From Vicinamibacteria bacterium (GTDB lineage Bacteria; Acidobacteriota; Vicinamibacteria; Marinacidobacterales; Marinacidobacteraceae): 64,000 nucleotides of DNA. Below are positions 1 through 64,000 of this stretch, one piece after another (the stretch's first letter is position 1; each line of letters begins with the position of its first letter). The notes under the pieces were generated by a model. That model did not search any database. It was not told the origin of the DNA and was given only the letters and a program-made list of their open reading frames with translations. The translations under genes were made by a program, and so were the position numbers. The DNA lies in contig OZ219815.1 in NCBI GenBank assembly GCA_964291235.2, positions 736,001 to 800,000 on the forward strand, written 5' to 3'.

Positions 1-357
1 AGCGGCGTTTACGACGTTCTCCTCGGTGGCGCGCTGCTCTTCGCTCTTGAAGAAGTCCGGCAACTGTTCGGGACCGAACCACCACTGTTCCCGATCCATG
101 CAAATCTCAACGGCCTCTTCGCACTCGCCGTCGGCCTCGGGTATTTCGCGATCCTGAAGAACCTGGAAGCGAACCGCTGGTACGTCTGGATCATGGGACC
201 CGTGCTCAAGGGCGGGGGGGCGCTGCTGTTCGTGCTGGACTTCCTGGTGCGGGATTCCCCTCCCGCGTTCCTGGCGTTCGCCGCTGCGGACGGCGCCCTC
301 GCGGCCGTTACCGCGGCCGCGCTGGTCGGATCGGCGGCGGGCAGCCGCACCCGATGA
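1..357 (+). CDS. Membrane protein, 5'-truncated by the window edge
   Basis: Frame 1 is open from base 1 to TGA 355-357 and reads hydrophobic (SGVYDVLLGGALLFAL...LFALAVGLGYFAIL...). Not in the ORF track. Confidence 0.65.
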   Translation, partial: SGVYDVLLGGALLFALEEVRQLFGTEPPLFPIHANLNGLFALAVGLGYFAILKNLEANRWYVWIMGPVLKGGGALLFVLDFLVRDSPPAFLAFAAADGALAAVTAAALVGSAAGSRTR

Positions 358-412
358 GAAAGGGGATCGGGTGCGGGTCGATTGGCAATAGACTCCCCCG
401 CCCTCGCCGCCG

Positions 413-1114
413 ATGGACTCCTGGGAACTGCTGCGCCGCCTCGCGGCCGCGAGTCCCGACGACCCGCTCTGGACGGTCCTCTTCCAGCGCTGCGATGTCC
501 TGATCCGAACCGCGCTGCGCTCGCAGTTCGCAGGCCGCCGGCGGCCGGATGTCGGGCAACTGGATGATCTGGCCCAGGATGTGATGGAGAGGCTGCTGGT
601 CGACGGGCGCAAGGTGATTACGCGTTTCTCCGGAACGCGGGACGAGATTTTCTCCGCCTACATCCGCCGGATCGCGGAGAACATTCTGCTGGACCAGTTC
701 CGGCGCAGTTCGCAACGCCAGGCGGTGGAGACGTCGTTTCCCTCCGACGAGCCCTGGCGATTCGAAGCCGCCCTCGCGGAGAGTCCGATCGACAACGTCG
801 GCGGCGACCCGGCATCCGGTGTGGAACTGCGCGAGATGACGGAGCGCGTCGAGCAGGTCTTGAGCCGCATCTCCCTCGATGACCGGCAGCGAGCTCAGAA
901 CCGGCTCCTCTTCCAGCTCTACTTCCGAGACGGCTGCAGCATTCCCCAGATCGCCCGGCTCCGGGCCGTGGCGCTCAGCGCATCTTCGGTAGCCCGACGG
1001 ATCACCCTGATCCGCAAGGAACTACGGACGTCGTTCGCAGCGCGGCGCCTGTCGGCCGAGACCCGGCCCACCGGAGAGCCCCGCCGCCGGACAACCTGGC
1101 GGAAAACGCGCTGA
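413..1114 (+). CDS. ECF-type sigma-70 factor
   Basis: Sigma2-like DDLAQDV...FSAYIRRIAENILLDQFRR and sigma4-like LYFRDGCSIPQIAR. Confidence 0.75.
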   Translation: MDSWELLRRLAAASPDDPLWTVLFQRCDVLIRTALRSQFAGRRRPDVGQLDDLAQDVMERLLVDGRKVITRFSGTRDEIFSAYIRRIAENILLDQFRRSSQRQAVETSFPSDEPWRFEAALAESPIDNVGGDPASGVELREMTERVEQVLSRISLDDRQRAQNRLLFQLYFRDGCSIPQIARLRAVALSASSVARRITLIRKELRTSFAARRLSAETRPTGEPRRRTTWRKTR

Positions 1115-1139
1115 CGGCCTGAGGCCGCGGGACCGGTGA

Positions 1140-2510
1140 TCAGGCGGGCCGGGGTTTGCCGGTCGTTCCGGCACTGAGGCCGATCATGAGGTCCATGACG
1201 TTCGTCCCCGTCGGGCCGGTGATCAGCAGGTCGCCCGTCTCCTGAAACAGCGACCAGGAATCGTTGTTCCCGAGCGTCGCCACCGGATCCCGACCCCTTT
1301 CGCGAGCCCGAGCCCAGGACCTCCCGTCGGCGAAGGCCCCCGCGGCGTTCGTCGGACCATCGGTTCCGTCCGTACCCGCCGCCAGGAGAGCCACACCGGA
1401 AACGCCTTCCAGTTCTTCCGCGGCGACCAGCGCGAACTCCTGACTCCGTCCCCCCCGGCCATCCCCCGTAACCTGGAGCGTCAGTTCTCCTCCCGCGACC
1501 AGCGCGGAAGGGCCCGCCGCCGATCCGAGCTCGGCCAGCCGGCGAGCGAAGCGGTGCGCGGTGGCGTGCACGCCGCCGACGAGGTCCCGGCCAAAGATCT
1601 CGGTCCGGTAGCCGAGGCGGGACGCCTCCGCCAGGGCCGCCTGCAGCGAGTGGAAGTTGCTCGCCACGATGTGGTGGGGAACGCCGTCAGCGGGGGTGTC
1701 GGGGGTTTCTGCAACTCTTCCCGCCGCCCCCTCGCGGAGCCGGTGGATCACCCCTTCCGGAACGCGGCCGGACAGCCCGAATTTCTCCAAGACCCCGAGT
1801 GCCTCGCCGAAGGTCGTCGGGTCGGCCGTGGCGGGCCCCGAGCCGATGGAGGTCAACTGGTCGCCGATGACGTCCGAAATCACGAGCGCCGCGGATCGCC
1901 CGGGGGGAAGCAGCGGTATCAACCCGCCTCCCTTGACTCGCGAGAGGTGCTTGCGGACGGTGTTCATTTCGTGGATATCGGCGCCGCAGGCGAGCAACAG
2001 GGAACTCACCCGCGACTTGTCGTCCAGAGTGATGCCGGCCGCGGGGGCGACCAGGAGCGCGGAGGCGCCCCCGGTCAGCAACACGAGGATCCGGCCCTTC
2101 CCCCCGTGCCCGCGGAGGTCTTCGAGCAGCCTCCCGGTCGCCGCGACCGAGTCGGCGTCCGGCACCGGATGTCCGGCCTCCTCGATCGTCACCCCGGGAA
2201 CCGCAAGCCCGTGACCGTGCTTGACGATGATCCTCCCGCCGATGGCTTCTCCGCTGAGCCGTCGCTGAACGCCCCGTGCGAGAGCGGCAGCCGCCTTCCC
2301 GGCGCCGAACAGGAAGACGGGCTCTCCCGCCGCCCGCGGAGGGGGCAGCAGCGGTTCTCCCCGAACGGTCCACCCGGAAACCACGTCTCCCCGGAGATCC
2401 CGCTCCAGAATCCGCTCGGGATCGGCCGCGCGGAGCGCCGCCCGGTGAATGGCCAAGAGGTCCCGGCGGAGTGGATCGGAAGCTGCGTGCCGTCCCTCGG
2501 AATCCGTCAA
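1140..2510 (-). CDS. Glycerate kinase type 2 (DUF4147/MOFRL)
   Basis: GAGKAA, EAGHPVPD, LTGGASAL, VRKHLSRVKGG, GTDGTDGPT and TGPTGTNVMD motifs. Likely TTG start at 2510 with upstream GAGAAGG. Confidence 0.9.
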   Translation of the reverse strand: MTDSEGRHAASDPLRRDLLAIHRAALRAADPERILERDLRGDVVSGWTVRGEPLLPPPRAAGEPVFLFGAGKAAAALARGVQRRLSGEAIGGRIIVKHGHGLAVPGVTIEEAGHPVPDADSVAATGRLLEDLRGHGGKGRILVLLTGGASALLVAPAAGITLDDKSRVSSLLLACGADIHEMNTVRKHLSRVKGGGLIPLLPPGRSAALVISDVIGDQLTSIGSGPATADPTTFGEALGVLEKFGLSGRVPEGVIHRLREGAAGRVAETPDTPADGVPHHIVASNFHSLQAALAEASRLGYRTEIFGRDLVGGVHATAHRFARRLAELGSAAGPSALVAGGELTLQVTGDGRGGRSQEFALVAAEELEGVSGVALLAAGTDGTDGPTNAAGAFADGRSWARARERGRDPVATLGNNDSWSLFQETGDLLITGPTGTNVMDLMIGLSAGTTGKPRPA

Positions 2511-2575
2511 TTGCCTTCTCCCGGCCGAGCCTTGGGAACCGCGAAACCCGGCAGTCCGGCAGTTAGAGTTCCCCG

Positions 2576-2704
2576 GTGAACGAGCCGGCGGCGACGGGCG
2601 GACAGAACCCGAAGCGCTGGCACTTCGTATTGGCATTCGCGCCCATCGCCCTGGCGCTGCTCGCCCTCGGGGGCCTCCTCTGGTTCCACTGCGGAACGGT
2701 TTGA
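2576..2704 (+). CDS. Putative 42-aa single-TM small protein
   Basis: GTG...TGA, MNEPAATGGQNPKRWHFVLAFAPIALALLALGGLLWFHCGTV. Below the ORF-track length cutoff. Confidence 0.5.
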   Translation: MNEPAATGGQNPKRWHFVLAFAPIALALLALGGLLWFHCGTV

Positions 2705-2744
2705 GAAAACGGCAGCCACGCCCGGGCCCGCGCAAGGAGAAACC

Positions 2745-3746
2745 ATGTCAACCAGTCAATGGTACGTAGCCGAAGGCGGGCGGAGTCTGGGCCCGTTCTC
2801 CACGGCCGATGTCCTGCAGTCCCTCCGGACCGGCCGCTGGACCGCGGCCACTCTCGTCTGCCCGCTCGGAGAGAGCTCCTGGACTCCCGTTTCCGGAGTC
2901 CCGGACCTGCAGGCCGCCATCGGCGCCGGCTCGGCGCCGCCCCGTCCTCCGGCGCCGCGCCGGATGCACGAGGTGGACTACCGGATCGTCGGTGAGGAAA
3001 TGCAGTTCGTCGAAATCGAGCTGGATCCCCGCGAAGGGGCCATCGCCGAAGCAGGCGCCATGATGTTCATGAGCTCGGGAATCGAGATGCAGACCATCTT
3101 CGGCACGGGCGGCGAGCAGGGTTTCATGGACAAGGTGCTCGGCGCCGGGAAACGGCTGCTGACTGGCGAGAGCCTCTTCATGACCGAGTTCGTGAACCAG
3201 GGCGCCGGGAAGCAGCACGTAGCGTTCGCCTCGCCCTATCCGGGCAAGATCCTGCCAGTGCAGCTCGACGAGCTCGGTGGCCGCCTCATCGCGCAGAAGG
3301 ACGCCTTCCTGTGCGGCGCCAAAGGCGTCTCGATCGGTATCGCGTTTCAGCGGAAGATCGGAACGGCGCTCTTCGGCGGCGAGGGTTTCATCATGCAGTC
3401 GCTCGAGGGCGACGGCCTGGCCTTCCTGCACGCCGGCGGCACGATCATCAAGAAGGAACTGGCAGCCGGCGAGAACCTGCGGGTGGACACCGGCTGCCTG
3501 GTCGCGCTCGCGCCCTCGGTGAACTACGACATCGAGTTCGTGGGAGGAGTCAAGTCGGCCATTTTCGGCGGGGAAGGATTCTTCTTCGCGAGCCTTACCG
3601 GACCGGGGTGGGTCTGGCTGCAATCGCTGCCGTTCAGCCGCCTCGCCGGTCGCATCCACCAGGCCGCGCCGCAGACCGGCGGCGGCGGCAAGGGAGAGGG
3701 ATCGCTCCTCGGCCGGCTCTCCGGCGTCGGCTGGGACGGGAATTGA
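2745..3746 (+). CDS. TIGR00266/AIM24 family protein with N-terminal GYF_2-like domain
   Basis: N-terminal WYVAEGGRSLGPFS...W; AIM24 core AEAGAMM, LLTGESLF, GGEGFIMQ, VDTGCLVA, WLQSLPFSRLA. AAGGAG RBS. Confidence 0.9.
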   Translation: MSTSQWYVAEGGRSLGPFSTADVLQSLRTGRWTAATLVCPLGESSWTPVSGVPDLQAAIGAGSAPPRPPAPRRMHEVDYRIVGEEMQFVEIELDPREGAIAEAGAMMFMSSGIEMQTIFGTGGEQGFMDKVLGAGKRLLTGESLFMTEFVNQGAGKQHVAFASPYPGKILPVQLDELGGRLIAQKDAFLCGAKGVSIGIAFQRKIGTALFGGEGFIMQSLEGDGLAFLHAGGTIIKKELAAGENLRVDTGCLVALAPSVNYDIEFVGGVKSAIFGGEGFFFASLTGPGWVWLQSLPFSRLAGRIHQAAPQTGGGGKGEGSLLGRLSGVGWDGN

Positions 3747-4028
3747 CAGCCCGTGACGGAAGCACCCCGCGCGGTTACCGCCGCGGTCCCCGCACCAGTC
3801 GGAACAGTCGGGCTGTGGGCGGGGCGCTCCCGCCACGGGCCGAATGTCCTGGATCGCTGCGCGATCCGGCCATTCCTCTTCTGTGGGGAGGGGAAACCCC
3901 TCCCCACACCCCTCCCCCGCGGCGCTGCGCGCCGCGATTCCGGCCGGAGAACGGCGCACCGCTCACCGCCGCATAGGTGGCGCTGCGACATGCTGCTGGG
4001 CAGCGGCGCGATCATGAACGAACAGATT

Positions 4029-4081
4029 GGGGAGTTTCGCTTCGCTGTGCGAAGCGATGCCGGCCTGGAGGCCGGCGCTCC
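4029..4081. repeat. REP-like two-hairpin module (type A)
   Basis: GGGAGTTTCGC-TTCGCtgtGCGAA-GCGAT-GCCGGCCtggaGGCCGGC-GCTCC; recurs at about 14.8-15.6, 43.5-44.0 and 59.2-59.6 kb. Confidence 0.8.
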
Positions 4082-4105
4082 TTGCGCTCCTCAGGCTGCT
4101 AGCAA

Positions 4106-4708
4106 TTGACGGAACACGCCATCTCCCCGGACGCCGGCGCCTTTCTGGAGGCCTTCAGTTGGGACGGATGGATTCCCGACGAACGGGCCACGTTGCTCTT
4201 CGTGGTGCGCAACGGTCGGATCCTGCTGATCGAGAAGCATCGCGGGCTCGGCCGGGGGAAGATCAATGGTCCGGGGGGGCGTCTGGAACCGGGAGAGAGC
4301 CCGCGGGCGGCGGCCATCCGGGAAGTGGAAGAAGAGATCCGGATTCATCCCACCGGAATCCGCCCGGCCGGGGAGCTCCGGTTCCAGTTCGTGAACGGGT
4401 ATTCGATTCACGTCTATGTGTTCCGCGCCGACGGGTTTGTCGGCGAACCGGAGCCCACGGTCGAGGCGACGCCGGTCTGGGCCGACGTGGAATCGATTCC
4501 CTACGAACGGATGTGGGAAGACGACGTCGTCTGGTTACCGCTGCTCCTGCGCAACCAGCCCTTCGCCGGCCGTTTCGTGTTCGACGACGATGTCATGCTC
4601 ACGAACGAGATCGAACTCCGCGCCGTCCCGTCCTTCCACCCCGGAGAACCGGCCCCGCCGGGTCAGCAAACGCCGGGGCTCTCCGGCTCGGGGGCCGGAG
4701 CGAAGTAG
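4106..4708 (+). CDS. NUDIX hydrolase (8-oxo-dGTP diphosphatase, MTH1-like)
   Basis: Nudix box GGRLEPGESPRAAAIREVEEE; IPYERMWEDD. Confidence 0.9.
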   Translation: MTEHAISPDAGAFLEAFSWDGWIPDERATLLFVVRNGRILLIEKHRGLGRGKINGPGGRLEPGESPRAAAIREVEEEIRIHPTGIRPAGELRFQFVNGYSIHVYVFRADGFVGEPEPTVEATPVWADVESIPYERMWEDDVVWLPLLLRNQPFAGRFVFDDDVMLTNEIELRAVPSFHPGEPAPPGQQTPGLSGSGAGAK

Positions 4709-4753
4709 TTCGCTCCGGCCCCGGACGGAACGAATCCCGCCGGGAACGGGACG

Positions 4754-7700
4754 CTATTCCGGGGTCTTCCAGCGGTCCTTGTCCACCGCGTCGGCGCCGG
4801 AATCGGTGATTTTGGCGTTCAGGGCGCCGAGACGCTCGCCGAGCAAGCCTCCGAGCCGCCCCAGGTGCTGATCCAGCTCGCCTGACAACTCCTCGAACAC
4901 GGCGTAGGCGCCATCCGTTGGCTTCGCGTCCCCGTTTTCCACGCTGCGGCGAAGCGACGCGAGTCGGTTGTTCAGGCGAATCGGGAAGTTCAGCGGATCC
5001 TGATTGCTGCGATTCCTGGTCTGGTAGAGGGCTTCCTCGACCTCGGTCATTTCTTCGATCAAGCGGCCCCCGTCGGCAATCACTCCCTCATCGGAGGATC
5101 CTTCCAGGCGCTCCTCAAGCTGCGTGCGAACGTCCCGGATCTGGATCACGGCCTCGTTCGCCTCGGAGGTCCGGTCCCGGATTTGGCTGGCGAGTTCGAA
5201 CTGCTCCACCAGGTCGGCGGTGGTCACGCCTTCGAGGCGGGGATCGGCAATCAGCGTCAGGCTCGTGGTCTCGGTGACGCCGGCGGCGGCGACGCTCACC
5301 TGGTAGTCGCCCGGAGGCGCCTTCGGACCGCTGGTGGCCCGGGCGCTCCAGAGGATCATGCCGTCGAACTCGACGGCGCCCTGGTACCGGCCGTTCCAGA
5401 CGAATCGGTTGAGCCCCTTCCCGGTGGTCGGCTCGGAGGAACGCCGGGCCCGGAACCAGGAGAAGTCCGGCTCGGCCTCGAAGTCCGGTTCGGTGCCTTC
5501 GAAGCGATCCACGAGCGTCCCGTTCGCGTCCTGGATTTCAATGACAACCGAGTCCACTTCCTCGGCGAGGTGGTACTGGATGATGGCGTCCTGGACTCCG
5601 CGCACCGCCCGGTCGGGATCGAAGAGCGTCAGGGTGGCGTTGAGGGACTCGGCGGTGAACTGCCGGAGCGGCTGGATGTCGTCCAGAATCCAGAACCCGC
5701 GCCCGTGGGTGCCGAGCACGACGTCGGCGTCCTTCACGACCAGATCCCGGATGGGGGTATCGGGAAGGTTCTGCTGCAGCGACATCCAGTGATCGCCGGC
5801 GTCCCAGGACGCGTACACCCCGTGTTCGGTCCCCAGGAACAGCAGTCCCTGCCGTTCCGGATCCTCGCGAACCGCGCGGGCGAAGTGTCCCGGGGCAATC
5901 CCGTCCACGATCTTCGTCCAGGTCGCACCGTAGTCGGTGGTGCGGAAGACGTAGGGCTCTCGATCGTCCACCTGATAGCGATTGGCTGCCACGAAGATCG
6001 TGCCGGGCTGGTGGGAGGACTCTTCGATGATGCTGACCCGGCTGAACTTCGGCAGATCGGCGGGAGTGATCTCGGTCCAGTTCGCCCCGTGATCGCGGGT
6101 GACGTGGATGCGCCCGTCGTCCGAGCCCGCCCAGATCGTGTTCACGTCGTGCTGCGAAGGGGCGACGGCAAAGATGGTGGCGTAGATCTCGGGGCCGTTC
6201 ATGTCCATCGTGATCACGCCCCCGGTTTCACCGAGCGTCTCCGGATCGGCGTAGGTGAGGTCGGGGCTGATCTTCGTCCAGGACTGGCCGTCATCGGTAG
6301 TCAGGTAGAGAAACTGCGAACTCGTGTAAAGCCGGTTCTCGTCGAGCGGCGAGAAGATGATCGGGAAGGTCCACTGCCAGCGATCGGGGAGCGCGCTCGC
6401 CGGCTCGCCCGAAAAGAACCGCGGATACACCTGGATGTCGCGGATCTGGCCGTTCGCGCGGTTGTAGCGGGTCAGCAGCGCGCCCTGGCTGCCGGCGTAG
6501 AAGACGTCCAGGTTGGAGGGATGCTGGGTGATGTAACCGCTCTCGCCGCCGCCGGCATCGTAGTACCAGCGGCTACCCGGCCCCCGCGCCTGCATATGGT
6601 CCCAACCCTCGCTCGGCGTGCAGAGCGTGGTGTTGTCCTGCTGGGCGCCGCAGACGTGGTACGGAAAGTCGTTCGTCACGTTCACGTGGTAGAGCTGGGT
6701 CGTCGAATACGCCTGACCCGTCCATGTTTCCCCTCCGTTGACGCTGACGTTTCCGCCGCCGTCGTTCGAGTTGCACATGCGCAGAGGGTTGTTGGGATCG
6801 ATCCAGAGATCGTGCTGGTCTCCGTGCGGCGGCCGGATTACGTGGTCGAAGGTCTCGCCCCCGTCCATCGACTTGTAGAACCCGGTGTTCAGGGCGTACA
6901 CCGTGTCCACGTCCACGGGGTCGGCGTAGATTCGCGAGTAGTAAAAGGCGCGCTGGCGCAGCTTGCGCTCGTTGTTGGTGAGCCGCCAGGTGGCGCCCGC
7001 GTCGTCCGACCGGAACACGCCGCCCTCCGGGGCCTCCACGATCGCCCAGACCCGGTCCGGATTCGCCGGCGAAACGGTGACGCCGATCTTGCCGATGGGC
7101 CCTTCCGGCATTCCCGGGTTTTGGGTGAGTTCCGTCCAGGTGTCTCCGCCGTCTTCCGAGCGGTAGAGCCCCGAGTCGGGGCCGCCGCCCCACATCTTCC
7201 AGGCCTTGCGGTACACCTGCCAGATGCTGGCGTAGAGCACGTTCGGGTTCGTCCGATCGATGATGAGGTCGGCCGCCCCGGCGCCCGGGCTCACAAACAG
7301 CACTCGCTCCCAGGTCGCTCCACCGTCGCGCGAGCGGAAAACCCCGCGCTCCTCGTTGTCCCCGTACGGGTGCCCGAGCGCCGCCACATAGACGATGTCG
7401 GGGTTCACCGGATGGATCCGGATGCGGGCAACGGCCTGGGTTTCGCGCAGGCCGACGTGGCGCCAGGTCTCTCCGCCGTCCGAACTCTTGTAAACGCCGT
7501 CGCCCTGGGTGATGCTGCCCCGCAGCTGCGTTTCTCCGCCGCCGATGAAGACCACGTCGGGGTTTGTTTCCGCTACCGCGACCGCTCCGATCGAAGAACT
7601 GGAAATCTGGCCGTCCGTCACCGGAAACCAGGTCGTCCCCGAGTCAACGGTCTTCCAGAGCCCGCCTCCGGTCGCCCCGAAGTAGTACTCGTGGCGCCGG

Positions 7701-7882
7701 CCCGGGCTGCCGATACAGGAAAGCGAGCGCCCGCCGCGGAGCGGGCCGATATTCCGCCACTCCATGGTCCGGAGGTGGGAAGCCTCGAGCCCCAGATCCT
7801 GAGCAAAACCGGCTGCCGGAACAGCCACCGTCGCCAAGCCGACGAGTGCGAGACGCGGCAATACGTGGTGTCGAAGAAACAT
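4754..7882 (-). CDS. Secreted VPS10/BNR-repeat glycosyl hydrolase-like protein
   Basis: Signal peptide, WRNIGPLRGGRS, many S.DGG.TW Asp-boxes. Confidence 0.85.
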   Translation of the reverse strand: MFLRHHVLPRLALVGLATVAVPAAGFAQDLGLEASHLRTMEWRNIGPLRGGRSLSCIGSPGRRHEYYFGATGGGLWKTVDSGTTWFPVTDGQISSSSIGAVAVAETNPDVVFIGGGETQLRGSITQGDGVYKSSDGGETWRHVGLRETQAVARIRIHPVNPDIVYVAALGHPYGDNEERGVFRSRDGGATWERVLFVSPGAGAADLIIDRTNPNVLYASIWQVYRKAWKMWGGGPDSGLYRSEDGGDTWTELTQNPGMPEGPIGKIGVTVSPANPDRVWAIVEAPEGGVFRSDDAGATWRLTNNERKLRQRAFYYSRIYADPVDVDTVYALNTGFYKSMDGGETFDHVIRPPHGDQHDLWIDPNNPLRMCNSNDGGGNVSVNGGETWTGQAYSTTQLYHVNVTNDFPYHVCGAQQDNTTLCTPSEGWDHMQARGPGSRWYYDAGGGESGYITQHPSNLDVFYAGSQGALLTRYNRANGQIRDIQVYPRFFSGEPASALPDRWQWTFPIIFSPLDENRLYTSSQFLYLTTDDGQSWTKISPDLTYADPETLGETGGVITMDMNGPEIYATIFAVAPSQHDVNTIWAGSDDGRIHVTRDHGANWTEITPADLPKFSRVSIIEESSHQPGTIFVAANRYQVDDREPYVFRTTDYGATWTKIVDGIAPGHFARAVREDPERQGLLFLGTEHGVYASWDAGDHWMSLQQNLPDTPIRDLVVKDADVVLGTHGRGFWILDDIQPLRQFTAESLNATLTLFDPDRAVRGVQDAIIQYHLAEEVDSVVIEIQDANGTLVDRFEGTEPDFEAEPDFSWFRARRSSEPTTGKGLNRFVWNGRYQGAVEFDGMILWSARATSGPKAPPGDYQVSVAAAGVTETTSLTLIADPRLEGVTTADLVEQFELASQIRDRTSEANEAVIQIRDVRTQLEERLEGSSDEGVIADGGRLIEEMTEVEEALYQTRNRSNQDPLNFPIRLNNRLASLRRSVENGDAKPTDGAYAVFEELSGELDQHLGRLGGLLGERLGALNAKITDSGADAVDKDRWKTPE

Positions 7883-8001
7883 CAGACGAACTCCCCTGAG
7901 AGACGAAATCCGAAACCGGGGAGCATACGGCCTACGAAAGGTCCTCCCGGCGCCGTCCATCTACGGTCAACCGCCCACAGGCTGCTAGCATTCCGGCCGC
8001 G

Positions 8002-8265
8002 ATGGCCAACCGTTCCCGACAGACGTTTCTCAAGCGTCGGAAAGAGAAGGAGCGGGTTGCGCGTCAGCGGGCCAAGGAGATGCGGCGCCGGGAGCGCGCC
8101 ATCGAGAAAGAGCGCGGGTCGCCAGCGCCAACGGACGGAGATCGGGATATCGTGGGAATCGTTCCCGGTCCGCAGGAGCCCGTGTGGAAGATGGCGGACG
8201 TCCTGACCGAAGACGAGCGCGCCGAACTCGAGGAAGAGGAAGAAGAGGAAGAGGCGCGAGCCTGA
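8002..8265 (+). CDS. Small hypothetical protein (basic N-terminus, acidic C-terminus)
   Basis: 87-aa ORF filling the intergenic gap, with a DIVGIVPGPQ segment. Confidence 0.65.
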   Translation: MANRSRQTFLKRRKEKERVARQRAKEMRRRERAIEKERGSPAPTDGDRDIVGIVPGPQEPVWKMADVLTEDERAELEEEEEEEEARA

Positions 8266-8348
8266 ATTTCCGGCGCCGCTCCCGGGCGGCAAGCCGCCCG
8301 GGAGCGAGCGTTTCGGTCAGCCGGTTGGCGGCGCTGGCGCGCTCGCGA

Positions 8349-8963
8349 TCAGCCGCGGCGTCCGCGCCGGGAACGCTGGCTCCGGCGGTCGCGCATTTGC
8401 TCAAGCTGCTGGAGCTGTTCTTCGGTCAGGATGCCGGCCATCCGTTCCCGCTCGGTCCTGCGCTGCAACGCCAGTTCGGCCTGTGCCCGGCCGAGCGCCT
8501 CTCCCAGCGCCTGGACCTCCTCGGCGGTGCGTTCCGGATCGCGCGCAGCGCGCTGAAAGGAGCGCCGCGCGTCGGCGACCTGCCGCCGGCCGTCTCGCCG
8601 GTTGTCGGCGATTTCGCGCATCGCCTCCCGCATCTGATCCCGCTGTTCCTCGGTGAGGTCCAGCCTCTCGGCCATCTGCCGCCCGAACCGGCGAGCCACA
8701 GAACCGGAGCGAGAACCGGAGCGACCCTCGCGCCGCATCCCGCGCGTCGTGCGCCGCTCCTGGACCGCCGACCGCCGGCCATCCCGCTGTGATGCCGACT
8801 CCTCGCCAGGCTCCACGGCGGAAACGCCGGCGACCCTCGCAGCGGGCTCCGGATGGCCTTCCGCCGCTGCCGCTCCGGCGAGGATCAGGCCGAGCGGTAC
8901 CGCCGCCAGCAAGGTCGGGACAAGACGCAACCGCAACGGCGCAAGATTCTGTTTTTTCTTCAT
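8349..8963 (-). CDS. Spy/CpxP/ZraP-family periplasmic chaperone
   Basis: Signal peptide and two LTEEQ motifs (LDLTEEQR, ILTEEQL). Confidence 0.85.
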   Translation of the reverse strand: MKKKQNLAPLRLRLVPTLLAAVPLGLILAGAAAAEGHPEPAARVAGVSAVEPGEESASQRDGRRSAVQERRTTRGMRREGRSGSRSGSVARRFGRQMAERLDLTEEQRDQMREAMREIADNRRDGRRQVADARRSFQRAARDPERTAEEVQALGEALGRAQAELALQRRTERERMAGILTEEQLQQLEQMRDRRSQRSRRGRRG

Positions 8964-9011
8964 CGGAGTTGGTCCTTTCGGCGCCTCCAGGCGCGCAGTA
9001 CCCCACCGAAA

Positions 9012-9027
9012 TGCAACCCATATGCCA
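9012..9027 (-). promoter_or_regulatory. Sigma-54 (-24/-12) promoter of the Spy/ZraP-like gene
   Basis: Minus strand reads TGGCAT-ATGGG-TTGCA, matching TGGCAC-N5-TTGCW, about 50 nt upstream of the ATG. Confidence 0.7.
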
Positions 9028-9072
9028 AGTGGAGCCGGTGATAAAGTTGGCCGGTTCCAACGAAATTCGGTT

Positions 9073-9147
9073 GGCGGGGTAGCTCAGTCCGGTCAGAGCG
9101 AAGGACTCATAACCCTTAGGTCGGCGGTTCAAGTCCGCCCCCCGCTA
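9073..9147 (+). tRNA. tRNA-Met(CAT), probably elongator; CCA not fully encoded
   Basis: GGCGGGG-TAGCTCAG...CTCATAA...GGTTCAAGTCC...CCCCGCTA cloverleaf. Confidence 0.9.
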
Positions 9148-9191
9148 CCGACAGTAGTTTCCGCGCTGGAGAGCCGCTTGCTGGAGAAGTC

Positions 9192-9521
9192 ATGGACATG
9201 AAGAAAACGTTCAAGATCAAGGCTCGGCGCGACGTCCAGTGTCCCGAGGTGTATGCGAATTTCTGCGAGGCAACCCATTCGCCTTTCGATCTGACGATCA
9301 CCTTCTGCAGCCTCACCGGGATTCAGCCGGAAGATCTCTCGCACACGGATTCATCCGGGGAGCCGGTCGTCCACGCGGACCCCAAGACCCGGGTCACGCT
9401 TCCCTTCCGCATCGTCCCCGCCCTCATCAAGATGCTGGAGACGCAGTTGAGCGCGGTGGAACAGGCCGAGAACGAGGGTGCCCCGCGCTCCCGGGGAACC
9501 GACTCCTCCACGGTGCACTGA
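9192..9521 (+). CDS. DUF3467-like protein
   Basis: VYANFCEATHSPFDLTITF...RVTLP pattern; GGAG RBS. Confidence 0.7.
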   Translation: MDMKKTFKIKARRDVQCPEVYANFCEATHSPFDLTITFCSLTGIQPEDLSHTDSSGEPVVHADPKTRVTLPFRIVPALIKMLETQLSAVEQAENEGAPRSRGTDSSTVH

Positions 9522-9572
9522 CCGCACCGAGACCCCGTGATCTACTCCCGATAGCGCTGACCGATTCCCAAG

Positions 9573-10028
9573 ATGCCGACCCCCGCTCGCCGCCGCCTGC
9601 GCCCGGAGCCGCCGAGGCCCCGGCGCACCGAACGCGACGGAGCCCTGGACCGGATCCAGGAGGCGCGCGCTTCGGTCGCCAGAAAGTCACTCTGGCTGAA
9701 GCGGGGAAGCGTGGCGGTGGTGGCGGGCGCCATCGGCGTCGGCGCCTTGCAGGGGTGGCTGCTGCTGCGGTTGGCGGCGCTGCCCATCGCGCTCTGGGTC
9801 TGGTGGATGGACGCCTCCCTGACGCGCACCGACGAGCGGCTCGAACGCTGCTACGACGACGTGTTCCAGGGAACCAGCGAACCGCCCCTGATGGGAGAGG
9901 AGCTGGCGGTCGCGGCCCGGTTGACGGATCCGCCCGGTTCCCTCAGGCGGGCCCTGATTTCAGGCCCCGGCGTCAGCCTCCACTGGATGATGACCGGAGT
10001 CGCCGCCCTCTTCAACATCCTCGCCTGA
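9573..10028 (+). CDS. Hypothetical membrane protein
   Basis: Three hydrophobic segments; WWMDA...ERLERCYD. Confidence 0.65.
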   Translation: MPTPARRRLRPEPPRPRRTERDGALDRIQEARASVARKSLWLKRGSVAVVAGAIGVGALQGWLLLRLAALPIALWVWWMDASLTRTDERLERCYDDVFQGTSEPPLMGEELAVAARLTDPPGSLRRALISGPGVSLHWMMTGVAALFNILA

Positions 10029-10298
10029 GGCCGCGTCCCCGGACCCCGGGACGGGGATCGGGATTCGTTCCTCCATCAACATGATCGGGATTCCGTTCCG
10101 AACGGGGTACAGGAACTTCCCGTCTTCCCGTAGCAGACCACCGTGCAGGGTCTCGGCTTTCGGGCCCCCGGCCGGCGCTTCGAAACTCCCCTCGCGAATC
10201 GCTCGGTTCACGGATTCCACGAGGGTCGCCGGCGCTTCCCGCACCGGCTGCCGGGTCTCCGGGCAGCAGAGGATTTCCAGGAGTTCAGGATGGATCAT
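9960..10298 (-). CDS. Trm112-family protein
   Basis: MIHPELLEILCCPETRQP...LYPVRNGIPIML. Confidence 0.85.
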   Translation of the reverse strand: MIHPELLEILCCPETRQPVREAPATLVESVNRAIREGSFEAPAGGPKAETLHGGLLREDGKFLYPVRNGIPIMLMEERIPIPVPGSGDAASGEDVEEGGDSGHHPVEADAGA

Positions 10299-10410
10299 GG
10301 GTCCAGAGTATCGGGGGATGCCACACAAACCCCGCCGCCCGGCGCACGCCGTTGGTGGGGCAAGAGGGAACGGGGGGCTCGCAGCGGCCCCGAACGGGAA
10401 CCGCTCGACC

Positions 10411-10498
10411 TGGTGCCGGAGGAGGGACTCGAACCCTCATGATCCAGAGGACCGCGGGATTTTGAGTCCCGTGCGTCTGCCAATTCCGCCACTCCGGC
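10411..10498 (-). tRNA. tRNA-Leu(CAA)
   Basis: GCCGGAG-TGGCGGAATTGGCAGACGC...CTCAAAA...long variable arm...GGTTCGAGTCC...CTCCGGCACCA. Confidence 0.95.
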
Positions 10499-10685
10499 AC
10501 GTCCCGAAGCCGCCGCCGGACGGGCGCTCGGCAAAACAGTGTACCGCGGCAAGCGGCCGGGCGGACTCCGCCCGAACGCGAGACGCCCGGTGCCAAAGTC
10601 CAAGAGTGCCAGCGGTCAGAGCGTTTCCCAGTGTGGTATCATCAACGGTTCGCTTATCAAGTGCTTCACCGGGAGGCGTCGTTGA

Positions 10686-11330
10686 GTGTTGATGCGGTTT
10701 GAAGTGGGAGACAAGGTCATCTATCCCAACCAGGGGATCAGTGTGGTCGAGAGCATCGAATCCACCAACGGGGTGTCCGGTCCCAACTTTTATCGGTTGC
10801 GGCTGCTGTCGAAGTCCACCCTGGTGATGGTGCCGATTGACAAGGTTGATGAAGTCGGGCTGCGGCCGATCATGACCGAGAGCGACGTCGAGGAAGTTCT
10901 TGACGTGCTCGAAAACGGCGTGGTGGATGAGCAGATCAACTGGAAGACCCGCTACAAGGACAACTCCGACCGCATGAAGAGCGGTTCGCCCGTAGAGGTT
11001 GCGGGCGTCCTGAAGGGTCTCTTCTACCTGAGCGAGCGCAAGACCCTTTCGTTCCGCGAGAAACGCATGCTCGACCGGGCGCATCAGTTGACCGTGACCG
11101 AAGTGGCGGAAGTCGCCGAAGAGACCCTCGAGGCGGTGGAGCGCAAGGTTGTCGAAGCGCTCCGGCGCAGCCGCAACGGAGACGGACTCGAAACCGGAGA
11201 AACGGAAAACGAAGGAAGCGCCGGAGCGGCTACCAGCGTGGTGCCCCTCAAGCCACCCAAGCGCCGGAGAGTTGCCAAGGGCACCGACAGCGGGCGGCGT
11301 CCCGTTTCCATTTCGATCAATCGGTACTGA
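10686..11330 (+). CDS. carD: CarD-family transcriptional regulator
   Basis: FEVGDKVIYPNQG...VGLRPI...NWKTRYK...LSFREKRML. Confidence 0.9.
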   Translation: MLMRFEVGDKVIYPNQGISVVESIESTNGVSGPNFYRLRLLSKSTLVMVPIDKVDEVGLRPIMTESDVEEVLDVLENGVVDEQINWKTRYKDNSDRMKSGSPVEVAGVLKGLFYLSERKTLSFREKRMLDRAHQLTVTEVAEVAEETLEAVERKVVEALRRSRNGDGLETGETENEGSAGAATSVVPLKPPKRRRVAKGTDSGRRPVSISINRY

Positions 11331-11378
11331 CTCCCGCCGCGACCCACGTCGCGGGCATCTGTCGGCAATCCCAGTCTG

Positions 11379-12173
11379 GTGAGCGTTCCGCCGCAAGCCG
11401 CCGCGCGCCCGCGGGCCGGGCGGCTCCGAACCGCACGCGCCGTGGTGGGAACGGTGGGGATAGCGCTCGCCCTGCCGCTCCTCCTCCTCGCCGGGTTGAT
11501 GCTGATGCCGCTCGGAGACCTGTTCAGCGGCCGCCACCGCCTCGGGTACGAGATCGGGCGCCAGATCGTCGCGGTGCTCTGGTTCATCGCCGGAATCCGG
11601 ATGCACGAAGTGGACAGGCGGCGGGTCAAGCCGTTCCGGCCTCGCGTTTACATGCCCAACCACCAGTCGCTCACCGACATGCCGCAGGTGCTCTACCTGC
11701 TACCCAAGGCGAACGGCACGCTGATCAAGAAAGAAGCGTTCCGCGTTCCGCTCGTGGGCTGGGCGTTTCGCGCCGCGGGGTTTACACCCGTGGATCGTTC
11801 GAGCCCGATGGCGGCCCGGCAGAGTATCGAGGCGGCCGTCACCGCGCTGCGCGACGGCCAGTCGTTCGTGATCGCACCCGAGGGAACCCGCAGTCGCACC
11901 GGAAAACTCGGCCCGTTCAAGTCGGGGGGATTCCGGCTCGCCGTTCGGGCGGGCGTTCCGATCGTGCCCATCACGGTCACCGGGGCAAGAGACATCCTCC
12001 CGAAGGGCGGAAAACTGATCTATCCGGGAACCATCCGGATCCAGTTTCACGACCCCGTGGAAACCGGGGAGACGGATGTCCGGGACCGCCAGCAGATCGC
12101 CGCGCTGATGGAGCGGGTCCGAACCGCGATTCAGAGCGGCCTGGACGAGGCGAAACCAGCGGACGGCGGCTGA
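11379..12173 (+). CDS. plsC: Lysophospholipid (1-acyl-sn-glycerol-3-phosphate) acyltransferase
   Basis: NHQSLTD, PEGTRS, PFKSG motifs. Confidence 0.85.
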   Translation: MSVPPQAAARPRAGRLRTARAVVGTVGIALALPLLLLAGLMLMPLGDLFSGRHRLGYEIGRQIVAVLWFIAGIRMHEVDRRRVKPFRPRVYMPNHQSLTDMPQVLYLLPKANGTLIKKEAFRVPLVGWAFRAAGFTPVDRSSPMAARQSIEAAVTALRDGQSFVIAPEGTRSRTGKLGPFKSGGFRLAVRAGVPIVPITVTGARDILPKGGKLIYPGTIRIQFHDPVETGETDVRDRQQIAALMERVRTAIQSGLDEAKPADGG

Positions 12174-12407
12174 TTTGACGGAAGACCGACGACAGTCAAA
12201 CGCGGCACCGGGAGACCGGACTCCAGGTCCGGACCTGGAAACTACAATCAACCCCTCCCGACTCCTGACCGAGTCATTTCCCGGAGATCCCCGGTGCCGT
12301 AATGGGTGCGCGACGCCCGGAGCACGCCGGCTGGCCGTGCGCGGTCTCAAACCGGCAGCACTTTCACCGCACGCCGTCGCTCCCTCTCTTCGTCGGTACT
12401 CCCCGCC

Positions 12408-14036
12408 TTGACCCACCTAGCAACGGAACACCTCGGTTTCGCCCAGAGTCGCCATGACCTGCGGCTGGCCGGGATTCGCTACCCCCGCCGCGTTTTCTGG
12501 AACCTCTCGAGCGCCGCCCTGGCCCAGGAAGCCGTCTTCCGCGGCGAAGCGACCCTCGCGCACGGCGGACCGATCGTGGTCCGCACCGGAGAGTTCACCG
12601 GCCGGTCTCCCTCCGACAAATACGTGGTGGGGGGGCCGAAGACCAATGACAACGTTTGGTGGGGCCCGCACAACCAGCCGTTCGCCGCATCGAGCTACGC
12701 ACAACTGCGGTGGCGGATGACCGCCTACCTTCAAGGGCGCGACCTGTTCGTGCAGGACTGTTTCGTGGGCGCGCACCCGCGCTACCGCATGCCCCTCAGG
12801 GTCATTACCACCGAAGCGTGGCAGAGCCTGTTCGCCCGCAACATGTTCGTGCGGACCAGGAGCCGCGACACCCTGGGGGAGCACCTCCCCGAGTACACGG
12901 TCATCGCGGCGCCCCGGTTCCGCGCCGCCCCGGACCAGGACAACACCCGCTCCGAGGTCTTCGTCATCGTCAACTTCGAGCGCAAGGAAATCCTGATCGG
13001 CGGCACCGCCTACGCGGGCGAGATCAAGAAGTCGGTGTTCTCGGTCATGAACTGGCTCATGCCGGAACGCGACGTCCTGCCCATGCACTGCGCGGCGAAC
13101 TGCGACGCGGACGGCAACAACCTCGCCATCTTCTTCGGCCTTTCGGGAACCGGGAAAACGACGCTTTCCGCGGACCCCGGGAGAACGCTGATCGGTGACG
13201 ACGAGCACGGCTGGGGGACCGACGGCGTCTTCAACTTCGAGGGTGGTTGCTACGCCAAGGTGATCCGGCTTTCCCGAACCGGGGAGCCCGAGATTCATGC
13301 CACCACCCGAAAGTTCGGGACCATCCTCGAGAACGTGGTGGTGCACGAGGACACGCGCCGGCTGGACCTCGACAGTGCCCAGTTCACCGAGAACACCCGC
13401 GCCTCCTACCCGGTGACCCACATTCCGAGCGCGTCCAGGACAGGCGCCGGCGGACCACCCGAAGTCGTGCTGATGTTGACCGCCGACGCTTTCGGGGTGC
13501 TGCCGCCGATCTCGCGGCTGACGCCGGATCAGGCGATGTATCACTTCCTTTCCGGCTACACCGCCAAGGTCGCCGGTACCGAGCGGGGTATCACCGAACC
13601 GCAGGCGACGTTCAGCGCCTGCTTCGGAGCACCCTTCATGACTCGGAAACCCGAGGCGTACGCGCGCCTGCTCGGCCGCCGCATCCAGGAGCACGAGGTG
13701 CGGTGCTATCTCGTGAACACCGGTTGGGCCGGCGGACCGTGCGGGGTCGCCGACCGCATGCCGCTTGGCCTCACCCGTGCACTGGTGCGGGCCGCGCTGA
13801 GTGGGGAAATCGAGCGGGCCGGGTTTGACTCGGAGCCGGTCTTCGGCCTCGACATACCGCGGGAATGCCCCGGCGTGCCATCGCGGATGCTCGACGCGCG
13901 CCGGACCTGGGATGACCCCGCCGCCTACGATCGCCAGGCGCGCCAGCTCTCGGCCATGTTCGAAGAAAACGCCACACGCCTCGGGATTACGGCGGCGACG
14001 GTAACCAGCGAGACCCCACTTGTCCCGACCGGATGA
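12408..14036 (+). CDS. pckA: Phosphoenolpyruvate carboxykinase (ATP)
   Basis: TGRSPSDK, YAGEIKK, FFGLSGTGKTTLS, LIGDDEHGW, FSACFGAPF. Start uncertain (TTG 12408 or upstream). Confidence 0.95.
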   Translation: MTHLATEHLGFAQSRHDLRLAGIRYPRRVFWNLSSAALAQEAVFRGEATLAHGGPIVVRTGEFTGRSPSDKYVVGGPKTNDNVWWGPHNQPFAASSYAQLRWRMTAYLQGRDLFVQDCFVGAHPRYRMPLRVITTEAWQSLFARNMFVRTRSRDTLGEHLPEYTVIAAPRFRAAPDQDNTRSEVFVIVNFERKEILIGGTAYAGEIKKSVFSVMNWLMPERDVLPMHCAANCDADGNNLAIFFGLSGTGKTTLSADPGRTLIGDDEHGWGTDGVFNFEGGCYAKVIRLSRTGEPEIHATTRKFGTILENVVVHEDTRRLDLDSAQFTENTRASYPVTHIPSASRTGAGGPPEVVLMLTADAFGVLPPISRLTPDQAMYHFLSGYTAKVAGTERGITEPQATFSACFGAPFMTRKPEAYARLLGRRIQEHEVRCYLVNTGWAGGPCGVADRMPLGLTRALVRAALSGEIERAGFDSEPVFGLDIPRECPGVPSRMLDARRTWDDPAAYDRQARQLSAMFEENATRLGITAATVTSETPLVPTG

Positions 14037-14779
14037 GCGGCTCCGAGCGAATTCTGGTCCTCCTCCGCCACGGGGAAAGCGTCTGGAATCTGGAAAACCG
14101 GTTCACCGGCTGGACGGACGTAGCGCTCACCAAAACCGGACGCGAACAGGCGCGGCGGGCCGGGGAGGAGCTGCGAAATGCGGGCATTGTCCCCACCGTC
14201 GCCCACACCTCCGTCCTGAAGCGCGCCGTCCACACGCTCGAGGAAGTTCTGGAGCGCCTTGAACTCCCCGACCTCCCGACCCGCTACGCCTGGGAGTTGA
14301 ACGAACGGCACTACGGGACGCTCCAGGGGAAGAACAAGGCGGAAACGGAGCGCGAGTTCGGCGCTGACCAGACGCTGGCCTGGCGGCGGAGCTTCCGCGA
14401 CCCGCCGCCGCTGGTGGAGCGCGACGACCCGCGGCATCCCCGCTTCGATCCGCGCTACGCGGCGGTGCCCGAAGAGCGGCTACCGCGCGGCGAGTCCCTT
14501 CTGGACACCGGCCGCCGGGTGATCCCCTACTGGGAACAGCAGATCCTTCCGGATCTCGCCGCGGGTCCGGTGCTCGTGGTCGCCCACGGAAACAGCCTGC
14601 GCTCGCTGGTCATGCATCTCGAAGGGGTCGGGCCCGCGGAGATCCAGCAGCGGAACATTCCGACCGGGATACCCCTCGTGTATCGGCTCGACGAGAAGCT
14701 CGCGGTGCTCGGCCAGCGCTACCTCGCCGGGGAAGCGGAGCTCGCCGACGGAATCGCCAAGGCAATCCAGCGTCCCTAG
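14033..14779 (+). CDS. gpmA: 2,3-BPG-dependent phosphoglycerate mutase
   Basis: LLRHGESVWNLENRFTGW, LNERHYG, AHGNSLR. Confidence 0.95.
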   Translation: MSGSERILVLLRHGESVWNLENRFTGWTDVALTKTGREQARRAGEELRNAGIVPTVAHTSVLKRAVHTLEEVLERLELPDLPTRYAWELNERHYGTLQGKNKAETEREFGADQTLAWRRSFRDPPPLVERDDPRHPRFDPRYAAVPEERLPRGESLLDTGRRVIPYWEQQILPDLAAGPVLVVAHGNSLRSLVMHLEGVGPAEIQQRNIPTGIPLVYRLDEKLAVLGQRYLAGEAELADGIAKAIQRP

Positions 14780-15660
14780 GAGCGCCGGCTGCGTGGCTCC
14801 CACGCGTTGGGGGTCTTCGCCGTCACTGATTGGGTCCGGGACGCCAGGGCGGATCAGGCCTGGGAGTTTCGCGGCCTACGGCCGCGATGCCGGCCAGAGG
14901 CCGGCGCTCCTGGGGAGCGAAACGCGCATCGCGCCTCAGCCCGACGGCGCAAAGGCCAGGGGCGTCACGTCGACATAGAGTCGGAGCGCCGGCCTCCGGC
15001 CGGCATCGCTCCCCCCAGGGGAGCGAAACCGCACGGCGCTGCTCAGCCGCACGGCGCAAGGGCACACGGACGTTACGTCGTCCCCGCTTAGCTGGCCGCT
15101 GTGCGGCTGATGAAATTCGGGAGTTTCGCGGCCAGCGGCCGCGATGCCGGCCGGAGGCCGGCGCTCCTTGCACGTTGGGGGTCTCCGCCGTCATCGATTA
15201 GGTCCGGGACGCCAGGGCAGACTAGGTCTGGGAGTTTCGCCTCGCTTCGCTCGGCGATGCCGGCCGGAGGCCGGCGCTCCTGGTCTGGAGGCCCCCACCG
15301 GGAGAACTGGCCGGCGTTCCCTTGCCTGCGTGACCGGGGGGAAAGTGTGAAAGGGGGGCACCCCCCCTTTCACAAAAAGAAGGCGCTGAAGGATCGGAAC
15401 TCGCCGCAGCGCGCCCCCGGCGCGCAAGGGAGTTTCGATCCCGGCACGAAGTGCCGGGCGGCCCCGGAGGGGGCCTTTCCCGGTGTCTCCGCGACTCTCC
15501 CTCAACACATCCAGACCGCGGCCCCCTCCGGGGCCGCTCAGTGCGATGCCGGCCGGAGGCCGGCGCTCCTATGTCGCGCGCCGTGGGGCGGGAGGGGGGG
15601 CGCGTAAATCCCCCGCCCCCCAGGGACACGAGAAAACGAGCGCTCCGCGCTCCCCTCCCG
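14780..15660. repeat. Cluster of REP-like modules and GC hairpins between convergent genes
   Basis: Five copies of GCGATGCCGGCC(G/A)GAGGCCGGCGCTCC in both orientations, plus a 13-bp-arm hairpin at 15346-15374. Confidence 0.85.
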
Positions 15661-15671
15661 GCCCGCTCGGC

Positions 15672-16973
15672 TTAGTGCCCCTTGTGTCCGAGCGGACCGC
15701 GGGCGGAACTGCGCTGGGCTCCACCTCCGTCGTCGTCGTCCTCACCACCGCTGCCACGCAGGATGGCGGGCACGTCCACTCCGGTGGAGGTCTTCAACTG
15801 CTCCAGAAAAGCAGCGATGGACCCGGTCAGGCCGCGCACGTGGTTCGGGAGCGCGCCGCCGGTTCCGTTGTCAACCACCGTGAGCCGTTCCACGTGCAGG
15901 TTGTCATGCAGCACGTGGGTGACCTTGTCGAGGAGCTGCGGCAGCATCTGCAGCAGCATGATTTCCCGGGTGGTCTCGTCGGTCCACTGGGCCTTGATCT
16001 CGGCCAGGGCCTCGGCGGTGGCCTTCCCGTTCTCCCGGATGCGGGACGCGTCGCCCTGGGAGGCCAGCGACTGGGCTTGACTCGCGGCCTCGGCCGGCAC
16101 CACGGTGTTGGCCTTCTCCCGGAGTTCGTTGCGCGCGACCCGGATTTCTTCAAGCTTGCGCTCTTCCTCGATCCGGGCCATGCGCTTCGCGACCTCGGCG
16201 ACCTGTTCGGCCTGGTTCGACGCCGCCGCCCGCTCGGCCCGCCGCATCCGGACTCCGTGCTCGGCGTCCACGATCGCTTCTTCGGCACTGGTCTCGGCAA
16301 CCACGGCGTCGCGCTTCGCGCTCGCCGCCACGTCGCGCGCCTCGGCTTCGGCGCGGGCCTCGGCCACCTTGGCATCACGCCTCACGGCGGCGCTTCGTTT
16401 CCGCCCAACCGAGTCGAGGTAGCCCTCGGTGTCGGACAGGTTCTGGATCTTGAAGGTGTCCAGCACCAGGCCAAGCTGCGCGAAGTCTTTCCGGGCGGAT
16501 TCCGCTACCGCCTCGGCGACCCCCAGCCGCTCGGCGTTCGCTTCCTCCGGGCTTCGCGTGGCGAGGACCCCGCGAAGGCTCCCTTCGAGCGTCTGCCGCG
16601 CGACGGTCTGAATCTCGTGCTGCGTCCGGCCGAGGAAACGCTCCACCGCGTGATCGAGGCCGCCTTCCGGATCGCCGGCGATCTTCACGGTCGCCATCCC
16701 GTCCACGTTGAGGGGGATCATCCCCGCGGACAGCGCCTTCTTGACCGTGACCTCGATGGCGATGGTGTTCAGTGAGATCCGCGACACCGTCTCGACGAGC
16801 GGCCGGCGGAAACCGCGGCCGCCCCGGATGATGCGATATCCCTTCTTCCGTCCCGAGAAGATCACCGCCTCGTTGGGGGCGCAGACCACCACGTGGGCGC
16901 GGATGAAGATGATGACCGCCAATACCCCGACGATTCCGAGGGAAAGGGCGATTCCAATGGTTCCTGGGGTCAT
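15672..16973 (-). CDS. Flotillin/SPFH domain protein
   Basis: N-terminal TM, PNEAVIFSGR, AVERFLG, TLEGSLRGVLAT, GLVLDTFKIQ and an Ala/Glu coiled coil. Confidence 0.9.
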   Translation of the reverse strand: MTPGTIGIALSLGIVGVLAVIIFIRAHVVVCAPNEAVIFSGRKKGYRIIRGGRGFRRPLVETVSRISLNTIAIEVTVKKALSAGMIPLNVDGMATVKIAGDPEGGLDHAVERFLGRTQHEIQTVARQTLEGSLRGVLATRSPEEANAERLGVAEAVAESARKDFAQLGLVLDTFKIQNLSDTEGYLDSVGRKRSAAVRRDAKVAEARAEAEARDVAASAKRDAVVAETSAEEAIVDAEHGVRMRRAERAAASNQAEQVAEVAKRMARIEEERKLEEIRVARNELREKANTVVPAEAASQAQSLASQGDASRIRENGKATAEALAEIKAQWTDETTREIMLLQMLPQLLDKVTHVLHDNLHVERLTVVDNGTGGALPNHVRGLTGSIAAFLEQLKTSTGVDVPAILRGSGGEDDDDGGGAQRSSARGPLGHKGH

Positions 16974-17039
16974 GAAAGGGCCTCCCTGGTCGCTGGCCGG
17001 CCGTTCAACGTTGGGTTCTGGCGGGATGCCTCACGAGAA

Positions 17040-18455
17040 TCAGCAGTCATAGTAGAGAGCGAATTCCGCAGGGTGCGGCCGCTGGTCCATGTAGGCGAGT
17101 TCGTGGGCCCGCTTGTAGCGGATCCAGGTGTCGATGACATCGGGCGTGAAGACGCCACCCCGCAACAGGTACTCGGCGTCGTTCTCAAGCGCATCGAGCG
17201 CCGCCTTCAGCGTCGGAGGCGTATCGCCGATCTTCCGCAGCTCCGCTTCGGGCAGTTCGTAGAGGTCCTGGTCCACCGGCTCGGGAGGAACGATCCGGTT
17301 CACGATGCCGTCGAACCCCGCCATCATGATGGCCGAAAACGCCAGGTACGGATTGGCGCTCGGATCGGGGCAGCGGAACTCGATCCGCTTTGCTCCGGGA
17401 GCCGCCGAATACATGGGAATCCGTACCGCCGCCGAACGGTTGCTCTGCGAGTAGACGAGCTTGTTCGGCGCTTCGAACCCGGGGACCAGCCGCCGGTAGG
17501 AGTTGGCGGTGGGGCAGGTGAAGGCAAGGAGGGACGCCGCATGCTTCAGGATGCCGCCGATGAAGAAGACTCCCGCCTCGCTGAGGCCGGCGTATCCGTT
17601 CGGGTCGTAGAAGAGGTTCTTCCCCTTGCTCCACAGGCTCATGTGGCAGTGCATTCCGGACCCGTTGTCGCCGAAGAGCGGCTTCGGCATGAAGGTCGCC
17701 GTGCGGCCATGCCGGTTCGCGGTGTTCTTGACGATGTACTTGAACTTCATCATGGCGTCCGACATCTGGCTGATCGTCGTGTACTTCAGCCCGATCTCGC
17801 ACTGGCCGCCGCTGCCTACTTCCTGGTGGTGGAGTTCGGCGTCCACCCCGCAGTCCCGCAGGTTGGTGAGCATCTGGGAGCGCACGTCCTGATATGGATC
17901 GGTCGGCGGCATCCGGAAATAACCCTGCTTGAGGCCCGGCTTGTGGCCAAGGTTCGGCTTCTCGACGCGTCCGACGTTCCAGGCGCCGATGCCGGAGTCC
18001 ACGTAGTAGAAGGCCTCGTTCACGGTCTGGTCGAAGCGGACGTCGTCGAAGATGTAGAACTCGGCCTCGGGGCCGACGTAGCAGGTATCGGCAACGGCGG
18101 AGGTCTCGAGGAACCGGGTGGCCTTCTCCACGATGTTCCGCGGGTCGCGCGAATAGAGACTGAGGTCCACCGGGTCCTTGACGTTGCAGATGAACACCAG
18201 GGTGGGATCCTCGTAGAAGGGATCGATGAAGCCGCTGTCCGGGTCGGGACGCAGCAGCATGTCGCTCCTCTCGATGCCCTGGAAGCCGCGGACCGACGAC
18301 CCGTCGAAGCCGATCCCGTGGACGAACATGTCCTCGTCGAAGGCCTCGATGGCGTAGGAGATGTGGCGCCAGCCCCCCAGAAGGTCGGTGAACCGGAAAT
18401 CCACGAATTTGATCTTCCGGTCCTGGATTACGCGGCGGACGTCGCGAAGAGACAT
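17040..18455 (-). CDS. glnA: Glutamine synthetase type I
   Basis: FDGSS, GPEAEF, TATFMPKP, GSGMHCH, NSYRRLVPGFEAP, RIEFRCPD; adenylylation-type DLYELP. Confidence 0.97.
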   Translation of the reverse strand: MSLRDVRRVIQDRKIKFVDFRFTDLLGGWRHISYAIEAFDEDMFVHGIGFDGSSVRGFQGIERSDMLLRPDPDSGFIDPFYEDPTLVFICNVKDPVDLSLYSRDPRNIVEKATRFLETSAVADTCYVGPEAEFYIFDDVRFDQTVNEAFYYVDSGIGAWNVGRVEKPNLGHKPGLKQGYFRMPPTDPYQDVRSQMLTNLRDCGVDAELHHQEVGSGGQCEIGLKYTTISQMSDAMMKFKYIVKNTANRHGRTATFMPKPLFGDNGSGMHCHMSLWSKGKNLFYDPNGYAGLSEAGVFFIGGILKHAASLLAFTCPTANSYRRLVPGFEAPNKLVYSQSNRSAAVRIPMYSAAPGAKRIEFRCPDPSANPYLAFSAIMMAGFDGIVNRIVPPEPVDQDLYELPEAELRKIGDTPPTLKAALDALENDAEYLLRGGVFTPDVIDTWIRYKRAHELAYMDQRPHPAEFALYYDC

Positions 18456-18465
18456 GGGAGGCCCG

Positions 18466-18807
18466 TCAGCCGATGGCCTGTGAACCGCGCTCGCCGGTTC
18501 GGATTCGGATGCAGTCGTGGAGGTCGGTGACGAAGATCTTCCCGTCGCCCGGTAGTCCGGTCTGCGCCGCCTTGAGAATCGCCTGGACCGCGCGTTCCAC
18601 GAAGTCCTCGTTCACCGCGACATCGATGCGGACGCGCTTGAGGATGTTGATCTGCGTCTGCACCCCGCGGAAGGTGGCCTGGTATCCCTTCTGGGTTCCG
18701 TGGCCGACTCCCGCGGTGATCGAGAACTTGTTGATCTGCGCTCCGAAGAGTTCCTCCTGGACCAGGGGAACTACCTCGGGTTGAACCATGGCGGTGACTA
18801 GCTTCAT
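18466..18807 (-). CDS. glnK: PII nitrogen regulatory protein (GlnK-type, amt-linked)
   Basis: GHGTQKG, TGLPGDGKIFV, IRIRTGE; adjacent to amtB. Confidence 0.9.
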   Translation of the reverse strand: MKLVTAMVQPEVVPLVQEELFGAQINKFSITAGVGHGTQKGYQATFRGVQTQINILKRVRIDVAVNEDFVERAVQAILKAAQTGLPGDGKIFVTDLHDCIRIRTGERGSQAIG

Positions 18808-18835
18808 GTGGTGACAGCCTTGAAAGAAGTTCCCC

Positions 18836-20152
18836 TCAGGAACCCAGAATCTGGAAGCCGGTATAGGACTCCATGCCGTGCTCGTTCATGTCGAGGCCCC
18901 GGATTTCCTCCATCCGGTCCACCCGCAGGCCGAGCACCGCCTTGATGGCGATGAACACGAGTCCCATGGAGAGGAAGACGAAGGCGCCGGACACGAAGGT
19001 GCCGAGCGCCTGAATCCCGAGCTGCTCGAAGCCGCCGCCGTAGAAGAGCCCCTCTCGCGCGAGTCCGAGCGATTCCCGCCCCCAGAGCCCGACGGTCAGG
19101 GTCCCCCAGATGCCGCAGAGGCCGTGCACCGGGAAGGCGCCGCACGGATCGTCCACCTTGATGATCCGCAGGAGGCCCTCACCGAGGACGATCACGAACC
19201 CGCCGGTCACGCCGATCCAGATCGCGGACGCCGGGCTCACGACCGCGCAGGACGCGGTGATCGAGACGAGGCCGGCGAGCGCCCCGTTCATCGTGAAGAA
19301 CAGGTCGGGCTTTCCGAAGAGGATCCAGGAGATGAACGTGGTGGTCACCGCGGCAGCGGCGGCGGCGAGGTTCGTGTTGATGGCGATGAGCGAGATGGCT
19401 TCGCCGTCGCCCACCGAGAGCGCCGAACCCGGGTTGAAGCCGAACCACCCGAACCAGAGGATGAAGACCCCGAGCGAGGCCAGCGGCACCGAGTGGCCGG
19501 GGATGGGATTCGAGCTGCCGTCGGCGTTGAAGCGGCCGAGGCGCGGCCCCAGGATCATGGCGCCGACCAGTGCGGTCGCGCCTCCCGTCAGGTGGACGAC
19601 CGTCGAGCCCGCAAAGTCGAAGAAATCGAGCTGGGCGAGCCAGCCGCCGCCCCACGTCCAGTGCCCGACGACGGGATAGATGAAGGCGGAAATGATGAAG
19701 GAGTAGGCGAGATAGGCGGGAAACTTCATCCGCTCCGCCATTCCGCCGGCCACGATGGTGGCAGCGGCGCCGCAGAACGCCGCCTGGAACAGCCAGAAGG
19801 CCCAAAGCGGCACATCGGCGGCCGACTCGGCGCCCACCAGGAAGAAACCCGTCGTCCCGAAGAACTGGTTCCCCTCCGAGAACATGATGGCGTAGCCGAA
19901 GACGAAGAACCCGAGCGACGCCATGCAGTAGTCGAGGAAGTTCTTCGTGAGGATGTTGCAGGTGTTCTTCGCCCGGATGAACCCCGCCTCGAGCATCCCG
20001 AATCCGGCCTGCATGAGGAACACGAGGAACGCCGACACCAGCACGAACAGGGTGTCGAGCCCCACGATGACGTCGCCCACGGAGTCCTGCGCAAATGCGG
20101 GTTCAGCCAGCAGGAGCGCGGCCAACCCGATCAGCGGAATTCGCTTCAGCAT
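18836..20152 (-). CDS. amtB: Ammonium transporter
   Basis: MQAGFGMLEAG, DFAGSTVVH, LWFGWFGFN, VDDP..AFPVHG. Confidence 0.97.
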   Translation of the reverse strand: MLKRIPLIGLAALLLAEPAFAQDSVGDVIVGLDTLFVLVSAFLVFLMQAGFGMLEAGFIRAKNTCNILTKNFLDYCMASLGFFVFGYAIMFSEGNQFFGTTGFFLVGAESAADVPLWAFWLFQAAFCGAAATIVAGGMAERMKFPAYLAYSFIISAFIYPVVGHWTWGGGWLAQLDFFDFAGSTVVHLTGGATALVGAMILGPRLGRFNADGSSNPIPGHSVPLASLGVFILWFGWFGFNPGSALSVGDGEAISLIAINTNLAAAAAAVTTTFISWILFGKPDLFFTMNGALAGLVSITASCAVVSPASAIWIGVTGGFVIVLGEGLLRIIKVDDPCGAFPVHGLCGIWGTLTVGLWGRESLGLAREGLFYGGGFEQLGIQALGTFVSGAFVFLSMGLVFIAIKAVLGLRVDRMEEIRGLDMNEHGMESYTGFQILGS

Positions 20153-20355
20153 CAGGACCTCCCCCTCGGAGCACCATTGCCGGGGCGCCTACCACCCGGT
20201 CGGGCATCCCCAAATATGGGCGCGGAGGTTACGAGGTTGGCGGGTTTGTGGTCAAGTCCCGACACGGAGATCGCCTTCATGTCCCATATGACACACGCCG
20301 ATCCCGGCCGGGCATTGCCGCTAACCCCTTGACAGGTGGCTGTCTGATTCGCGGA

Positions 20356-21288
20356 CTACGCCGTCAGCCCGACGACGGTCAGGAGTCCCATCAGACCGAA
20401 CGTGATGGACCAGAAATGAAGGAACACCAGCGCGGCCTGCTTGACCAGGGTCTTCAGCACCCCTTCGCCGTAGACCCGCCGAAGCGACAGAAAGAGCAGG
20501 GTGAGCACCGCCAGATAGGCAATCAGGGAAGGGATCTGGGTGCCCAGAATCAAGGTTCCGGCGACTCCGGCCACCAGCAGCACGAACGCGAGCGTGTGGA
20601 AGTGCAGGGCGAACACCAGGTGCGGGACGAAGAAGCGCTCGCGCCGCCGGTAGAGCAGCCTGAGCCACAGGGCAAAGAGGGGAACCAGCGCGACGACCGC
20701 CCACTGGAGTCGTTGGTGGAAAAGCCGCTGGGCTCGTTCGGGAGCCGCGAGCCCGGGACGGATCACGTGCTCCATGAGCCACCCTGAGTCGTCTTCAGCG
20801 GACGCTGGATCGTCGTCCTCGGTGACCGTGATCGAGACCGGCCCCGCGGGGATGGGCAAGTCAAAAGGCGCCGGGCCGGACCCGATCCTGAGCGGCGCCC
20901 AGGGATTCGTCCCGGTCGCGTCGAGGATGGCGTTCGGCGCAACGGCGACGAGCAACAGGAAGGTAACGAAGCTCACGATCAGATAGAGCCGCAGCGGGGT
21001 GACGAACCGGGCGCGCCGACCCTGCCAGTAGTCCGCGGTCAGCGAACCGGGACGGCGGAACAGGGCGATGAGCGTCCGCCAGATGCGCGAATCGAACGAA
21101 AAGACATCGTCGAGCGCCTCGCGCAGGAACTCGCTCACCGGTGTCCGGAGGTCGCTGGCGCGCTGCCCGCAAGCGGCGCAGTAGTCCTCCACCTGCCCCG
21201 ATCCACAGTTCGGACACGCGACCACCGGGAGCGGCTCCGGCGAGACGACAACGTCGTCGCCGTTGTTCTCGTTCCGATCTTTCGTCAT
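20356..21288 (-). CDS. DUF3667 membrane protein
   Basis: CPNCG...YCAACGQ zinc ribbon, DSRIWRTL...RPGSLT..Y..GRR.RF..PLRLYL, HLVFALH. Confidence 0.85.
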   Translation of the reverse strand: MTKDRNENNGDDVVVSPEPLPVVACPNCGSGQVEDYCAACGQRASDLRTPVSEFLREALDDVFSFDSRIWRTLIALFRRPGSLTADYWQGRRARFVTPLRLYLIVSFVTFLLLVAVAPNAILDATGTNPWAPLRIGSGPAPFDLPIPAGPVSITVTEDDDPASAEDDSGWLMEHVIRPGLAAPERAQRLFHQRLQWAVVALVPLFALWLRLLYRRRERFFVPHLVFALHFHTLAFVLLVAGVAGTLILGTQIPSLIAYLAVLTLLFLSLRRVYGEGVLKTLVKQAALVFLHFWSITFGLMGLLTVVGLTA

Positions 21289-21460
21289 GGCGCGGTGCTC
21301 CCGAGCGTAGGGGGGTCCATGTTGCCGATCAAGCCCGGATGGCAGGGTGGTCAGGGAACGCCGGCCGACTCGCCCAGTGGGGATCCGCGAGCTGGCGAAT
21401 CGCGCAGCCCGGGCCGCGGATCGCCCGGTTACCCTGTTCCGGACCTCAGGGAGTTGCCCG

Positions 21461-22648
21461 ATGAAGACCCGCCGGCTGTTTTGGCTTGTTCTCTTGTTCC
21501 CAATCGGCGCCTGGACCGCGGCGGCCCTTCAGGAGGATGGCGTGGACGCCATGATCCGGGCGATCGAGGGTCCGCAGCAGCCGAACCGCCAGGGCCTCGA
21601 TCCCTACACGCTCGAAGAGATCATGAGTCTGGCCGGGGTGCCCGGGGTCAGCGTCGCCGTGATCGAGGACTTCCGGATCCACTGGGCCAAGGGCTACGGG
21701 ATCGCCGACGTCGTAACCGGCGCCGACGTTGACTCCGAGACCCTGTTCCAGGCGGCGTCCATCAGCAAACCGGTGGCGGCCATGGCCGTCGTTCGGGCGA
21801 GCGAGGAGGGGCGGTTCTCGCTCGACGACGACATCAACGATGTCCTTGTCTCCTGGCGGCTGCCCGGGACCCCTCACACCGAAAACCGGCCGGTGACTCC
21901 CCGGACCCTCACCAGCCACACCTCGGGAACCGGAGACGGGTTCGGTTTTCCGGGCTACCACCCGGGCGCCCCGCTACCGACGACCGTTCAGATCCTGGAC
22001 GGGGAGCCGCCCTCCAATGTCGGTCCGGTCCTTCTCGCCCGAGAGCCCCTCACGGCGTTCCACTACTCCGGCGGCGGCGTCACGATGATGGAGCTCGCGC
22101 TGGCCGACGCGACCGGGAGACCCTTCCCTGAGTTGCTCCGCGCATGGGTGTTGGGGCCGATCGGCATGACCCGCAGCACCTTCGAGCAGCCCCTGAGCGC
22201 GGAACTGGACGCGAACGCCGCCCGGGCCCACGACGGCGCGGGCCAGGCGAAGGACGCGAAGTGGCACGTTTATCCCGAGTTGGCCGCCGCCGGCCTGTGG
22301 ACCACACCCACCGACCTGGCGAAGTTCGCCATCGACGTTCAGCGGGCGCTCCTGGGACGGGACGGAACCGTGCTGTCCTCCCTGGCCGCCCAGCAGATGG
22401 TGAACCCGGTGGGTGTCGGAGACTTTGGAGTCGGGTTTCGCGTTTCGAAACGCGGGCAGGGCTGGTACTTCGGGCATGGCGGCTCGAACTGGGGTTTCCG
22501 GGCGACGCTGCTCGCCCATAAGGTGAAGGGATACGGCGTGGCGATCATGACGAACGGCGATCGCGGGGGTGTCGTTCTCGACGAGCTGACGGCGCGGGTC
22601 GAACGAGCCTACGGATGGGACTCGCTCGACAAGCCGGTACTTCGTTAG
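21461..22648 (+). CDS. Serine hydrolase, beta-lactamase family
   Basis: Signal peptide, FQAASISK (SxxK), YSGGG, HGGSN. Confidence 0.9.
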   Translation: MKTRRLFWLVLLFPIGAWTAAALQEDGVDAMIRAIEGPQQPNRQGLDPYTLEEIMSLAGVPGVSVAVIEDFRIHWAKGYGIADVVTGADVDSETLFQAASISKPVAAMAVVRASEEGRFSLDDDINDVLVSWRLPGTPHTENRPVTPRTLTSHTSGTGDGFGFPGYHPGAPLPTTVQILDGEPPSNVGPVLLAREPLTAFHYSGGGVTMMELALADATGRPFPELLRAWVLGPIGMTRSTFEQPLSAELDANAARAHDGAGQAKDAKWHVYPELAAAGLWTTPTDLAKFAIDVQRALLGRDGTVLSSLAAQQMVNPVGVGDFGVGFRVSKRGQGWYFGHGGSNWGFRATLLAHKVKGYGVAIMTNGDRGGVVLDELTARVERAYGWDSLDKPVLR

Positions 22649-22688
22649 CGCACACCGTAGCGAGAGCCCGGAGCTCCCACCAGGAGAG

Positions 22689-23048
22689 TTGGCCTCTTCG
22701 CAAGGCACCCTTTTCCATGCCCTGCTGGACGCCGGCGTTGAGGCAGAGGTCCCCTATACTGCGGAAAAGCGGCTACACGCCATGATTTCGGAAGCCACCG
22801 CCCCGCAGCTTCAACCGTTGCTGGCGGAGGTGTGTCGGCGCTTCGACGAACGGTTCGACAAACAGGAAAAACGATTCGAAAAACGGCTCGACGAGCAGGA
22901 CCGCCGGCTGGACGAACACGACCGGAAGCTGGACGTCATCGTCGCTCGCCTCGACGGGCTGAAGTTGCTGGGACAGATCATGGTCGGGGCCTACGCCCTC
23001 CTGATCACGGTGCTCATCGCAGTCTTCGGCTTCCTGTTCACAAACTGA
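22689..23048 (+). CDS. Small coiled-coil protein with C-terminal TM anchor
   Basis: RRFDERFDKQEKRFEKRLDEQDRRLDEHDRKLD heptads followed by a hydrophobic tail; AGGAG RBS. Confidence 0.65.
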   Translation: MASSQGTLFHALLDAGVEAEVPYTAEKRLHAMISEATAPQLQPLLAEVCRRFDERFDKQEKRFEKRLDEQDRRLDEHDRKLDVIVARLDGLKLLGQIMVGAYALLITVLIAVFGFLFTN

Positions 23049-23126
23049 ACCCGCCAGCGCACCGCCAAACCGCCGCGGATGAGGCTGCGCGTCCCGACTG
23101 AGTGCGCGTGGAATACTGAACGGTCG

Positions 23127-25199
23127 ATGCGCTCTCGCCTGGCGATCGCCGTCGCGCTAGTCGCGTGGAGTTCCGGCCTCTCGGCCCAGGAGATCCCGGC
23201 GAGCAGGACCTCGGGATCCATTGAAATCGACGGCGTGCTGAACGAGGCCGCCTGGAGTGAGGCCGCCGCCGTCGAGGCCTTCACCCAACTCCAGCCGGTC
23301 GCCGGCGCGGCGGCCTCGCAGAACACCGTCATCCGCATTCTCTACGACGAGCGGATGGTCTATTTCGGGATCGAGGGCCGCGACACGGATCCGGGCGCCA
23401 TCTCCCGGACGGTCACCCAGCGGGACGGGGAAGTGTGGGAGGACGACGCGGTGGCGCTCGTCCTCGACACGTTCGACGATGACAACAACGCCTACGTGTT
23501 CATGGTCAACTCGCTGGGGACCCAGCAGGACGAACGCTGGGCGGACAACGGGCGCACGCGGGACATCACCTGGGACGCCAACTGGCTGTCGGCGGGAGCG
23601 ACCAGCGACCGCGGCTGGACCGCCGAGGTCGCGATCCCCTTCGAGACGGTCCGCTTCGCGCGCGAAGCCACGGCGTGGGGATTCAACGCGATCCGCTACC
23701 TGCCGAGGAACCTGGAGCAGAGCCACTGGATCCCGGGCCTCTCGGAGTGGTTCCGGATCGACGAGATCGGCGCCATCACCGGCCTCGACCTGACCGAGGC
23801 CGTCACCAAGAGCTACGCCCTCATCCCCTACGCGCAGGGCGCCCTGCAGGAGGCGGCGGACGACACCACAGAGGTCGGCCTCGACCTGCGTTACGCGCCG
23901 TCGAGCAACATCGGGATCGACGTCTCCTTCAACCCGGACTTCGCGACTGTCGAGGCCGACGTCGAGCAGGTGAACCTCACCCGCTACGAGCTGTCGTACC
24001 CGGAGAAGCGCCCCTTCTTCCTGGAGGGCACCGAGAGCTACCGGACCCGCATCGTGCAGTTCTATTCCCGGCGGATCGGAGACATGCAGTGGGGCGCGAA
24101 GGTGAACGGCAAGGTCGGCAAGTGGAGGGTCAACGGGCTGGCCAGTCAGACCGATACGGAATCCGTCACCGCTTCCGGAGACGGCGCGCTCTACTCCGCG
24201 TTTCGGCTGAGCCGGGAGATCAAGGGCGCTTCCAACGTCGGGGTGATCGGCGCGAACCGCTCCTTCGACGGGACGAACGAGGGGTCGGTGGGACTCGTGG
24301 GAACCCTGTTCTTCTCGGACTACCTCGGCATGACCTCACAGGCCGTCCGTTCCTACGGCGCCCACGACGAGGGGGCGTGGACCTACTTCTTCCGGCCCTC
24401 CTACGACTCGCAGACCGGCCATTTCCACGTCCGCTACACCCACCTCGGTGAAAACGTCCGGGAGAACATGAACCGGGTCGGCTTCATCCGGGACGACGAC
24501 CGGCGCGAGGTGGATTCCAACATCCGGAAGCAGTTCTGGATCAACCGCCACGGGCTCCAGGACCTGACCGGCTCGATCAACTACAACCAGTTCTGGAGCC
24601 AGTCCGGCCGGCTCAGAAGCTGGCAGGTCCGCAACCGGCTCGGTCTCAACTTCCTGAGACGGTGGAGTCTGGACCTGACGAACGACGAAGAGTTCAAGGC
24701 CGAAGAAGCGGGTCTCTTCGAGAAGGACTTCCGGAACTCGCTCAACCAGGCCAAGCTCACCTTCGACACCCGAACGGGCACGTCGGTTGCGGCCTACTAC
24801 GGCCAGGGCCTGAACTTCGACAGCGACCTCGACCAGTTCGGGGGCGTCGTGGACTGGACGATCACCGACGCCCTCACCGCGACCTACGACCTCAAGCGCG
24901 TCTGGTTCGACCCCGACCCCCACGACCGCAGCAGTTGGGTCCACTTCATCCGGGCGACCTACTACGTGAACAAGGACATGTTCTTCAAGGCCTTCTACCA
25001 GACCCGATACGACGTCACCGGCAGCCTCTCAAGCCCGATGTTCGAGCTGGAACGCGAGACCATCCAGCTCCTCTACGTCTGGAGGTTCTTCCCCCCATTC
25101 GGCTCACTCCAGCTCGCCTACCAGGAAGGCCCCGCCCAGTTCGACGACGAACTCATCAACTACCGCACCCTCTTCACCAAACTCTCCTGGGTCTTCTGA
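23127..25199 (+). CDS. CBM9-like / DUF5916 outer-membrane protein
   Basis: IDGVLNEAAW, WTAEVAIPF, NPDFATVEAD, PEKRPFFLE; C-terminal aromatic ending (KLSWVF). Confidence 0.85.
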   Translation: MRSRLAIAVALVAWSSGLSAQEIPASRTSGSIEIDGVLNEAAWSEAAAVEAFTQLQPVAGAAASQNTVIRILYDERMVYFGIEGRDTDPGAISRTVTQRDGEVWEDDAVALVLDTFDDDNNAYVFMVNSLGTQQDERWADNGRTRDITWDANWLSAGATSDRGWTAEVAIPFETVRFAREATAWGFNAIRYLPRNLEQSHWIPGLSEWFRIDEIGAITGLDLTEAVTKSYALIPYAQGALQEAADDTTEVGLDLRYAPSSNIGIDVSFNPDFATVEADVEQVNLTRYELSYPEKRPFFLEGTESYRTRIVQFYSRRIGDMQWGAKVNGKVGKWRVNGLASQTDTESVTASGDGALYSAFRLSREIKGASNVGVIGANRSFDGTNEGSVGLVGTLFFSDYLGMTSQAVRSYGAHDEGAWTYFFRPSYDSQTGHFHVRYTHLGENVRENMNRVGFIRDDDRREVDSNIRKQFWINRHGLQDLTGSINYNQFWSQSGRLRSWQVRNRLGLNFLRRWSLDLTNDEEFKAEEAGLFEKDFRNSLNQAKLTFDTRTGTSVAAYYGQGLNFDSDLDQFGGVVDWTITDALTATYDLKRVWFDPDPHDRSSWVHFIRATYYVNKDMFFKAFYQTRYDVTGSLSSPMFELERETIQLLYVWRFFPPFGSLQLAYQEGPAQFDDELINYRTLFTKLSWVF

Positions 25200-25231
25200 G
25201 GGTAGGGAAAGGGGCCCCCACCGGGAGGACT

Positions 25232-25670
25232 GGCCGCCGGTCTCCAGACCGGCACAGCCCCGCCGCAGGCGGGGCGGCGGGACGGACCCCCCAGCGTCCG
25301 AATGGTGCCCCTCTCGGCGGGGACCCCACCAGCCTCGATGTCGCAAAGGCACGGGAACGCCGGCCTCCAGGCCGGCACAGCCCCGCCGCAGGCGGGGCGG
25401 CGGGACGGCCCCCCAACGTCCGGACGGTCCCCCTCTCGGCTGGGACCCCACCTGCCTCGATGTCGCGCAGGCACGGGAACGCCGGCCTCCAGGCCGGCAC
25501 AGCCCCGCCGCAGGCGGGGCGGCGGGACGGACCCCCCTGCGTCCGGACGGTCCCCCTCTCGGCGGGGACCCCACCTGCCTCGATGTCGCGCAGGCACGGG
25601 AACGCCGGCCTCCAGGCCGGCACAGCCCGCCGCAGGCGGGCGGCGGGACGGACCCCCCTGCGTCGAGACG
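25232..25670. repeat. Tandem array, about 122-123 bp x 3.5, of the type-B REP module
   Basis: CACAGCCC anchors at about 25253, 25376, 25498 and 25621; units carry GGAACGCCGGCCTCCAGGCCGGCAC. Confidence 0.9.
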
Positions 25671-25736
25671 GTTCCACTCGGACCGACCCACGTTGCGAAG
25701 CGACCTTATTGTCGATTACCGTAACAATGAATCGGA

Positions 25737-26066
25737 ATGACTCCAGCGAACGACCGACTGCACGGCCACCTCGATCTGCTGATCCTCTCGTCGCTCGCCG
25801 GGGGCACGATGCACGGCTGGGCCATCGCGCAGCGCCTGCGGATCGTGTCGGAGCGGGTGTTCGAGGTCGGTCAGGGCTCCGTCTATCCCGCGCTTCGCCG
25901 GTTGGAAGCCGCGGGCTGGATCCGTGCGAAGGTGGCCGTCTCCGAAGCTGGCCGTCAAGCCCGTTTCTATTCGCTCACCCCTGCCGGGCGGCGGCAGCTC
26001 GCCACCGAACGGGAGGAGTGGGCCGACTTCGCGGCAGCAGTTCAGCGGGTGCTGGACACCGTGTAG
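25737..26066 (+). CDS. PadR-family regulator (acidobacterial type)
   Basis: GHLDLLIL, MHGWAIAQR, GSVYPALRRLE, RFYSLTPAGRRQL. Confidence 0.92.
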   Translation: MTPANDRLHGHLDLLILSSLAGGTMHGWAIAQRLRIVSERVFEVGQGSVYPALRRLEAAGWIRAKVAVSEAGRQARFYSLTPAGRRQLATEREEWADFAAAVQRVLDTV

Positions 26067-26070
26067 GAGT

Positions 26071-28734
26071 GTGCTCGCGCCGTCGCTCTTTCGTCGGCTT
26101 CGGCTATTGGTGCGCGGCCATCGGGTAGAACACGAACTCGACGCGGAAATGCAGCTCCACCTGGAGCTGCTCGAGGCCCAGTTTCGGCAAGAGGGGCTCG
26201 ATCCCAGGGAAGCCCGGCGCCGAGCCCGCCTCGAGTTCGGTTCGCAGGAGTCCTTGCGCGCCGAGGCCCGCGACGCTCACGGGTTGGTCCGGACCCGCGA
26301 GTTTCTCGATGATCTCGCCCACGCGGTGACGGCTCTGCGAAGGACCCCCAGGTTCACTTTCGTCGTCGTATCGGTGCTCGCGCTGGGGATCGGAGCCACG
26401 GTCGCGATCTTCAGCGTGTTGAGCGCCGTGTTGTTGCGGCCCGTGCCCTTTCCGGACGGCCAGCGGGTCGTAAGCCTGGCGTGGAACTACGGTGACTACG
26501 TTTCCCCTGATCTGACGTCGGCCAAGTTTTCGTACTGGCGAGAGCACAGCCAGTCGTTCGAAGTGATGGCGAGTTGGCGGCCGTTTTTCGGACGCGTGGG
26601 CGAAGTCGGCGAGATCACCGGCGCTCAAGGGCTCAGAGTCACGGAGGGGTTCTTCCGCGTCCTACGCATGCCACCCACCGCGGGCCGGGTATTCGCGGAA
26701 GACGAGTACCAATCCGGGGGCGCCAAGGTCGCGGTGGTGTCTCGCGCGTTTTGGCGCCGGCACTTCGGCGAGCGCCTGGACGTGTCCGGTCGCGTTTCCA
26801 TCAGGGTGGAGGAAGAGCCCTACGCGATCGTCGGACTGCTTCCGGAGGACTTCGCCTTCCCCTACGAGTCGAGACCGGTGGAGATCATCGTCCCTACCGA
26901 GGTCGCAGTGGACCCTGACGACGAGGCGGCAAACTGGCCGGCCCTCGCAAGAGTCGCTGATGACATCACGATCCGTGAGGCTCGGACCGAGGTGGGGTGG
27001 CTGAATACCGGCTTCAGAGCGACCTACCCGCAGCAGGCCGCCGAGGAGGAACCCGGAATGCTGCTCGGCTCCTTCGCCGAGCTGTACGTCGGCGAAGCGG
27101 TGAACGCGATCTGGATCCTGATGGGTGCGGTCGCCGCGGTCCTCCTCATCGCCTGCGCGAACGTGGGCAGCCTGTTCCTGGTCAGGGCAGTGCGGCGCCG
27201 GGGAGCGATGGCCATCCGCGAGGCTCTCGGAGCGACAGAGAGCCGGATCCTTCGACTGGGGGTGTTGGAGGCCGTCCTGGCCGCTTCCGCGGCGGGCGTG
27301 GTCGGGGTCGTACTCGCGATCTGGGGCGCCAACGTGCTCGTCGTCCTGGCGCCGGTCCAACTGCCGCTTCTGGGTGCGATCGAGGTTGACTGGAGAGTCC
27401 TGGCATTTGTGATCGGCAGCTCGCTGACCGCGTCCGCCGTGGTGAGCCTGGTGGCGGCGTGGCCTGGAATGCGCCGGGGCATGTGGCGCACGCTTGGACA
27501 TGGTTCCCGGACCACGGCTGGGCAGGGCCGGTTGCAGGAGGTGCTGCTGTCGGTGCAGACGGCGCTGTCGATGATCCTGCTCGTGGGGGCGGTCTTGCTC
27601 TTCACCACCTGGTCGAACCTCAGGCAGGTTGACCCGGGGTTCGATCCCGGCGCCCTCGTAGCCGTGCAGTTGCCGATCAGGCCACCCTCGTATGACACCT
27701 CCGAGCGGCTCGATCAGTTCACCCGGGGTGTGATCGAAGGCGTCCGCGGCGCCGGTGGCGGTGCTGTCGTCGCCGCAGCGAGCAGTCTCCCCTTCGAGCG
27801 GGGCCTGAACTTCCCGATCTCGATCGCTGGACGCGCCGAATTCGGTGGTTCGGTCGAGCTGCGGACCGTCACCGAGGACTACTTCCGGACGCTCGCGGTC
27901 CCGGTGATCCGTGGGCGGTCGTTCACTGCGATGGACGCCAAGGGCGCAACCCCGGTCGCCATCGTCAACGAGACGTTCGCACGCAGGTACTTTCCAGAGG
28001 GGGAGGCGATCGGACAGCGCATCGACCTCGGGCGTCGGGGCGACATCTACCGGTACCCCTCCCTCAAAGGCCTTGGGATTGTGATCGTCGGCGTCGCCGC
28101 CGATGTCCAGGACGTCTCGTTCCGGGCCGCGGTCCGTCGCACGATGTACCTGCCGCAAGCCCAGGCGCCGGACATCTTGGCCAACATCCGTCCCGCGATG
28201 CCGGTGTTTGTGGTTCGGAGCAGCTTGCCCCTGCAGCGGCTCGAAAGTGAGTTCAGGCAGGCAATCCGCGCCGTGGATCCCGCGCTTCCCGGCCCTCAGG
28301 TCTTTCCGCTGAGCCAGACGCTCGCAGATTCGCTGGCCCGGGAACGCTTCGGCACCATACTCGTCTCGCTTTTCGGCGCTCTCGCGCTCCTCCTGACCGC
28401 GGTAGGCGTTTACAGCGTCCTCGCCCAGGCCGTGCGGTTGCGTCGCCGCGAAATCGGCATCCGCATGGCCGTAGGAGCAAGCGGCGACGCAGTATTGCGC
28501 CTGGTCCTCGTGCGAGGCCTGCTCCCCATCGCGATCGGAATCGGCGTCGGCCTCGTAGGCGCCGTGATCCTGTCGCGCCTCCTAGAGGCCTACCTGTGGG
28601 GCGTAACCGGCACTGACGCCGTCACGCTCGGTGTGGCCGCCGCCGGAATCCTCGCCGTCGCAACCCTCGCCTGCTGGATCCCCGCCCGAGAAGCGGCGGC
28701 GGTTGACCCCGTCACCGCACTGTCTTCGCAGTAG
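26071..28734 (+). CDS. ADOP-family duplicated ABC permease
   Basis: ELDAEMQLHLE...ARLEFG, LALGIGAT, VLLIACANV, RRREIGIRMAVGA, PAREAAAVDP; follows PadR. Confidence 0.92.
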   Translation: MLAPSLFRRLRLLVRGHRVEHELDAEMQLHLELLEAQFRQEGLDPREARRRARLEFGSQESLRAEARDAHGLVRTREFLDDLAHAVTALRRTPRFTFVVVSVLALGIGATVAIFSVLSAVLLRPVPFPDGQRVVSLAWNYGDYVSPDLTSAKFSYWREHSQSFEVMASWRPFFGRVGEVGEITGAQGLRVTEGFFRVLRMPPTAGRVFAEDEYQSGGAKVAVVSRAFWRRHFGERLDVSGRVSIRVEEEPYAIVGLLPEDFAFPYESRPVEIIVPTEVAVDPDDEAANWPALARVADDITIREARTEVGWLNTGFRATYPQQAAEEEPGMLLGSFAELYVGEAVNAIWILMGAVAAVLLIACANVGSLFLVRAVRRRGAMAIREALGATESRILRLGVLEAVLAASAAGVVGVVLAIWGANVLVVLAPVQLPLLGAIEVDWRVLAFVIGSSLTASAVVSLVAAWPGMRRGMWRTLGHGSRTTAGQGRLQEVLLSVQTALSMILLVGAVLLFTTWSNLRQVDPGFDPGALVAVQLPIRPPSYDTSERLDQFTRGVIEGVRGAGGGAVVAAASSLPFERGLNFPISIAGRAEFGGSVELRTVTEDYFRTLAVPVIRGRSFTAMDAKGATPVAIVNETFARRYFPEGEAIGQRIDLGRRGDIYRYPSLKGLGIVIVGVAADVQDVSFRAAVRRTMYLPQAQAPDILANIRPAMPVFVVRSSLPLQRLESEFRQAIRAVDPALPGPQVFPLSQTLADSLARERFGTILVSLFGALALLLTAVGVYSVLAQAVRLRRREIGIRMAVGASGDAVLRLVLVRGLLPIAIGIGVGLVGAVILSRLLEAYLWGVTGTDAVTLGVAAAGILAVATLACWIPAREAAAVDPVTALSSQ

Positions 28735-28805
28735 GCCCCAGCGACTCGGCACCGTGCGTCCGGCACCGTAGTCCCACTTGGACAGATGGCGGGGACCGCT
28801 TGGAC

Positions 28806-28952
28806 CGCCGACCTCCAGGTCGGCATCGCGCGGGAGCGCGAAACCAGCGCTAACAGCGCTGCACCCTGCCAAAGAACCACCAAGACGGCACGGCGCGCTT
28901 CCAAGGAACCGCTGGCCATTTCCCCCGGTGCGGGCCTTCAGACCGGCATCGC
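28806..28952. repeat. Two degenerate REP-like hairpins at the island edge
   Basis: GCCGACCTCCAGGTCGGCATCGC and GCGGGCCTTCAGACCGGCATCGC. Confidence 0.6.
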
Positions 28953-28969
28953 ACCAGAGCGCGCAACCC

Positions 28970-30226
28970 TCAGGTTCCCGCCAGTAATCGTTGCAGCCGT
29001 GGGTGCTGGGTGCTCACCAGATGGTCTAGGCGATCCCGCATCCAGGCTACAGCGTCGTCGAATGTCGCGTTCGTCTGGCCGTCTGCAGCTTCCGGAGGGA
29101 ACGGTAGTTGCGTCTCACGCTGAAACCCGATCCTCGGCCGTCCAGCATTGTCCGTCCAGTGCGCCAGGTCGTCGCCCAACCGACTTGGCAGCTCATCCAT
29201 AGCAGCCCGGACCTGGGTAAAGACTCGCTCCGCCTGAGGAATTCCTTTCCGGCATGTCAGATAGCACCCGATGGTCCGTTGCTGCCGGTACAGATAGCCC
29301 ACAAATGACAGTCCCCAGCCACCGAATCCCGAATGCCGCACTTTGACATAGATGGCCGATTCGTGCGTCACCTCGGGGACATCCACAGTTACGTCGGAGA
29401 AGGTGTAGTCGTGTAGAACCGCCGTCCAGAATCGGACGTTCTCCTGCTGGTAGTCGGAAAGCGCTTCGCTCGATTCAGGTTTAGCGAGGTCGCTGGGCCC
29501 GGGTTGCACGACGCCACCCTCGACAACGAACCTCTTGACTATCTCTGTCCGCGCCAAACACCGTGGTTGCACGACGATGCGTCCAGCTGTATCGCGGTAC
29601 AAGGCAGCCTCGACGAGCGCAAGCGTGAAATGCAGCCCGCTGTAGCGTTGGACGAACTCCACAATGCTTTCCACGCCCTCACGAATACCGTCGCCGATGA
29701 TCAGAAGTAGAAACTCGCCCCGCGCGAGGTGTCGGGTAACGTTGTCCACAAAGTCCGCTTCTTTTACGTCGGGCGACCGCGCGCGTACCAGTTCGTAGAG
29801 GACATTGCCCTTGCGTCCCAAGGCTATGGACACCTGTCGCTGCAGGTCCTCGTAGTTCCACGAGGCGAACTCCTTGGCGTAGTCGAGAATCTGCCCGATT
29901 ACTTCACGACGCGCCTGCGGATTTCGCCAGAGCTTGAACTCCGCGAGAATCACGCGGCCCAGCGAGTTGACGTATAGCGCGTCCACGTATCCGGCCGACG
30001 TCGCCAGTTCACGACAAACGGGGACCGGACCTGCGTAGGCGGCATCGATCGCCGCGATTGGCAGCGTGCCAGGGAATCTGAAGAGCAGATCCTGGAGCGA
30101 CGACTCGTTTATGCCGCCTTCGGCAACAGGCGTACCGAGCGGGATGCGGTGCAGCACTTCTTCGGACGATTCGCGGGCCGGATCGATACGGACCAACTCG
30201 CCATATCTGTCGTCGAGTTCTGTCAT
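28970..30226 (-). CDS. Putative PD-(D/E)xK (NucS/EndoMS-like) nuclease with DUF4268-like C-terminus
   Basis: E..LQ, VDALY...AEFKL...RREVIGQILDYA; C-terminal RFW...W pattern. Confidence 0.7.
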   Translation of the reverse strand: MTELDDRYGELVRIDPARESSEEVLHRIPLGTPVAEGGINESSLQDLLFRFPGTLPIAAIDAAYAGPVPVCRELATSAGYVDALYVNSLGRVILAEFKLWRNPQARREVIGQILDYAKEFASWNYEDLQRQVSIALGRKGNVLYELVRARSPDVKEADFVDNVTRHLARGEFLLLIIGDGIREGVESIVEFVQRYSGLHFTLALVEAALYRDTAGRIVVQPRCLARTEIVKRFVVEGGVVQPGPSDLAKPESSEALSDYQQENVRFWTAVLHDYTFSDVTVDVPEVTHESAIYVKVRHSGFGGWGLSFVGYLYRQQRTIGCYLTCRKGIPQAERVFTQVRAAMDELPSRLGDDLAHWTDNAGRPRIGFQRETQLPFPPEAADGQTNATFDDAVAWMRDRLDHLVSTQHPRLQRLLAGT

Positions 30227-30335
30227 CACGGCACGCGTTGGTTGTCGCGGCAGTACTGCCACAGGTAGGCGTCGACCCGCTGCCGGCTAAGTCCGTACTC
30301 CGTGCTGAGAAAGGTGACCATTTGCTCGAAGTTGA

Positions 30336-31088
30336 CTATCGGATAATTGTGTCTTCTTTCTTGCTGTCCATGGGCTCCCAAAAACCGCTCGTGTCGTTAT
30401 ACCTATAATGTGTCGTGTTCTCATTACTGAGTAGTGATGGCGGAAGTGGATTCGCAGCATACTTGTTGTGATATACGCTCAATTGCAGAAAGTAGCCGCA
30501 CTTCGGCGCTTTGTGCTCCTCCTCCCGCCACGGCCATCTCTTAGACAAGACTGCCACGGCGCTGATTGACGTGTTCCGGTCGGGAGCCATCCTGTCCCGT
30601 CCACTTCGCTTGAATTCATCGCGGCTTCTATCGGGAATTCCATTGACGAGAGTTATCACCATCTTGGAATCTCCATACATAGCGTCCGCAATACAGTTAG
30701 AGTCGAAATGATGGGCCATGTTGTTCTCCCGATCAGCATAGAGAACTAGGATGCCGTAACACGCTCCGTCGACATGCATCATGCTGTTCTTGATCTGGCT
30801 CTTGGCTTCTAGGATCTTTTGTCTGGCCTTCTGGCCGATTTCCACCGTATCCGGAGACATCGTTATGGTTGTTCTGCCGCGTATCGTTAGACCGTCTATT
30901 TCCAAGTCCTCGTGATGTTCAATACCGCGCGGGTCATATTCAAGTTCCTTTACTTCGGCAACAATCACTGCACCGCCAATGTCCAAGCGACGGTCTGCGG
31001 TCTTTACGCCGCGTCGTGGTGGAATGATGCAACATGCTATCTGTTCCACGGCACAGTAGTTGTCAAAGAGTCGTTCCGACTTATTCAC
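30336..31088 (-). CDS. Hypothetical protein, PD-(D/E)xK-like, AT-richer than the backbone
   Basis: KTADRRL...IVAEVKE motif. Confidence 0.55.
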   Translation of the reverse strand: MNKSERLFDNYCAVEQIACCIIPPRRGVKTADRRLDIGGAVIVAEVKELEYDPRGIEHHEDLEIDGLTIRGRTTITMSPDTVEIGQKARQKILEAKSQIKNSMMHVDGACYGILVLYADRENNMAHHFDSNCIADAMYGDSKMVITLVNGIPDRSRDEFKRSGRDRMAPDRNTSISAVAVLSKRWPWREEEHKAPKCGYFLQLSVYHNKYAANPLPPSLLSNENTTHYRYNDTSGFWEPMDSKKEDTIIR

Positions 31089-31117
31089 TTCCGACTTTGG
31101 CGGGACGTTCCCCGAGG

Positions 31118-31690
31118 CTAATTGTATGAATTTTGGGCGCCACGTTCCAGAAGCTCAGTAATCTGGGACTCGACGTCCTTGGCGCCCAAGACCTGCGCAA
31201 GATGGGCGAGTGCAAGTCCGTACCCGAGCCCGAGACGGCCCAGCCATAGGAACAGTCGAACGTAGCTCGTCGGATTCCCGGCGTCTGCGAGCCCGCCATC
31301 CGCCAGCGGCAAGCTCAACGACAGCGGGGTCGGGTGGTCGTATGTCGACAGTAATCCCGATCTCGCTTCTTTGGCCCACCAGTCACAGTAGAACTCATTG
31401 AACCCGTATTCTGGGGGCACAGACGGCCAGACCCGGGCCATCTGCGCAAATGCGGCCCGCAACTCTGTCGCCATCGCGTGGACGCCGTCGACATCGACAT
31501 CGCACGCGGAAATCGCCATCGTGTGAAGGCACACCTTGCGCAAGCGCCGGACCCAATCCGGCTCGTCCGCTCCGATCCTCCGATTTGGTGTATCGATCCG
31601 CGCATGGATCCGGGCCAACTCGCGAAGCAGGTCTATTTGTTTCCCGCACCGGGTCCGCTGCCGCTCCACGCCTTCCGCCGCCGCATGCAT
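31118..31690 (-). CDS. Hypothetical helical protein (DUF5677/HEPN-like?)
   Basis: LLSTYDHPT resembles the LS..xH motif; the ATG abuts the stop of the upstream gene. Confidence 0.5.
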   Translation of the reverse strand: MHAAAEGVERQRTRCGKQIDLLRELARIHARIDTPNRRIGADEPDWVRRLRKVCLHTMAISACDVDVDGVHAMATELRAAFAQMARVWPSVPPEYGFNEFYCDWWAKEARSGLLSTYDHPTPLSLSLPLADGGLADAGNPTSYVRLFLWLGRLGLGYGLALAHLAQVLGAKDVESQITELLERGAQNSYN

Positions 31691-32593
31691 TCAGTCTTCC
31701 ACCACGGTGTTGACACCGGCCATCGCCGACATCGCAGCGCGCCGAAGGTCGGCTGAGGTTGCCCGCCCTTCTCTCAGTCGCCCTAGCGTGGCTTCAACCC
31801 TTCCTTTGCCGTCATCTCCGGTGACAGGGAACAATGCGGCGTACGCGTTCATGGAGCCCACCTGCTCCACTAGGTAGTCCATGAAGCCCGCGAAGGCCAA
31901 TGCGGCTTGCCACGTGTTCGTCGATCCGACGCCGCCGCGCCACGTGTGCCCCCTCAAAGTCCCATCGCCGTGGCAGAAGTGCTCGCTCAGGTGCGCGTAC
32001 CAGCCTGCGCCGCCCTCGAGCACGGCCACCTTGGCCGCTTGTTTGAGGCTTCCTCTCTGGCGTTTCTGCGGTTTGCGCATACGCACGCTCTGCGCCGCCG
32101 CTTCCTCCACCTCCGAGATCCTCGCGAGCAACTCCTCGTGGCCGACCTTGCCCCTGGTCGCCCGGATGATCGTGCCGTAGTAGCCAGCGTTCACGCGACC
32201 GGCGAGCGCTCTCGCGGCGCTTTCCGGCTTGGTTGTCAGGCCCGGCGAAACAAGCAGATTGTCGCAGATGAACACGACCTGTCCCGCGCACTCCAGGACG
32301 GGCCGCATCTGCACGGCGAGCGAATGTGGGTTGTTGGCTGCGTTGGCGCGGAGGACGGCGTCCGCGTGGAGCCGCGCCTTGCGCACCAACACTGCGCATT
32401 GGTTCCGGAAGGGAGCGGTAGAATCGGCCTCCAGATCGGCTTGGGCTGTGGCCTTCAGCACGCCACCGGCGTCCCCAAACGACCGTTCGAGATCGCGTGT
32501 CGTCGAAACCGATCCCGCCAGCAGATCCGCCATTCCCGCACGATAGCGGGCGACCTCAGCAGCGACAGTCGCCTGCTGTCTCGCCGCCGCCAT
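31691..32593 (-). CDS. Hypothetical helical protein, DUF5677/HEPN-like
   Basis: MRPVLE...WYAHLSEHFCHG. May be 5'-interrupted by the in-frame TAG at 32594-32596. Confidence 0.55.
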   Translation of the reverse strand: MAAARQQATVAAEVARYRAGMADLLAGSVSTTRDLERSFGDAGGVLKATAQADLEADSTAPFRNQCAVLVRKARLHADAVLRANAANNPHSLAVQMRPVLECAGQVVFICDNLLVSPGLTTKPESAARALAGRVNAGYYGTIIRATRGKVGHEELLARISEVEEAAAQSVRMRKPQKRQRGSLKQAAKVAVLEGGAGWYAHLSEHFCHGDGTLRGHTWRGGVGSTNTWQAALAFAGFMDYLVEQVGSMNAYAALFPVTGDDGKGRVEATLGRLREGRATSADLRRAAMSAMAGVNTVVED

Positions 32594-32857
32594 CTACGCT
32601 CGCAGCCGCAGGATGAGCCCCCTGCGGTCGTCGAGGGTGTCTGCCATACTCATCCTATAAGGCGTTTATTATATGCAGTTTATTCGCCCCCTTTCTTGAC
32701 TTGATCCCACGGAGCCGACCCCAATTTCGGAACTTCCCGATCTGGACGCTCCGCCCCGCGGCGGATAGTGGGACCAAGCGTGGCGCTCTCCGAACGACGC
32801 GCAAGCGAGGACTTGCCAACTGAATTAGGTGGAATGCGCGCCAGTGGAACCCCGTAG

Positions 32858-33772
32858 CTACGCCTGCGCCATACCACGATCGACGCCGTCCCTACTTTGC
32901 CACTTCGCCCGTCCTGTTTGCAGGTGTGGGATTCGCAGGTATCGCTCGACATCGGCGGCCGCCCCTATTCCTCGAATTCTGCCGCAGTAGTAACACTCCG
33001 TATTTGGCTTTCGCTTAGTCGTTACACGCGGCAGATGGCCCACATAGTTCAGGAAACGCCGGGGCTTTGACGCTCCAGACACAGCCAGCATGAATTCGGT
33101 CGCAGCGAGAGAGGCGATCACCCCATTGACGGGAGACACGGCCGGGCCGGTTTCCCCGAGCGCCTCCCGAGGAACACCGTAAATCGCGGCTTGAATCTCT
33201 TGTTCCTCTTCACTAGAGAGGTATCTGCGCACGGCTTCTGGATCAAGTTGCTCCAAGCAATGAACACATCCTTCGCCGTTGACTGCTATACAAACTCGTC
33301 CGCCGTATTCCACTCCCTTCTTGATGTCGGACGCGAGATCGATGTACGGCTTGGCGTAGGCCGCGCAAAGTTCATTCAGGATGAACCGGGGCCCGTCGTC
33401 ATCGAAACAGCCAAAAACCCAATCGACTCGCTTCACAACCTCAAAGACAGGCGGCGTCACCAAGCCTGCTTTGAGTGCCGTAACCTTGATGTCGGGATTG
33501 ATCTCACCGATGTGTCTCTTGATGATATCAACCTTGGGGCTACCAGGAACCGGATCGTCATGCCTTGCGCCAACGAATCGATTGCGATTCGTGTCGTCAA
33601 GCTCTTGATCATCTGCCAGCGAAACGGAACCTACACCCATGAGAGCTAGGTGCTGGCTGAGAGCACTGCCCAGACCGCCCACGCCGATAACGGCAACCGC
33701 AGCTGACCACAGCCGGCGCTGCCCTACCTCACCAATAAGGCGAATGTTGCGGTCATACCGATCCGGGAGCAT
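32858..33772 (-). CDS. E1-like ThiF/MoeB adenylating enzyme (BilD-like)
   Basis: RYDRN, GVGGLG, TNRNR, GCFD, two CxxC motifs (CVHC, CYYC). Confidence 0.9.
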   Translation of the reverse strand: MLPDRYDRNIRLIGEVGQRRLWSAAVAVIGVGGLGSALSQHLALMGVGSVSLADDQELDDTNRNRFVGARHDDPVPGSPKVDIIKRHIGEINPDIKVTALKAGLVTPPVFEVVKRVDWVFGCFDDDGPRFILNELCAAYAKPYIDLASDIKKGVEYGGRVCIAVNGEGCVHCLEQLDPEAVRRYLSSEEEQEIQAAIYGVPREALGETGPAVSPVNGVIASLAATEFMLAVSGASKPRRFLNYVGHLPRVTTKRKPNTECYYCGRIRGIGAAADVERYLRIPHLQTGRAKWQSRDGVDRGMAQA

Positions 33773-33774
33773 GG

Positions 33775-34290
33775 TCAGTTCCAGTCCCCAAGGGAGAATC
33801 CCGTGGGTCGCCACACCGAATCCTCCGCTACCACAGCATCAAGAGCACAGGGATTCGTCGGTTCGTTCAACCAGACCAGAGCATCGAAACCGGATGGCGC
33901 GACAACGATTGCCAGGTACGGTCGGCCTCCTAGACGCCACCACATATGTGGCACGGTCTCCTGGAGCCCGAAGCGGTCCGCCTTGGAGAATCGAGCACCG
34001 AACGGACTCAAATGAGAGTGCATCTCTACAAGCGATGCGTCGAGATCCAACGCCTTCTTGATCAGGCCGATCCTAGTTGCGTCGGCCATCTCCAGGTAGT
34101 CCCCCTCCTGCCTAACGAAGTCTTTCGACTCGAGTCGACGCGTATCGATGACCTTGAAACGAGTAAGGCCATCGGTTTCGTTCCGGGTCGCGAAGAGAAA
34201 AGCGGCCTGCTCCTGTTTGCTCCCGTAAGGGAGCAGATGCCGCGCGATCTGGGCCAAGACAGCACTTTCTATCTCGAGGACTATGCTCAT
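33775..34290 (-). CDS. JAB/MPN metallopeptidase (BilC-like deubiquitinase)
   Basis: EQAAFL...HSH...FSKAD JAMM motif; ATGA overlap with the E2 stop. Confidence 0.85.
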   Translation of the reverse strand: MSIVLEIESAVLAQIARHLLPYGSKQEQAAFLFATRNETDGLTRFKVIDTRRLESKDFVRQEGDYLEMADATRIGLIKKALDLDASLVEMHSHLSPFGARFSKADRFGLQETVPHMWWRLGGRPYLAIVVAPSGFDALVWLNEPTNPCALDAVVAEDSVWRPTGFSLGDWN

Positions 34291-34694
34291 GCCCCCTCCT
34301 TGAGGCGCACCACGAAGCTTCGACACCAGGCGGCCAAGTTCGAACCTCCCTTGACACTCGTGGCCGGCGCCCAGTTATCAACGGTCCAAGAGAACAGGAG
34401 CCACTCTCCACGAAACGGGACGGAATTCGGTGCGCCACCTGTGCTCTGAGGGGCCACACCTCCGAAGGTTGTGGTTTGGGGCATCAGAAATCCGTAGGGT
34501 GGGGCAGACGGATAGTCCGCCTTGACAAGGAAGGCGATCGGTAATTCGTGAGTCGGTTCACCTCCGACAGTCCATCCAGGCGGGATGGCATACCTGGGCA
34601 ACAAGAACCAGTCCTCTCCACCGTGTTCGGCATGCTGAATGTCGTTGTAGATGGTATGGAGTAAAGCCAGCTCCTCCTCGATCCGTGGTCTCAC
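34287..34694 (-). CDS. E2/UBC-like protein (BilB-like)
   Basis: RIEEEL, YAIPPGW, DYPSAPP, W..FSW...W; GTG start overlaps the Ubl TAG. Confidence 0.8.
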   Translation of the reverse strand: MRPRIEEELALLHTIYNDIQHAEHGGEDWFLLPRYAIPPGWTVGGEPTHELPIAFLVKADYPSAPPYGFLMPQTTTFGGVAPQSTGGAPNSVPFRGEWLLFSWTVDNWAPATSVKGGSNLAAWCRSFVVRLKEGA

Positions 34695-34936
34695 TAGCCC
34701 CGCTTCCACTTATGCAGTTTGCCGTAGCTACAGTTACGACCGAGGTCGACCTCTTCATCCGGACTCAGCGTCCGCTCGTTACCGAATCGATCAATCTCGA
34801 TGACTCCTTCAGCGATGTCCCAACCTCCGATCTCGGCGATCTGTTTGGCTGAAACTCTGGACTCAGGCCATGGAATCTCCTGTCCTTCGATGTTCAGGAG
34901 GCATCCTGGCACTTCAATTTGCTGTGGATCCGACAT
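34694..34936 (-). CDS. Single-domain ubiquitin-like protein (BilA-like, multi-ubiquitin type) ending KRG
   Basis: AAGGAG RBS, 80 aa, LNIEGQEIPW...VSAKQIAEIGG...LSPDEEVDL, C-terminal Gly; first gene of the operon. Confidence 0.8.
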   Translation of the reverse strand: MSDPQQIEVPGCLLNIEGQEIPWPESRVSAKQIAEIGGWDIAEGVIEIDRFGNERTLSPDEEVDLGRNCSYGKLHKWKRG

Positions 34937-35011
34937 GGCGCTGAATCTCCTTTTCGGATAAGGGTGGCTTTTTGGGTCGCTCCACTTCGCGGAACTCCCA
35001 CTGGAGGGAGG

Positions 35012-35114
35012 ATTCTCGCCAATCAGATCTGAAATGTCAAGTATCGAAACGATTCGGATGTTGGTAATACCAACAGTTTGTATGATTGACGTAAACGGGT
35101 TCGCCGGATAGACT
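35012..35114. promoter_or_regulatory. Divergent sigma-70 promoters with a central palindromic operator
   Basis: Minus strand: TTGACA(35040-35035)-17-GAGAAT. Plus strand: TTGACG(35086)-17-TAGACT(35109). Perfect inverted repeat TGTTGGTA-A-TACCAACA at 35059-35075. Confidence 0.7.
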
Positions 35115-35121
35115 TTCAGCG

Positions 35122-35463
35122 ATGAAGGGCGGCCCTGGCGCCGATCTCTACGTCGCCTTCGGGAGGCTCGTGCGCCTGCACCGGAAGCGCCTCGACGGTA
35201 TGACCCAGGAACAGTTGGGCCGTCGCGTCGGATTGTCACGCCCGTCCGTCGCGAACATTGAACGCGGTCGGCAGAATGTTGCCCTCCACCAGATCTTCGC
35301 CATCGCTGAGGCGCTGCGGGTGCAACCGGCGACGCTCCTTCCCTCAGTGGTGGGGCGTACGGACAATTCACACATTGCTGACGCGCTGCCGCCCGGCACC
35401 GATACTGAGATCGCCGACTGGGCCGGAAAGTTGCTCAGAGAGAGTGCAGGGGAGAGCCGATGA
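35122..35463 (+). CDS. XRE HTH repressor (CapH-like)
   Basis: GMTQEQLGRRVGLSRPSVANIERGRQN. Confidence 0.9.
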   Translation: MKGGPGADLYVAFGRLVRLHRKRLDGMTQEQLGRRVGLSRPSVANIERGRQNVALHQIFAIAEALRVQPATLLPSVVGRTDNSHIADALPPGTDTEIADWAGKLLRESAGESR

Positions 35464-35984
35464 GACGACCGCGAACTGCCGCAAGAATTCGGCCGTTGGC
35501 TAAACAGTTACTCGAAGAGTGTGCCATTTTTCGGCCTCCGGTACCAGTCGACGAACTTGCGCGAATACGCGGCGCTCGAATTCGATACTCCCCGTTTGAC
35601 GGGGAACTTGCTGGCATCCTGATTCGGGACGAGAGCAACACGATCATCGGCGTGAATTCGCTGCATCACACTAATCGACAGCGCTTTACTATCGCCCACG
35701 AACTCGGTCATCTCGTTCTACACAAAGGTCGCGTGCATATTGATCGGTCGTTCCGCGTCAATCGCCGCGACGCAATTGCGGCTCAGGCCACAGATCCAGA
35801 GGAAGTAGAAGCTAACCGCTTCGCTGCGGAATTACTGATGCCGCTCAGCATGATCACGAGCGACCTAGCGGACTGCATTGATATAGAAGACGAACAAGAG
35901 CTGAAGGCTCTAGCGCTCAAGTATCAGGTGAGCCTGCAAGCGATGACTCATCGAATCACGAATCTGCTCGATGATCTGTTCTGA
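35460..35984 (+). CDS. ImmA/IrrE metallopeptidase (CapP-like)
   Basis: RQRFTIAHELGH, EVEANRFAAELLMP; ATGA overlap with the HTH gene. Confidence 0.92.
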   Translation: MRRPRTAARIRPLAKQLLEECAIFRPPVPVDELARIRGARIRYSPFDGELAGILIRDESNTIIGVNSLHHTNRQRFTIAHELGHLVLHKGRVHIDRSFRVNRRDAIAAQATDPEEVEANRFAAELLMPLSMITSDLADCIDIEDEQELKALALKYQVSLQAMTHRITNLLDDLF

Positions 35985-36299
35985 CTGGTCGTTCTTCGTT
36001 AGCTTCACCCGCCGCTGCACGAATCGCTTCGCCATCGTTCCTAGCCGTCCAATGGCACCCGAAGGGAAGGCTCATCGGGGCCGAGCGCAACCGGTGAGCC
36101 TTGACGCGCCTGCGCTTCAGTCTGCCGCGACGATTCCGGCTGGGGCTTAACCCCTGGGGCAGTTCGTCGGCTCGGGCCCGAGGGGATGATCCGCTCGGGT
36201 CCGAATTCCGTCGGAAGCGAAAAGCGGGCGTTCTTCCTGACGGAGAAGGGCTGACCGGCGCTCGCGGACCTTGAGACGCCTGCGCCGGAGTGGGACAGG

Positions 36300-36545
36300 C
36301 CCCGGAACTCATCATGCGGCGGCGGCTCTCCCTCGACTACGTCCTCGAGCACCCCGACCTCGGCTGGCTCCCCACCGAGCCGGAGAAGGTGGCCTACTTC
36401 CAGGCCCTGGGCATCCCGGTCGCCACCCTCCCTCGCCGCGACTATCGCGGGCCCGTCTCGCAGCGCTCCACCCGGCGTACTTCGCGTTCAAGCTCCCCGT
36501 CGCCGGCGACGGCACGACCACGACATTCGTCTATACCGCGACGGG
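36300..36545 (+). pseudogene. Frameshifted gene fragment, probably a mobile-element relic
   Basis: LSLDYVLEHPDLGWLPTEPEKVAYF continues in another frame as YFAFKLPVAGDGTTTTFVY. High-GC3 coding signature, no intact start or end. Confidence 0.5.
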
Positions 36546-36593
36546 CGGCCGCCGCCGGCTGCAGCGTGAGCGGATCCGCAGAAATCGTGCCGA

Positions 36594-36964
36594 GGTGGAG
36601 GCGGCGGGAATCGAACCCGCGTCCGAAAGCCTTCCGCAACGACGTCTACATGCATATCCAGGTTGTGGCGAGAACCCGCGCCCGGAGGCGCCTTTCCCAC
36701 TTTCGGGCCCGCGCCGCATCAACCCGGCGAATCGCGGCTCGGTCCCTATCCCTGAGGCTTACCGACGGCTCGGGAAGGCCGCCGGCAAAGCCCACCTAGT
36801 CGACGTCCTTTCCCGCCCGGTAGGCGTGGTCAGGAAGGACGTGGCTTAAGCAGCCAGTGCCAGATCGTTGTTGGCGTTTGTGTTTGTTTCCACCGTTTAC
36901 GAGAGGTGGACCCCCGACATGCAATCGTTACTTCATGTGCCTTCGTCGAACCCAGTACGCCCCC
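36594..36964 (-). ncRNA. ssrA: tmRNA, tag (A)ANNDLALAA
   Basis: 5' GGGGGCG...TTCGAC; tag ORF 36875-36846; 3' GACGCGGGTTCGATTCCCGCCGCCTCCACC; G3-U acceptor pair. Confidence 0.95.
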
Positions 36965-37075
36965 TCCTCGCGCGAGCCAAGCGGCAATCCGAGGCCGAAA
37001 ACCGGCCCCGGCGACCGGTGGGGACACGAGCCCCGCACCAATGACCGCGTCGCGAATCGGCTAGCATTTTAGCCG

Positions 37076-39351
37076 ATGGTGAGCATGGGTTCCGCCCGCC
37101 CTCGCCCGCGGGCTCGACGTGCCCCGGTCGCGGCCGGATCGCTCCTGATCCTCCTGGCGATACCCATCGGCCAATCCGGAGCCACCCCGCCTCAGGGGCC
37201 GGAAACCCAAGCGGTTGCCGGAATCCCCTGGCAATCCCTGGCAGAACTCCCCGAGGGACTCGCCGCCGTCCGCCGCGCCGCGACCATCGAATCCCGGACG
37301 GACCGGCAGAAGGCGCTCAGCGCGATCGCCGACGACCCCGCGCTCTCGGCCCGCAGCCGGGCGGCGGCGTCGTACCGGCTCGGGGCCGACGCCCTCCGGC
37401 GCGGCCGGTGGACCGAAGCCGAAAAACGGCTCACCGCACCCGAACTCGCGGACAGTGAACTGACCGCGGACTCCCTCCATCTCCTCGGCAGGAGCTTTCC
37501 CGGCGTGCGCCGCCAGGACGGGATCACCCTCCTCCGCCGGGTTTTCGACGAGTTCCCCGAATACGGGGACCGGGACCGCCTCCGCTTCGATCTCGGACGC
37601 CGCCTCGCCCGGGCCGGATCGCGCGAAGAAGCCCTGACCCACCTGGAAGCGGCTGCCGCCGAGGGTGGCTTCACGCTCCGCGGCGAAGCGCTGGCCGCCG
37701 CCGCCGGAGCGCTCGAGCGACTCGGACGACGCGAAGAAGCCGCCCGGAAACTCGAGACCCTCTACTACGACATGCCGACCCACAAGGAGTCGCTGCCCGC
37801 GGGCCGGCAACTGTCGAACCTCTACAAGCGCTCGGACGTCAAGACGCCGTCCGCCGCCGAGAAGTACCCAAGGGCCATGCGGCGCGCCGAAGGCTTCGCC
37901 CAGGCCCGGAACTACCGAAAGGCCCACGAGAACTACCGGGAGGTCGCCCGCCGGTTCGCCAAGGCGGGCGATGCGGAACTCGTGAACCTCCGCATTGGAA
38001 TCCAGGAGCACCACCGCGGCCGCCTGAGCGCCTCGCTGCGCACCCTCGCCCGGATCAAGCGCGAAGATCTCCGGCCGGCGGCCCTCTACTACCGGGGCGA
38101 ATCGCTCCGGCGCCTCGAGCGCCGCACTACCCAGAAACGGGTCCTCGAAGAACTGCTGGCGCTCGAGCAGGAACATGAGTTCGGGGAGCGGGCGCTCTAC
38201 AGCCTCGCCCGCAGCCAGTTGGCAAAGAACGACCGGGTGGCCGCCCTGCCCTATCTCACCCGGCTCGCGGAGGCCTATCCGAACGGACAGCACGGACTCT
38301 TCGCCCGCTGGCACGTCCTCTGGGATCGCTACCGGAACGACGACCTCGACGGGACGGCCGGAGAGTTTGAGCGCGCCGCCCGTGAAAACCCCGGCGCGTT
38401 CATGGCCGGCCAGTTCCTCTATTTCGCCGGCCGCTCGCTGGAGCGAACGGGAGACCCGGAAGGCGCCGCCCGGCTCTACCGGGAGGTGTTCGTCGGCTAC
38501 CAGCACTCCTTCTACGGACGGATGGCCACGGAACGCCTCGAGGAACTGGGCCGGGCGGAATCCCTCACGAGCCCGCTGAGCGAACCCCACCGCCTCCTCG
38601 AGCGGTTCGATGTGCGGCGCACGGCGGAGGCCGAGCGGATCGAGGAGCTCTACGCCGCCGGTTACGCCGAGCGGGCTCGGGATGCGGCGCTCGCCGCGGC
38701 CCGCCGCGGGCTCCCGGACGACCCGGCGTTCGAGGCGATCCGCGGCTGGCTGCTGGCCGACGACAGCAGGAACGTTCCGGCGATCCAGGCGCTCCGGCGC
38801 GCCGCGCCGTTCCACACCTCGGCAGCCGGACAGGCGCTGCCCGACGCGTGGTGGCGGCTTCTCTTTCCGCTCGACTTCGAGGACCGGATCCAGACGCGCT
38901 CCGATCAATGGGAGCTTGATCCCTACTTCGTTGCGTCCCTGATCCGGCAGGAATCCGTGTTCATCCCGCGGACCCGGTCCCCGGTGGGGGCGCGGGGGCT
39001 CATGCAGGTCATGCCCGCCACCGGAAGGGCGCTCGCCCGGGCCGAAGGGGTGACCTTCCGGACCGCGCGCCTCTACGACCCCGGGGTGAGCATCCGTTTC
39101 GGAACGCGGTACCTGAGGCAGCTTCTCAACCAGTTCGCGAGCCGGCCGGAGCTGGCGCTCGCCGGCTACAACGCCGGGCCGCACCGGGTGAAGGACTGGA
39201 CCGACATGAACATGAAGATTCCCGCCGAGGTCTTCATCGAGGAGATCCCGTTCACCGAAACCCGCAACTACGTGAAGCTCATCATGCGGAACGAGATGAT
39301 CTACCGCCGGCTCTATCCCGAACTGGGCGAGACGAAGAAGACGGCCGGCCA

Positions 39352-39355
<4 letters not shown>
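37076..39355 (+). CDS. Soluble lytic transglycosylase with TPR repeats
   Basis: LIRQES, GARGLMQVMP, ALAGYNAG, IPFTETRNYV. Confidence 0.92.
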
Positions 39356-40523
<1,168 letters not shown>

Positions 40524-40527
<4 letters not shown>

Positions 40528-42557
40528 TTCGCCGGGTCGGGCCGGCGTTCCTGGCCCTCTGGGCCGCGGCAGGGTCTGCCGCCGGGGCCCAGCCTCCCGG
40601 CTCGGCCGAACACGCGGAGGCGAGGCGCCTGCTCGATGCCGGCGACAGCGAAGGGGCCCTGCGGAGCGCCTTCGAGGCTCTGACCCGGTCCGACAGCTTC
40701 TCCCCGCCGGAATGGAGCCAGGAGATCCCCGAGGGGCGCATCGTTCTGGACGAGTTCACCGGCGCGGCCAGCGCGGTGTACCGCCTGCAGCGAGCGGCCT
40801 ACCGGGTCACGCTGGGTGATGCGCTCGCCGCGGGCGGCGACGCGGAGGGGGCGGCGCGGGAGTACCGGCGCGCGGTGGCGCTCGACCCGCGGCCGGAGAC
40901 CTGGCGCCGTCTCGCCGACCTTCCGGGGATGCCTCGCGCCGAGCGCGTCGATGCGCTCCTGCGTTCCTGGGCGCGCTCGGCAGGCTCGGACCGGGAAGCC
41001 CTCGACCTGCTGCGGACATCCGGGGCCTTCCGGACCGAAAACGCTCTGGCCGCGGCGCTGGACCGCTTCCGCTTCCGGGCTCCGGAGGCCTCCCGCCGGC
41101 GAGCCCCGGAGGGAACCACACCCTACGAAACCCCTCTCCGGGACTTGACCCTGGCTGTCGAAGGAGGCGCCTGGTCGAGTCAGCGCTCGTTCTCGGAGGG
41201 GCGATCGCTGCTTGTCTATTTTCCCGAGGCCGGCTGCCCACGCTGCGGGGAGGTGATCGACGACCTGCAGGCGGTGCTGCGGGGCCAGGGCGTGGACCTG
41301 ATCGCGGCGGTTCCCGACGCCGACCTCGCCATCCTCACCCGGATCTCCGAACTCACCGGCGCGGGCCTGTTCCAGCCGGAACCGCAGACGGCATCGGCGA
41401 GGTCGGCCCTCCGGCCCCGTCCCATCGGTCACGTGGTGCGGCGGGACACGGTCGCCTTCCGGCCCGAAGGCGACAACGCCGAAACGCTCTGGCTGGCGGC
41501 CCGGTCCGGACTCTCCGTCTGGCGCATTGCGCTTGATCCCGGGACCTCCGTCCGGCGCACCCTGGACGCATTGTTCCGGTTTCTCGACGACTCTCCGGTC
41601 GAAGGCGGAGACGCGTCGCTGGTGGAAATTCCCGACTCTCCGGAGGAAATGATCGGAATCCTCCGCGGCCTGGAAACCGGCCCCGAGCCGGTGAGAGACA
41701 TCGAGAATCGACTGCTGAACGCGGTTCGCGCCAGGCTGCGCGCGTCGAACGACCCGGCGGATCGGGGGATCTCGCTGCTCCGCGCCGCCGCCGGGCTCCA
41801 GGCCGGGGACGCGGCGAGGCTCGCGCTGCTGACCCGGATCGTGCCCCGCTTCGGGGAGCGGCTGCTCCAGGCGGCACAAGGGGTGGACGACGGTGTGGTG
41901 CGGGCGATCCCGAACGGCCGGGTACGGGTGACGACCGTCGAGGGCGCCTTCGTCATCCAGAGGGACTACGAGGCGGCCGACGGATCTCCGCTGGTGCTAT
42001 CCGGCGTGGTCCGCCCGGGAGATCCGGGAGAGCTGCGAGTGATCGAAATCGTGCCCGGACGCGCCGTGAGCGTTGCCGCAAGAGAGGAGAGCCTGGTATT
42101 CCAGCGGGAGCGGCCGGATGGCGAAACCTGCCTGGCCTGGGGGCCGCCCACCGGCCCGCTGCAGGAGGACTGCGCCGCCCACATCGATCGGGGAGCGGTG
42201 GTGATTTCACGGAGCCAGCTCGTCGCCGGAAGCGACACGGGGGAACCCAGCTACCGGTTACGGGTGGACGGCGGGCCGGAGGTTCCGGAAGTGATGGCGC
42301 TGACGGACGGGCTGACCGCTTTCGCGGCCGGCGAACTGGAGGCCGCGGATGCAGCGTTCACCCGCGCCGCGGACGCCATCGGACCGGGGTCGCCACTCGA
42401 CATGGCGGCGGTCCGGTTCAATCTCGCGATGTTGGCGGAAGCCCGAGGGGACCGCGAGGGGGCGCTCGCCGCGCTCCAGGCGATCGGGGACGCGACGTTC
42501 CCGGGGGTGCTGGAGGAGGCGATCCGCCGGCTGTATCGGGCCGGGGAGGGCGGCTGA
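40524..42557 (+). CDS. Secreted TPR protein with a CxxC segment
   Basis: Signal peptide, N- and C-terminal TPR-like helices, LLVYFPEAGCPRC; overlaps the upstream stop. Confidence 0.7.
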
Positions 42558-42568
42558 GCGCCGCCCGA

Positions 42569-42950
42569 CTAGCCGGGATTTCTTATACCTCCGCCGCAGA
42601 GATCGATGCACGATGGTTCCCCTTTCGGCGAGAACCCCACCAGCCGTGATGTCCGACAGGCACGGGAACGCCGGCCTCCAGGCCGGCACAGCCCGCCGTA
42701 GGCGGGCGGCGGGATGAACCTGGCTGGCCGGGATGGCTCCCTCTCTCGGTGAGGACCCCGCGAGCGCGACCGGCGAGGAACCGCCCGCGGCGCTACGCGC
42801 CGCTGTGCCGACCTGGAGGTCGGCGTTCCCGTGCCTGTACGCCGTCCGTGCGTTCGGGGTCCGCGTCTGACGCGTGTCTCTCGACATCATCAACAGGTTG
42901 ACGTGATCCGCACGGCACCTTGGGCCATGAGTATGAGAAATCCCGACTAA
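42569..42950. mobile_element. MITE-like element (about 380 bp) with terminal inverted repeats, containing type-B REP hairpins
   Basis: Ends CTAGCCGGGATTTCTTATAC / GTATGAGAAATCCCGACTAA; inverted homolog at 48128-48544. Confidence 0.8.
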
Positions 42951-43453
42951 CCGCCCACCAGCCCGGCCACCACCCGTTCGAACAGGGGCCGGATCACTCC
43001 GCCGGCGAACAACAGACCAACGGCGCCCAGGACGCCCCACACCAGGCGACGCGTTCCGAAACTCCGTTCGAGAGACTTGTTGATCTGCGCCGTCAGTTCC
43101 AGGAGCGCATTCTCCAGTCTGTCCAGCCGGGCATCCACCGCCGCGAATCGGTGGTCGATCCGGGCCTCCAACTCGTTCGTCCGCTGCTCCGCGCGGGCAT
43201 CCACTTCGGTGAGCCGTTGATCGATCCGGACCTCCGACTCGTTCGTCCGTTGTTCCGCGCGGGCGTCCACGTTCGCGATCTCAGCCCGGAGCTCCTTGAA
43301 GTCTTCGCGGTGCTGCCGGCGAAATTCGCGAAACTCCTCGCGGTCTTCCTGCCGCTCGGCTCGGAGCACGGCGAACTGGCCGTGAACGAGGTTCAGTCCG
43401 TCCGCCAGCTTCCGGTCCAGCGCCCGGATCGCCCCCATTTCCGCGCTGCTCAC
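42947..43453 (-). CDS. Coiled-coil protein with a 22-aa internal repeat and C-terminal TM
   Basis: VDARAEQRTNE occurs twice; hydrophobic C-terminus. Start uncertain (GTG 43453 or 43498). Confidence 0.65.
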   Translation of the reverse strand: MSSAEMGAIRALDRKLADGLNLVHGQFAVLRAERQEDREEFREFRRQHREDFKELRAEIANVDARAEQRTNESEVRIDQRLTEVDARAEQRTNELEARIDHRFAAVDARLDRLENALLELTAQINKSLERSFGTRRLVWGVLGAVGLLFAGGVIRPLFERVVAGLVGG

Positions 43454-43515
43454 AACTTCCTCTTCGCTATCACCAAGGCCAGTATAGGGCTTATCCACCG
43501 ACTCGCCGGCGGCAA

Positions 43516-43971
43516 GGAGCGCCGGCCTCCGGCCGGCATCGCTTCGCACAGCGAAGCGAAACTCCCGAACCTGTTCGTTCCCCACGGCCGGGACCCAGTC
43601 CGTGACGGTGAAGACCCCAGCGTGCAGGAGGATCGCGCAGCGCTCCTATGCGGAGGTGTGACGATGCGCCGTCGCCGTTTGGGTGGGCGTCGTCGGGGAA
43701 GATTGAGGCAGGGAGTTTCGCGGCCAGGAGCGCCGGCCTTCAGGCCGGCATCGCTTCGCGCAGCGAAGCGAAACTCCCGAACCTGCTCGTCCCCTACGGC
43801 CGGGACCCAGTCCGTGACGGTGAAGACCCCAGCGTGCAGGAGGATCGCGCAGCGCTCCTATGCGGAGGTGTCACGATGCGCCGTCGCCGTTTGGGTGGGC
43901 GTCATCGGGGAAGAGCGAGTCTGGGAGTTTCGCGGCCGGAGGCCGCGATGCCGGCCGGAGGCCGGCGCTCC
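43516..43971. repeat. Two tandem copies of a 211-bp composite of type-A REP modules
   Basis: GGAGCGCCGGCC at 43516 and 43727 with near-identical following sequence; closing inverted REP at about 43945. Confidence 0.9.
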
Positions 43972-44024
43972 TGGCCGGCGCGCCTGGCCGGCGCTCCTGG
44001 CTTGCGCTCCTTGCGGTCCTGGGC

Positions 44025-45473
44025 CTACTCCAGGCCGACGAGTCCCTTCACCGAGGCGATCAGCTTGAGTGAGTCGTAGCCGACGCCGTCCTTGAAGACG
44101 GTCACCACGTTCCGGATCTGGAACGGATCGGCCACCGGATCGCCGTCGATGAGGATCAGGTCGGCGAGCTTGCCGGCCTCGATGCTTCCGAGGTCCTCAT
44201 CCACGCCGAGCACCCGGGCGCCGTTCAGGCTCATCACCTGGAGCGCCTCCGAGGGCGTGAACTCGGCTTCGAGCAGGAGCTCGTAGTTCCGCTGGTCGCC
44301 GAATCCGGGGAGCGCGCCCCCGTTCCCGGTGGGGTCCACCCCGGCGGCGAGCAGGCCACCCGCCTTGTAGAACTGGTACTCGAACGCCTGGGCCTTCGGG
44401 AAGAGGTCCTGGAACACGGCGTCCTGGGCATCAGCGATCTCCTCGCGGCGGGCGAGGTACTCATCCCGGGCGCCGGGGGAGAGCGCCTCCAGATTCCGGT
44501 CCTCGAGGGGAGGCCGGCCGGGGACCGAGAGCTCATAGACCGCGAGCGTGGAGGTCAGCGCGACTTCGTTGTCCACCATGTGGGAGATCGTGCCGTTCAC
44601 CGCGTCGGAGCCGATGTCCACGTCCCGGAGGGTGCTGCGGAAGTCCGGCGGGCACTCGTCGGGCTCCTTGCCCGGGTGGTACTCGGTGTTCGTGAAGAAC
44701 CCGTGCTCCAGCGAATCGATTCCGAGGTCCACCGCCTCCCGGAAGGTGACCGAACAGAGGTGCGCCGTGAACCGGAGCCCGTGCTTGTGGGCTTCCTCGA
44801 TGGCGGCCCCGAGCTCGGCGCGCGAAATCCGCGTGTAGGCCTTGAACCAGGTCGCCCCCTCTTCGGCCCAGTAGGCCACTACCCGGCGGGCGTCCTCGGG
44901 GCTCGACACCTGGGTCATGTAGGTGCTGGCGCCGGCTCCCGAGATGTAGGGACCGGTGATGTGCATCCGGGGTCCGACGATCTCGCCCGCGTCGATGGCG
45001 CGGCGCATGTTGATTTCGCTGTAGGGGGAATAGCTGCCGGTGGTCCGGATGGTGGTGACTCCGGCCGCCAGGTAGAGGCGCGGGGAAGTCGTGTTCATCT
45101 GCGAGTGGCGGGCCGCCGTCGTGTAGAAGGTGTGGTTGTGGACGCCGATGAGACCCGGGATCACGGTGTGCCCGGAGCCATCGATCTGCCGCGCGGCCTC
45201 GGGGATCTCGACCTCGCCGTCGGGTCCCACGCTCAGGATGCGGCGGTCCGCGATGACGACCGTCTGGCCACTTCGGGGCGCCGCTCCGGTGCCGTCCACC
45301 ACCTGCACGCCGGTGATCGCGATGACCGGGTCGCCGTACTGGACGAACCGCCGGGCGTTTTCCTGAAGCTCGTCGGCGGACTGCGCGAGGAGCGAGCCGG
45401 GGACGGCGAGCAGCGCCGCCAGGCCGATCAGTGCCGTTGCGGGAACGGACCGTCGAAAGAATCTGCGAGTCAT
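44025..45473 (-). CDS. Secreted amidohydrolase
   Basis: PGLIGVHNH, AHLCS, EHGF, AGVDPTG, GSIEAGKLADL. Confidence 0.9.
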   Translation of the reverse strand: MTRRFFRRSVPATALIGLAALLAVPGSLLAQSADELQENARRFVQYGDPVIAITGVQVVDGTGAAPRSGQTVVIADRRILSVGPDGEVEIPEAARQIDGSGHTVIPGLIGVHNHTFYTTAARHSQMNTTSPRLYLAAGVTTIRTTGSYSPYSEINMRRAIDAGEIVGPRMHITGPYISGAGASTYMTQVSSPEDARRVVAYWAEEGATWFKAYTRISRAELGAAIEEAHKHGLRFTAHLCSVTFREAVDLGIDSLEHGFFTNTEYHPGKEPDECPPDFRSTLRDVDIGSDAVNGTISHMVDNEVALTSTLAVYELSVPGRPPLEDRNLEALSPGARDEYLARREEIADAQDAVFQDLFPKAQAFEYQFYKAGGLLAAGVDPTGNGGALPGFGDQRNYELLLEAEFTPSEALQVMSLNGARVLGVDEDLGSIEAGKLADLILIDGDPVADPFQIRNVVTVFKDGVGYDSLKLIASVKGLVGLE

Positions 45474-45591
45474 CTGCGCCTCCTTGCCGGGGCGGGGCCG
45501 CGGCATCCGGCCGCGACGCGGGCGAGCGATGCTAGCAGCCGGTAGGGGTGTGTACCGATCCTCGCCGTTCATGCGAGAATCACCAGTTCCA

Positions 45592-46959
45592 ATGCGCGCC
45601 CCGATTTCCCCGCGTCTTGCCGCTTGCTTGGGTGCTTTCGTGCTCGTGGCGGCGGCGTCCGGCGCCCAGGACCGGATTGCCCCGCTCGATACCCCGGCTC
45701 CCGATGGCAGCGGGATGTACTCGCTGAACGCAACTCCGGAAGGGGCCACGGTCCTGAGTTGGCTGGAGCCCGCGGGCGATGGCCACGCGCTCCGCTTTTC
45801 GGAACTGCAACGTCCCGGAAGTAGCGAGGAGATCACCGCGGACGCCTGGGGAGAGCCGAAGGCGATCGCCGAGGGGGCCGGCTGGTTCGCGAACTGGGCC
45901 GACCACCCGAACGTGGCGCTCGTCGGAGAAGACCGGCTCGCCGCCCACTACCTGGTCCGGAACCCGGAGGCCGACGGTCACTACGGCTACGGGCTGAAGA
46001 TCGTGTTCTCGATGGACCGGGGCGTCACCTGGCGCGAGGTGCTCTCGGAGGGTCTCGACAACGTCGAGAGCTACTCCGGGTTCGTCTCGTTCACCCCGGA
46101 GCCCGGCGGCTTTTCGGCAGCCTACCTGACGCCGCCGCCGGGGTCGAAGGATCCGGGGGACATGACCCTGCGGCTCGCCCGCTTTCACGAGCAGGGCTAC
46201 CAGCTCGGCAACCAGCTTCTGGATCCGGACGTTTGCAGTTGCTGCCCCACGGCGATGGCCACCATCGGCGGCGAGCCGGCCGTGGTCTATCGGGACCGGG
46301 TGCGGAACCCGCCGGAGGACGACGTTCGGGACATCGCGATCACCCGGAGGGTGCGGGGCCTCTGGGAGCCGGGTCGGCCGGTGCACGCGGACGGCTGGGG
46401 CATCAACGCCTGCCCGGTCAACGGACCCGTGATTGCGGCGAGCGGCGACGCCGTGGCCGTTACCTGGTTCACCATGGCGAGTGGGGAACCCGAGGTCCGG
46501 TTTGCCTTCTCACAAAACGGTGGGGAGGGCTTCGGGATGCCGATCCGTCTGGACGGCGGTAACGGGCGGGGGTACACCGCGGTCGCGATGCTCGACGACG
46601 GCAGCGCGGCGGCCGCCTGGCTCGAAACGCCGGGCGGACGCGGGGAGGTCCGGGTGCGCCGGATCTGGCCGGACGGGCTCATCGGCCCGCCGGTAACGGT
46701 CGCGGAAGCACCCCCGGGGCGGGAAGCGGGGATGTTGCAGCTCGTTCGGGTTGCGAACGAGCCGCCGCCGGAGCCGGAAGAAGACGAAGAGGGAGAGCTC
46801 GACGAAGAGGACGAGCCCGACGAAGAGGCGGAAGCGGAGGAGACGGACGAGACGGAGGACATTGAGGAGGTGTTCGACGTCCAGGAACGCCTGATGGTCG
46901 CGTGGCGGGACGGGAAGGTCCGCACCGCGCTAGTCGAGATCTCGGCGCTCGAACACTGA
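45592..46959 (+). CDS. Secreted BNR/sialidase-like beta-propeller protein with an acidic insert
   Basis: FANWADHP, SMDRGVTW, VCSCC, NACPVNGP, SQNGGEGF. Confidence 0.75.
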   Translation: MRAPISPRLAACLGAFVLVAAASGAQDRIAPLDTPAPDGSGMYSLNATPEGATVLSWLEPAGDGHALRFSELQRPGSSEEITADAWGEPKAIAEGAGWFANWADHPNVALVGEDRLAAHYLVRNPEADGHYGYGLKIVFSMDRGVTWREVLSEGLDNVESYSGFVSFTPEPGGFSAAYLTPPPGSKDPGDMTLRLARFHEQGYQLGNQLLDPDVCSCCPTAMATIGGEPAVVYRDRVRNPPEDDVRDIAITRRVRGLWEPGRPVHADGWGINACPVNGPVIAASGDAVAVTWFTMASGEPEVRFAFSQNGGEGFGMPIRLDGGNGRGYTAVAMLDDGSAAAAWLETPGGRGEVRVRRIWPDGLIGPPVTVAEAPPGREAGMLQLVRVANEPPPEPEEDEEGELDEEDEPDEEAEAEETDETEDIEEVFDVQERLMVAWRDGKVRTALVEISALEH

Positions 46960-46981
46960 GCGCAGCCCGCTCCGGGCGGCT

Positions 46982-48073
46982 CTAGGGCGAAACCGCCGCG
47001 CGACGTCGTTCCGCGTCGAGGAGCGCGCGTTTCCGCTCCAATCCCCAGCGATAGCCGCCCAGGTTGCCGTCCCCCCGCAGCACGCGGTGGCAGGGCACCA
47101 GCACCGCGACGCGGTTCGCCGCGCAGGCCGAAGCAACGGCCCGGGCCGCCCCTGGCTGCTCGATCCGTGCGGCCAGCTCGCCGTAGCTGATCACTTCGCC
47201 GTCCCCCACACTCAGGAGAAAGCGCCAGACGCGCATCTGGAAGGCCGTCCCGCGGAGGTCCAGGGGCAGCTCGGGCCGGGGGGCGCTCCGGCCCAGGTGC
47301 GCCTCCAGTGCCTCGATCCACGCGTCGAGTTCGGGGGCCTCCTGCGCGTCCGACGCGACGAGGGCCGCCTTCGGAAACTCCCGGCGCAGCCGCTCCAACA
47401 GGGTCTCCAGATCCTCCCCGAACTGCGCGAAGCAAACACCGCGTTCGGTGGCCGCCATCAACACGGCGCCGAGCGCCGTGTCCCGCCAGGCGTAGGCGAT
47501 CGTCTCTCCGGCGCCACCGGCGCGATAGGCCTTCGGCGTCATGCCGAGGTTGCGCGGCCGTTCCCCGTACACACGGCTTAGCGACCCGTACCCCGCCGAG
47601 AAAATCGCGCCGGTGACGCCGTCGCCGTCCTTGAGCGACGCCTTGAAGCGCTTCATTCGAACCGCGTCCTGGTACGCCTTGGGCGAGACGCCGAACTGCG
47701 CCTTGAAGACGCGCTGCAGGTACGACGGCGAGAGGCCCACCTGCCCCGCGAGGTCGCGCAGGGTCAGCCGCTCCTTGGCGTGCGCTTCGATGAACCTGGC
47801 GACGCTGACGAGCCGGCCCAACTGCGGCGCGGCGTCGGTGGGGCGACAGCGTTTGCACGGCCGGAAGCCGGCGGTCCGCGCCGACTCCACGTCGGGAAAG
47901 AACCGCAGGTTCTCCGGCCGCGCCGGGCGCGAGGCACAGGAGGGACGGCAGAAGACGCCCGTGGTGGTCACCGCGTAGAGAAAGAGATGGTCGGAGGTCT
48001 GGTCGCGCGCCGCAACGGCAGCGCGCATTTTGTGTTCGGATGGCATCGGCATGGTTTCAGCTCCCGACGTCAT
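46982..48073 (-). CDS. ada: Bifunctional Ada regulator / O6-methylguanine methyltransferase
   Basis: FCRPSC, GFRPCKRC, AraC HTH, GTAFQMRVW, VPCHRV. Confidence 0.95.
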   Translation of the reverse strand: MTSGAETMPMPSEHKMRAAVAARDQTSDHLFLYAVTTTGVFCRPSCASRPARPENLRFFPDVESARTAGFRPCKRCRPTDAAPQLGRLVSVARFIEAHAKERLTLRDLAGQVGLSPSYLQRVFKAQFGVSPKAYQDAVRMKRFKASLKDGDGVTGAIFSAGYGSLSRVYGERPRNLGMTPKAYRAGGAGETIAYAWRDTALGAVLMAATERGVCFAQFGEDLETLLERLRREFPKAALVASDAQEAPELDAWIEALEAHLGRSAPRPELPLDLRGTAFQMRVWRFLLSVGDGEVISYGELAARIEQPGAARAVASACAANRVAVLVPCHRVLRGDGNLGGYRWGLERKRALLDAERRRAAVSP

Positions 48074-48127
48074 TCCAGCGCAGCGGCCACCGCGCGTCCA
48101 TCCGTTTCTTGCCGAGGAATTCTTTTC

Positions 48128-48544
48128 CTAGCCGTATTTCTCGTACTCATGGCCCAAGGTGCCGCGCGGATCACGTAGACCCGTTGATGATGTCGGGAGA
48201 AACGCGGCAGGTACGGACCCCGACCGCACGGACAGCGTGTAAGCACGGGAACCCCACCGGGAGAACTGTGCCGACCTCCAGGCCAGTTCTCCCGGTGGGG
48301 GCCGGCACAGCGGCGCGCAGCGCCGCGGGCGATTCCTCGCTGCTCGCGCTCACGGGGCCCTGTCCGAGAGAGGGAGCCATCCTGGCTAGCCAGGTCCGTC
48401 CCGCCGCCCGCCTGCGGCGGGCTGTGCCGGCCTGGAGGCCGGCGTTCCCGTGCCTGCCCGATATCAAGGCTGGTGGGGTTCTCGCCGAGAGGGGAACCAT
48501 CCTGCATCGATCTCTACGACGGAGGGATGAGAAATCCGGGCTAG
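48128..48544. mobile_element. MITE-like element, inverted copy of 42569-42950 with two 17-nt insertions
   Basis: Ends CTAGCCGTATTTCTCGTAC / GATGAGAAATCCGGGCTAG. Confidence 0.8.
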
Positions 48545-49536
48545 AGGCGGTACGTGAACGAGAGGGAGACCGAATAGGACACGAGGTCCCGGAGCACCAC
48601 ATGGAAAGTTGCCGGCGTCTGCCCGTCGGCGAGGACCGGCCGGTGGCTTCGTATCACGTCCCACTCTCCCGATAGCCGAATATCGCGGTAGCGCGAGTAG
48701 CGTCCCCGGAGCGCGATGGTAAACCGCTCGTTGGCCTCGATCGCCACCCCGCCGATCACGTTCGCGCCGAGTGTTCGAGCGGCGACCTGGAGCGATGCGG
48801 AATCGGCCGTGCCGGCCGCCCTCGCCTGCCACGCGGGGATCTGAGCACCCGCGCCGGGATCGACTCCGCCAACGGGCCAAAATCCCTCAGCGAGCGTTCG
48901 CCGGACTCGCAGGCCGTCGAGAACGAAGATGACCTGGGACACGCCGCCGCCGACGCCCAGGAACGGCGTGAAGCGAGTGGAAGTCGGGATGTCGAGCTGC
49001 AGGTTCACGAAAACGTCGGAAACGCTCAACCCCGAAATCGTGGCTCGCGGGGGTTCGGCGGTGCTCCATTCGAGGAATCTCTCGCCGGCCAGGTTGCCGG
49101 CGTCCGACAGTGGGGCGGAAGTGCTGCCAAGGAACGCGGTGCTCGCTTCGACTTCCAGTCGCAGCGGACCCCGGGCATACCCGAACGCGAGAGCGGTTGC
49201 GCTGGTCATCGTCTCCGCGCCCTGGTCGAACTCGCTGGTCGCGAAGACCGCGGAGGCAGGCGCCGGAGACACCACATCGCGCGGAACGGTGGCCGGGTCG
49301 GGATAGAGCAGCCGGTCACAACGCGTGGGCTGATCGACCCCGTCGAATTCTCCGCGGATGGTCAACGCGTCCGCGTCCCCGAAATCGCCCCGCAGATAGA
49401 AACCGTTGCGCCCTTGCGCGCTCGCCGCCGGGGGGACCAGGGACCCGGTGAGCCCGACGAGCAGGGCCGCCGCCAGGAGGCGAACGGTCGCCGCGACCCG
49501 CCGGGCGCTCCCGGTCGGCGTGTTGTTGGAGTCCAT
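48541..49536 (-). CDS. Outer-membrane beta-barrel protein (opacity/OmpA-like)
   Basis: Signal peptide, GFYLRGD, LRLEVE, RFTPFLGVGGG, C-terminal LSFTYRL. Confidence 0.75.
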   Translation of the reverse strand: MDSNNTPTGSARRVAATVRLLAAALLVGLTGSLVPPAASAQGRNGFYLRGDFGDADALTIRGEFDGVDQPTRCDRLLYPDPATVPRDVVSPAPASAVFATSEFDQGAETMTSATALAFGYARGPLRLEVEASTAFLGSTSAPLSDAGNLAGERFLEWSTAEPPRATISGLSVSDVFVNLQLDIPTSTRFTPFLGVGGGVSQVIFVLDGLRVRRTLAEGFWPVGGVDPGAGAQIPAWQARAAGTADSASLQVAARTLGANVIGGVAIEANERFTIALRGRYSRYRDIRLSGEWDVIRSHRPVLADGQTPATFHVVLRDLVSYSVSLSFTYRL

Positions 49537-49648
49537 GCGCCAATCTCCCCCATGCGGACAGAGCGCAGAGTCTGTCTAACCGAACGTGGTGGGGCGGGTT
49601 CGAGTTCTCAACGGCCGGCGGTTTCCCCAAGTGCAGCCCGGGCGCCCC

Positions 49649-51874
49649 TTACGGATCGACTTCGAAGACGAAGCGCATGCCGGCTTCGAGGTGCTCGGCG
49701 ATGTGGCAGTGGGCCATCCACTTCCCCGGGTTCGTGATCTCGAGCAGGAGGTCCACGGTTTCTCCGGCGGGGATGAGCACCGTGTCCTTGAAGACCTGAT
49801 TCGTGACCGGCGTGCCGTTCCGGCGCAGCACCAGGAAACGCTGGCCGTGGATGTGGAAGGGGTGCTGCATCGCGTGGAGCGCCGCGGCGTCGTTTCCGAT
49901 GCGGATCGTCACGACGTCGCCGATCCGGAAGCGCCAGGCGATATCCATGTCCTCATGGCCGGTGGCCGGTTCGCGCACGATCCAGCGGACCTCCTCCGGG
50001 GTGGCCACCGAGTTCATCATCGGCATGGTGTCCGCCCACTCGACCGCCGGGAAGAACACCCGATCGGCACGCATGCGCTGCATGATGGCCGGCTCGAGCC
50101 CGGCGACATCCATGGTGAGCAGGAGTTCGTAGTCCGGGGCGCGGTCGAAATGAGCGCGGAAGCGGTCCACATCCTCCACGACCGGGGCGTTTTCCCGTAA
50201 CGCCTCGTAGTCCGGGGCGCCCGCCGGATCGGCGTCGCGGTCGCGGACGGTCACCGTCCCCAGCCGGGTCACCCGGGAGAAATAGCTCCCGAAGGTGTGC
50301 TCCAGCGGACGCACCCGGTTCTCGAGGGCGTGCTCTCCCGCGGACTCGTAGCGAACCTCCACGATGTAGCGCTCGGCCGGGGCCAGCGTCACCGAATCCA
50401 CCCAGGTCTCGCGTTCGAACTTGGAGAGGTCCGACCCCACGACCTTGATCCGGTGCGTCCCCGGCTCGCCGAACGAGAGGTTGAAGGTGCGCGTGTTCGA
50501 GACGTTGGTGAGGAAGAAGCGGACGACCTCGCCGCGATCGAGACGCACCTCGTACCCGGGTTCGCCGTTGACCAGCATCAGGTTGCCGAAACGCCCCATG
50601 AGCGAGTGGGTGGCGCGCTCGGTCCCCCAGGGAAAGAGCCCCCCGTCGTCGGCGACCAGCAGGTCGTCGAGCATGAGGATCTCCTCGCGGTGGACCGGGG
50701 CGTACCACTCGTCCGGCGGCGCCTCCACCAGCATGTTCCCGTAGAGCCCGAGGTCCTGCTGCACCTCCTCGCGGTGGTGCGGGTGGTACCAGTAGAGACC
50801 GGCGTCCGGAAAGAAGATCCGGTACTCGAAGCGTCCGCCGGGGGGCACCGGATCCTGGGTCAGGTGGGGCACGCCGTCGAAGGCGTTGTCGAGCCGCACC
50901 CCGTGCCAGTGGATCGCCGTCGGCCAGGAGGTCTGGTTCTCGAAGTTGACGAAGATCGTCGAGTCCTGGTCCACGTGGATGAGCGGTCCGGGGTACTGCT
51001 CGTTGAACCCGTACATCACGTAGTCGCGGCCGTGGATGGTCCTCCGGACCCGGCCCGCGATCAGGTCGAGCGTCTGGCCGTCCTGGAGGCGCACGACCTG
51101 CGAGGGCACGGCGTCCGGGAGCGTTTCGTCGGCGGTCACCCGGGGCAGGAACGGCAGCGGCTCCGGCCGCAGGTGGCCGAGGCCGGGGACCATGGGCGTC
51201 TCCGGCAGCATCGGGGGATGGGACCAGGCGGGCGCGTCGGAGGCTGCCCCGTGCCCCATCGCGGCGTGATCCATCGCCTCGTGATCCATGGTCAGCGCGC
51301 CGCTCTCGCCGCTGCCGCTCACCGGCACCATGAGGTGGTTGTCGGGAAGGATGCGGGTTGAGGGCGATGCGCCGCGGAGCGCCAGCCGGCCGGTCCGGGT
51401 CTCGACCGCCGCCGAGGACTCGGCGCTCACCAGGATCACGAACTTGTCGAAGGCGACCGGCCCGAGGCCCGCGAAGGTTCCGTTCCCGACCTCGCCGAGC
51501 CGGACCACCGGGTCCATGACCGGAGTGGTCGCCCACGCCACGTAGGTCTCGAAGTCGCCGAGCGAGCCGGGCTCGGGAAGTCCCTCGATCTCCAGGTCGA
51601 GCCGGTAGCGCTGGCTCCCGTCCCGGGTCACCGAGACGCCGAAGGGGCTCGGATCCCAGCGGAGGAAGGCGGTACCGCCCGCGGGCGCCAGGTCCGGGGT
51701 CGGGTAGAGGGCGATGCGGTTGAGACCGGGGGCGCCCCAGTCCTCGCGGTCAGGCGCGGGAGGCTGGGAGGCGGCTGGCGGCGGATGCAGCAAAGCCGCC
51801 GCCCAGAGGATGAGCAACGGCACGATCCGGCGGCTTCCGGCGCTTGGCGGCAACCTCTTCTTCTCCTGGCGCAT
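49649..51874 (-). CDS. Multicopper oxidase with an extra N-terminal domain and Met/His linker
   Basis: IHWHG, WYHPH, HPFHIHG, HCHIAEHLEAGM. Confidence 0.93.
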   Translation of the reverse strand: MRQEKKRLPPSAGSRRIVPLLILWAAALLHPPPAASQPPAPDREDWGAPGLNRIALYPTPDLAPAGGTAFLRWDPSPFGVSVTRDGSQRYRLDLEIEGLPEPGSLGDFETYVAWATTPVMDPVVRLGEVGNGTFAGLGPVAFDKFVILVSAESSAAVETRTGRLALRGASPSTRILPDNHLMVPVSGSGESGALTMDHEAMDHAAMGHGAASDAPAWSHPPMLPETPMVPGLGHLRPEPLPFLPRVTADETLPDAVPSQVVRLQDGQTLDLIAGRVRRTIHGRDYVMYGFNEQYPGPLIHVDQDSTIFVNFENQTSWPTAIHWHGVRLDNAFDGVPHLTQDPVPPGGRFEYRIFFPDAGLYWYHPHHREEVQQDLGLYGNMLVEAPPDEWYAPVHREEILMLDDLLVADDGGLFPWGTERATHSLMGRFGNLMLVNGEPGYEVRLDRGEVVRFFLTNVSNTRTFNLSFGEPGTHRIKVVGSDLSKFERETWVDSVTLAPAERYIVEVRYESAGEHALENRVRPLEHTFGSYFSRVTRLGTVTVRDRDADPAGAPDYEALRENAPVVEDVDRFRAHFDRAPDYELLLTMDVAGLEPAIMQRMRADRVFFPAVEWADTMPMMNSVATPEEVRWIVREPATGHEDMDIAWRFRIGDVVTIRIGNDAAALHAMQHPFHIHGQRFLVLRRNGTPVTNQVFKDTVLIPAGETVDLLLEITNPGKWMAHCHIAEHLEAGMRFVFEVDP

Positions 51875-51950
51875 GGCAGTGGTTTCGGGATTCGAATGGT
51901 ACCGGCGGGGTGAGCGCAACCCGCGGCCCGGAGGCTGTTAGATTGCGAAG

Positions 51951-52568
51951 ATGACCGGCGTACGAATCCTCTTTCTCAGCGGCGCTCTGGCGACGCTCTC
52001 ACTCCCCGTAGCGGCGGAGGACGAGACCCTCGTTCTCGACAACGACTACGCTGCGGTGCACCGCAACGCCGCGCCGTGCGCGGACGCGGGTCCTGGCTGC
52101 GGGGAGCGGATCATCGTCGCTTTCGGCGAACTCAGCGTCGTGCCCGCGAACGGCTCGCCGGTCCCGCTGGCCTACGCCGAGGTCTTCGTGGCGCCGGCGG
52201 GCGCGACGTATGAAGTCCGGGGCTCGGAATTCGCCGAAGTCAACCTGAAGCCCGGTCCCCCGCCGGTGGATGGGCCGGAGGTCGCGATCGCCGCGGGGAA
52301 GAACGAGCGGCTTCACGACGCCGAGGACTACTTCGTGTTCGAGGAGCGGCTCGAACCGGGCGACACCCGGGAACGTCACTCGCACGCCCAGCGGGTGGTG
52401 CTGGTGATGGGGGCCACCGAACTCCAGCAGTGGCCCGACGGCGCCGACGAGGTCTTCAAGACCCAGGTCCCCGGCACCATCAAGTTCAACCCGCCGGTCG
52501 TGCACATCGTGAAGAACACCGGGGACGCGCCGCTCCGGAACATCGTCATCGAGCTGATTCCCCGCTGA
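51951..52568 (+). CDS. Secreted cupin-like protein
   Basis: Signal peptide; LEPGDTRERHSH...HIVKNTG. Confidence 0.7.
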   Translation: MTGVRILFLSGALATLSLPVAAEDETLVLDNDYAAVHRNAAPCADAGPGCGERIIVAFGELSVVPANGSPVPLAYAEVFVAPAGATYEVRGSEFAEVNLKPGPPPVDGPEVAIAAGKNERLHDAEDYFVFEERLEPGDTRERHSHAQRVVLVMGATELQQWPDGADEVFKTQVPGTIKFNPPVVHIVKNTGDAPLRNIVIELIPR

Positions 52569-52571
52569 TCA

Positions 52572-54852
52572 GTGAACCGCTGGGTGGCAGCTTTCGCCGC
52601 GGCGCTCGTGGCGGGAGCCGCCGCCGCGGACACGCGCGTGACGGGCCAAGTGGTCATCGCCACCAGTGGAGCACCCGCCGCGGGCGCCGAAGTGGTGCTG
52701 GCGGAGTCGGGCCAACGCACCCATACCAATGGAGAGGGGCAGTTCGTCTTCGAGCAGGTGGACCCGGGCGCCGGCATCACCATTCACGTTCATCTCGGTC
52801 TGCTGGTCGGGGAATCGGTATTCGTTCCGGACCTCCCATCCGGGACTGAAATCGCGCTCCCCGACCCGATTCGCATCGCCTTTCTGGGTACCCGGCACGA
52901 ACACGTCACGGTGACCGCTGCCTCCGGTGAGCCCTCGGGGTTCGGAGTCTTCGGATCCGTGTCCTCTTTCGAGGATCTCGAGCTACTGGAGGGGGCTCCG
53001 AGCCTCGCCGAGCTGCTCGAAGGCACGCCCGGCGTCGCGATCCGCAGCCTCGGTCCGGGGCCTGCCCGCCCCATCATCCGGGGGTTCGACGGCGACCGGG
53101 TGCTGGTCACCGAAGACGGCGTGCGCACCGGAGACATCGGAAGCCAGGCCGCCGAGCAGGGAACGATCGCGGATCCCACCCAGGCGGAGCGGATCGAGGT
53201 CGTACGGGGGCCGGCGGCCCTCCTCTACGGGACCAACGCCGTCGGGGGGGTGGTGAACCTGGTCTCCATGGGTTCTCGGCTGGCGCACGGAGAGATCTCC
53301 GGATTCCAGGGCCGCGCCAGCGTCAGCGCGGCAAGCGCGGACGATGGGCGCTACGGCGGCGCGCGGGTCCGGACGGGCGGCGGGGGATGGTTCGCGTGGG
53401 GCGGCGGCAACACCCGGAGAACCGGTGACTACCGGTCGCCGGTGGGCCGCATCGCCGGCTCCCGGACCGCCCTCGGCCAGGGCGAGGCGGGTTTCGGGCT
53501 CCTGAGCGACCGCGCCTACCTCTCGGCCGGCGTCCGTCTCGACGACAGCGAGTACGGAGTGCCGCTCGCGGGAATGCTCCACGGCGCCGAGGCAGAAGAG
53601 CTCGAAACCGTGGACGTGGCGATGCAGCGACGCCAACTGCGCACCGATTTCGGACTCCGTGGCCTCGGAGACATCTTCGAATCGGCGGCGTTCACGGTGC
53701 GCTACAGCGCGTTCGGCCAGGACGAGATCGAGAAGGAGGGGGACGGCCCTCCCGAACTCGAAACCCACCACGACAACCGCTCGCTGGTCTTCCGGGGCGA
53801 GCTCGAACGATCCGCGGGCCGAATCCAGGGCCGGCTGGGCGGGTGGGCGAACCTGCGGGAGTTCACCTCGGCGGGTCCGGAGGCGCTGGCTCCCGATACC
53901 CGCCATACGGCGCTGGCCGCTTTCGCGCTGGGCGAACTCCAGGCCTCGGACCGCCTCAGCCTGCTGCTCGCCGCCCGGGTCGAGAACAACGCCTATGACG
54001 CTGATGACCGTCCGGAGCCGGGTGAAGCCGACGATGATGACGACGACGGGGCACCGGAGGAAGACGGAGACTTCGAACCGCCCGCGGTGGTGGACCGCGA
54101 GTTCCTGGGCATTTCGGCGAGCGCCGGGTTGCGAGTGGACCTGGGGGCGGAGAGCGCCCTCGTCGGCACGGCGACGGTCTCGACCCGCGCCCCGGCGCTG
54201 GAGGAGCTCTACAACTTCGGTCTCGATGCCGGCACCCAGGCCTTCGAGATCGGGAACCCGCTGCTGGAGGCGGAGCGTTCCCGCGGATTCGATCTGAGCC
54301 TCCGGCGCGACTCCGACACCTTCGCCGGCAGCGCCGGCGTCTTCTGGTACGGGATCGCGGGCTTCACCTACGGGGCGACGACCGGAGGCCGCGGCGGGGT
54401 GACGGTGATCTCGACGGAACAGGCCGATGCGCGGCATCTCGGTTTTCGAGGTGGACGGACGGGTGCGGCTCGGGGCCGCCGATCTCACCGCGAGCGCTTC
54501 CCGGGTCGATGCGAGGTTCCCCGAACTGGGACAGCACGCGCCGCGGATTCCGCCGCTGAGCGGTCAGGTGGCGCTGGACCTTCCGGTGGGGGGCCTGCGA
54601 ATCGCGCCGCGGCTGCGGTGGGCCGCCCGTATGGATCGCCTCTACGCCGGGGAGACGCCCACGGACGGGTACACGGTCCTCGACCTGACGGTCTCCTGGC
54701 TGCTCCTCACCGGGAACGCGACCCACCACGTCTCGGTGGTGGGCCACAACCTGACGGACGCCGTGTACCGGCACCACACCTCGGTGATCAAGAACGTGGC
54801 GCCGCAGGTGGGACGGGGAGTGCGGGTCAGCTATTCGGTCCGGTTCTTCTAG
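52572..54852 (+). pseudogene. TonB-dependent receptor (ZnuD-like) with a +1 frameshift at 54443-54446
   Basis: Plug ARPIIRGFDGDRV, IEVVRGPAALLYG. GGT-TTT-C has an extra T relative to GFE in the paralog; the 3' part (FEVDG...SVRFF) is in another frame. Confidence 0.8.
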
Positions 54853-55210
54853 AGCGGATTTCTCATACTCACGGCCAGCCAGGTCCGTCCCGCCGCCCGC
54901 CTGCGGCGGGCTGTGCCGGCCTGGAGGCCGGCGTTCCCGTGCCTCCGTGACGTCAGCGCTGGGGGGATTCCGTCCCGCCGCCCGCCTGCGGCGGGCTGTG
55001 CCGGCCTGGAGGCCGGCGTTCCCGTGCCTCCGTGACGTCAGCGCTGGGGGGATTCCGTCCCGCCGCCCGCCTGCGGCGGGCTGTGCCGGCCTGGAGGCCG
55101 GCGTTCCCATGCCTGCACGACGTCAGGGCTGGGGGGATTCCGGCCTGCCGCCCGCTTGCGGCGGGCTGTGCCGGCCTGGAGGCCGGCGCTCCGACTCGGT
55201 CCGGCTCTAG
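54849..55210. repeat. 85-bp tandem array (about 3.6 copies) of the type-B REP module, bounded by CTAG-containing MITE-like ends
   Basis: Unit starts at 54885, 54970, 55055 and 55140; left end CTAGAGCGGATTTCTCATAC. Confidence 0.88.
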
Positions 55211-55274
55211 AGCGACAGCCCAGTCGCCTGCTCCCCGTGCGAGTGTTAGCATCGCTGGCTACAGATTCTCCGCG

Positions 55275-55553
55275 ATGAAGCGCATCGGCCTCCTCCCCAG
55301 GTTCCTGGCGGCGGCTGCCGTGTTGGCGTTGCTGTTCGCGGTTCCGATCGGGGTGCTCGCGCACGAGCATTCCGATCAGGGCGAATCGCAGTGCCGGATC
55401 TGCAAGGTCTCCGGGTCGGAAGCCGCCGTCTTCAACGACGGACCCTCGCTGCAGGCTCCCGCGAGCGATGCCGGACTCCACATCCGTGGAGTTCAGCTCG
55501 TTCCGGATGAGCCGGCCGCGGTCCCCGGAGCGCCCCGCGCACCGCCCGCCTGA
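55275..55553 (+). CDS. DUF2946/CruR-like leader peptide (TM/signal, CxxC, C-terminal RAPP)
   Basis: MKRIGLLPRFLAAAAVLALLFAVPIGVLAHEH...CRIC...PRAPPA, 92 aa. Confidence 0.85.
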   Translation: MKRIGLLPRFLAAAAVLALLFAVPIGVLAHEHSDQGESQCRICKVSGSEAAVFNDGPSLQAPASDAGLHIRGVQLVPDEPAAVPGAPRAPPA

Positions 55554-55645
55554 GGGTCGGCACCCAGGTCGCGAACCGTTCGGCCCCGTCGGCGGCCTCT
55601 GAACGTTCGGTTCCTCCGCACCCGAAGCCCTCAGGAGGTTCCACC

Positions 55646-56185
55646 GTGCTGCGCAATCGCTCCGCTTCCTCGATGGATCACGGGGAAGCGGGAGTCGGGT
55701 TTCCTGGCGACCGCTTCTGGTTTTCCGGCAGCGCGCGGCTGGACGACTCCCGGTACGGCGTTCCCTTCACGGGTGAATTCCATGGTGCGCGCGGGCATGA
55801 AGAAGAGGGCGAATACCACGACGAGCAGGAGGGAGGGCACCACCACGCAGAAGAGGAAGGAGGCGAACGCCACGACGAAGAGGAGTTGTCGTTGGTGGAC
55901 GTCGCCATGAACCGGCGCCAGTTGCGCACCGATTTCGGAATACGGAACTTGGGGACCGTCTTCGATGAAGCCGAAATCACCGTGCGCTACAGCGACTACG
56001 GCCAGGGTGAAATCGAAACCCCGGCCGCTGGCGGTCCGGAAGAAGTCGCAACCCACTTCGACAATCGTTCCGTCGTACTCCGGGGCGAGCTGAAGAAGCC
56101 GGCTGGCAGGGTCACCGGCCGGATGGGACTAGCAGCCTGTGGTGAAACCCCGGTGAGCGCCGAAAGTGGCGAGGCGTCCGGCTGA
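55646..56185 (+). pseudogene. Internally deleted, truncated TonB-dependent receptor with a His/Glu-rich loop
   Basis: Starts like the 56877 gene (MLRNR vs MMRNR), jumps to GEAG...DDSRYGVPF, and ends inside a MITE. Confidence 0.8.
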
Positions 56186-56314
56186 CAAGGCGCGTGAGGG
56201 AGGAATACCGGGTGTATTGCGACCGAAACGCAACGATGAGCGCCGCAAGCGGCGCGGTTCAGACGGGATGCATCGCCGCTTGAACGCCGCGGGGGTTTTG
56301 CCACAGGCTGCTAG
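56129..56314. mobile_element. MITE (178 bp) with 19-bp terminal inverted repeats and CTAG flanks
   Basis: CTAG-CAGCCTGTGGTGAAACCCC ... GGGGTTTTGCCACAGGCTG-CTAG (17/19 match). Confidence 0.85.
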
Positions 56315-56324
56315 GGCTCAGGCG

Positions 56325-56440
56325 CCTTCACGCTGTCCGTGCGGTTGGAGTCCGCCCCTGACGCATGTCTCCCGACCTCATCAGCAGGTTGGTGGATCTG
56401 CGCGGCAACTCGGGCCATGGGAGTGAGAGATCCCGGCCAG
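56325..56440. mobile_element. Degenerate right-end fragment of the 42.6/48.1 kb MITE
   Basis: GTCCGTGCG...CATCAGCAGGTT...GGGCCATG...TGAGAGATCCCGGCCAG aligns by eye to about 42840-42950. Confidence 0.65.
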
Positions 56441-56504
56441 GGATGACGCAGTCGCGTTGCGCCGCGTGCGGGCGTTAGCATGGTCGGTTGCAGGTCCACA
56501 CGCA

Positions 56505-56783
56505 GTGAAGCACAACGGCCGTCCTTCCAGATTCCTGGTGGCGGCAGCGGTTTTCGCGCTCCTGCTCGCGGCCCCGCTCGGGGTGCTCGCGCACGAGGAT
56601 TCCGATCAAGCGGATTCACAGTGCCGGATCTGCAATGCCTCCGGGGTGGAAACCGCTGTCTTCCACGACGGCCCCGCGCTGCCGACTCCAGAAAGCGGCG
56701 CCGGACCCCACAGCAATGGGGTTCAGCTCGTTCCGGATCCGCCCGCCACGGCTCCCGGGGCGCCCCGCGCACCACCCTCCTGA
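56505..56783 (+). CDS. DUF2946/CruR-like leader peptide, second copy
   Basis: GTG start, ...GVLAHED...CRIC...PRAPPS, 92 aa, paralog of 55275. Confidence 0.85.
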   Translation: MKHNGRPSRFLVAAAVFALLLAAPLGVLAHEDSDQADSQCRICNASGVETAVFHDGPALPTPESGAGPHSNGVQLVPDPPATAPGAPRAPPS

Positions 56784-56876
56784 CGGTCGGCACTCCCAGT
56801 CGGGAACCGCTCGGCCCCGTCGGCGGCCTCTGAACGTCCGGTTCCTCCGTCTCCAGAGACCACCGGAGGTTCCACC

Positions 56877-59183
56877 GTGATGCGGAATCGCGTCCTTTCC
56901 TCTCCTCTTCTCCGTTCCCTCCGGCGGGCTGGTGTGCTCGCCGGCTGCCTCACCTTCGCGACCGCCGCCGGGGCTCATCCGACGATCTCGGGCACGGTGG
57001 TCATCGCCGAAACCGGGGAACCGGCGCACGACGCCGAAGTCCTGCTGATCCAGACCGGCCAGGTCGTCCATACCGACGACGACGGCCGCTTCGCGTTCGC
57101 GGACGTGGACCACATCGGTTCCGTCACGATCCACGTGGATCTCGGCTTCCTCAGCGCCGTCCGCACCGTGGTGATCGACGCTGCACAGGAGGAGGACTTC
57201 GAAATCGGCGAGCCCATCGTCCTCGGGGCGCGGCACCGGATGCACGAACGGGTCACGGTCAGCGCTTCGGCCAGCGATTCGTCGCCGTTCCAGGCTTTCG
57301 GTTCGGTGCACTCCCTGGAGGGACTTGACCTTCAGAACGAGTCGGCGCGCAACCTCGCGGAGTTGCTGGAGAGCACCACCGGGGTGGCGATGCGCAGTTT
57401 CGGACCCGGCTCGGCGCGCCCGATCGTGCGCGGCTTCGACGGGGACCGGGTGCTCATCATGGAGGACGGCGTGAGGACCAGTGATCTGGGCAGCCAGTCA
57501 GCGGACCACGGAGTTCCGGTGGACCCGCTTCAGGCCGAACGGGTCGAGGTCGTGCGGGGACCGGCGACGCTGCTCTACGGGTCGAACGCCATCGGCGGCG
57601 CCGTGAACGTGATTTCCATGGCGTCCCACCTGGCGCACTCACCGCCGCCCGGATTCCGGGGGCAGGCCAACCTCGACTACTCGACCGCCGACGAGGGCAT
57701 CAGGGGAGGCGTTCGCGCCCAGACGTCCGGCGCGGGCTGGTTCGCCTGGGGCGGGGGCAACTCGAACCGGACCCAGGACTACAACTCCCCCGCCGGGGTG
57801 GTCGAGAACTCGGGAGGTTCCATGACGCAGGGAGAGGCGGGGCTCGGCCTCTTCGGCGAGCGCGCCTGGATCTCGGGTAGCGTGCGCATGGACGACTCCC
57901 GCTACGGCGTTCCGTTCGCGGGAGACTTCCACGGGGCCAGCCACGCGGGGCACGACCACGGACCGGTCGAGGACGAGGGGGAACTGTCCGTAGACGTCAC
58001 GATGGACCGGCGGCAGGTCCGCACGGACTTCGGGCTCCGCGACCTCGGATTCCTGTTCGACGAGGCGGAATTCACGGTCCGGTACAGCGACTACGACCAG
58101 GACGAGGTCGAGGCCTTCGCGGGCAGTGGAACGGAATTCGTCGCGACCCACTTCGACAACCGATCCGTCGTCCTCCGCGGTGAGCTCAAGAAGCCCGCCG
58201 GCCGGGTGCAAAGCCGGGTCGGGGTCTGGGGACACCTGCGGGAGTACGAGGCATACGGGGAAGAGGCCCTGGCGCCCCGCACGGACCAAAACGCGCTCGC
58301 GGCCTTCACCTACAACGAAATCAAGGCGAACGAAGGACTCGATCTGCTGCTCGGAGCGCGCGTCGAGCGAAACGCCTACGACGTCGGGGAAGACAGCAAC
58401 CCGCTCCGCCCGGCGGCAGTGATGGACCGCGACTTCCTCGGCACCTCGGCGAGCGCCGGAGCCCGCCTCGCGCTGGGTGATTCCACTGCGGTGGTCGCTG
58501 TCGCCAGCCTCGCCACCCGGACGCCCTCGCTGGAGGAGCTCTACAACTTCGGCCCCCACGTCGGGAACCTGGCGTTCGAGATCGGCGATCCCCGACTCGA
58601 CCCGGAACGGTCGCGGGGGTTCGACCTGAGCCTCCGGCAGAGTTCGGAAGCGCTCACCGGGAGCGTCAGCGCCTTCCGCTACGACATCGCCGACTTCATT
58701 TTCGGAGAGGCTCGCGAAGGAATGATCAGCGGGCTGCCCGTCCTCGTATTCCTGCAGTCGGACGCGATCTACCAGGGATTCGAGGTCGAGGGACACCTGA
58801 GCCTCGGCGACGCCGAGCTGGTGGCGAACGCCGCCTACGTGGACGCCAAACTCAGCACCGGTGAGTACGTCCCGCGCATCCCCCCGCTCGGCGGACAGGT
58901 GAAGCTGGATGTCCCGGTCGGCAAGCTGCGCCTCGCTCCCCGGATGCGCTGGGCGGCGCGCATGGATCGCCTGTTTCGGGGCGAGACGGCGACCGACGGC
59001 TACGCCCTGTTCGACTTCACCGCCTCCTACGTGTTCGTCGGAGGGCACGTGACGCACAACATCTCGCTCCGCGGCTACAACCTAACCGACGCCGAATACC
59101 GGCACCACACCTCGCTGATCAAGGACCTGGCCGCCCAGATGGGCCGGGGCTTCCGGGTCAGCTATTCGCTCAGGTTCTTCTAG
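56877..59183 (+). CDS. TonB-dependent receptor (ZnuD-like, likely metal uptake)
   Basis: ARPIVRGFDGDRV, SADHG, HAGHDHG loop, GPHVG, C-terminal SLRFF. Confidence 0.92.
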   Translation: MMRNRVLSSPLLRSLRRAGVLAGCLTFATAAGAHPTISGTVVIAETGEPAHDAEVLLIQTGQVVHTDDDGRFAFADVDHIGSVTIHVDLGFLSAVRTVVIDAAQEEDFEIGEPIVLGARHRMHERVTVSASASDSSPFQAFGSVHSLEGLDLQNESARNLAELLESTTGVAMRSFGPGSARPIVRGFDGDRVLIMEDGVRTSDLGSQSADHGVPVDPLQAERVEVVRGPATLLYGSNAIGGAVNVISMASHLAHSPPPGFRGQANLDYSTADEGIRGGVRAQTSGAGWFAWGGGNSNRTQDYNSPAGVVENSGGSMTQGEAGLGLFGERAWISGSVRMDDSRYGVPFAGDFHGASHAGHDHGPVEDEGELSVDVTMDRRQVRTDFGLRDLGFLFDEAEFTVRYSDYDQDEVEAFAGSGTEFVATHFDNRSVVLRGELKKPAGRVQSRVGVWGHLREYEAYGEEALAPRTDQNALAAFTYNEIKANEGLDLLLGARVERNAYDVGEDSNPLRPAAVMDRDFLGTSASAGARLALGDSTAVVAVASLATRTPSLEELYNFGPHVGNLAFEIGDPRLDPERSRGFDLSLRQSSEALTGSVSAFRYDIADFIFGEAREGMISGLPVLVFLQSDAIYQGFEVEGHLSLGDAELVANAAYVDAKLSTGEYVPRIPPLGGQVKLDVPVGKLRLAPRMRWAARMDRLFRGETATDGYALFDFTASYVFVGGHVTHNISLRGYNLTDAEYRHHTSLIKDLAAQMGRGFRVSYSLRFF

Positions 59184-59189
59184 AGGAAC

Positions 59190-59637
59190 GCGTGGAGCGC
59201 CGGCCTCCGGCCGGCATCGCGGCCGCAGGCCGCGAAACTCCCAGACCCAGTGGTCCCCGATGACGCCGGCCCAAACGGGGACGGCGCATCGTCACACTGC
59301 CGCATAGGAGCGCCGGCTTCCAGCCGGCATCGCGGCCGCGGGCCGCGAAACTCCCCTCGCTGATGTTCCCTGCCGCACCGCAGCCCAACTCCGTGGCGCA
59401 ACGCGACTCAGGCGGACGAAGAGCGTCGCGCCGTCCCCGTTTGGGTTGGCGCCGTCAAGGCTGACTGAGTCTGGGAGTTTCGCCTCGCTGCGCTCGGCGA
59501 TGCCAGCCAGAGGCTGGCGCTCCTTGGCACGTGGGGGGCCTCGCCGTCACGGACAGCGTCCGGGCCGTGGGGAACGAACAGGTTCGGGCGTTTCGCTCCC
59601 CGGTGGGGAGCGATGCCGGCCGGAGGCCGGCGCTCCA
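59190..59637. repeat. Cluster of four type-A REP modules between convergent genes
   Basis: Variants GCCGGCCTCCGGCCGGC, GCCGGCTTCCAGCCGGC and GCCAGCCAGAGGCTGGC. Confidence 0.85.
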
Positions 59638-59639
59638 AC

Positions 59640-62600
59640 CTAGAACCGCAGGCTGATTCCTACCTGCCCCCGCCGGGTATCGCCGAGCCCGCTGCGGAGC
59701 GATCCGTCGAAGTTGAAGAGCAGCGATCCGGTGTGGCTGTCCAGGAAGTTGTCGGAACCGGTGAGATTGAAGACCTCGAGGATCGGCTCGACGGTGGCGC
59801 CGTTCGGCAACGTGAAGGCGCGTGAGATCCTGAGATCCCAGGTGAAGAACTCGTTGTCGCGCCGCAGCGTGTTCCGGGTCAGGATGGATCCATCGGCGCA
59901 GATGCGGTCCGAGGGCTGATCCGCCCGTTGGCCCGGGCGCGCGCACGCCTCGGAGGCGGGGGAGGCCGACAGGTAGCGGAACACGTTGTTCCAGCTCAGG
60001 TCGCCCGGCAGGGTGATGAGCAGGTAGCCGCTCACCTGGTGGCGGCGGTCGCGGTCCGACCAGCCGAACTCGGGGCCCAGGTTCGAGGCATCTGCGTAAC
60101 GGAAGGTGAAGGGATCGCGCTCGTTGTCGTCGTCCGAGCGATCGAAGGCGAGGGTGTAGTGCGTCTCGAAGGTCAGCGGCCGGTTCCCGAGCGAGCTCCA
60201 GCCGCGGAGCCCGATGGTGAGCGCCCGGTAGCGCGAGCGGGCGCTGCTCTCGGCGACGGTGAGGGCGTTGATGCCGCCGCCGGAGGGGTGGGTGCCAATC
60301 CCGAACGGCGCGCCGAAGGCGGCGTCGTTGCGGTTCACGAACCGGAAGAGCTGGTCGGTCCGGGCATAGACGAAGTTGGCGCTCGCCGCCATCCCGCGAC
60401 CCAGGTCCCGATCCAGCCCGAGACTGAAGGACCAGGTCCGCGGCAGCTCGAGGTTCCGGTCGGCAACCTGGATGTCCGGCAGGAACGGGGGCGTGGTCGA
60501 AGCGTCGAGCTGCCGGTCGATCTCGGGGACCGGACCGAGGAAGGTGTCGGCGCTGCTGCGGAACAGGGTCTGCTGGAAGGCGCCGTTCGTGGAGCGGTGC
60601 TGGGCGAAGACCAGCATCGGGATCCGCGAGACGTAGGAGCCGGCTGCCGCGCGAGCCACGGTGCGGCCGTCGCCGGCGAGATCCCAGGCCACCCCGAGGC
60701 GCGGCTGCAGATTGTCGAGGTCGTTCGGGATCCGCCCGTCCGACGGGAACGCCGGGTCGTCGAGATAGGGCGCGAAGAAGGTGTCTTCCGGTTCGACGAA
60801 GACGTCGGGATGCCAGGTCCCGTCCCAGCGGAGTCCCAGATCCAGCGTGACGCGTTCGCCGGGGTGCCAGGTGTCCTGCAAGAACAGGCCGACCTCATGC
60901 ATGGTTGCCTGCTGGAGCCCGAGCTCGGCCGCGGGGATGCCGGGGACCGTCGCCGATTGCAGGTAGAGAAGCACCGGGCCGGTGATCGCCGCGCCTTCCG
61001 GACAGGCGCCGGCGGTGCCCGCGGACCCGTCCGAGCAGTGCACGTAGCCGCTGCCGTGGGTGACGAAGCCGACGAATCCCTCGACCGAATCGAAGATGTA
61101 GCGGCTGTTCGCCATCCCGATGAACTGCTGCTCCACCCGGGTGCGGTTGTATTCGACCCCGGCCTTGAAGAGATGGGCGCCGGTGGCGTAGGACAGGTTG
61201 TCCACGAGCTGGAACCGATCGTCGGAGCCCGGATCGATGGGCAGGAAGAACGGGAGCCCGATCCGGAAACCGTCGGCGAAGTCCATGGCGATGTCCGGGA
61301 ACGGCCGGCCGCCGAGGCGGTCGAACTGGGGCTGGCCGGGATGCTCGGCTCCCGGCAGGAGCGGGCCGTCGTACCAGCGCGGCCGATCCTCCCGGGCCCA
61401 CTGGATCCGCAACTCGTTCGAGAGCGCGTTGGTGAGCAGCGAGCGGAGGCTCCCGTTCACCGCGTGGGAGTGGTCGCCCTCGATGCCGTTCGCCGAACTG
61501 CCCCAGGAGTCCACGTCGAAGGTGCCGTTCACCTGTTCCGACCAGGTGTAGTTGTATTTGAGCGAGGCCTGGTGGCGGCCGCTCAGGTTGAAGTCCAGCT
61601 TGGCGAGGAGCGACCGGGCGTCGTCGGTGCGGCGGATGGGCCCGAACTCGCCGTCGAAGAGACCGGGCCAACGGGACTGGAGGAAGGCGTCGAGGCGTTC
61701 CAGGTTCGCCGGGTTCGCGACGCGGCGGGTGGTCTGCTTGGTCTCGGATGCCCCCTGCTGGTCGTAGGCCAGGAAGAAGAACGCCCGGTCGCGGGCGAGC
61801 GGGCCCCCGACGGTGGCCCCGAACTGGTTCCGCCCGAAGTCCGGTTTTCCGCCGCCCCGGTCGGCGGAGTACTCGGCCGCGATCTCGTCCCACTGGCCGA
61901 AGTAGTGGCCCGAGCCGCCGAGGTCGTTGGTCCCCGATTTGGTGATGACGTTGATGAAACCGCCCGCCGAGCGGCCGAACTCCGCGGGAGCGCCCTGGTT
62001 CACGATGACCAGCTCGCCGATGGCGTCCTGATTGAAGGTGAACGCGGACCGCTGGCCACCGCGCTGCTCCCCGAAGAAGGGGTTGTTGAAGTCGGCGCCG
62101 TCCACGATGAAGTTGTTGAAGATGCCGCGCTGGCCGTTGATATTGAGCTCGTCGCCGTCAGGACCCTGAGAGATGGAGGCGCCCGGGGTGAGGAGGGTCA
62201 GATCCACGAAGTTGCGGCCGTTGCTCGGCACCGCGTCCACGACCTCTTCGGTGAGGCGCTGGGAGCGGGTGAAGTCGGTGGTTTCGATCGGGGACGGCAG
62301 TTCGCCGAAAACGGTCACCGTTTCGGTGGCCACGATCCGGAGATCGAGGTGGAAGTGGAGCACCTCGCCCACTCGCAGGATCGCGCCTTCGATGCGCTCG
62401 GCCCCGAATTCTCCGGCGGCGGTCACGGTGAGGTCATAGGTGCCCGGGGGCAGCAGACTGCGGACGAACTTCCCGTCGGGGGACGTCTCGACCGTCGTGG
62501 CCAGATCGGTGCCGCGGTGCTGGATCAGGACGATTGCCGCCGGAACCGGATTGCCGAGCGGATCGCTCACCTCGCCGCGAATGACGCCGGTGGTGGTCCC

Positions 62601-62714
62601 CGCCTGGGCGGCGAGATCCGGGGCGTGCAGGCAGACGAGGGCGAGCGCCAGGAACCACCCGGCCCCCGGCCGGAACCGTCCCGGTTTTCGTTTCTTCCCG
62701 CCCCGAAGACCCAC
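59640..62714 (-). CDS. Oar-like TonB-dependent receptor with a carboxypeptidase-regulatory domain
   Basis: GRNFVDLTLLTPG, AEFGRSAGG..NVITKSGTN, NLQPRLG, C-terminal ISLRF. Confidence 0.92.
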   Translation of the reverse strand: MGLRGGKKRKPGRFRPGAGWFLALALVCLHAPDLAAQAGTTTGVIRGEVSDPLGNPVPAAIVLIQHRGTDLATTVETSPDGKFVRSLLPPGTYDLTVTAAGEFGAERIEGAILRVGEVLHFHLDLRIVATETVTVFGELPSPIETTDFTRSQRLTEEVVDAVPSNGRNFVDLTLLTPGASISQGPDGDELNINGQRGIFNNFIVDGADFNNPFFGEQRGGQRSAFTFNQDAIGELVIVNQGAPAEFGRSAGGFINVITKSGTNDLGGSGHYFGQWDEIAAEYSADRGGGKPDFGRNQFGATVGGPLARDRAFFFLAYDQQGASETKQTTRRVANPANLERLDAFLQSRWPGLFDGEFGPIRRTDDARSLLAKLDFNLSGRHQASLKYNYTWSEQVNGTFDVDSWGSSANGIEGDHSHAVNGSLRSLLTNALSNELRIQWAREDRPRWYDGPLLPGAEHPGQPQFDRLGGRPFPDIAMDFADGFRIGLPFFLPIDPGSDDRFQLVDNLSYATGAHLFKAGVEYNRTRVEQQFIGMANSRYIFDSVEGFVGFVTHGSGYVHCSDGSAGTAGACPEGAAITGPVLLYLQSATVPGIPAAELGLQQATMHEVGLFLQDTWHPGERVTLDLGLRWDGTWHPDVFVEPEDTFFAPYLDDPAFPSDGRIPNDLDNLQPRLGVAWDLAGDGRTVARAAAGSYVSRIPMLVFAQHRSTNGAFQQTLFRSSADTFLGPVPEIDRQLDASTTPPFLPDIQVADRNLELPRTWSFSLGLDRDLGRGMAASANFVYARTDQLFRFVNRNDAAFGAPFGIGTHPSGGGINALTVAESSARSRYRALTIGLRGWSSLGNRPLTFETHYTLAFDRSDDDNERDPFTFRYADASNLGPEFGWSDRDRRHQVSGYLLITLPGDLSWNNVFRYLSASPASEACARPGQRADQPSDRICADGSILTRNTLRRDNEFFTWDLRISRAFTLPNGATVEPILEVFNLTGSDNFLDSHTGSLLFNFDGSLRSGLGDTRRGQVGISLRF

Positions 62715-62791
62715 GGCGGAATTCTACGGCGCGGGCGGTATAGCCTGTCCACCGTGCAATCCGGCGGGGCAAGCGCCCGGGAGGCCTGCAG

Positions 62792-64000
62792 ATGAGACGC
62801 ATTCCATGGATTTCCGTAACGATCGCGACAACGATTCTGGCGGGTTGCGCGTCGCCCCCGAGCAGCGAACCGGCACCCCCCGACCTGCTCATCCGGGGCG
62901 CGCGGATCGTGGACGGCACCGGGGGCCCGTGGTTTGGGGGGAACCTCGCCGTCGCCGGCGACACGATCGTGAGCGTCGGGCCGCAAGAACCTGACGCCGC
63001 GAGGGTGATCGACGCCGAGGGACTGGTGTTGGCGCCCGGCTTCATCGACATGCACGCACACTCGGAGTACGGGCTGGTGGTGGATCCGCGCGCCCTCAGC
63101 AAGACCGCACAGGGAGTCACCACCGAGGTCCTCGGAGAGCATCTCTCGGCGGGGCCGGTGCTGGGCCCCGCGGTGGACGACCCGATGATGGTCGCTCCGC
63201 CCATCGAACGGGACTGGACCACACTCGGGGGATATCTCGACCGGCTCGAATTCGCCGGGGTGGGACCGAACGTCGTCTCCTACGTGGGCTCGGGGCAGGT
63301 GCGCGCCTCCGTGATCGGTTACGAAGAGCGCACGGCGACCGAAGAGGAACTCCAGGCGATGGAAGCCCTCGTCGCGCAGGCGATGGAGGAGGGAGCGTTC
63401 GCGCTGGCGAGCGGCATGGCCTACATCCCGAACGCCTTCGCGAGCACCGAGGAGCTGATCCGGCTGACCCGCGTGGCGGCCGGCTACGGCGGTACCTACG
63501 TGAGTCACCTGCGGGGCGGCCTGGAAGGGCTGGCGGAGGGGATCACCATCGCCAGGGAAGCGGGGACCGCACTCGATATCCACCACCTGAACTCCACCTC
63601 GGGAGCGCGCATCCCGGAATACGCGGCGATGATCGCCGAGGCCCGGGCCTCGGGGGTGGACGTGACCGGCAACGTCTATCCCTACATCGCGGGGTGGACC
63701 TACCTGCGCTCGCTGTTGCCGCGCTGGGCCCAGGAAGGGGGCGTGGACCGGATGCTCGGGCGCCTCACCGATCCGGCCGAACGGGAACGGCTCATCGCCG
63801 AACTCAGGGAATCGGAGGCCGCGCGGCCGCGGTGGGCGCGCACGTTCGTGAGTTCGTTCCGCGACGAGGTGGACGGGCTCTCGATTCTGGACCTCGGCGA
63901 AGCACGCGGGACATCGCCCGAAGAGGGGCTTCTCGATCTCCTGATCGAACAGGAGGGCGAGGGGTTCCAGATTTCCTTCGGGAACGAAGAGCCGAACCTC
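62792..64000 (+). CDS. N-acyl-D-amino-acid deacylase family lipoprotein, 3'-truncated by the window edge
   Basis: MRRIPW...ILAGC lipobox, IVDGTG, APGFIDMHAHS, YVSHLRG; frame open to the window end. Confidence 0.88.
   Translation, partial: MRRIPWISVTIATTILAGCASPPSSEPAPPDLLIRGARIVDGTGGPWFGGNLAVAGDTIVSVGPQEPDAARVIDAEGLVLAPGFIDMHAHSEYGLVVDPRALSKTAQGVTTEVLGEHLSAGPVLGPAVDDPMMVAPPIERDWTTLGGYLDRLEFAGVGPNVVSYVGSGQVRASVIGYEERTATEEELQAMEALVAQAMEEGAFALASGMAYIPNAFASTEELIRLTRVAAGYGGTYVSHLRGGLEGLAEGITIAREAGTALDIHHLNSTSGARIPEYAAMIAEARASGVDVTGNVYPYIAGWTYLRSLLPRWAQEGGVDRMLGRLTDPAERERLIAELRESEAARPRWARTFVSSFRDEVDGLSILDLGEARGTSPEEGLLDLLIEQEGEGFQISFGNEEPNL

Follow-up and report, generated by a model that had tools for sequence, protein, structure and literature searches.

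Probable metal-sensing arrest leaders of the CruR type, carrying CxxC and RAPP motifs, in a marine acidobacterium with a ZnuD-like receptor

Two small paralogous genes with the motifs of nascent-chain metal sensors were found on the + strand of the window (the whole 64,000-nucleotide stretch of contig OZ219815.1 that was analysed), and each probably encodes, with a likelihood that we put at roughly three in four, a ribosome-arrest peptide that acts in cis, senses a metal and is of the CruR/CutF (DUF2946) type. Only leader 2 heads an intact TonB-dependent receptor gene, leader 1 being the intact head of a second cassette that has decayed. The class of mechanism has already been published, with CruR reported in 2022, CutF in 2023 and the RAPP leaders of TonB receptors surveyed across phyla in 2025 (PMC12992588); the principle is known, and what is new here is the lineage and the receptor type only. 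If the reading is correct, it would bring to marine Acidobacteria the CruR/CutF principle, by which a chain still being made on the ribosome senses a metal, in a clade of leaders that the Pfam DUF2946 model misses and that is paired with a ZnuD-like receptor rather than with a CrtA or OprC copper receptor.

The leader genes, their promoter box and their conservation

Leader 1 (55275-55553, + strand) opens with ATG and leader 2 (56505-56783, + strand) with GTG, each running for 92 codons to a TGA stop, and their products were found by BLASTP to be identical at 62 of 92 residues (67%, E 5e-31). The first-pass annotation had described two 92-residue paralogs with a signal-like N-terminus, AHE(H/D), CRIC and RAPP-A/S-stop, and direct reading and BLASTP agreed with that description. 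The N-terminus of both is basic, then hydrophobic, and ends in VLA (as judged by eye), making it a putative export signal, and it is followed by AHEH in leader 1 and AHED in leader 2. By direct reading, CRIC takes up residues 40-43 (55392-55403 in leader 1 and 56622-56633 in leader 2, both +) and RAPP residues 88-91 (55536-55547 and 56766-56777, both +), leaving a CxxC-RAPP spacer of 44 residues in both, with a single residue (A or S) between RAPP and the TGA stop. The leader frame has a GC3 of 0.74-0.82 against a GC2 of 0.52-0.58, and its median dN/dS across 186 pairs is 0.55. An ATCUN-like N-terminus, with His at position 3 after the presumed VLA cleavage, was considered and dropped; the HEH of most members is HED in leader 2, and distant members are without such an N-terminus.

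Upstream of leader 1 an extended -10-like box, TGTTAGCAT, was read directly at 55244-55252 (+), with its TAGCAT at 55247-55252 (+), and upstream of leader 2 a TAGCAT -10-like box lies at 56476-56481 (+), preceded by CGT and not by TGn. TAGCAT stands 22-23 nt before the leader start codon in both copies, as had been noted in the first pass, and the box proved to be conserved across loci: measured from the Cys codons, TGnTAnnnT was present at the same distance in 25 of 30 related loci and TAnnnT in 29 of 30. A strict sigma-70 scan gave no -35/-10 promoter pair at the leaders.

The relatives of the leaders come from Acidobacteria and from metagenome-assembled genomes of Candidatus Marinacidobacterium, confirming the acidobacterial origin suspected from the letters alone, and the leader is kept in all 15 genomes of the genus and in 24 of the 27 from the family. 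Among 400 other genomes sampled across the phylum, the leader profile matched none. Across the 30 related loci compared (25 of them from the window's family, and 29 with enough downstream DNA), the spacing from CxxC to R[AG]PP is 44 residues in 27 and 43, 45 and 46 in the remaining three, R[AG]PP is present in all 30, a one-residue tail follows the motif in 28, and a TonB receptor is the next gene in all 29 loci where this could be seen. When 40 diverse members were aligned, His30, Cys40, Cys43, Arg88 and Pro91 were invariant and the region between the motifs showed little conservation (columns 38% identical on average). Acidobacteriota proteomes strongly avoid RAPP (mean bias 0.117 in the source data of PMC12992588), and with this avoidance, the fixed spacing and the promoter box, the recurrence of the leader motifs exceeds chance. 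The 92-codon genes and their box should be called in these genomes, a gain for annotation.

Likeness to known arrest peptides and a proposed mechanism

The closest described system is CruR (Bp2923) of Bordetella pertussis, a DUF2946/PF11162 protein that is the leader of the cruR-crtA(bfrG)-bp2921 operon (PMC9426467; PMC12914433). As with CruR, the leader gene is small and comes first, its product has a predicted export signal, a CXXC motif and a C-terminal RAPP, and a long spacer separates it from a TonB-dependent transporter gene immediately downstream; together with the fixed motif spacing these include every hallmark of the CruR/DUF2946 type described in the parts of PMC9426467 considered here, so that the type assigned in the first pass stands at the level of motifs. 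In the CruR family, CXXC is reported at residues 90-93 and RAPP at 139-142, with a spacing that differs by no more than 1-2 residues among over 2000 proteins (PMC9426467); the distance is 45 residues in CruR and 44 here. The likeness goes on in an excess of C over G in the 3' part of the leader and in the spacer, and in a leader promoter of its own with no visible metal operator. The differences are a leader of 92 residues instead of 145, one residue after RAPP instead of three, a spacer of 93 nt with a conserved hairpin and CCUCC instead of one of 162 nt, the absence of a following PepSY_TM gene, and a receptor that resembles ZnuD, with a CarboxypepD_reg domain and a loop rich in His and Glu, in place of the CrtA type of the CruR locus.

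The likeness was much fainter when sought by profile. The search for DUF2946 (PF11162; gathering score 23.7 bits) that had been proposed as a check in the first pass stayed below the cut-off, with leader 1 reaching 10.9 bits (E 0.79) and leader 2 giving no match at E up to 1. Matches below threshold were seen in 8 of 24 close members (best E 0.0069) and in 13 of 32 wider ones (10.8-17.1 bits among the matches listed), the best being 17.1 bits in the clade and 14.5 bits in the window's own genome, and in the listed alignments leader residues from about 24-33 to 88-94 lie against profile positions 49-117. DUF2946 and PDGLE were the only families to recur across both member sets, PDGLE in 9 of 24 and over the hydrophobic N-terminus. 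When the leader family was compared with canonical acidobacterial DUF2946 by hhalign, only the last 13 or 24 columns aligned (E 0.037 and 0.0015, probability 1.4% and 16.5%, both alignments being of low diversity). With only these C-terminal columns aligned, the leaders may share descent with DUF2946 or may have converged on CxxC and RAPP. A profile search of 1.84 billion representatives returned 19 proteins, none of them a canonical DUF2946 member. The nearest ESM Atlas clusters of leader 2 are acidobacterial small proteins, one of them automatically named DUF2946 and one with PF11162 on 54% of its members. In other Acidobacteria, DUF2946 genes that do pass the threshold are followed in three of four loci by a receptor with matching architecture (34-37% identity), and in three such genes the spacing was also 44 by hand count. 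Taken together, motifs, geometry and gene order suggest that the leaders probably belong, as diverged members, to the CruR type of metal-sensing leader that is already known.

The second tested relative, CutF of Rhodobacter capsulatus (DUF2946; PMC9973294; bioRxiv 10.1101/2025.02.05.636593), resembles the leaders, whose export and sensing are predicted, in being an exported nascent-chain sensor, in the distance of about 45 residues that separates the copper-sensing part from a Pro-rich stalling motif at the C-terminus, in a Shine-Dalgarno sequence (SD) of the next gene that is masked by RNA structure (predicted in the present case), and in a multicopper oxidase that belongs to the locus. Its motifs are reported as CxxxC and PPP, in place of CxxC and RAPP here, and copper is described as prolonging its stalling and switching on the directly downstream oxidase gene, whereas here the gene downstream is for an uptake receptor and the oxidase gene lies alongside, transcribed divergently. 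The CutF-type combination of CxxxC, PPP and a stem-loop over the SD that is melted by stalling was not found in the leaders.

RAPP and RGPP are reported to arrest ribosomes in many sequence contexts, and the arrest of CruR has been toeprinted with its Pro-Pro in the P and A sites (PMC12992588). As with the RAPP/RGPP arrest peptides ApdA, ApdP and ApcA of the same survey, the motif lies here near the C-terminus of a small, predicted secretory protein upstream of a same-strand gene. The survey describes its TonB-related class of RAPP uORFs as universal in Gram-negative bacteria and almost always endowed with a signal sequence; it is motif-based, and the parts of its text considered here name no acidobacterial example, just as those of the text and supplements of the CruR paper (PMC9426467) make no mention of Acidobacteria. 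Our literature search returned no paper on RAPP arrest peptides in Acidobacteria.

From the motifs, spacing, synteny, conservation and RNA elements that were observed, we infer how stalling, the metal, the direction of regulation and Rho might act together. The leader would be transcribed from its own TGnTAnnnT promoter, its N-terminus would engage the Sec pathway, and the ribosome would stall with a single codon left before the stop, its P and A sites holding the two Pro codons of RAPP. During such a stall His30 and Cys40-x-x-Cys43, 44 residues upstream, would sit just outside the exit tunnel. With metal scarce the stall would persist and the downstream receptor would be made; metal bound by the nascent chain would relieve the stall, the leader ribosome would leave, and receptor expression would fall, most likely through Rho, loaded as in CruR on C-rich RNA in the spacer and the leader's 3' half. 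Pairing of a conserved CCUCC with the receptor's AGGAGG might provide a second, translational lock.

The receptor, its neighbours and the metal

The metal sensed by such a leader is most likely copper, at about even odds, with zinc coming next at a distinctly lower chance. A multicopper oxidase gene (49649-51919, - strand), whose product has three Cu-oxidase domains and best NCBIfam matches to the CueO and CopA types, is transcribed divergently from the cupin-receptor-leader block, and an oxidase 78-93% identical adjoins the cassette in all ten loci with the main receptor type that were fetched from the genus and family. An exported cupin-like protein (51951-52568, + strand; Pfam Cupin_2, E 4e-4, below cut-off) is a neighbour in 8 of 10 syntenic loci. 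CruR and CutF, the only tested relatives, are both reported to respond to copper (CruR: PMC9426467).

The intact TonB-dependent receptor (56877-59183, + strand, 768 residues) has Pfam CarboxypepD_reg, Plug and barrel domains and a His-rich loop encoded at about 57927-57989 (+). Its nearest relative is ZnuD, as the first pass had proposed, and not the copper receptors CrtA or OprC, judging by profile and structure-sequence matches: ZnuD was the best of 30 NCBIfam families matched, at 183 bits and thus below the model's cut-off of 950 bits, and ZnuD 4rdr was the best match in the PDB (E 4.7e-24, 88 bits). The OprC structure matched at E about 1e-10 and about 41-44 bits over the C-terminus only, the OprC-type TonB-copper family TIGR01778 at 40.6 bits over the C-terminal 200 residues only (below its 472-bit cut-off), and 9rvq_A, from the CrtA structure of B. 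pertussis (PDB code 9RVQ; PMC12914433), at 25.4 bits and E 4.4e-5 over the plug only. Against ZnuD of Neisseria meningitidis (4rdr; NF038289), residues 125-766 of the receptor align to profile positions 32-684, nearly end to end, with the His-rich insertion falling between two aligned blocks at the place of ZnuD residues 260-318. Unlike ZnuD, the receptor has an extra N-terminal CarboxypepD_reg domain and no Zur-type operator was seen, an AT-rich palindrome of that kind not being visible by eye upstream of either promoter (no Zur consensus is known for the phylum). A His/Glu-rich loop is present in all 18 distinct leader-linked receptor loops, with 3-12 His and 10-36 Asp/Glu, and the 7 loops of the leaderless paralog have 1 His.

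The same leader principle might therefore serve zinc (or nickel or cobalt), sensed and imported in place of copper, a reading that we regard as tenable and rather unlikely. It would have His30 (with His32 where present) and CxxC form a Cys2His-type site, and the His/Glu-rich loop of the receptor capture the ion in the manner of ZnuD. The loop of N. meningitidis ZnuD binds zinc, and the two ZnuD matches, the position of the insertion and the contrast in His content between leader-linked and leaderless loops all point in this direction; His-rich loops bind Cu(II) too, however, and the ZnuD score lies far below the model's cut-off. Further afield, the Zn/Co/Cd efflux operon of Caulobacter is reported to be headed by a DUF2946 gene (PMC4176598), a paralogous leader in genome G427 precedes a receptor and then a CobN-like chelatase, and a second leader subfamily, with a spacing of 42 residues, precedes an ABC-2/DUF3526 transporter matching the composition of Caulobacter znuGHI as described in PMC4176598 (the literature search returned no paper on DUF3526). 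Set against these are the multicopper oxidase in 10 of 10 loci, the response of CruR and CutF to copper and the lack of a visible Zur-type palindrome. The multicopper oxidase always adjoins the cassette though the receptor is nearest to ZnuD, so that either copper or zinc may be the metal; of the earlier suggestion of a metal other than copper, the His/Glu-rich loop and a receptor not of CrtA or OprC type have stood, the oxidase and the copper-sensing relatives speak against it, and it is possible.

More speculatively, and a little less probably than the zinc reading itself, the lineage may hold a small family of CxxC-spacer-RAPP sensors with varied metals and outputs, comprising the 44-residue type before ZnuD-like receptors that have the His/Glu-rich loop, the 42-residue type before ABC-2/DUF3526 transporters and the type before a receptor and CobN-like chelatase, within which the ligand of the 44-residue type may not be copper but zinc or a different divalent metal. 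Such a family would amount to a leader-peptide metal regulon without classical metalloregulators at these promoters, and if the ligand were zinc, nickel or cobalt, the specificity of sensors could be compared across natural variants of the same 44-residue geometry.

The spacer RNA and the output of the leader

Between leader and receptor start the two copies have spacers of 92 nt (spacer 1, 55554-55645, + strand) and 93 nt (spacer 2, 56784-56876, + strand), in agreement with the gap of about 92 bp given in the first pass, and in the window's family the 25 loci have spacers of 84-108 nt. Hairpin arms lie at 55572-55578 and 55608-55614 in spacer 1 and at 56803-56809 and 56839-56845 in spacer 2, followed by CCTCC (55613-55617 and 56844-56848, both +) and by the SD, AGGAGG at 55633-55638 in the first and GGAGG at 56865-56869 in the second (both +). 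When the 25 spacers were aligned, the SD core GGAG was invariant and the upstream CCUCC block, which overlaps the 3' arm of the hairpin and stands about 20 nt before the receptor SD, was near-invariant. The hairpin is 96.7% paired, with three covarying pairs and a covariation score reached by none of 500 shuffles, and hairpin, CCUCC and SD together define an RNA element that can be tested. An Rfam search of 54800-57000 on both strands gave no match at E up to 1, and an intrinsic-terminator scan found none in either spacer. None of the sequencing runs listed as containing the stretch was an RNA run. Over the spacer and the leader's 3' half, C outnumbers G in 29 of 29 loci; in copy 2 the 78-nt maximum of the skew is 0.23, within the top 0.4% of + strand windows, and in copy 1 the skew is unremarkable (top 6.5% of windows). 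A rho gene is present (589 bits). A hairpin-bearing spacer of this size, shorter than that of CruR, is less typical for a rut site.

The conserved elements also allow a purely translational output, as in CutF or SecM and with no part for Rho, in which the stalled ribosome would let the hairpin form, so withholding CCUCC and freeing the SD; we consider this possible, with the odds against it. The receptor SD was predicted to be mostly paired (mean unpaired probability 0.15), as it is in nearly all loci, with its partner in the spacer in 17 of 29 and in the RAPP and stop codons in 5 of 29, leader 1 included, and RNAalifold likewise paired the Ala-Pro-Pro codons with the SD. Spacers of 84-108 nt also fit the class of less than 100 nt that the authors of the CutF study tie to stem-loop unfolding (PMC9973294). 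When the footprint of a stalled ribosome was masked in equilibrium folding, however, SD accessibility rose only from 0.15 to 0.18 (up in 18 of 29 loci), giving no clear opening, and the 5' arm of the hairpin starts about 20 nt beyond the leading edge of the stalled ribosome. Single-sequence folds of the spacer were no more stable than those of shuffles (z -1.09 to +0.20), and the CCUCC:GGAGG pairs never vary, so that covariation cannot test this pairing.

That the small protein is exported, stays stable and acts in trans, binding metal as a partner or chaperone to the receptor, with RAPP incidental or merely slowing its own synthesis, appears very improbable. Its signal-like N-terminus and conserved His and Cys would suit such a role, and mutant fitness had linked DUF2946 to copper homeostasis before a regulatory role was known (bioRxiv 10.1101/072470). 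The strict CxxC-RAPP distance and one-residue tail, however, suit a nascent chain and not a folded protein, the sequence between the motifs is poorly conserved, RAPP is avoided in the proteomes of the phylum, and CruR and CutF are reported not to have been detected as stable proteins (CruR: PMC9426467). Least probable, by a small step, is a leader that monitors export or periplasmic thiol oxidation, its arrest released by Sec pulling or by a CxxC disulfide: RAPP arrest peptides were first found monitoring the Sec and YidC pathways and some precede DsbA- or thioredoxin-type genes (PMC12992588), but the metal-type receptor downstream, the oxidase and cupin as conserved neighbours and the invariance of His30 along with CxxC all speak against it.

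The decayed cassette and its repeats

The first-pass annotation had both leaders controlling receptors; this did not hold for leader 1, which heads a dead receptor remnant of 179 codons (55646-56185, + strand; BLASTP aligns 157 residues with the intact receptor at 61% identity). The remnant joins five N-terminal codons to the equivalent of receptor residues 312-450, and so is without the plug and most of the barrel, retains the long His/Glu-rich loop and gave no Pfam domain. The junction is present without differences in contigs of public runs X1 (55268-56205) and X2 (55383-56205) and, with 10 other letters and 2 gaps, in those of X3 (55087-56205); being reproduced by the contigs of three public runs, it is not an assembly artefact. 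A form without leader 1, suggested by contig joints from 54925/55095 to 56325, was not accepted; the sides of the joints are only 24 letters and lie within repeats. Recent tandem duplication was rejected as the source of the twin leaders: leader 1 is nearer to its closest relatives, P0002-P0004 (79-80% identity), than to leader 2 (67%), and the remnant shares 67-69% identity with receptors from other species, against 61% with the intact one in the window.

Upstream of leader 1 lies a leaderless paralogous receptor, TBDT_A (52572-54852, + strand), which has no His-rich loop and is split in the window between two frames, the break lying near 54443; there, contigs of X1 and X5 are one base shorter and the contigs of X2 and X3 match the window. 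Between it and leader 1 is a tandem, GC-rich, palindromic 85-bp repeat of about 3.6 copies (54884-55192), at which summed contig depth was very high in four runs, as for a dispersed repeat. Homology of the remnant to the receptor stops near 56132, where a MITE-like element of 186 bp with 23-nt terminal inverted repeats (56129-56314) starts and truncates it. This element has no Rfam match and a predicted fold energy of -117 kcal/mol (z -9.0), and within the window's own genome 41 matches to it were counted at 78-100% identity, a total that includes this copy and partial ones.

Paired RAPP leaders and the genes behind them

The window, which has a G+C content of 67%, carries two paralogous 92-codon genes, leader 1 (55275-55553) and leader 2 (56505-56783), both with an N-terminus that is basic and then hydrophobic up to VLA, followed by AHEH (leader 1) or AHED (leader 2), CRIC (residues 40-43) and RAPP (88-91), with a single residue (A or S) between RAPP and a TGA stop codon. 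The proteins share 62 of 92 residues (67%; E 5e-31), and the duplicated DNA is 85% identical from ~60 nt before the start codon, through leader and spacer, to ~25 nt into the next ORF. The spacers to the ORFs that follow measure 92 nt (leader 1) and 93 nt (leader 2), and TAGCAT lies 22-23 nt ahead of each start codon. Reading of the sequence bore out the first-pass annotation on all of these points: ORF size, motifs, RAPP ending, spacers and TAGCAT. Its view of TAGCAT as a -10-like box was also supported. A strict -35/-10 scan found nothing at the leader promoters, and of 30 loci, 25 have a TGnTAnnnT box whose distance upstream of the first Cys codon is 132-146 nt, while 29 have TAnnnT at that place, with variable flanks; it is this retention at a fixed place that favours the -10 reading.

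Leader 2 precedes an intact TonB-dependent receptor (56877-59183; CarboxypepD_reg, Plug and barrel domains). Behind leader 1 lies a remnant ORF with no Pfam domain (55646-56185), in which 5 start-proximal codons are fused to a segment matching receptor residues 312-450, so that the proposed twin control of receptors could apply to leader 2 but not to leader 1. Homology in the remnant stops at ~56132, where a 186-bp element starts (56129), and since this junction is spanned by contigs of three public sequencing runs (identical in X1 and X2; 10 differing letters and 2 gaps in X3), the truncation is real. Leader 1 retains every motif, with a dN/dS relative to leader 2 of 0.55, equal to the family median. 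Origin of leader 1 and the remnant as a fresh copy of the leader 2 cassette was ruled out by nearer kin elsewhere, leader 1 being closest to the related proteins P0002-P0004 (79-80%), leader 2 to P0001 (83%), and the remnant, over the part equivalent to residues 312-450, being 61% identical to the window's intact receptor versus 67-69% to receptors of other species. A leaderless third receptor paralog, TBDT_A (52572-54852), occupies two frames upstream of leader 1; at 54443 contigs of X1 and X5 have one base fewer and those of X2 and X3 match the window, so this frame break is either polymorphic or an error.

A diverged clade of CruR-like leaders

Close relatives of the leaders numbered 22 in a collection of 5.8 billion proteins, almost all 92 aa long and all lacking Pfam domains, and a profile built from these 22 recovered 19 representatives among 1.84 billion. 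The titled relatives were marine Acidobacteria MAGs, in agreement with the earlier assignment to a probable acidobacterium. Among whole genomes, leaders were present in 15/15 of the genus, 24/27 of the family and 3/19 of one sister family, and in 0/400 other genomes sampled across the phylum. CxxC was found in 30/30 loci, 44 residues from R[AG]PP in 27 (43, 45 and 46 in the remaining three), with one residue after PP in 28/30 and TGA as stop codon in 27/30. A receptor followed in 29/29 loci having enough downstream DNA; for the window's own family (25 loci) the spacer was 84-108 nt. Only His30, Cys40, Cys43, Arg88 and Pro91 were invariant in an alignment of 40 diverse members.

These features are shared with the hallmarks of CruR/DUF2946 (PMC9426467): CXXC, a C-terminal RAPP, a 45-residue spacing conserved within 1-2, an export signal (read by eye in our leaders) and a position as first gene before a TonB-dependent transporter. 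According to PMC12992588, RAPP and RGPP are strong arrest motifs tolerant of context, the CruR arrest was toeprinted with the P and A sites occupied by the two Pro codons, and a survey across Gram-negative phyla covered RAPP uORFs ahead of TonB receptors; in the paper's source data the mean frequency bias of RAPP is 0.117 for Acidobacteriota, which indicates strong avoidance. The DUF2946 HMM search proposed earlier gave sub-threshold scores for the family (10.8-17.1 bits among the matches listed, versus 23.7), always over the CxxC-to-RAPP part where a match was listed, and in an hhalign comparison with 14 canonical DUF2946 proteins from Acidobacteria only the C-terminus aligned. Few genomes of the phylum (3/301) have a DUF2946 gene that passes the threshold; by our count these genes have the same 44-residue spacing, and at 3/4 loci the next gene encodes a receptor with the architecture of the window's and 34-37% identity to it. 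The ESM Atlas, as a lead only, places leader 2 beside acidobacterial clusters labelled DUF2946. On hallmarks and context, despite the sub-threshold Pfam scores and C-terminal hhalign match, the leaders probably work like CruR and are probably its highly diverged relatives.

The principle, motif pair, spacing and TonB-receptor link are all already in print. New here are the lineage (by word search of three supplementary files of PMC9426467), a leader clade invisible to Pfam, its ZnuD-like partner receptor with a His/Glu-rich loop, a conserved spacer RNA between leader and receptor, and a decayed second cassette whose leader is intact.

A second leader subfamily lies outside the window (G000:C1:1244637-1244897 in the window's own genome; L058:9838-10098 in the fetched locus), with PHLHDE, CVLC, a 42-residue spacer and GSRAPPA before the stop codon; an ABC ATPase and two ABC-2/DUF3526 permeases follow after 68 nt. 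Of 24 other family genomes, 16 have this subfamily, in as many as 3 copies each, and the same ABC operon followed it in 7/11 loci fetched from other genomes.

A proposed route from stalled ribosome to receptor expression

By analogy with CruR, the ribosome would stall at RAPP when His30 and CxxC have just left the tunnel; metal binding would alter the stall and so set receptor expression. Two outputs are compatible with the sequence. Rho-type control, as in CruR, is slightly favoured: the 3' half of the leader plus the spacer has more C than G in 29/29 loci (mean 0.086, versus 0.02 in the receptor start), the 78-nt maximum of leader 2 (0.23) falls in the top 0.4% of plus-strand windows, and the window's own genome has a full rho gene (G000:C2:46413-47648; 589 bits). 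A further gene of that genome (G000:C2:328374-329489; 441 bits) is Rho-like but scores under the family cut-off.

Slightly behind it, masking of the receptor ribosome-binding site (SD) may act as a second layer to Rho-type control. The 25 aligned family spacers have a common hairpin (GGAACCG/CGGTTCC, enclosing a GGCC stem) that is 96.7% paired, with three covarying pairs and a covariation score reached by 0/500 shuffles; a near-invariant CCUCC overlaps its 3' arm, ~20 nt upstream of an SD with an invariant GGAG core. Predicted folds leave the SD mostly paired, with the spacer in 17/29 loci and with the RAPP/stop codons in 5/29. However, masking the footprint of a stalled ribosome barely moved SD accessibility (0.15 to 0.18), and the spacer folded no better than shuffles.

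The candidate metal and the surrounding sequence

Copper is the leading candidate for the sensed metal (about 50%). The cassette has as neighbours a multicopper oxidase on the minus strand (49649-51919) and an exported cupin, all 10 fetched genus or family loci with the main receptor type keep the arrangement oxidase, cupin (present in 8 of these), (TBDT_A), leader, receptor, and copper is sensed by both CruR and the related published sensor CutF. Zinc has a little over one chance in four, the rest falling to other or unknown metals. In favour of a metal other than copper, the nearest receptor family is ZnuD, as the first-pass annotation had proposed, with CrtA (9RVQ; PMC12914433) and OprC far away, and a His/Glu-rich loop of variable length, sitting in a gap against ZnuD residues 260-318, is present in all leader-linked receptors and absent from the leaderless paralog. 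No operator-like AT-rich palindrome was visible by reading upstream of the leaders.

The oxidase is long (756 aa): its N-terminus is extended by ~260 residues, and a stretch rich in His and Met precedes the first cupredoxin domain. Locus L051 of a related genome (G427:C1:2069200-2089100; oriented 10102-17502) has another, divergent member of the leader family, behind which lies a receptor only 30% identical to the window's. A CobN/Mg-chelatase-like gene (1610 aa) comes directly after that receptor, a hint that its cargo differs and may be, for example, cobalt or nickel.

The 186-bp element (56129-56314) is MITE-like, with 23-nt terminal inverted repeats ending CTAG; it folds far better than shuffles (z -9) and has 41 matches in the window's own genome, including this copy and partial ones. 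One copy lies ~550 nt upstream of a third leader, and in two related genomes (L007 and L009) the element end abuts the leader -10 box and contributes its TGCTAG part. Between TBDT_A and leader 1, a GC-rich palindromic repeat of 85 bp (GCCGGCC..GGCCGGC cores) stands in ~3.6 tandem copies (54884-55192), with similar sequence at ~59180-59640 (by eye) and, in several relatives, related units ahead of the leader promoter. All four runs examined show a pile-up of contig depth over the 54884-55192 repeat.
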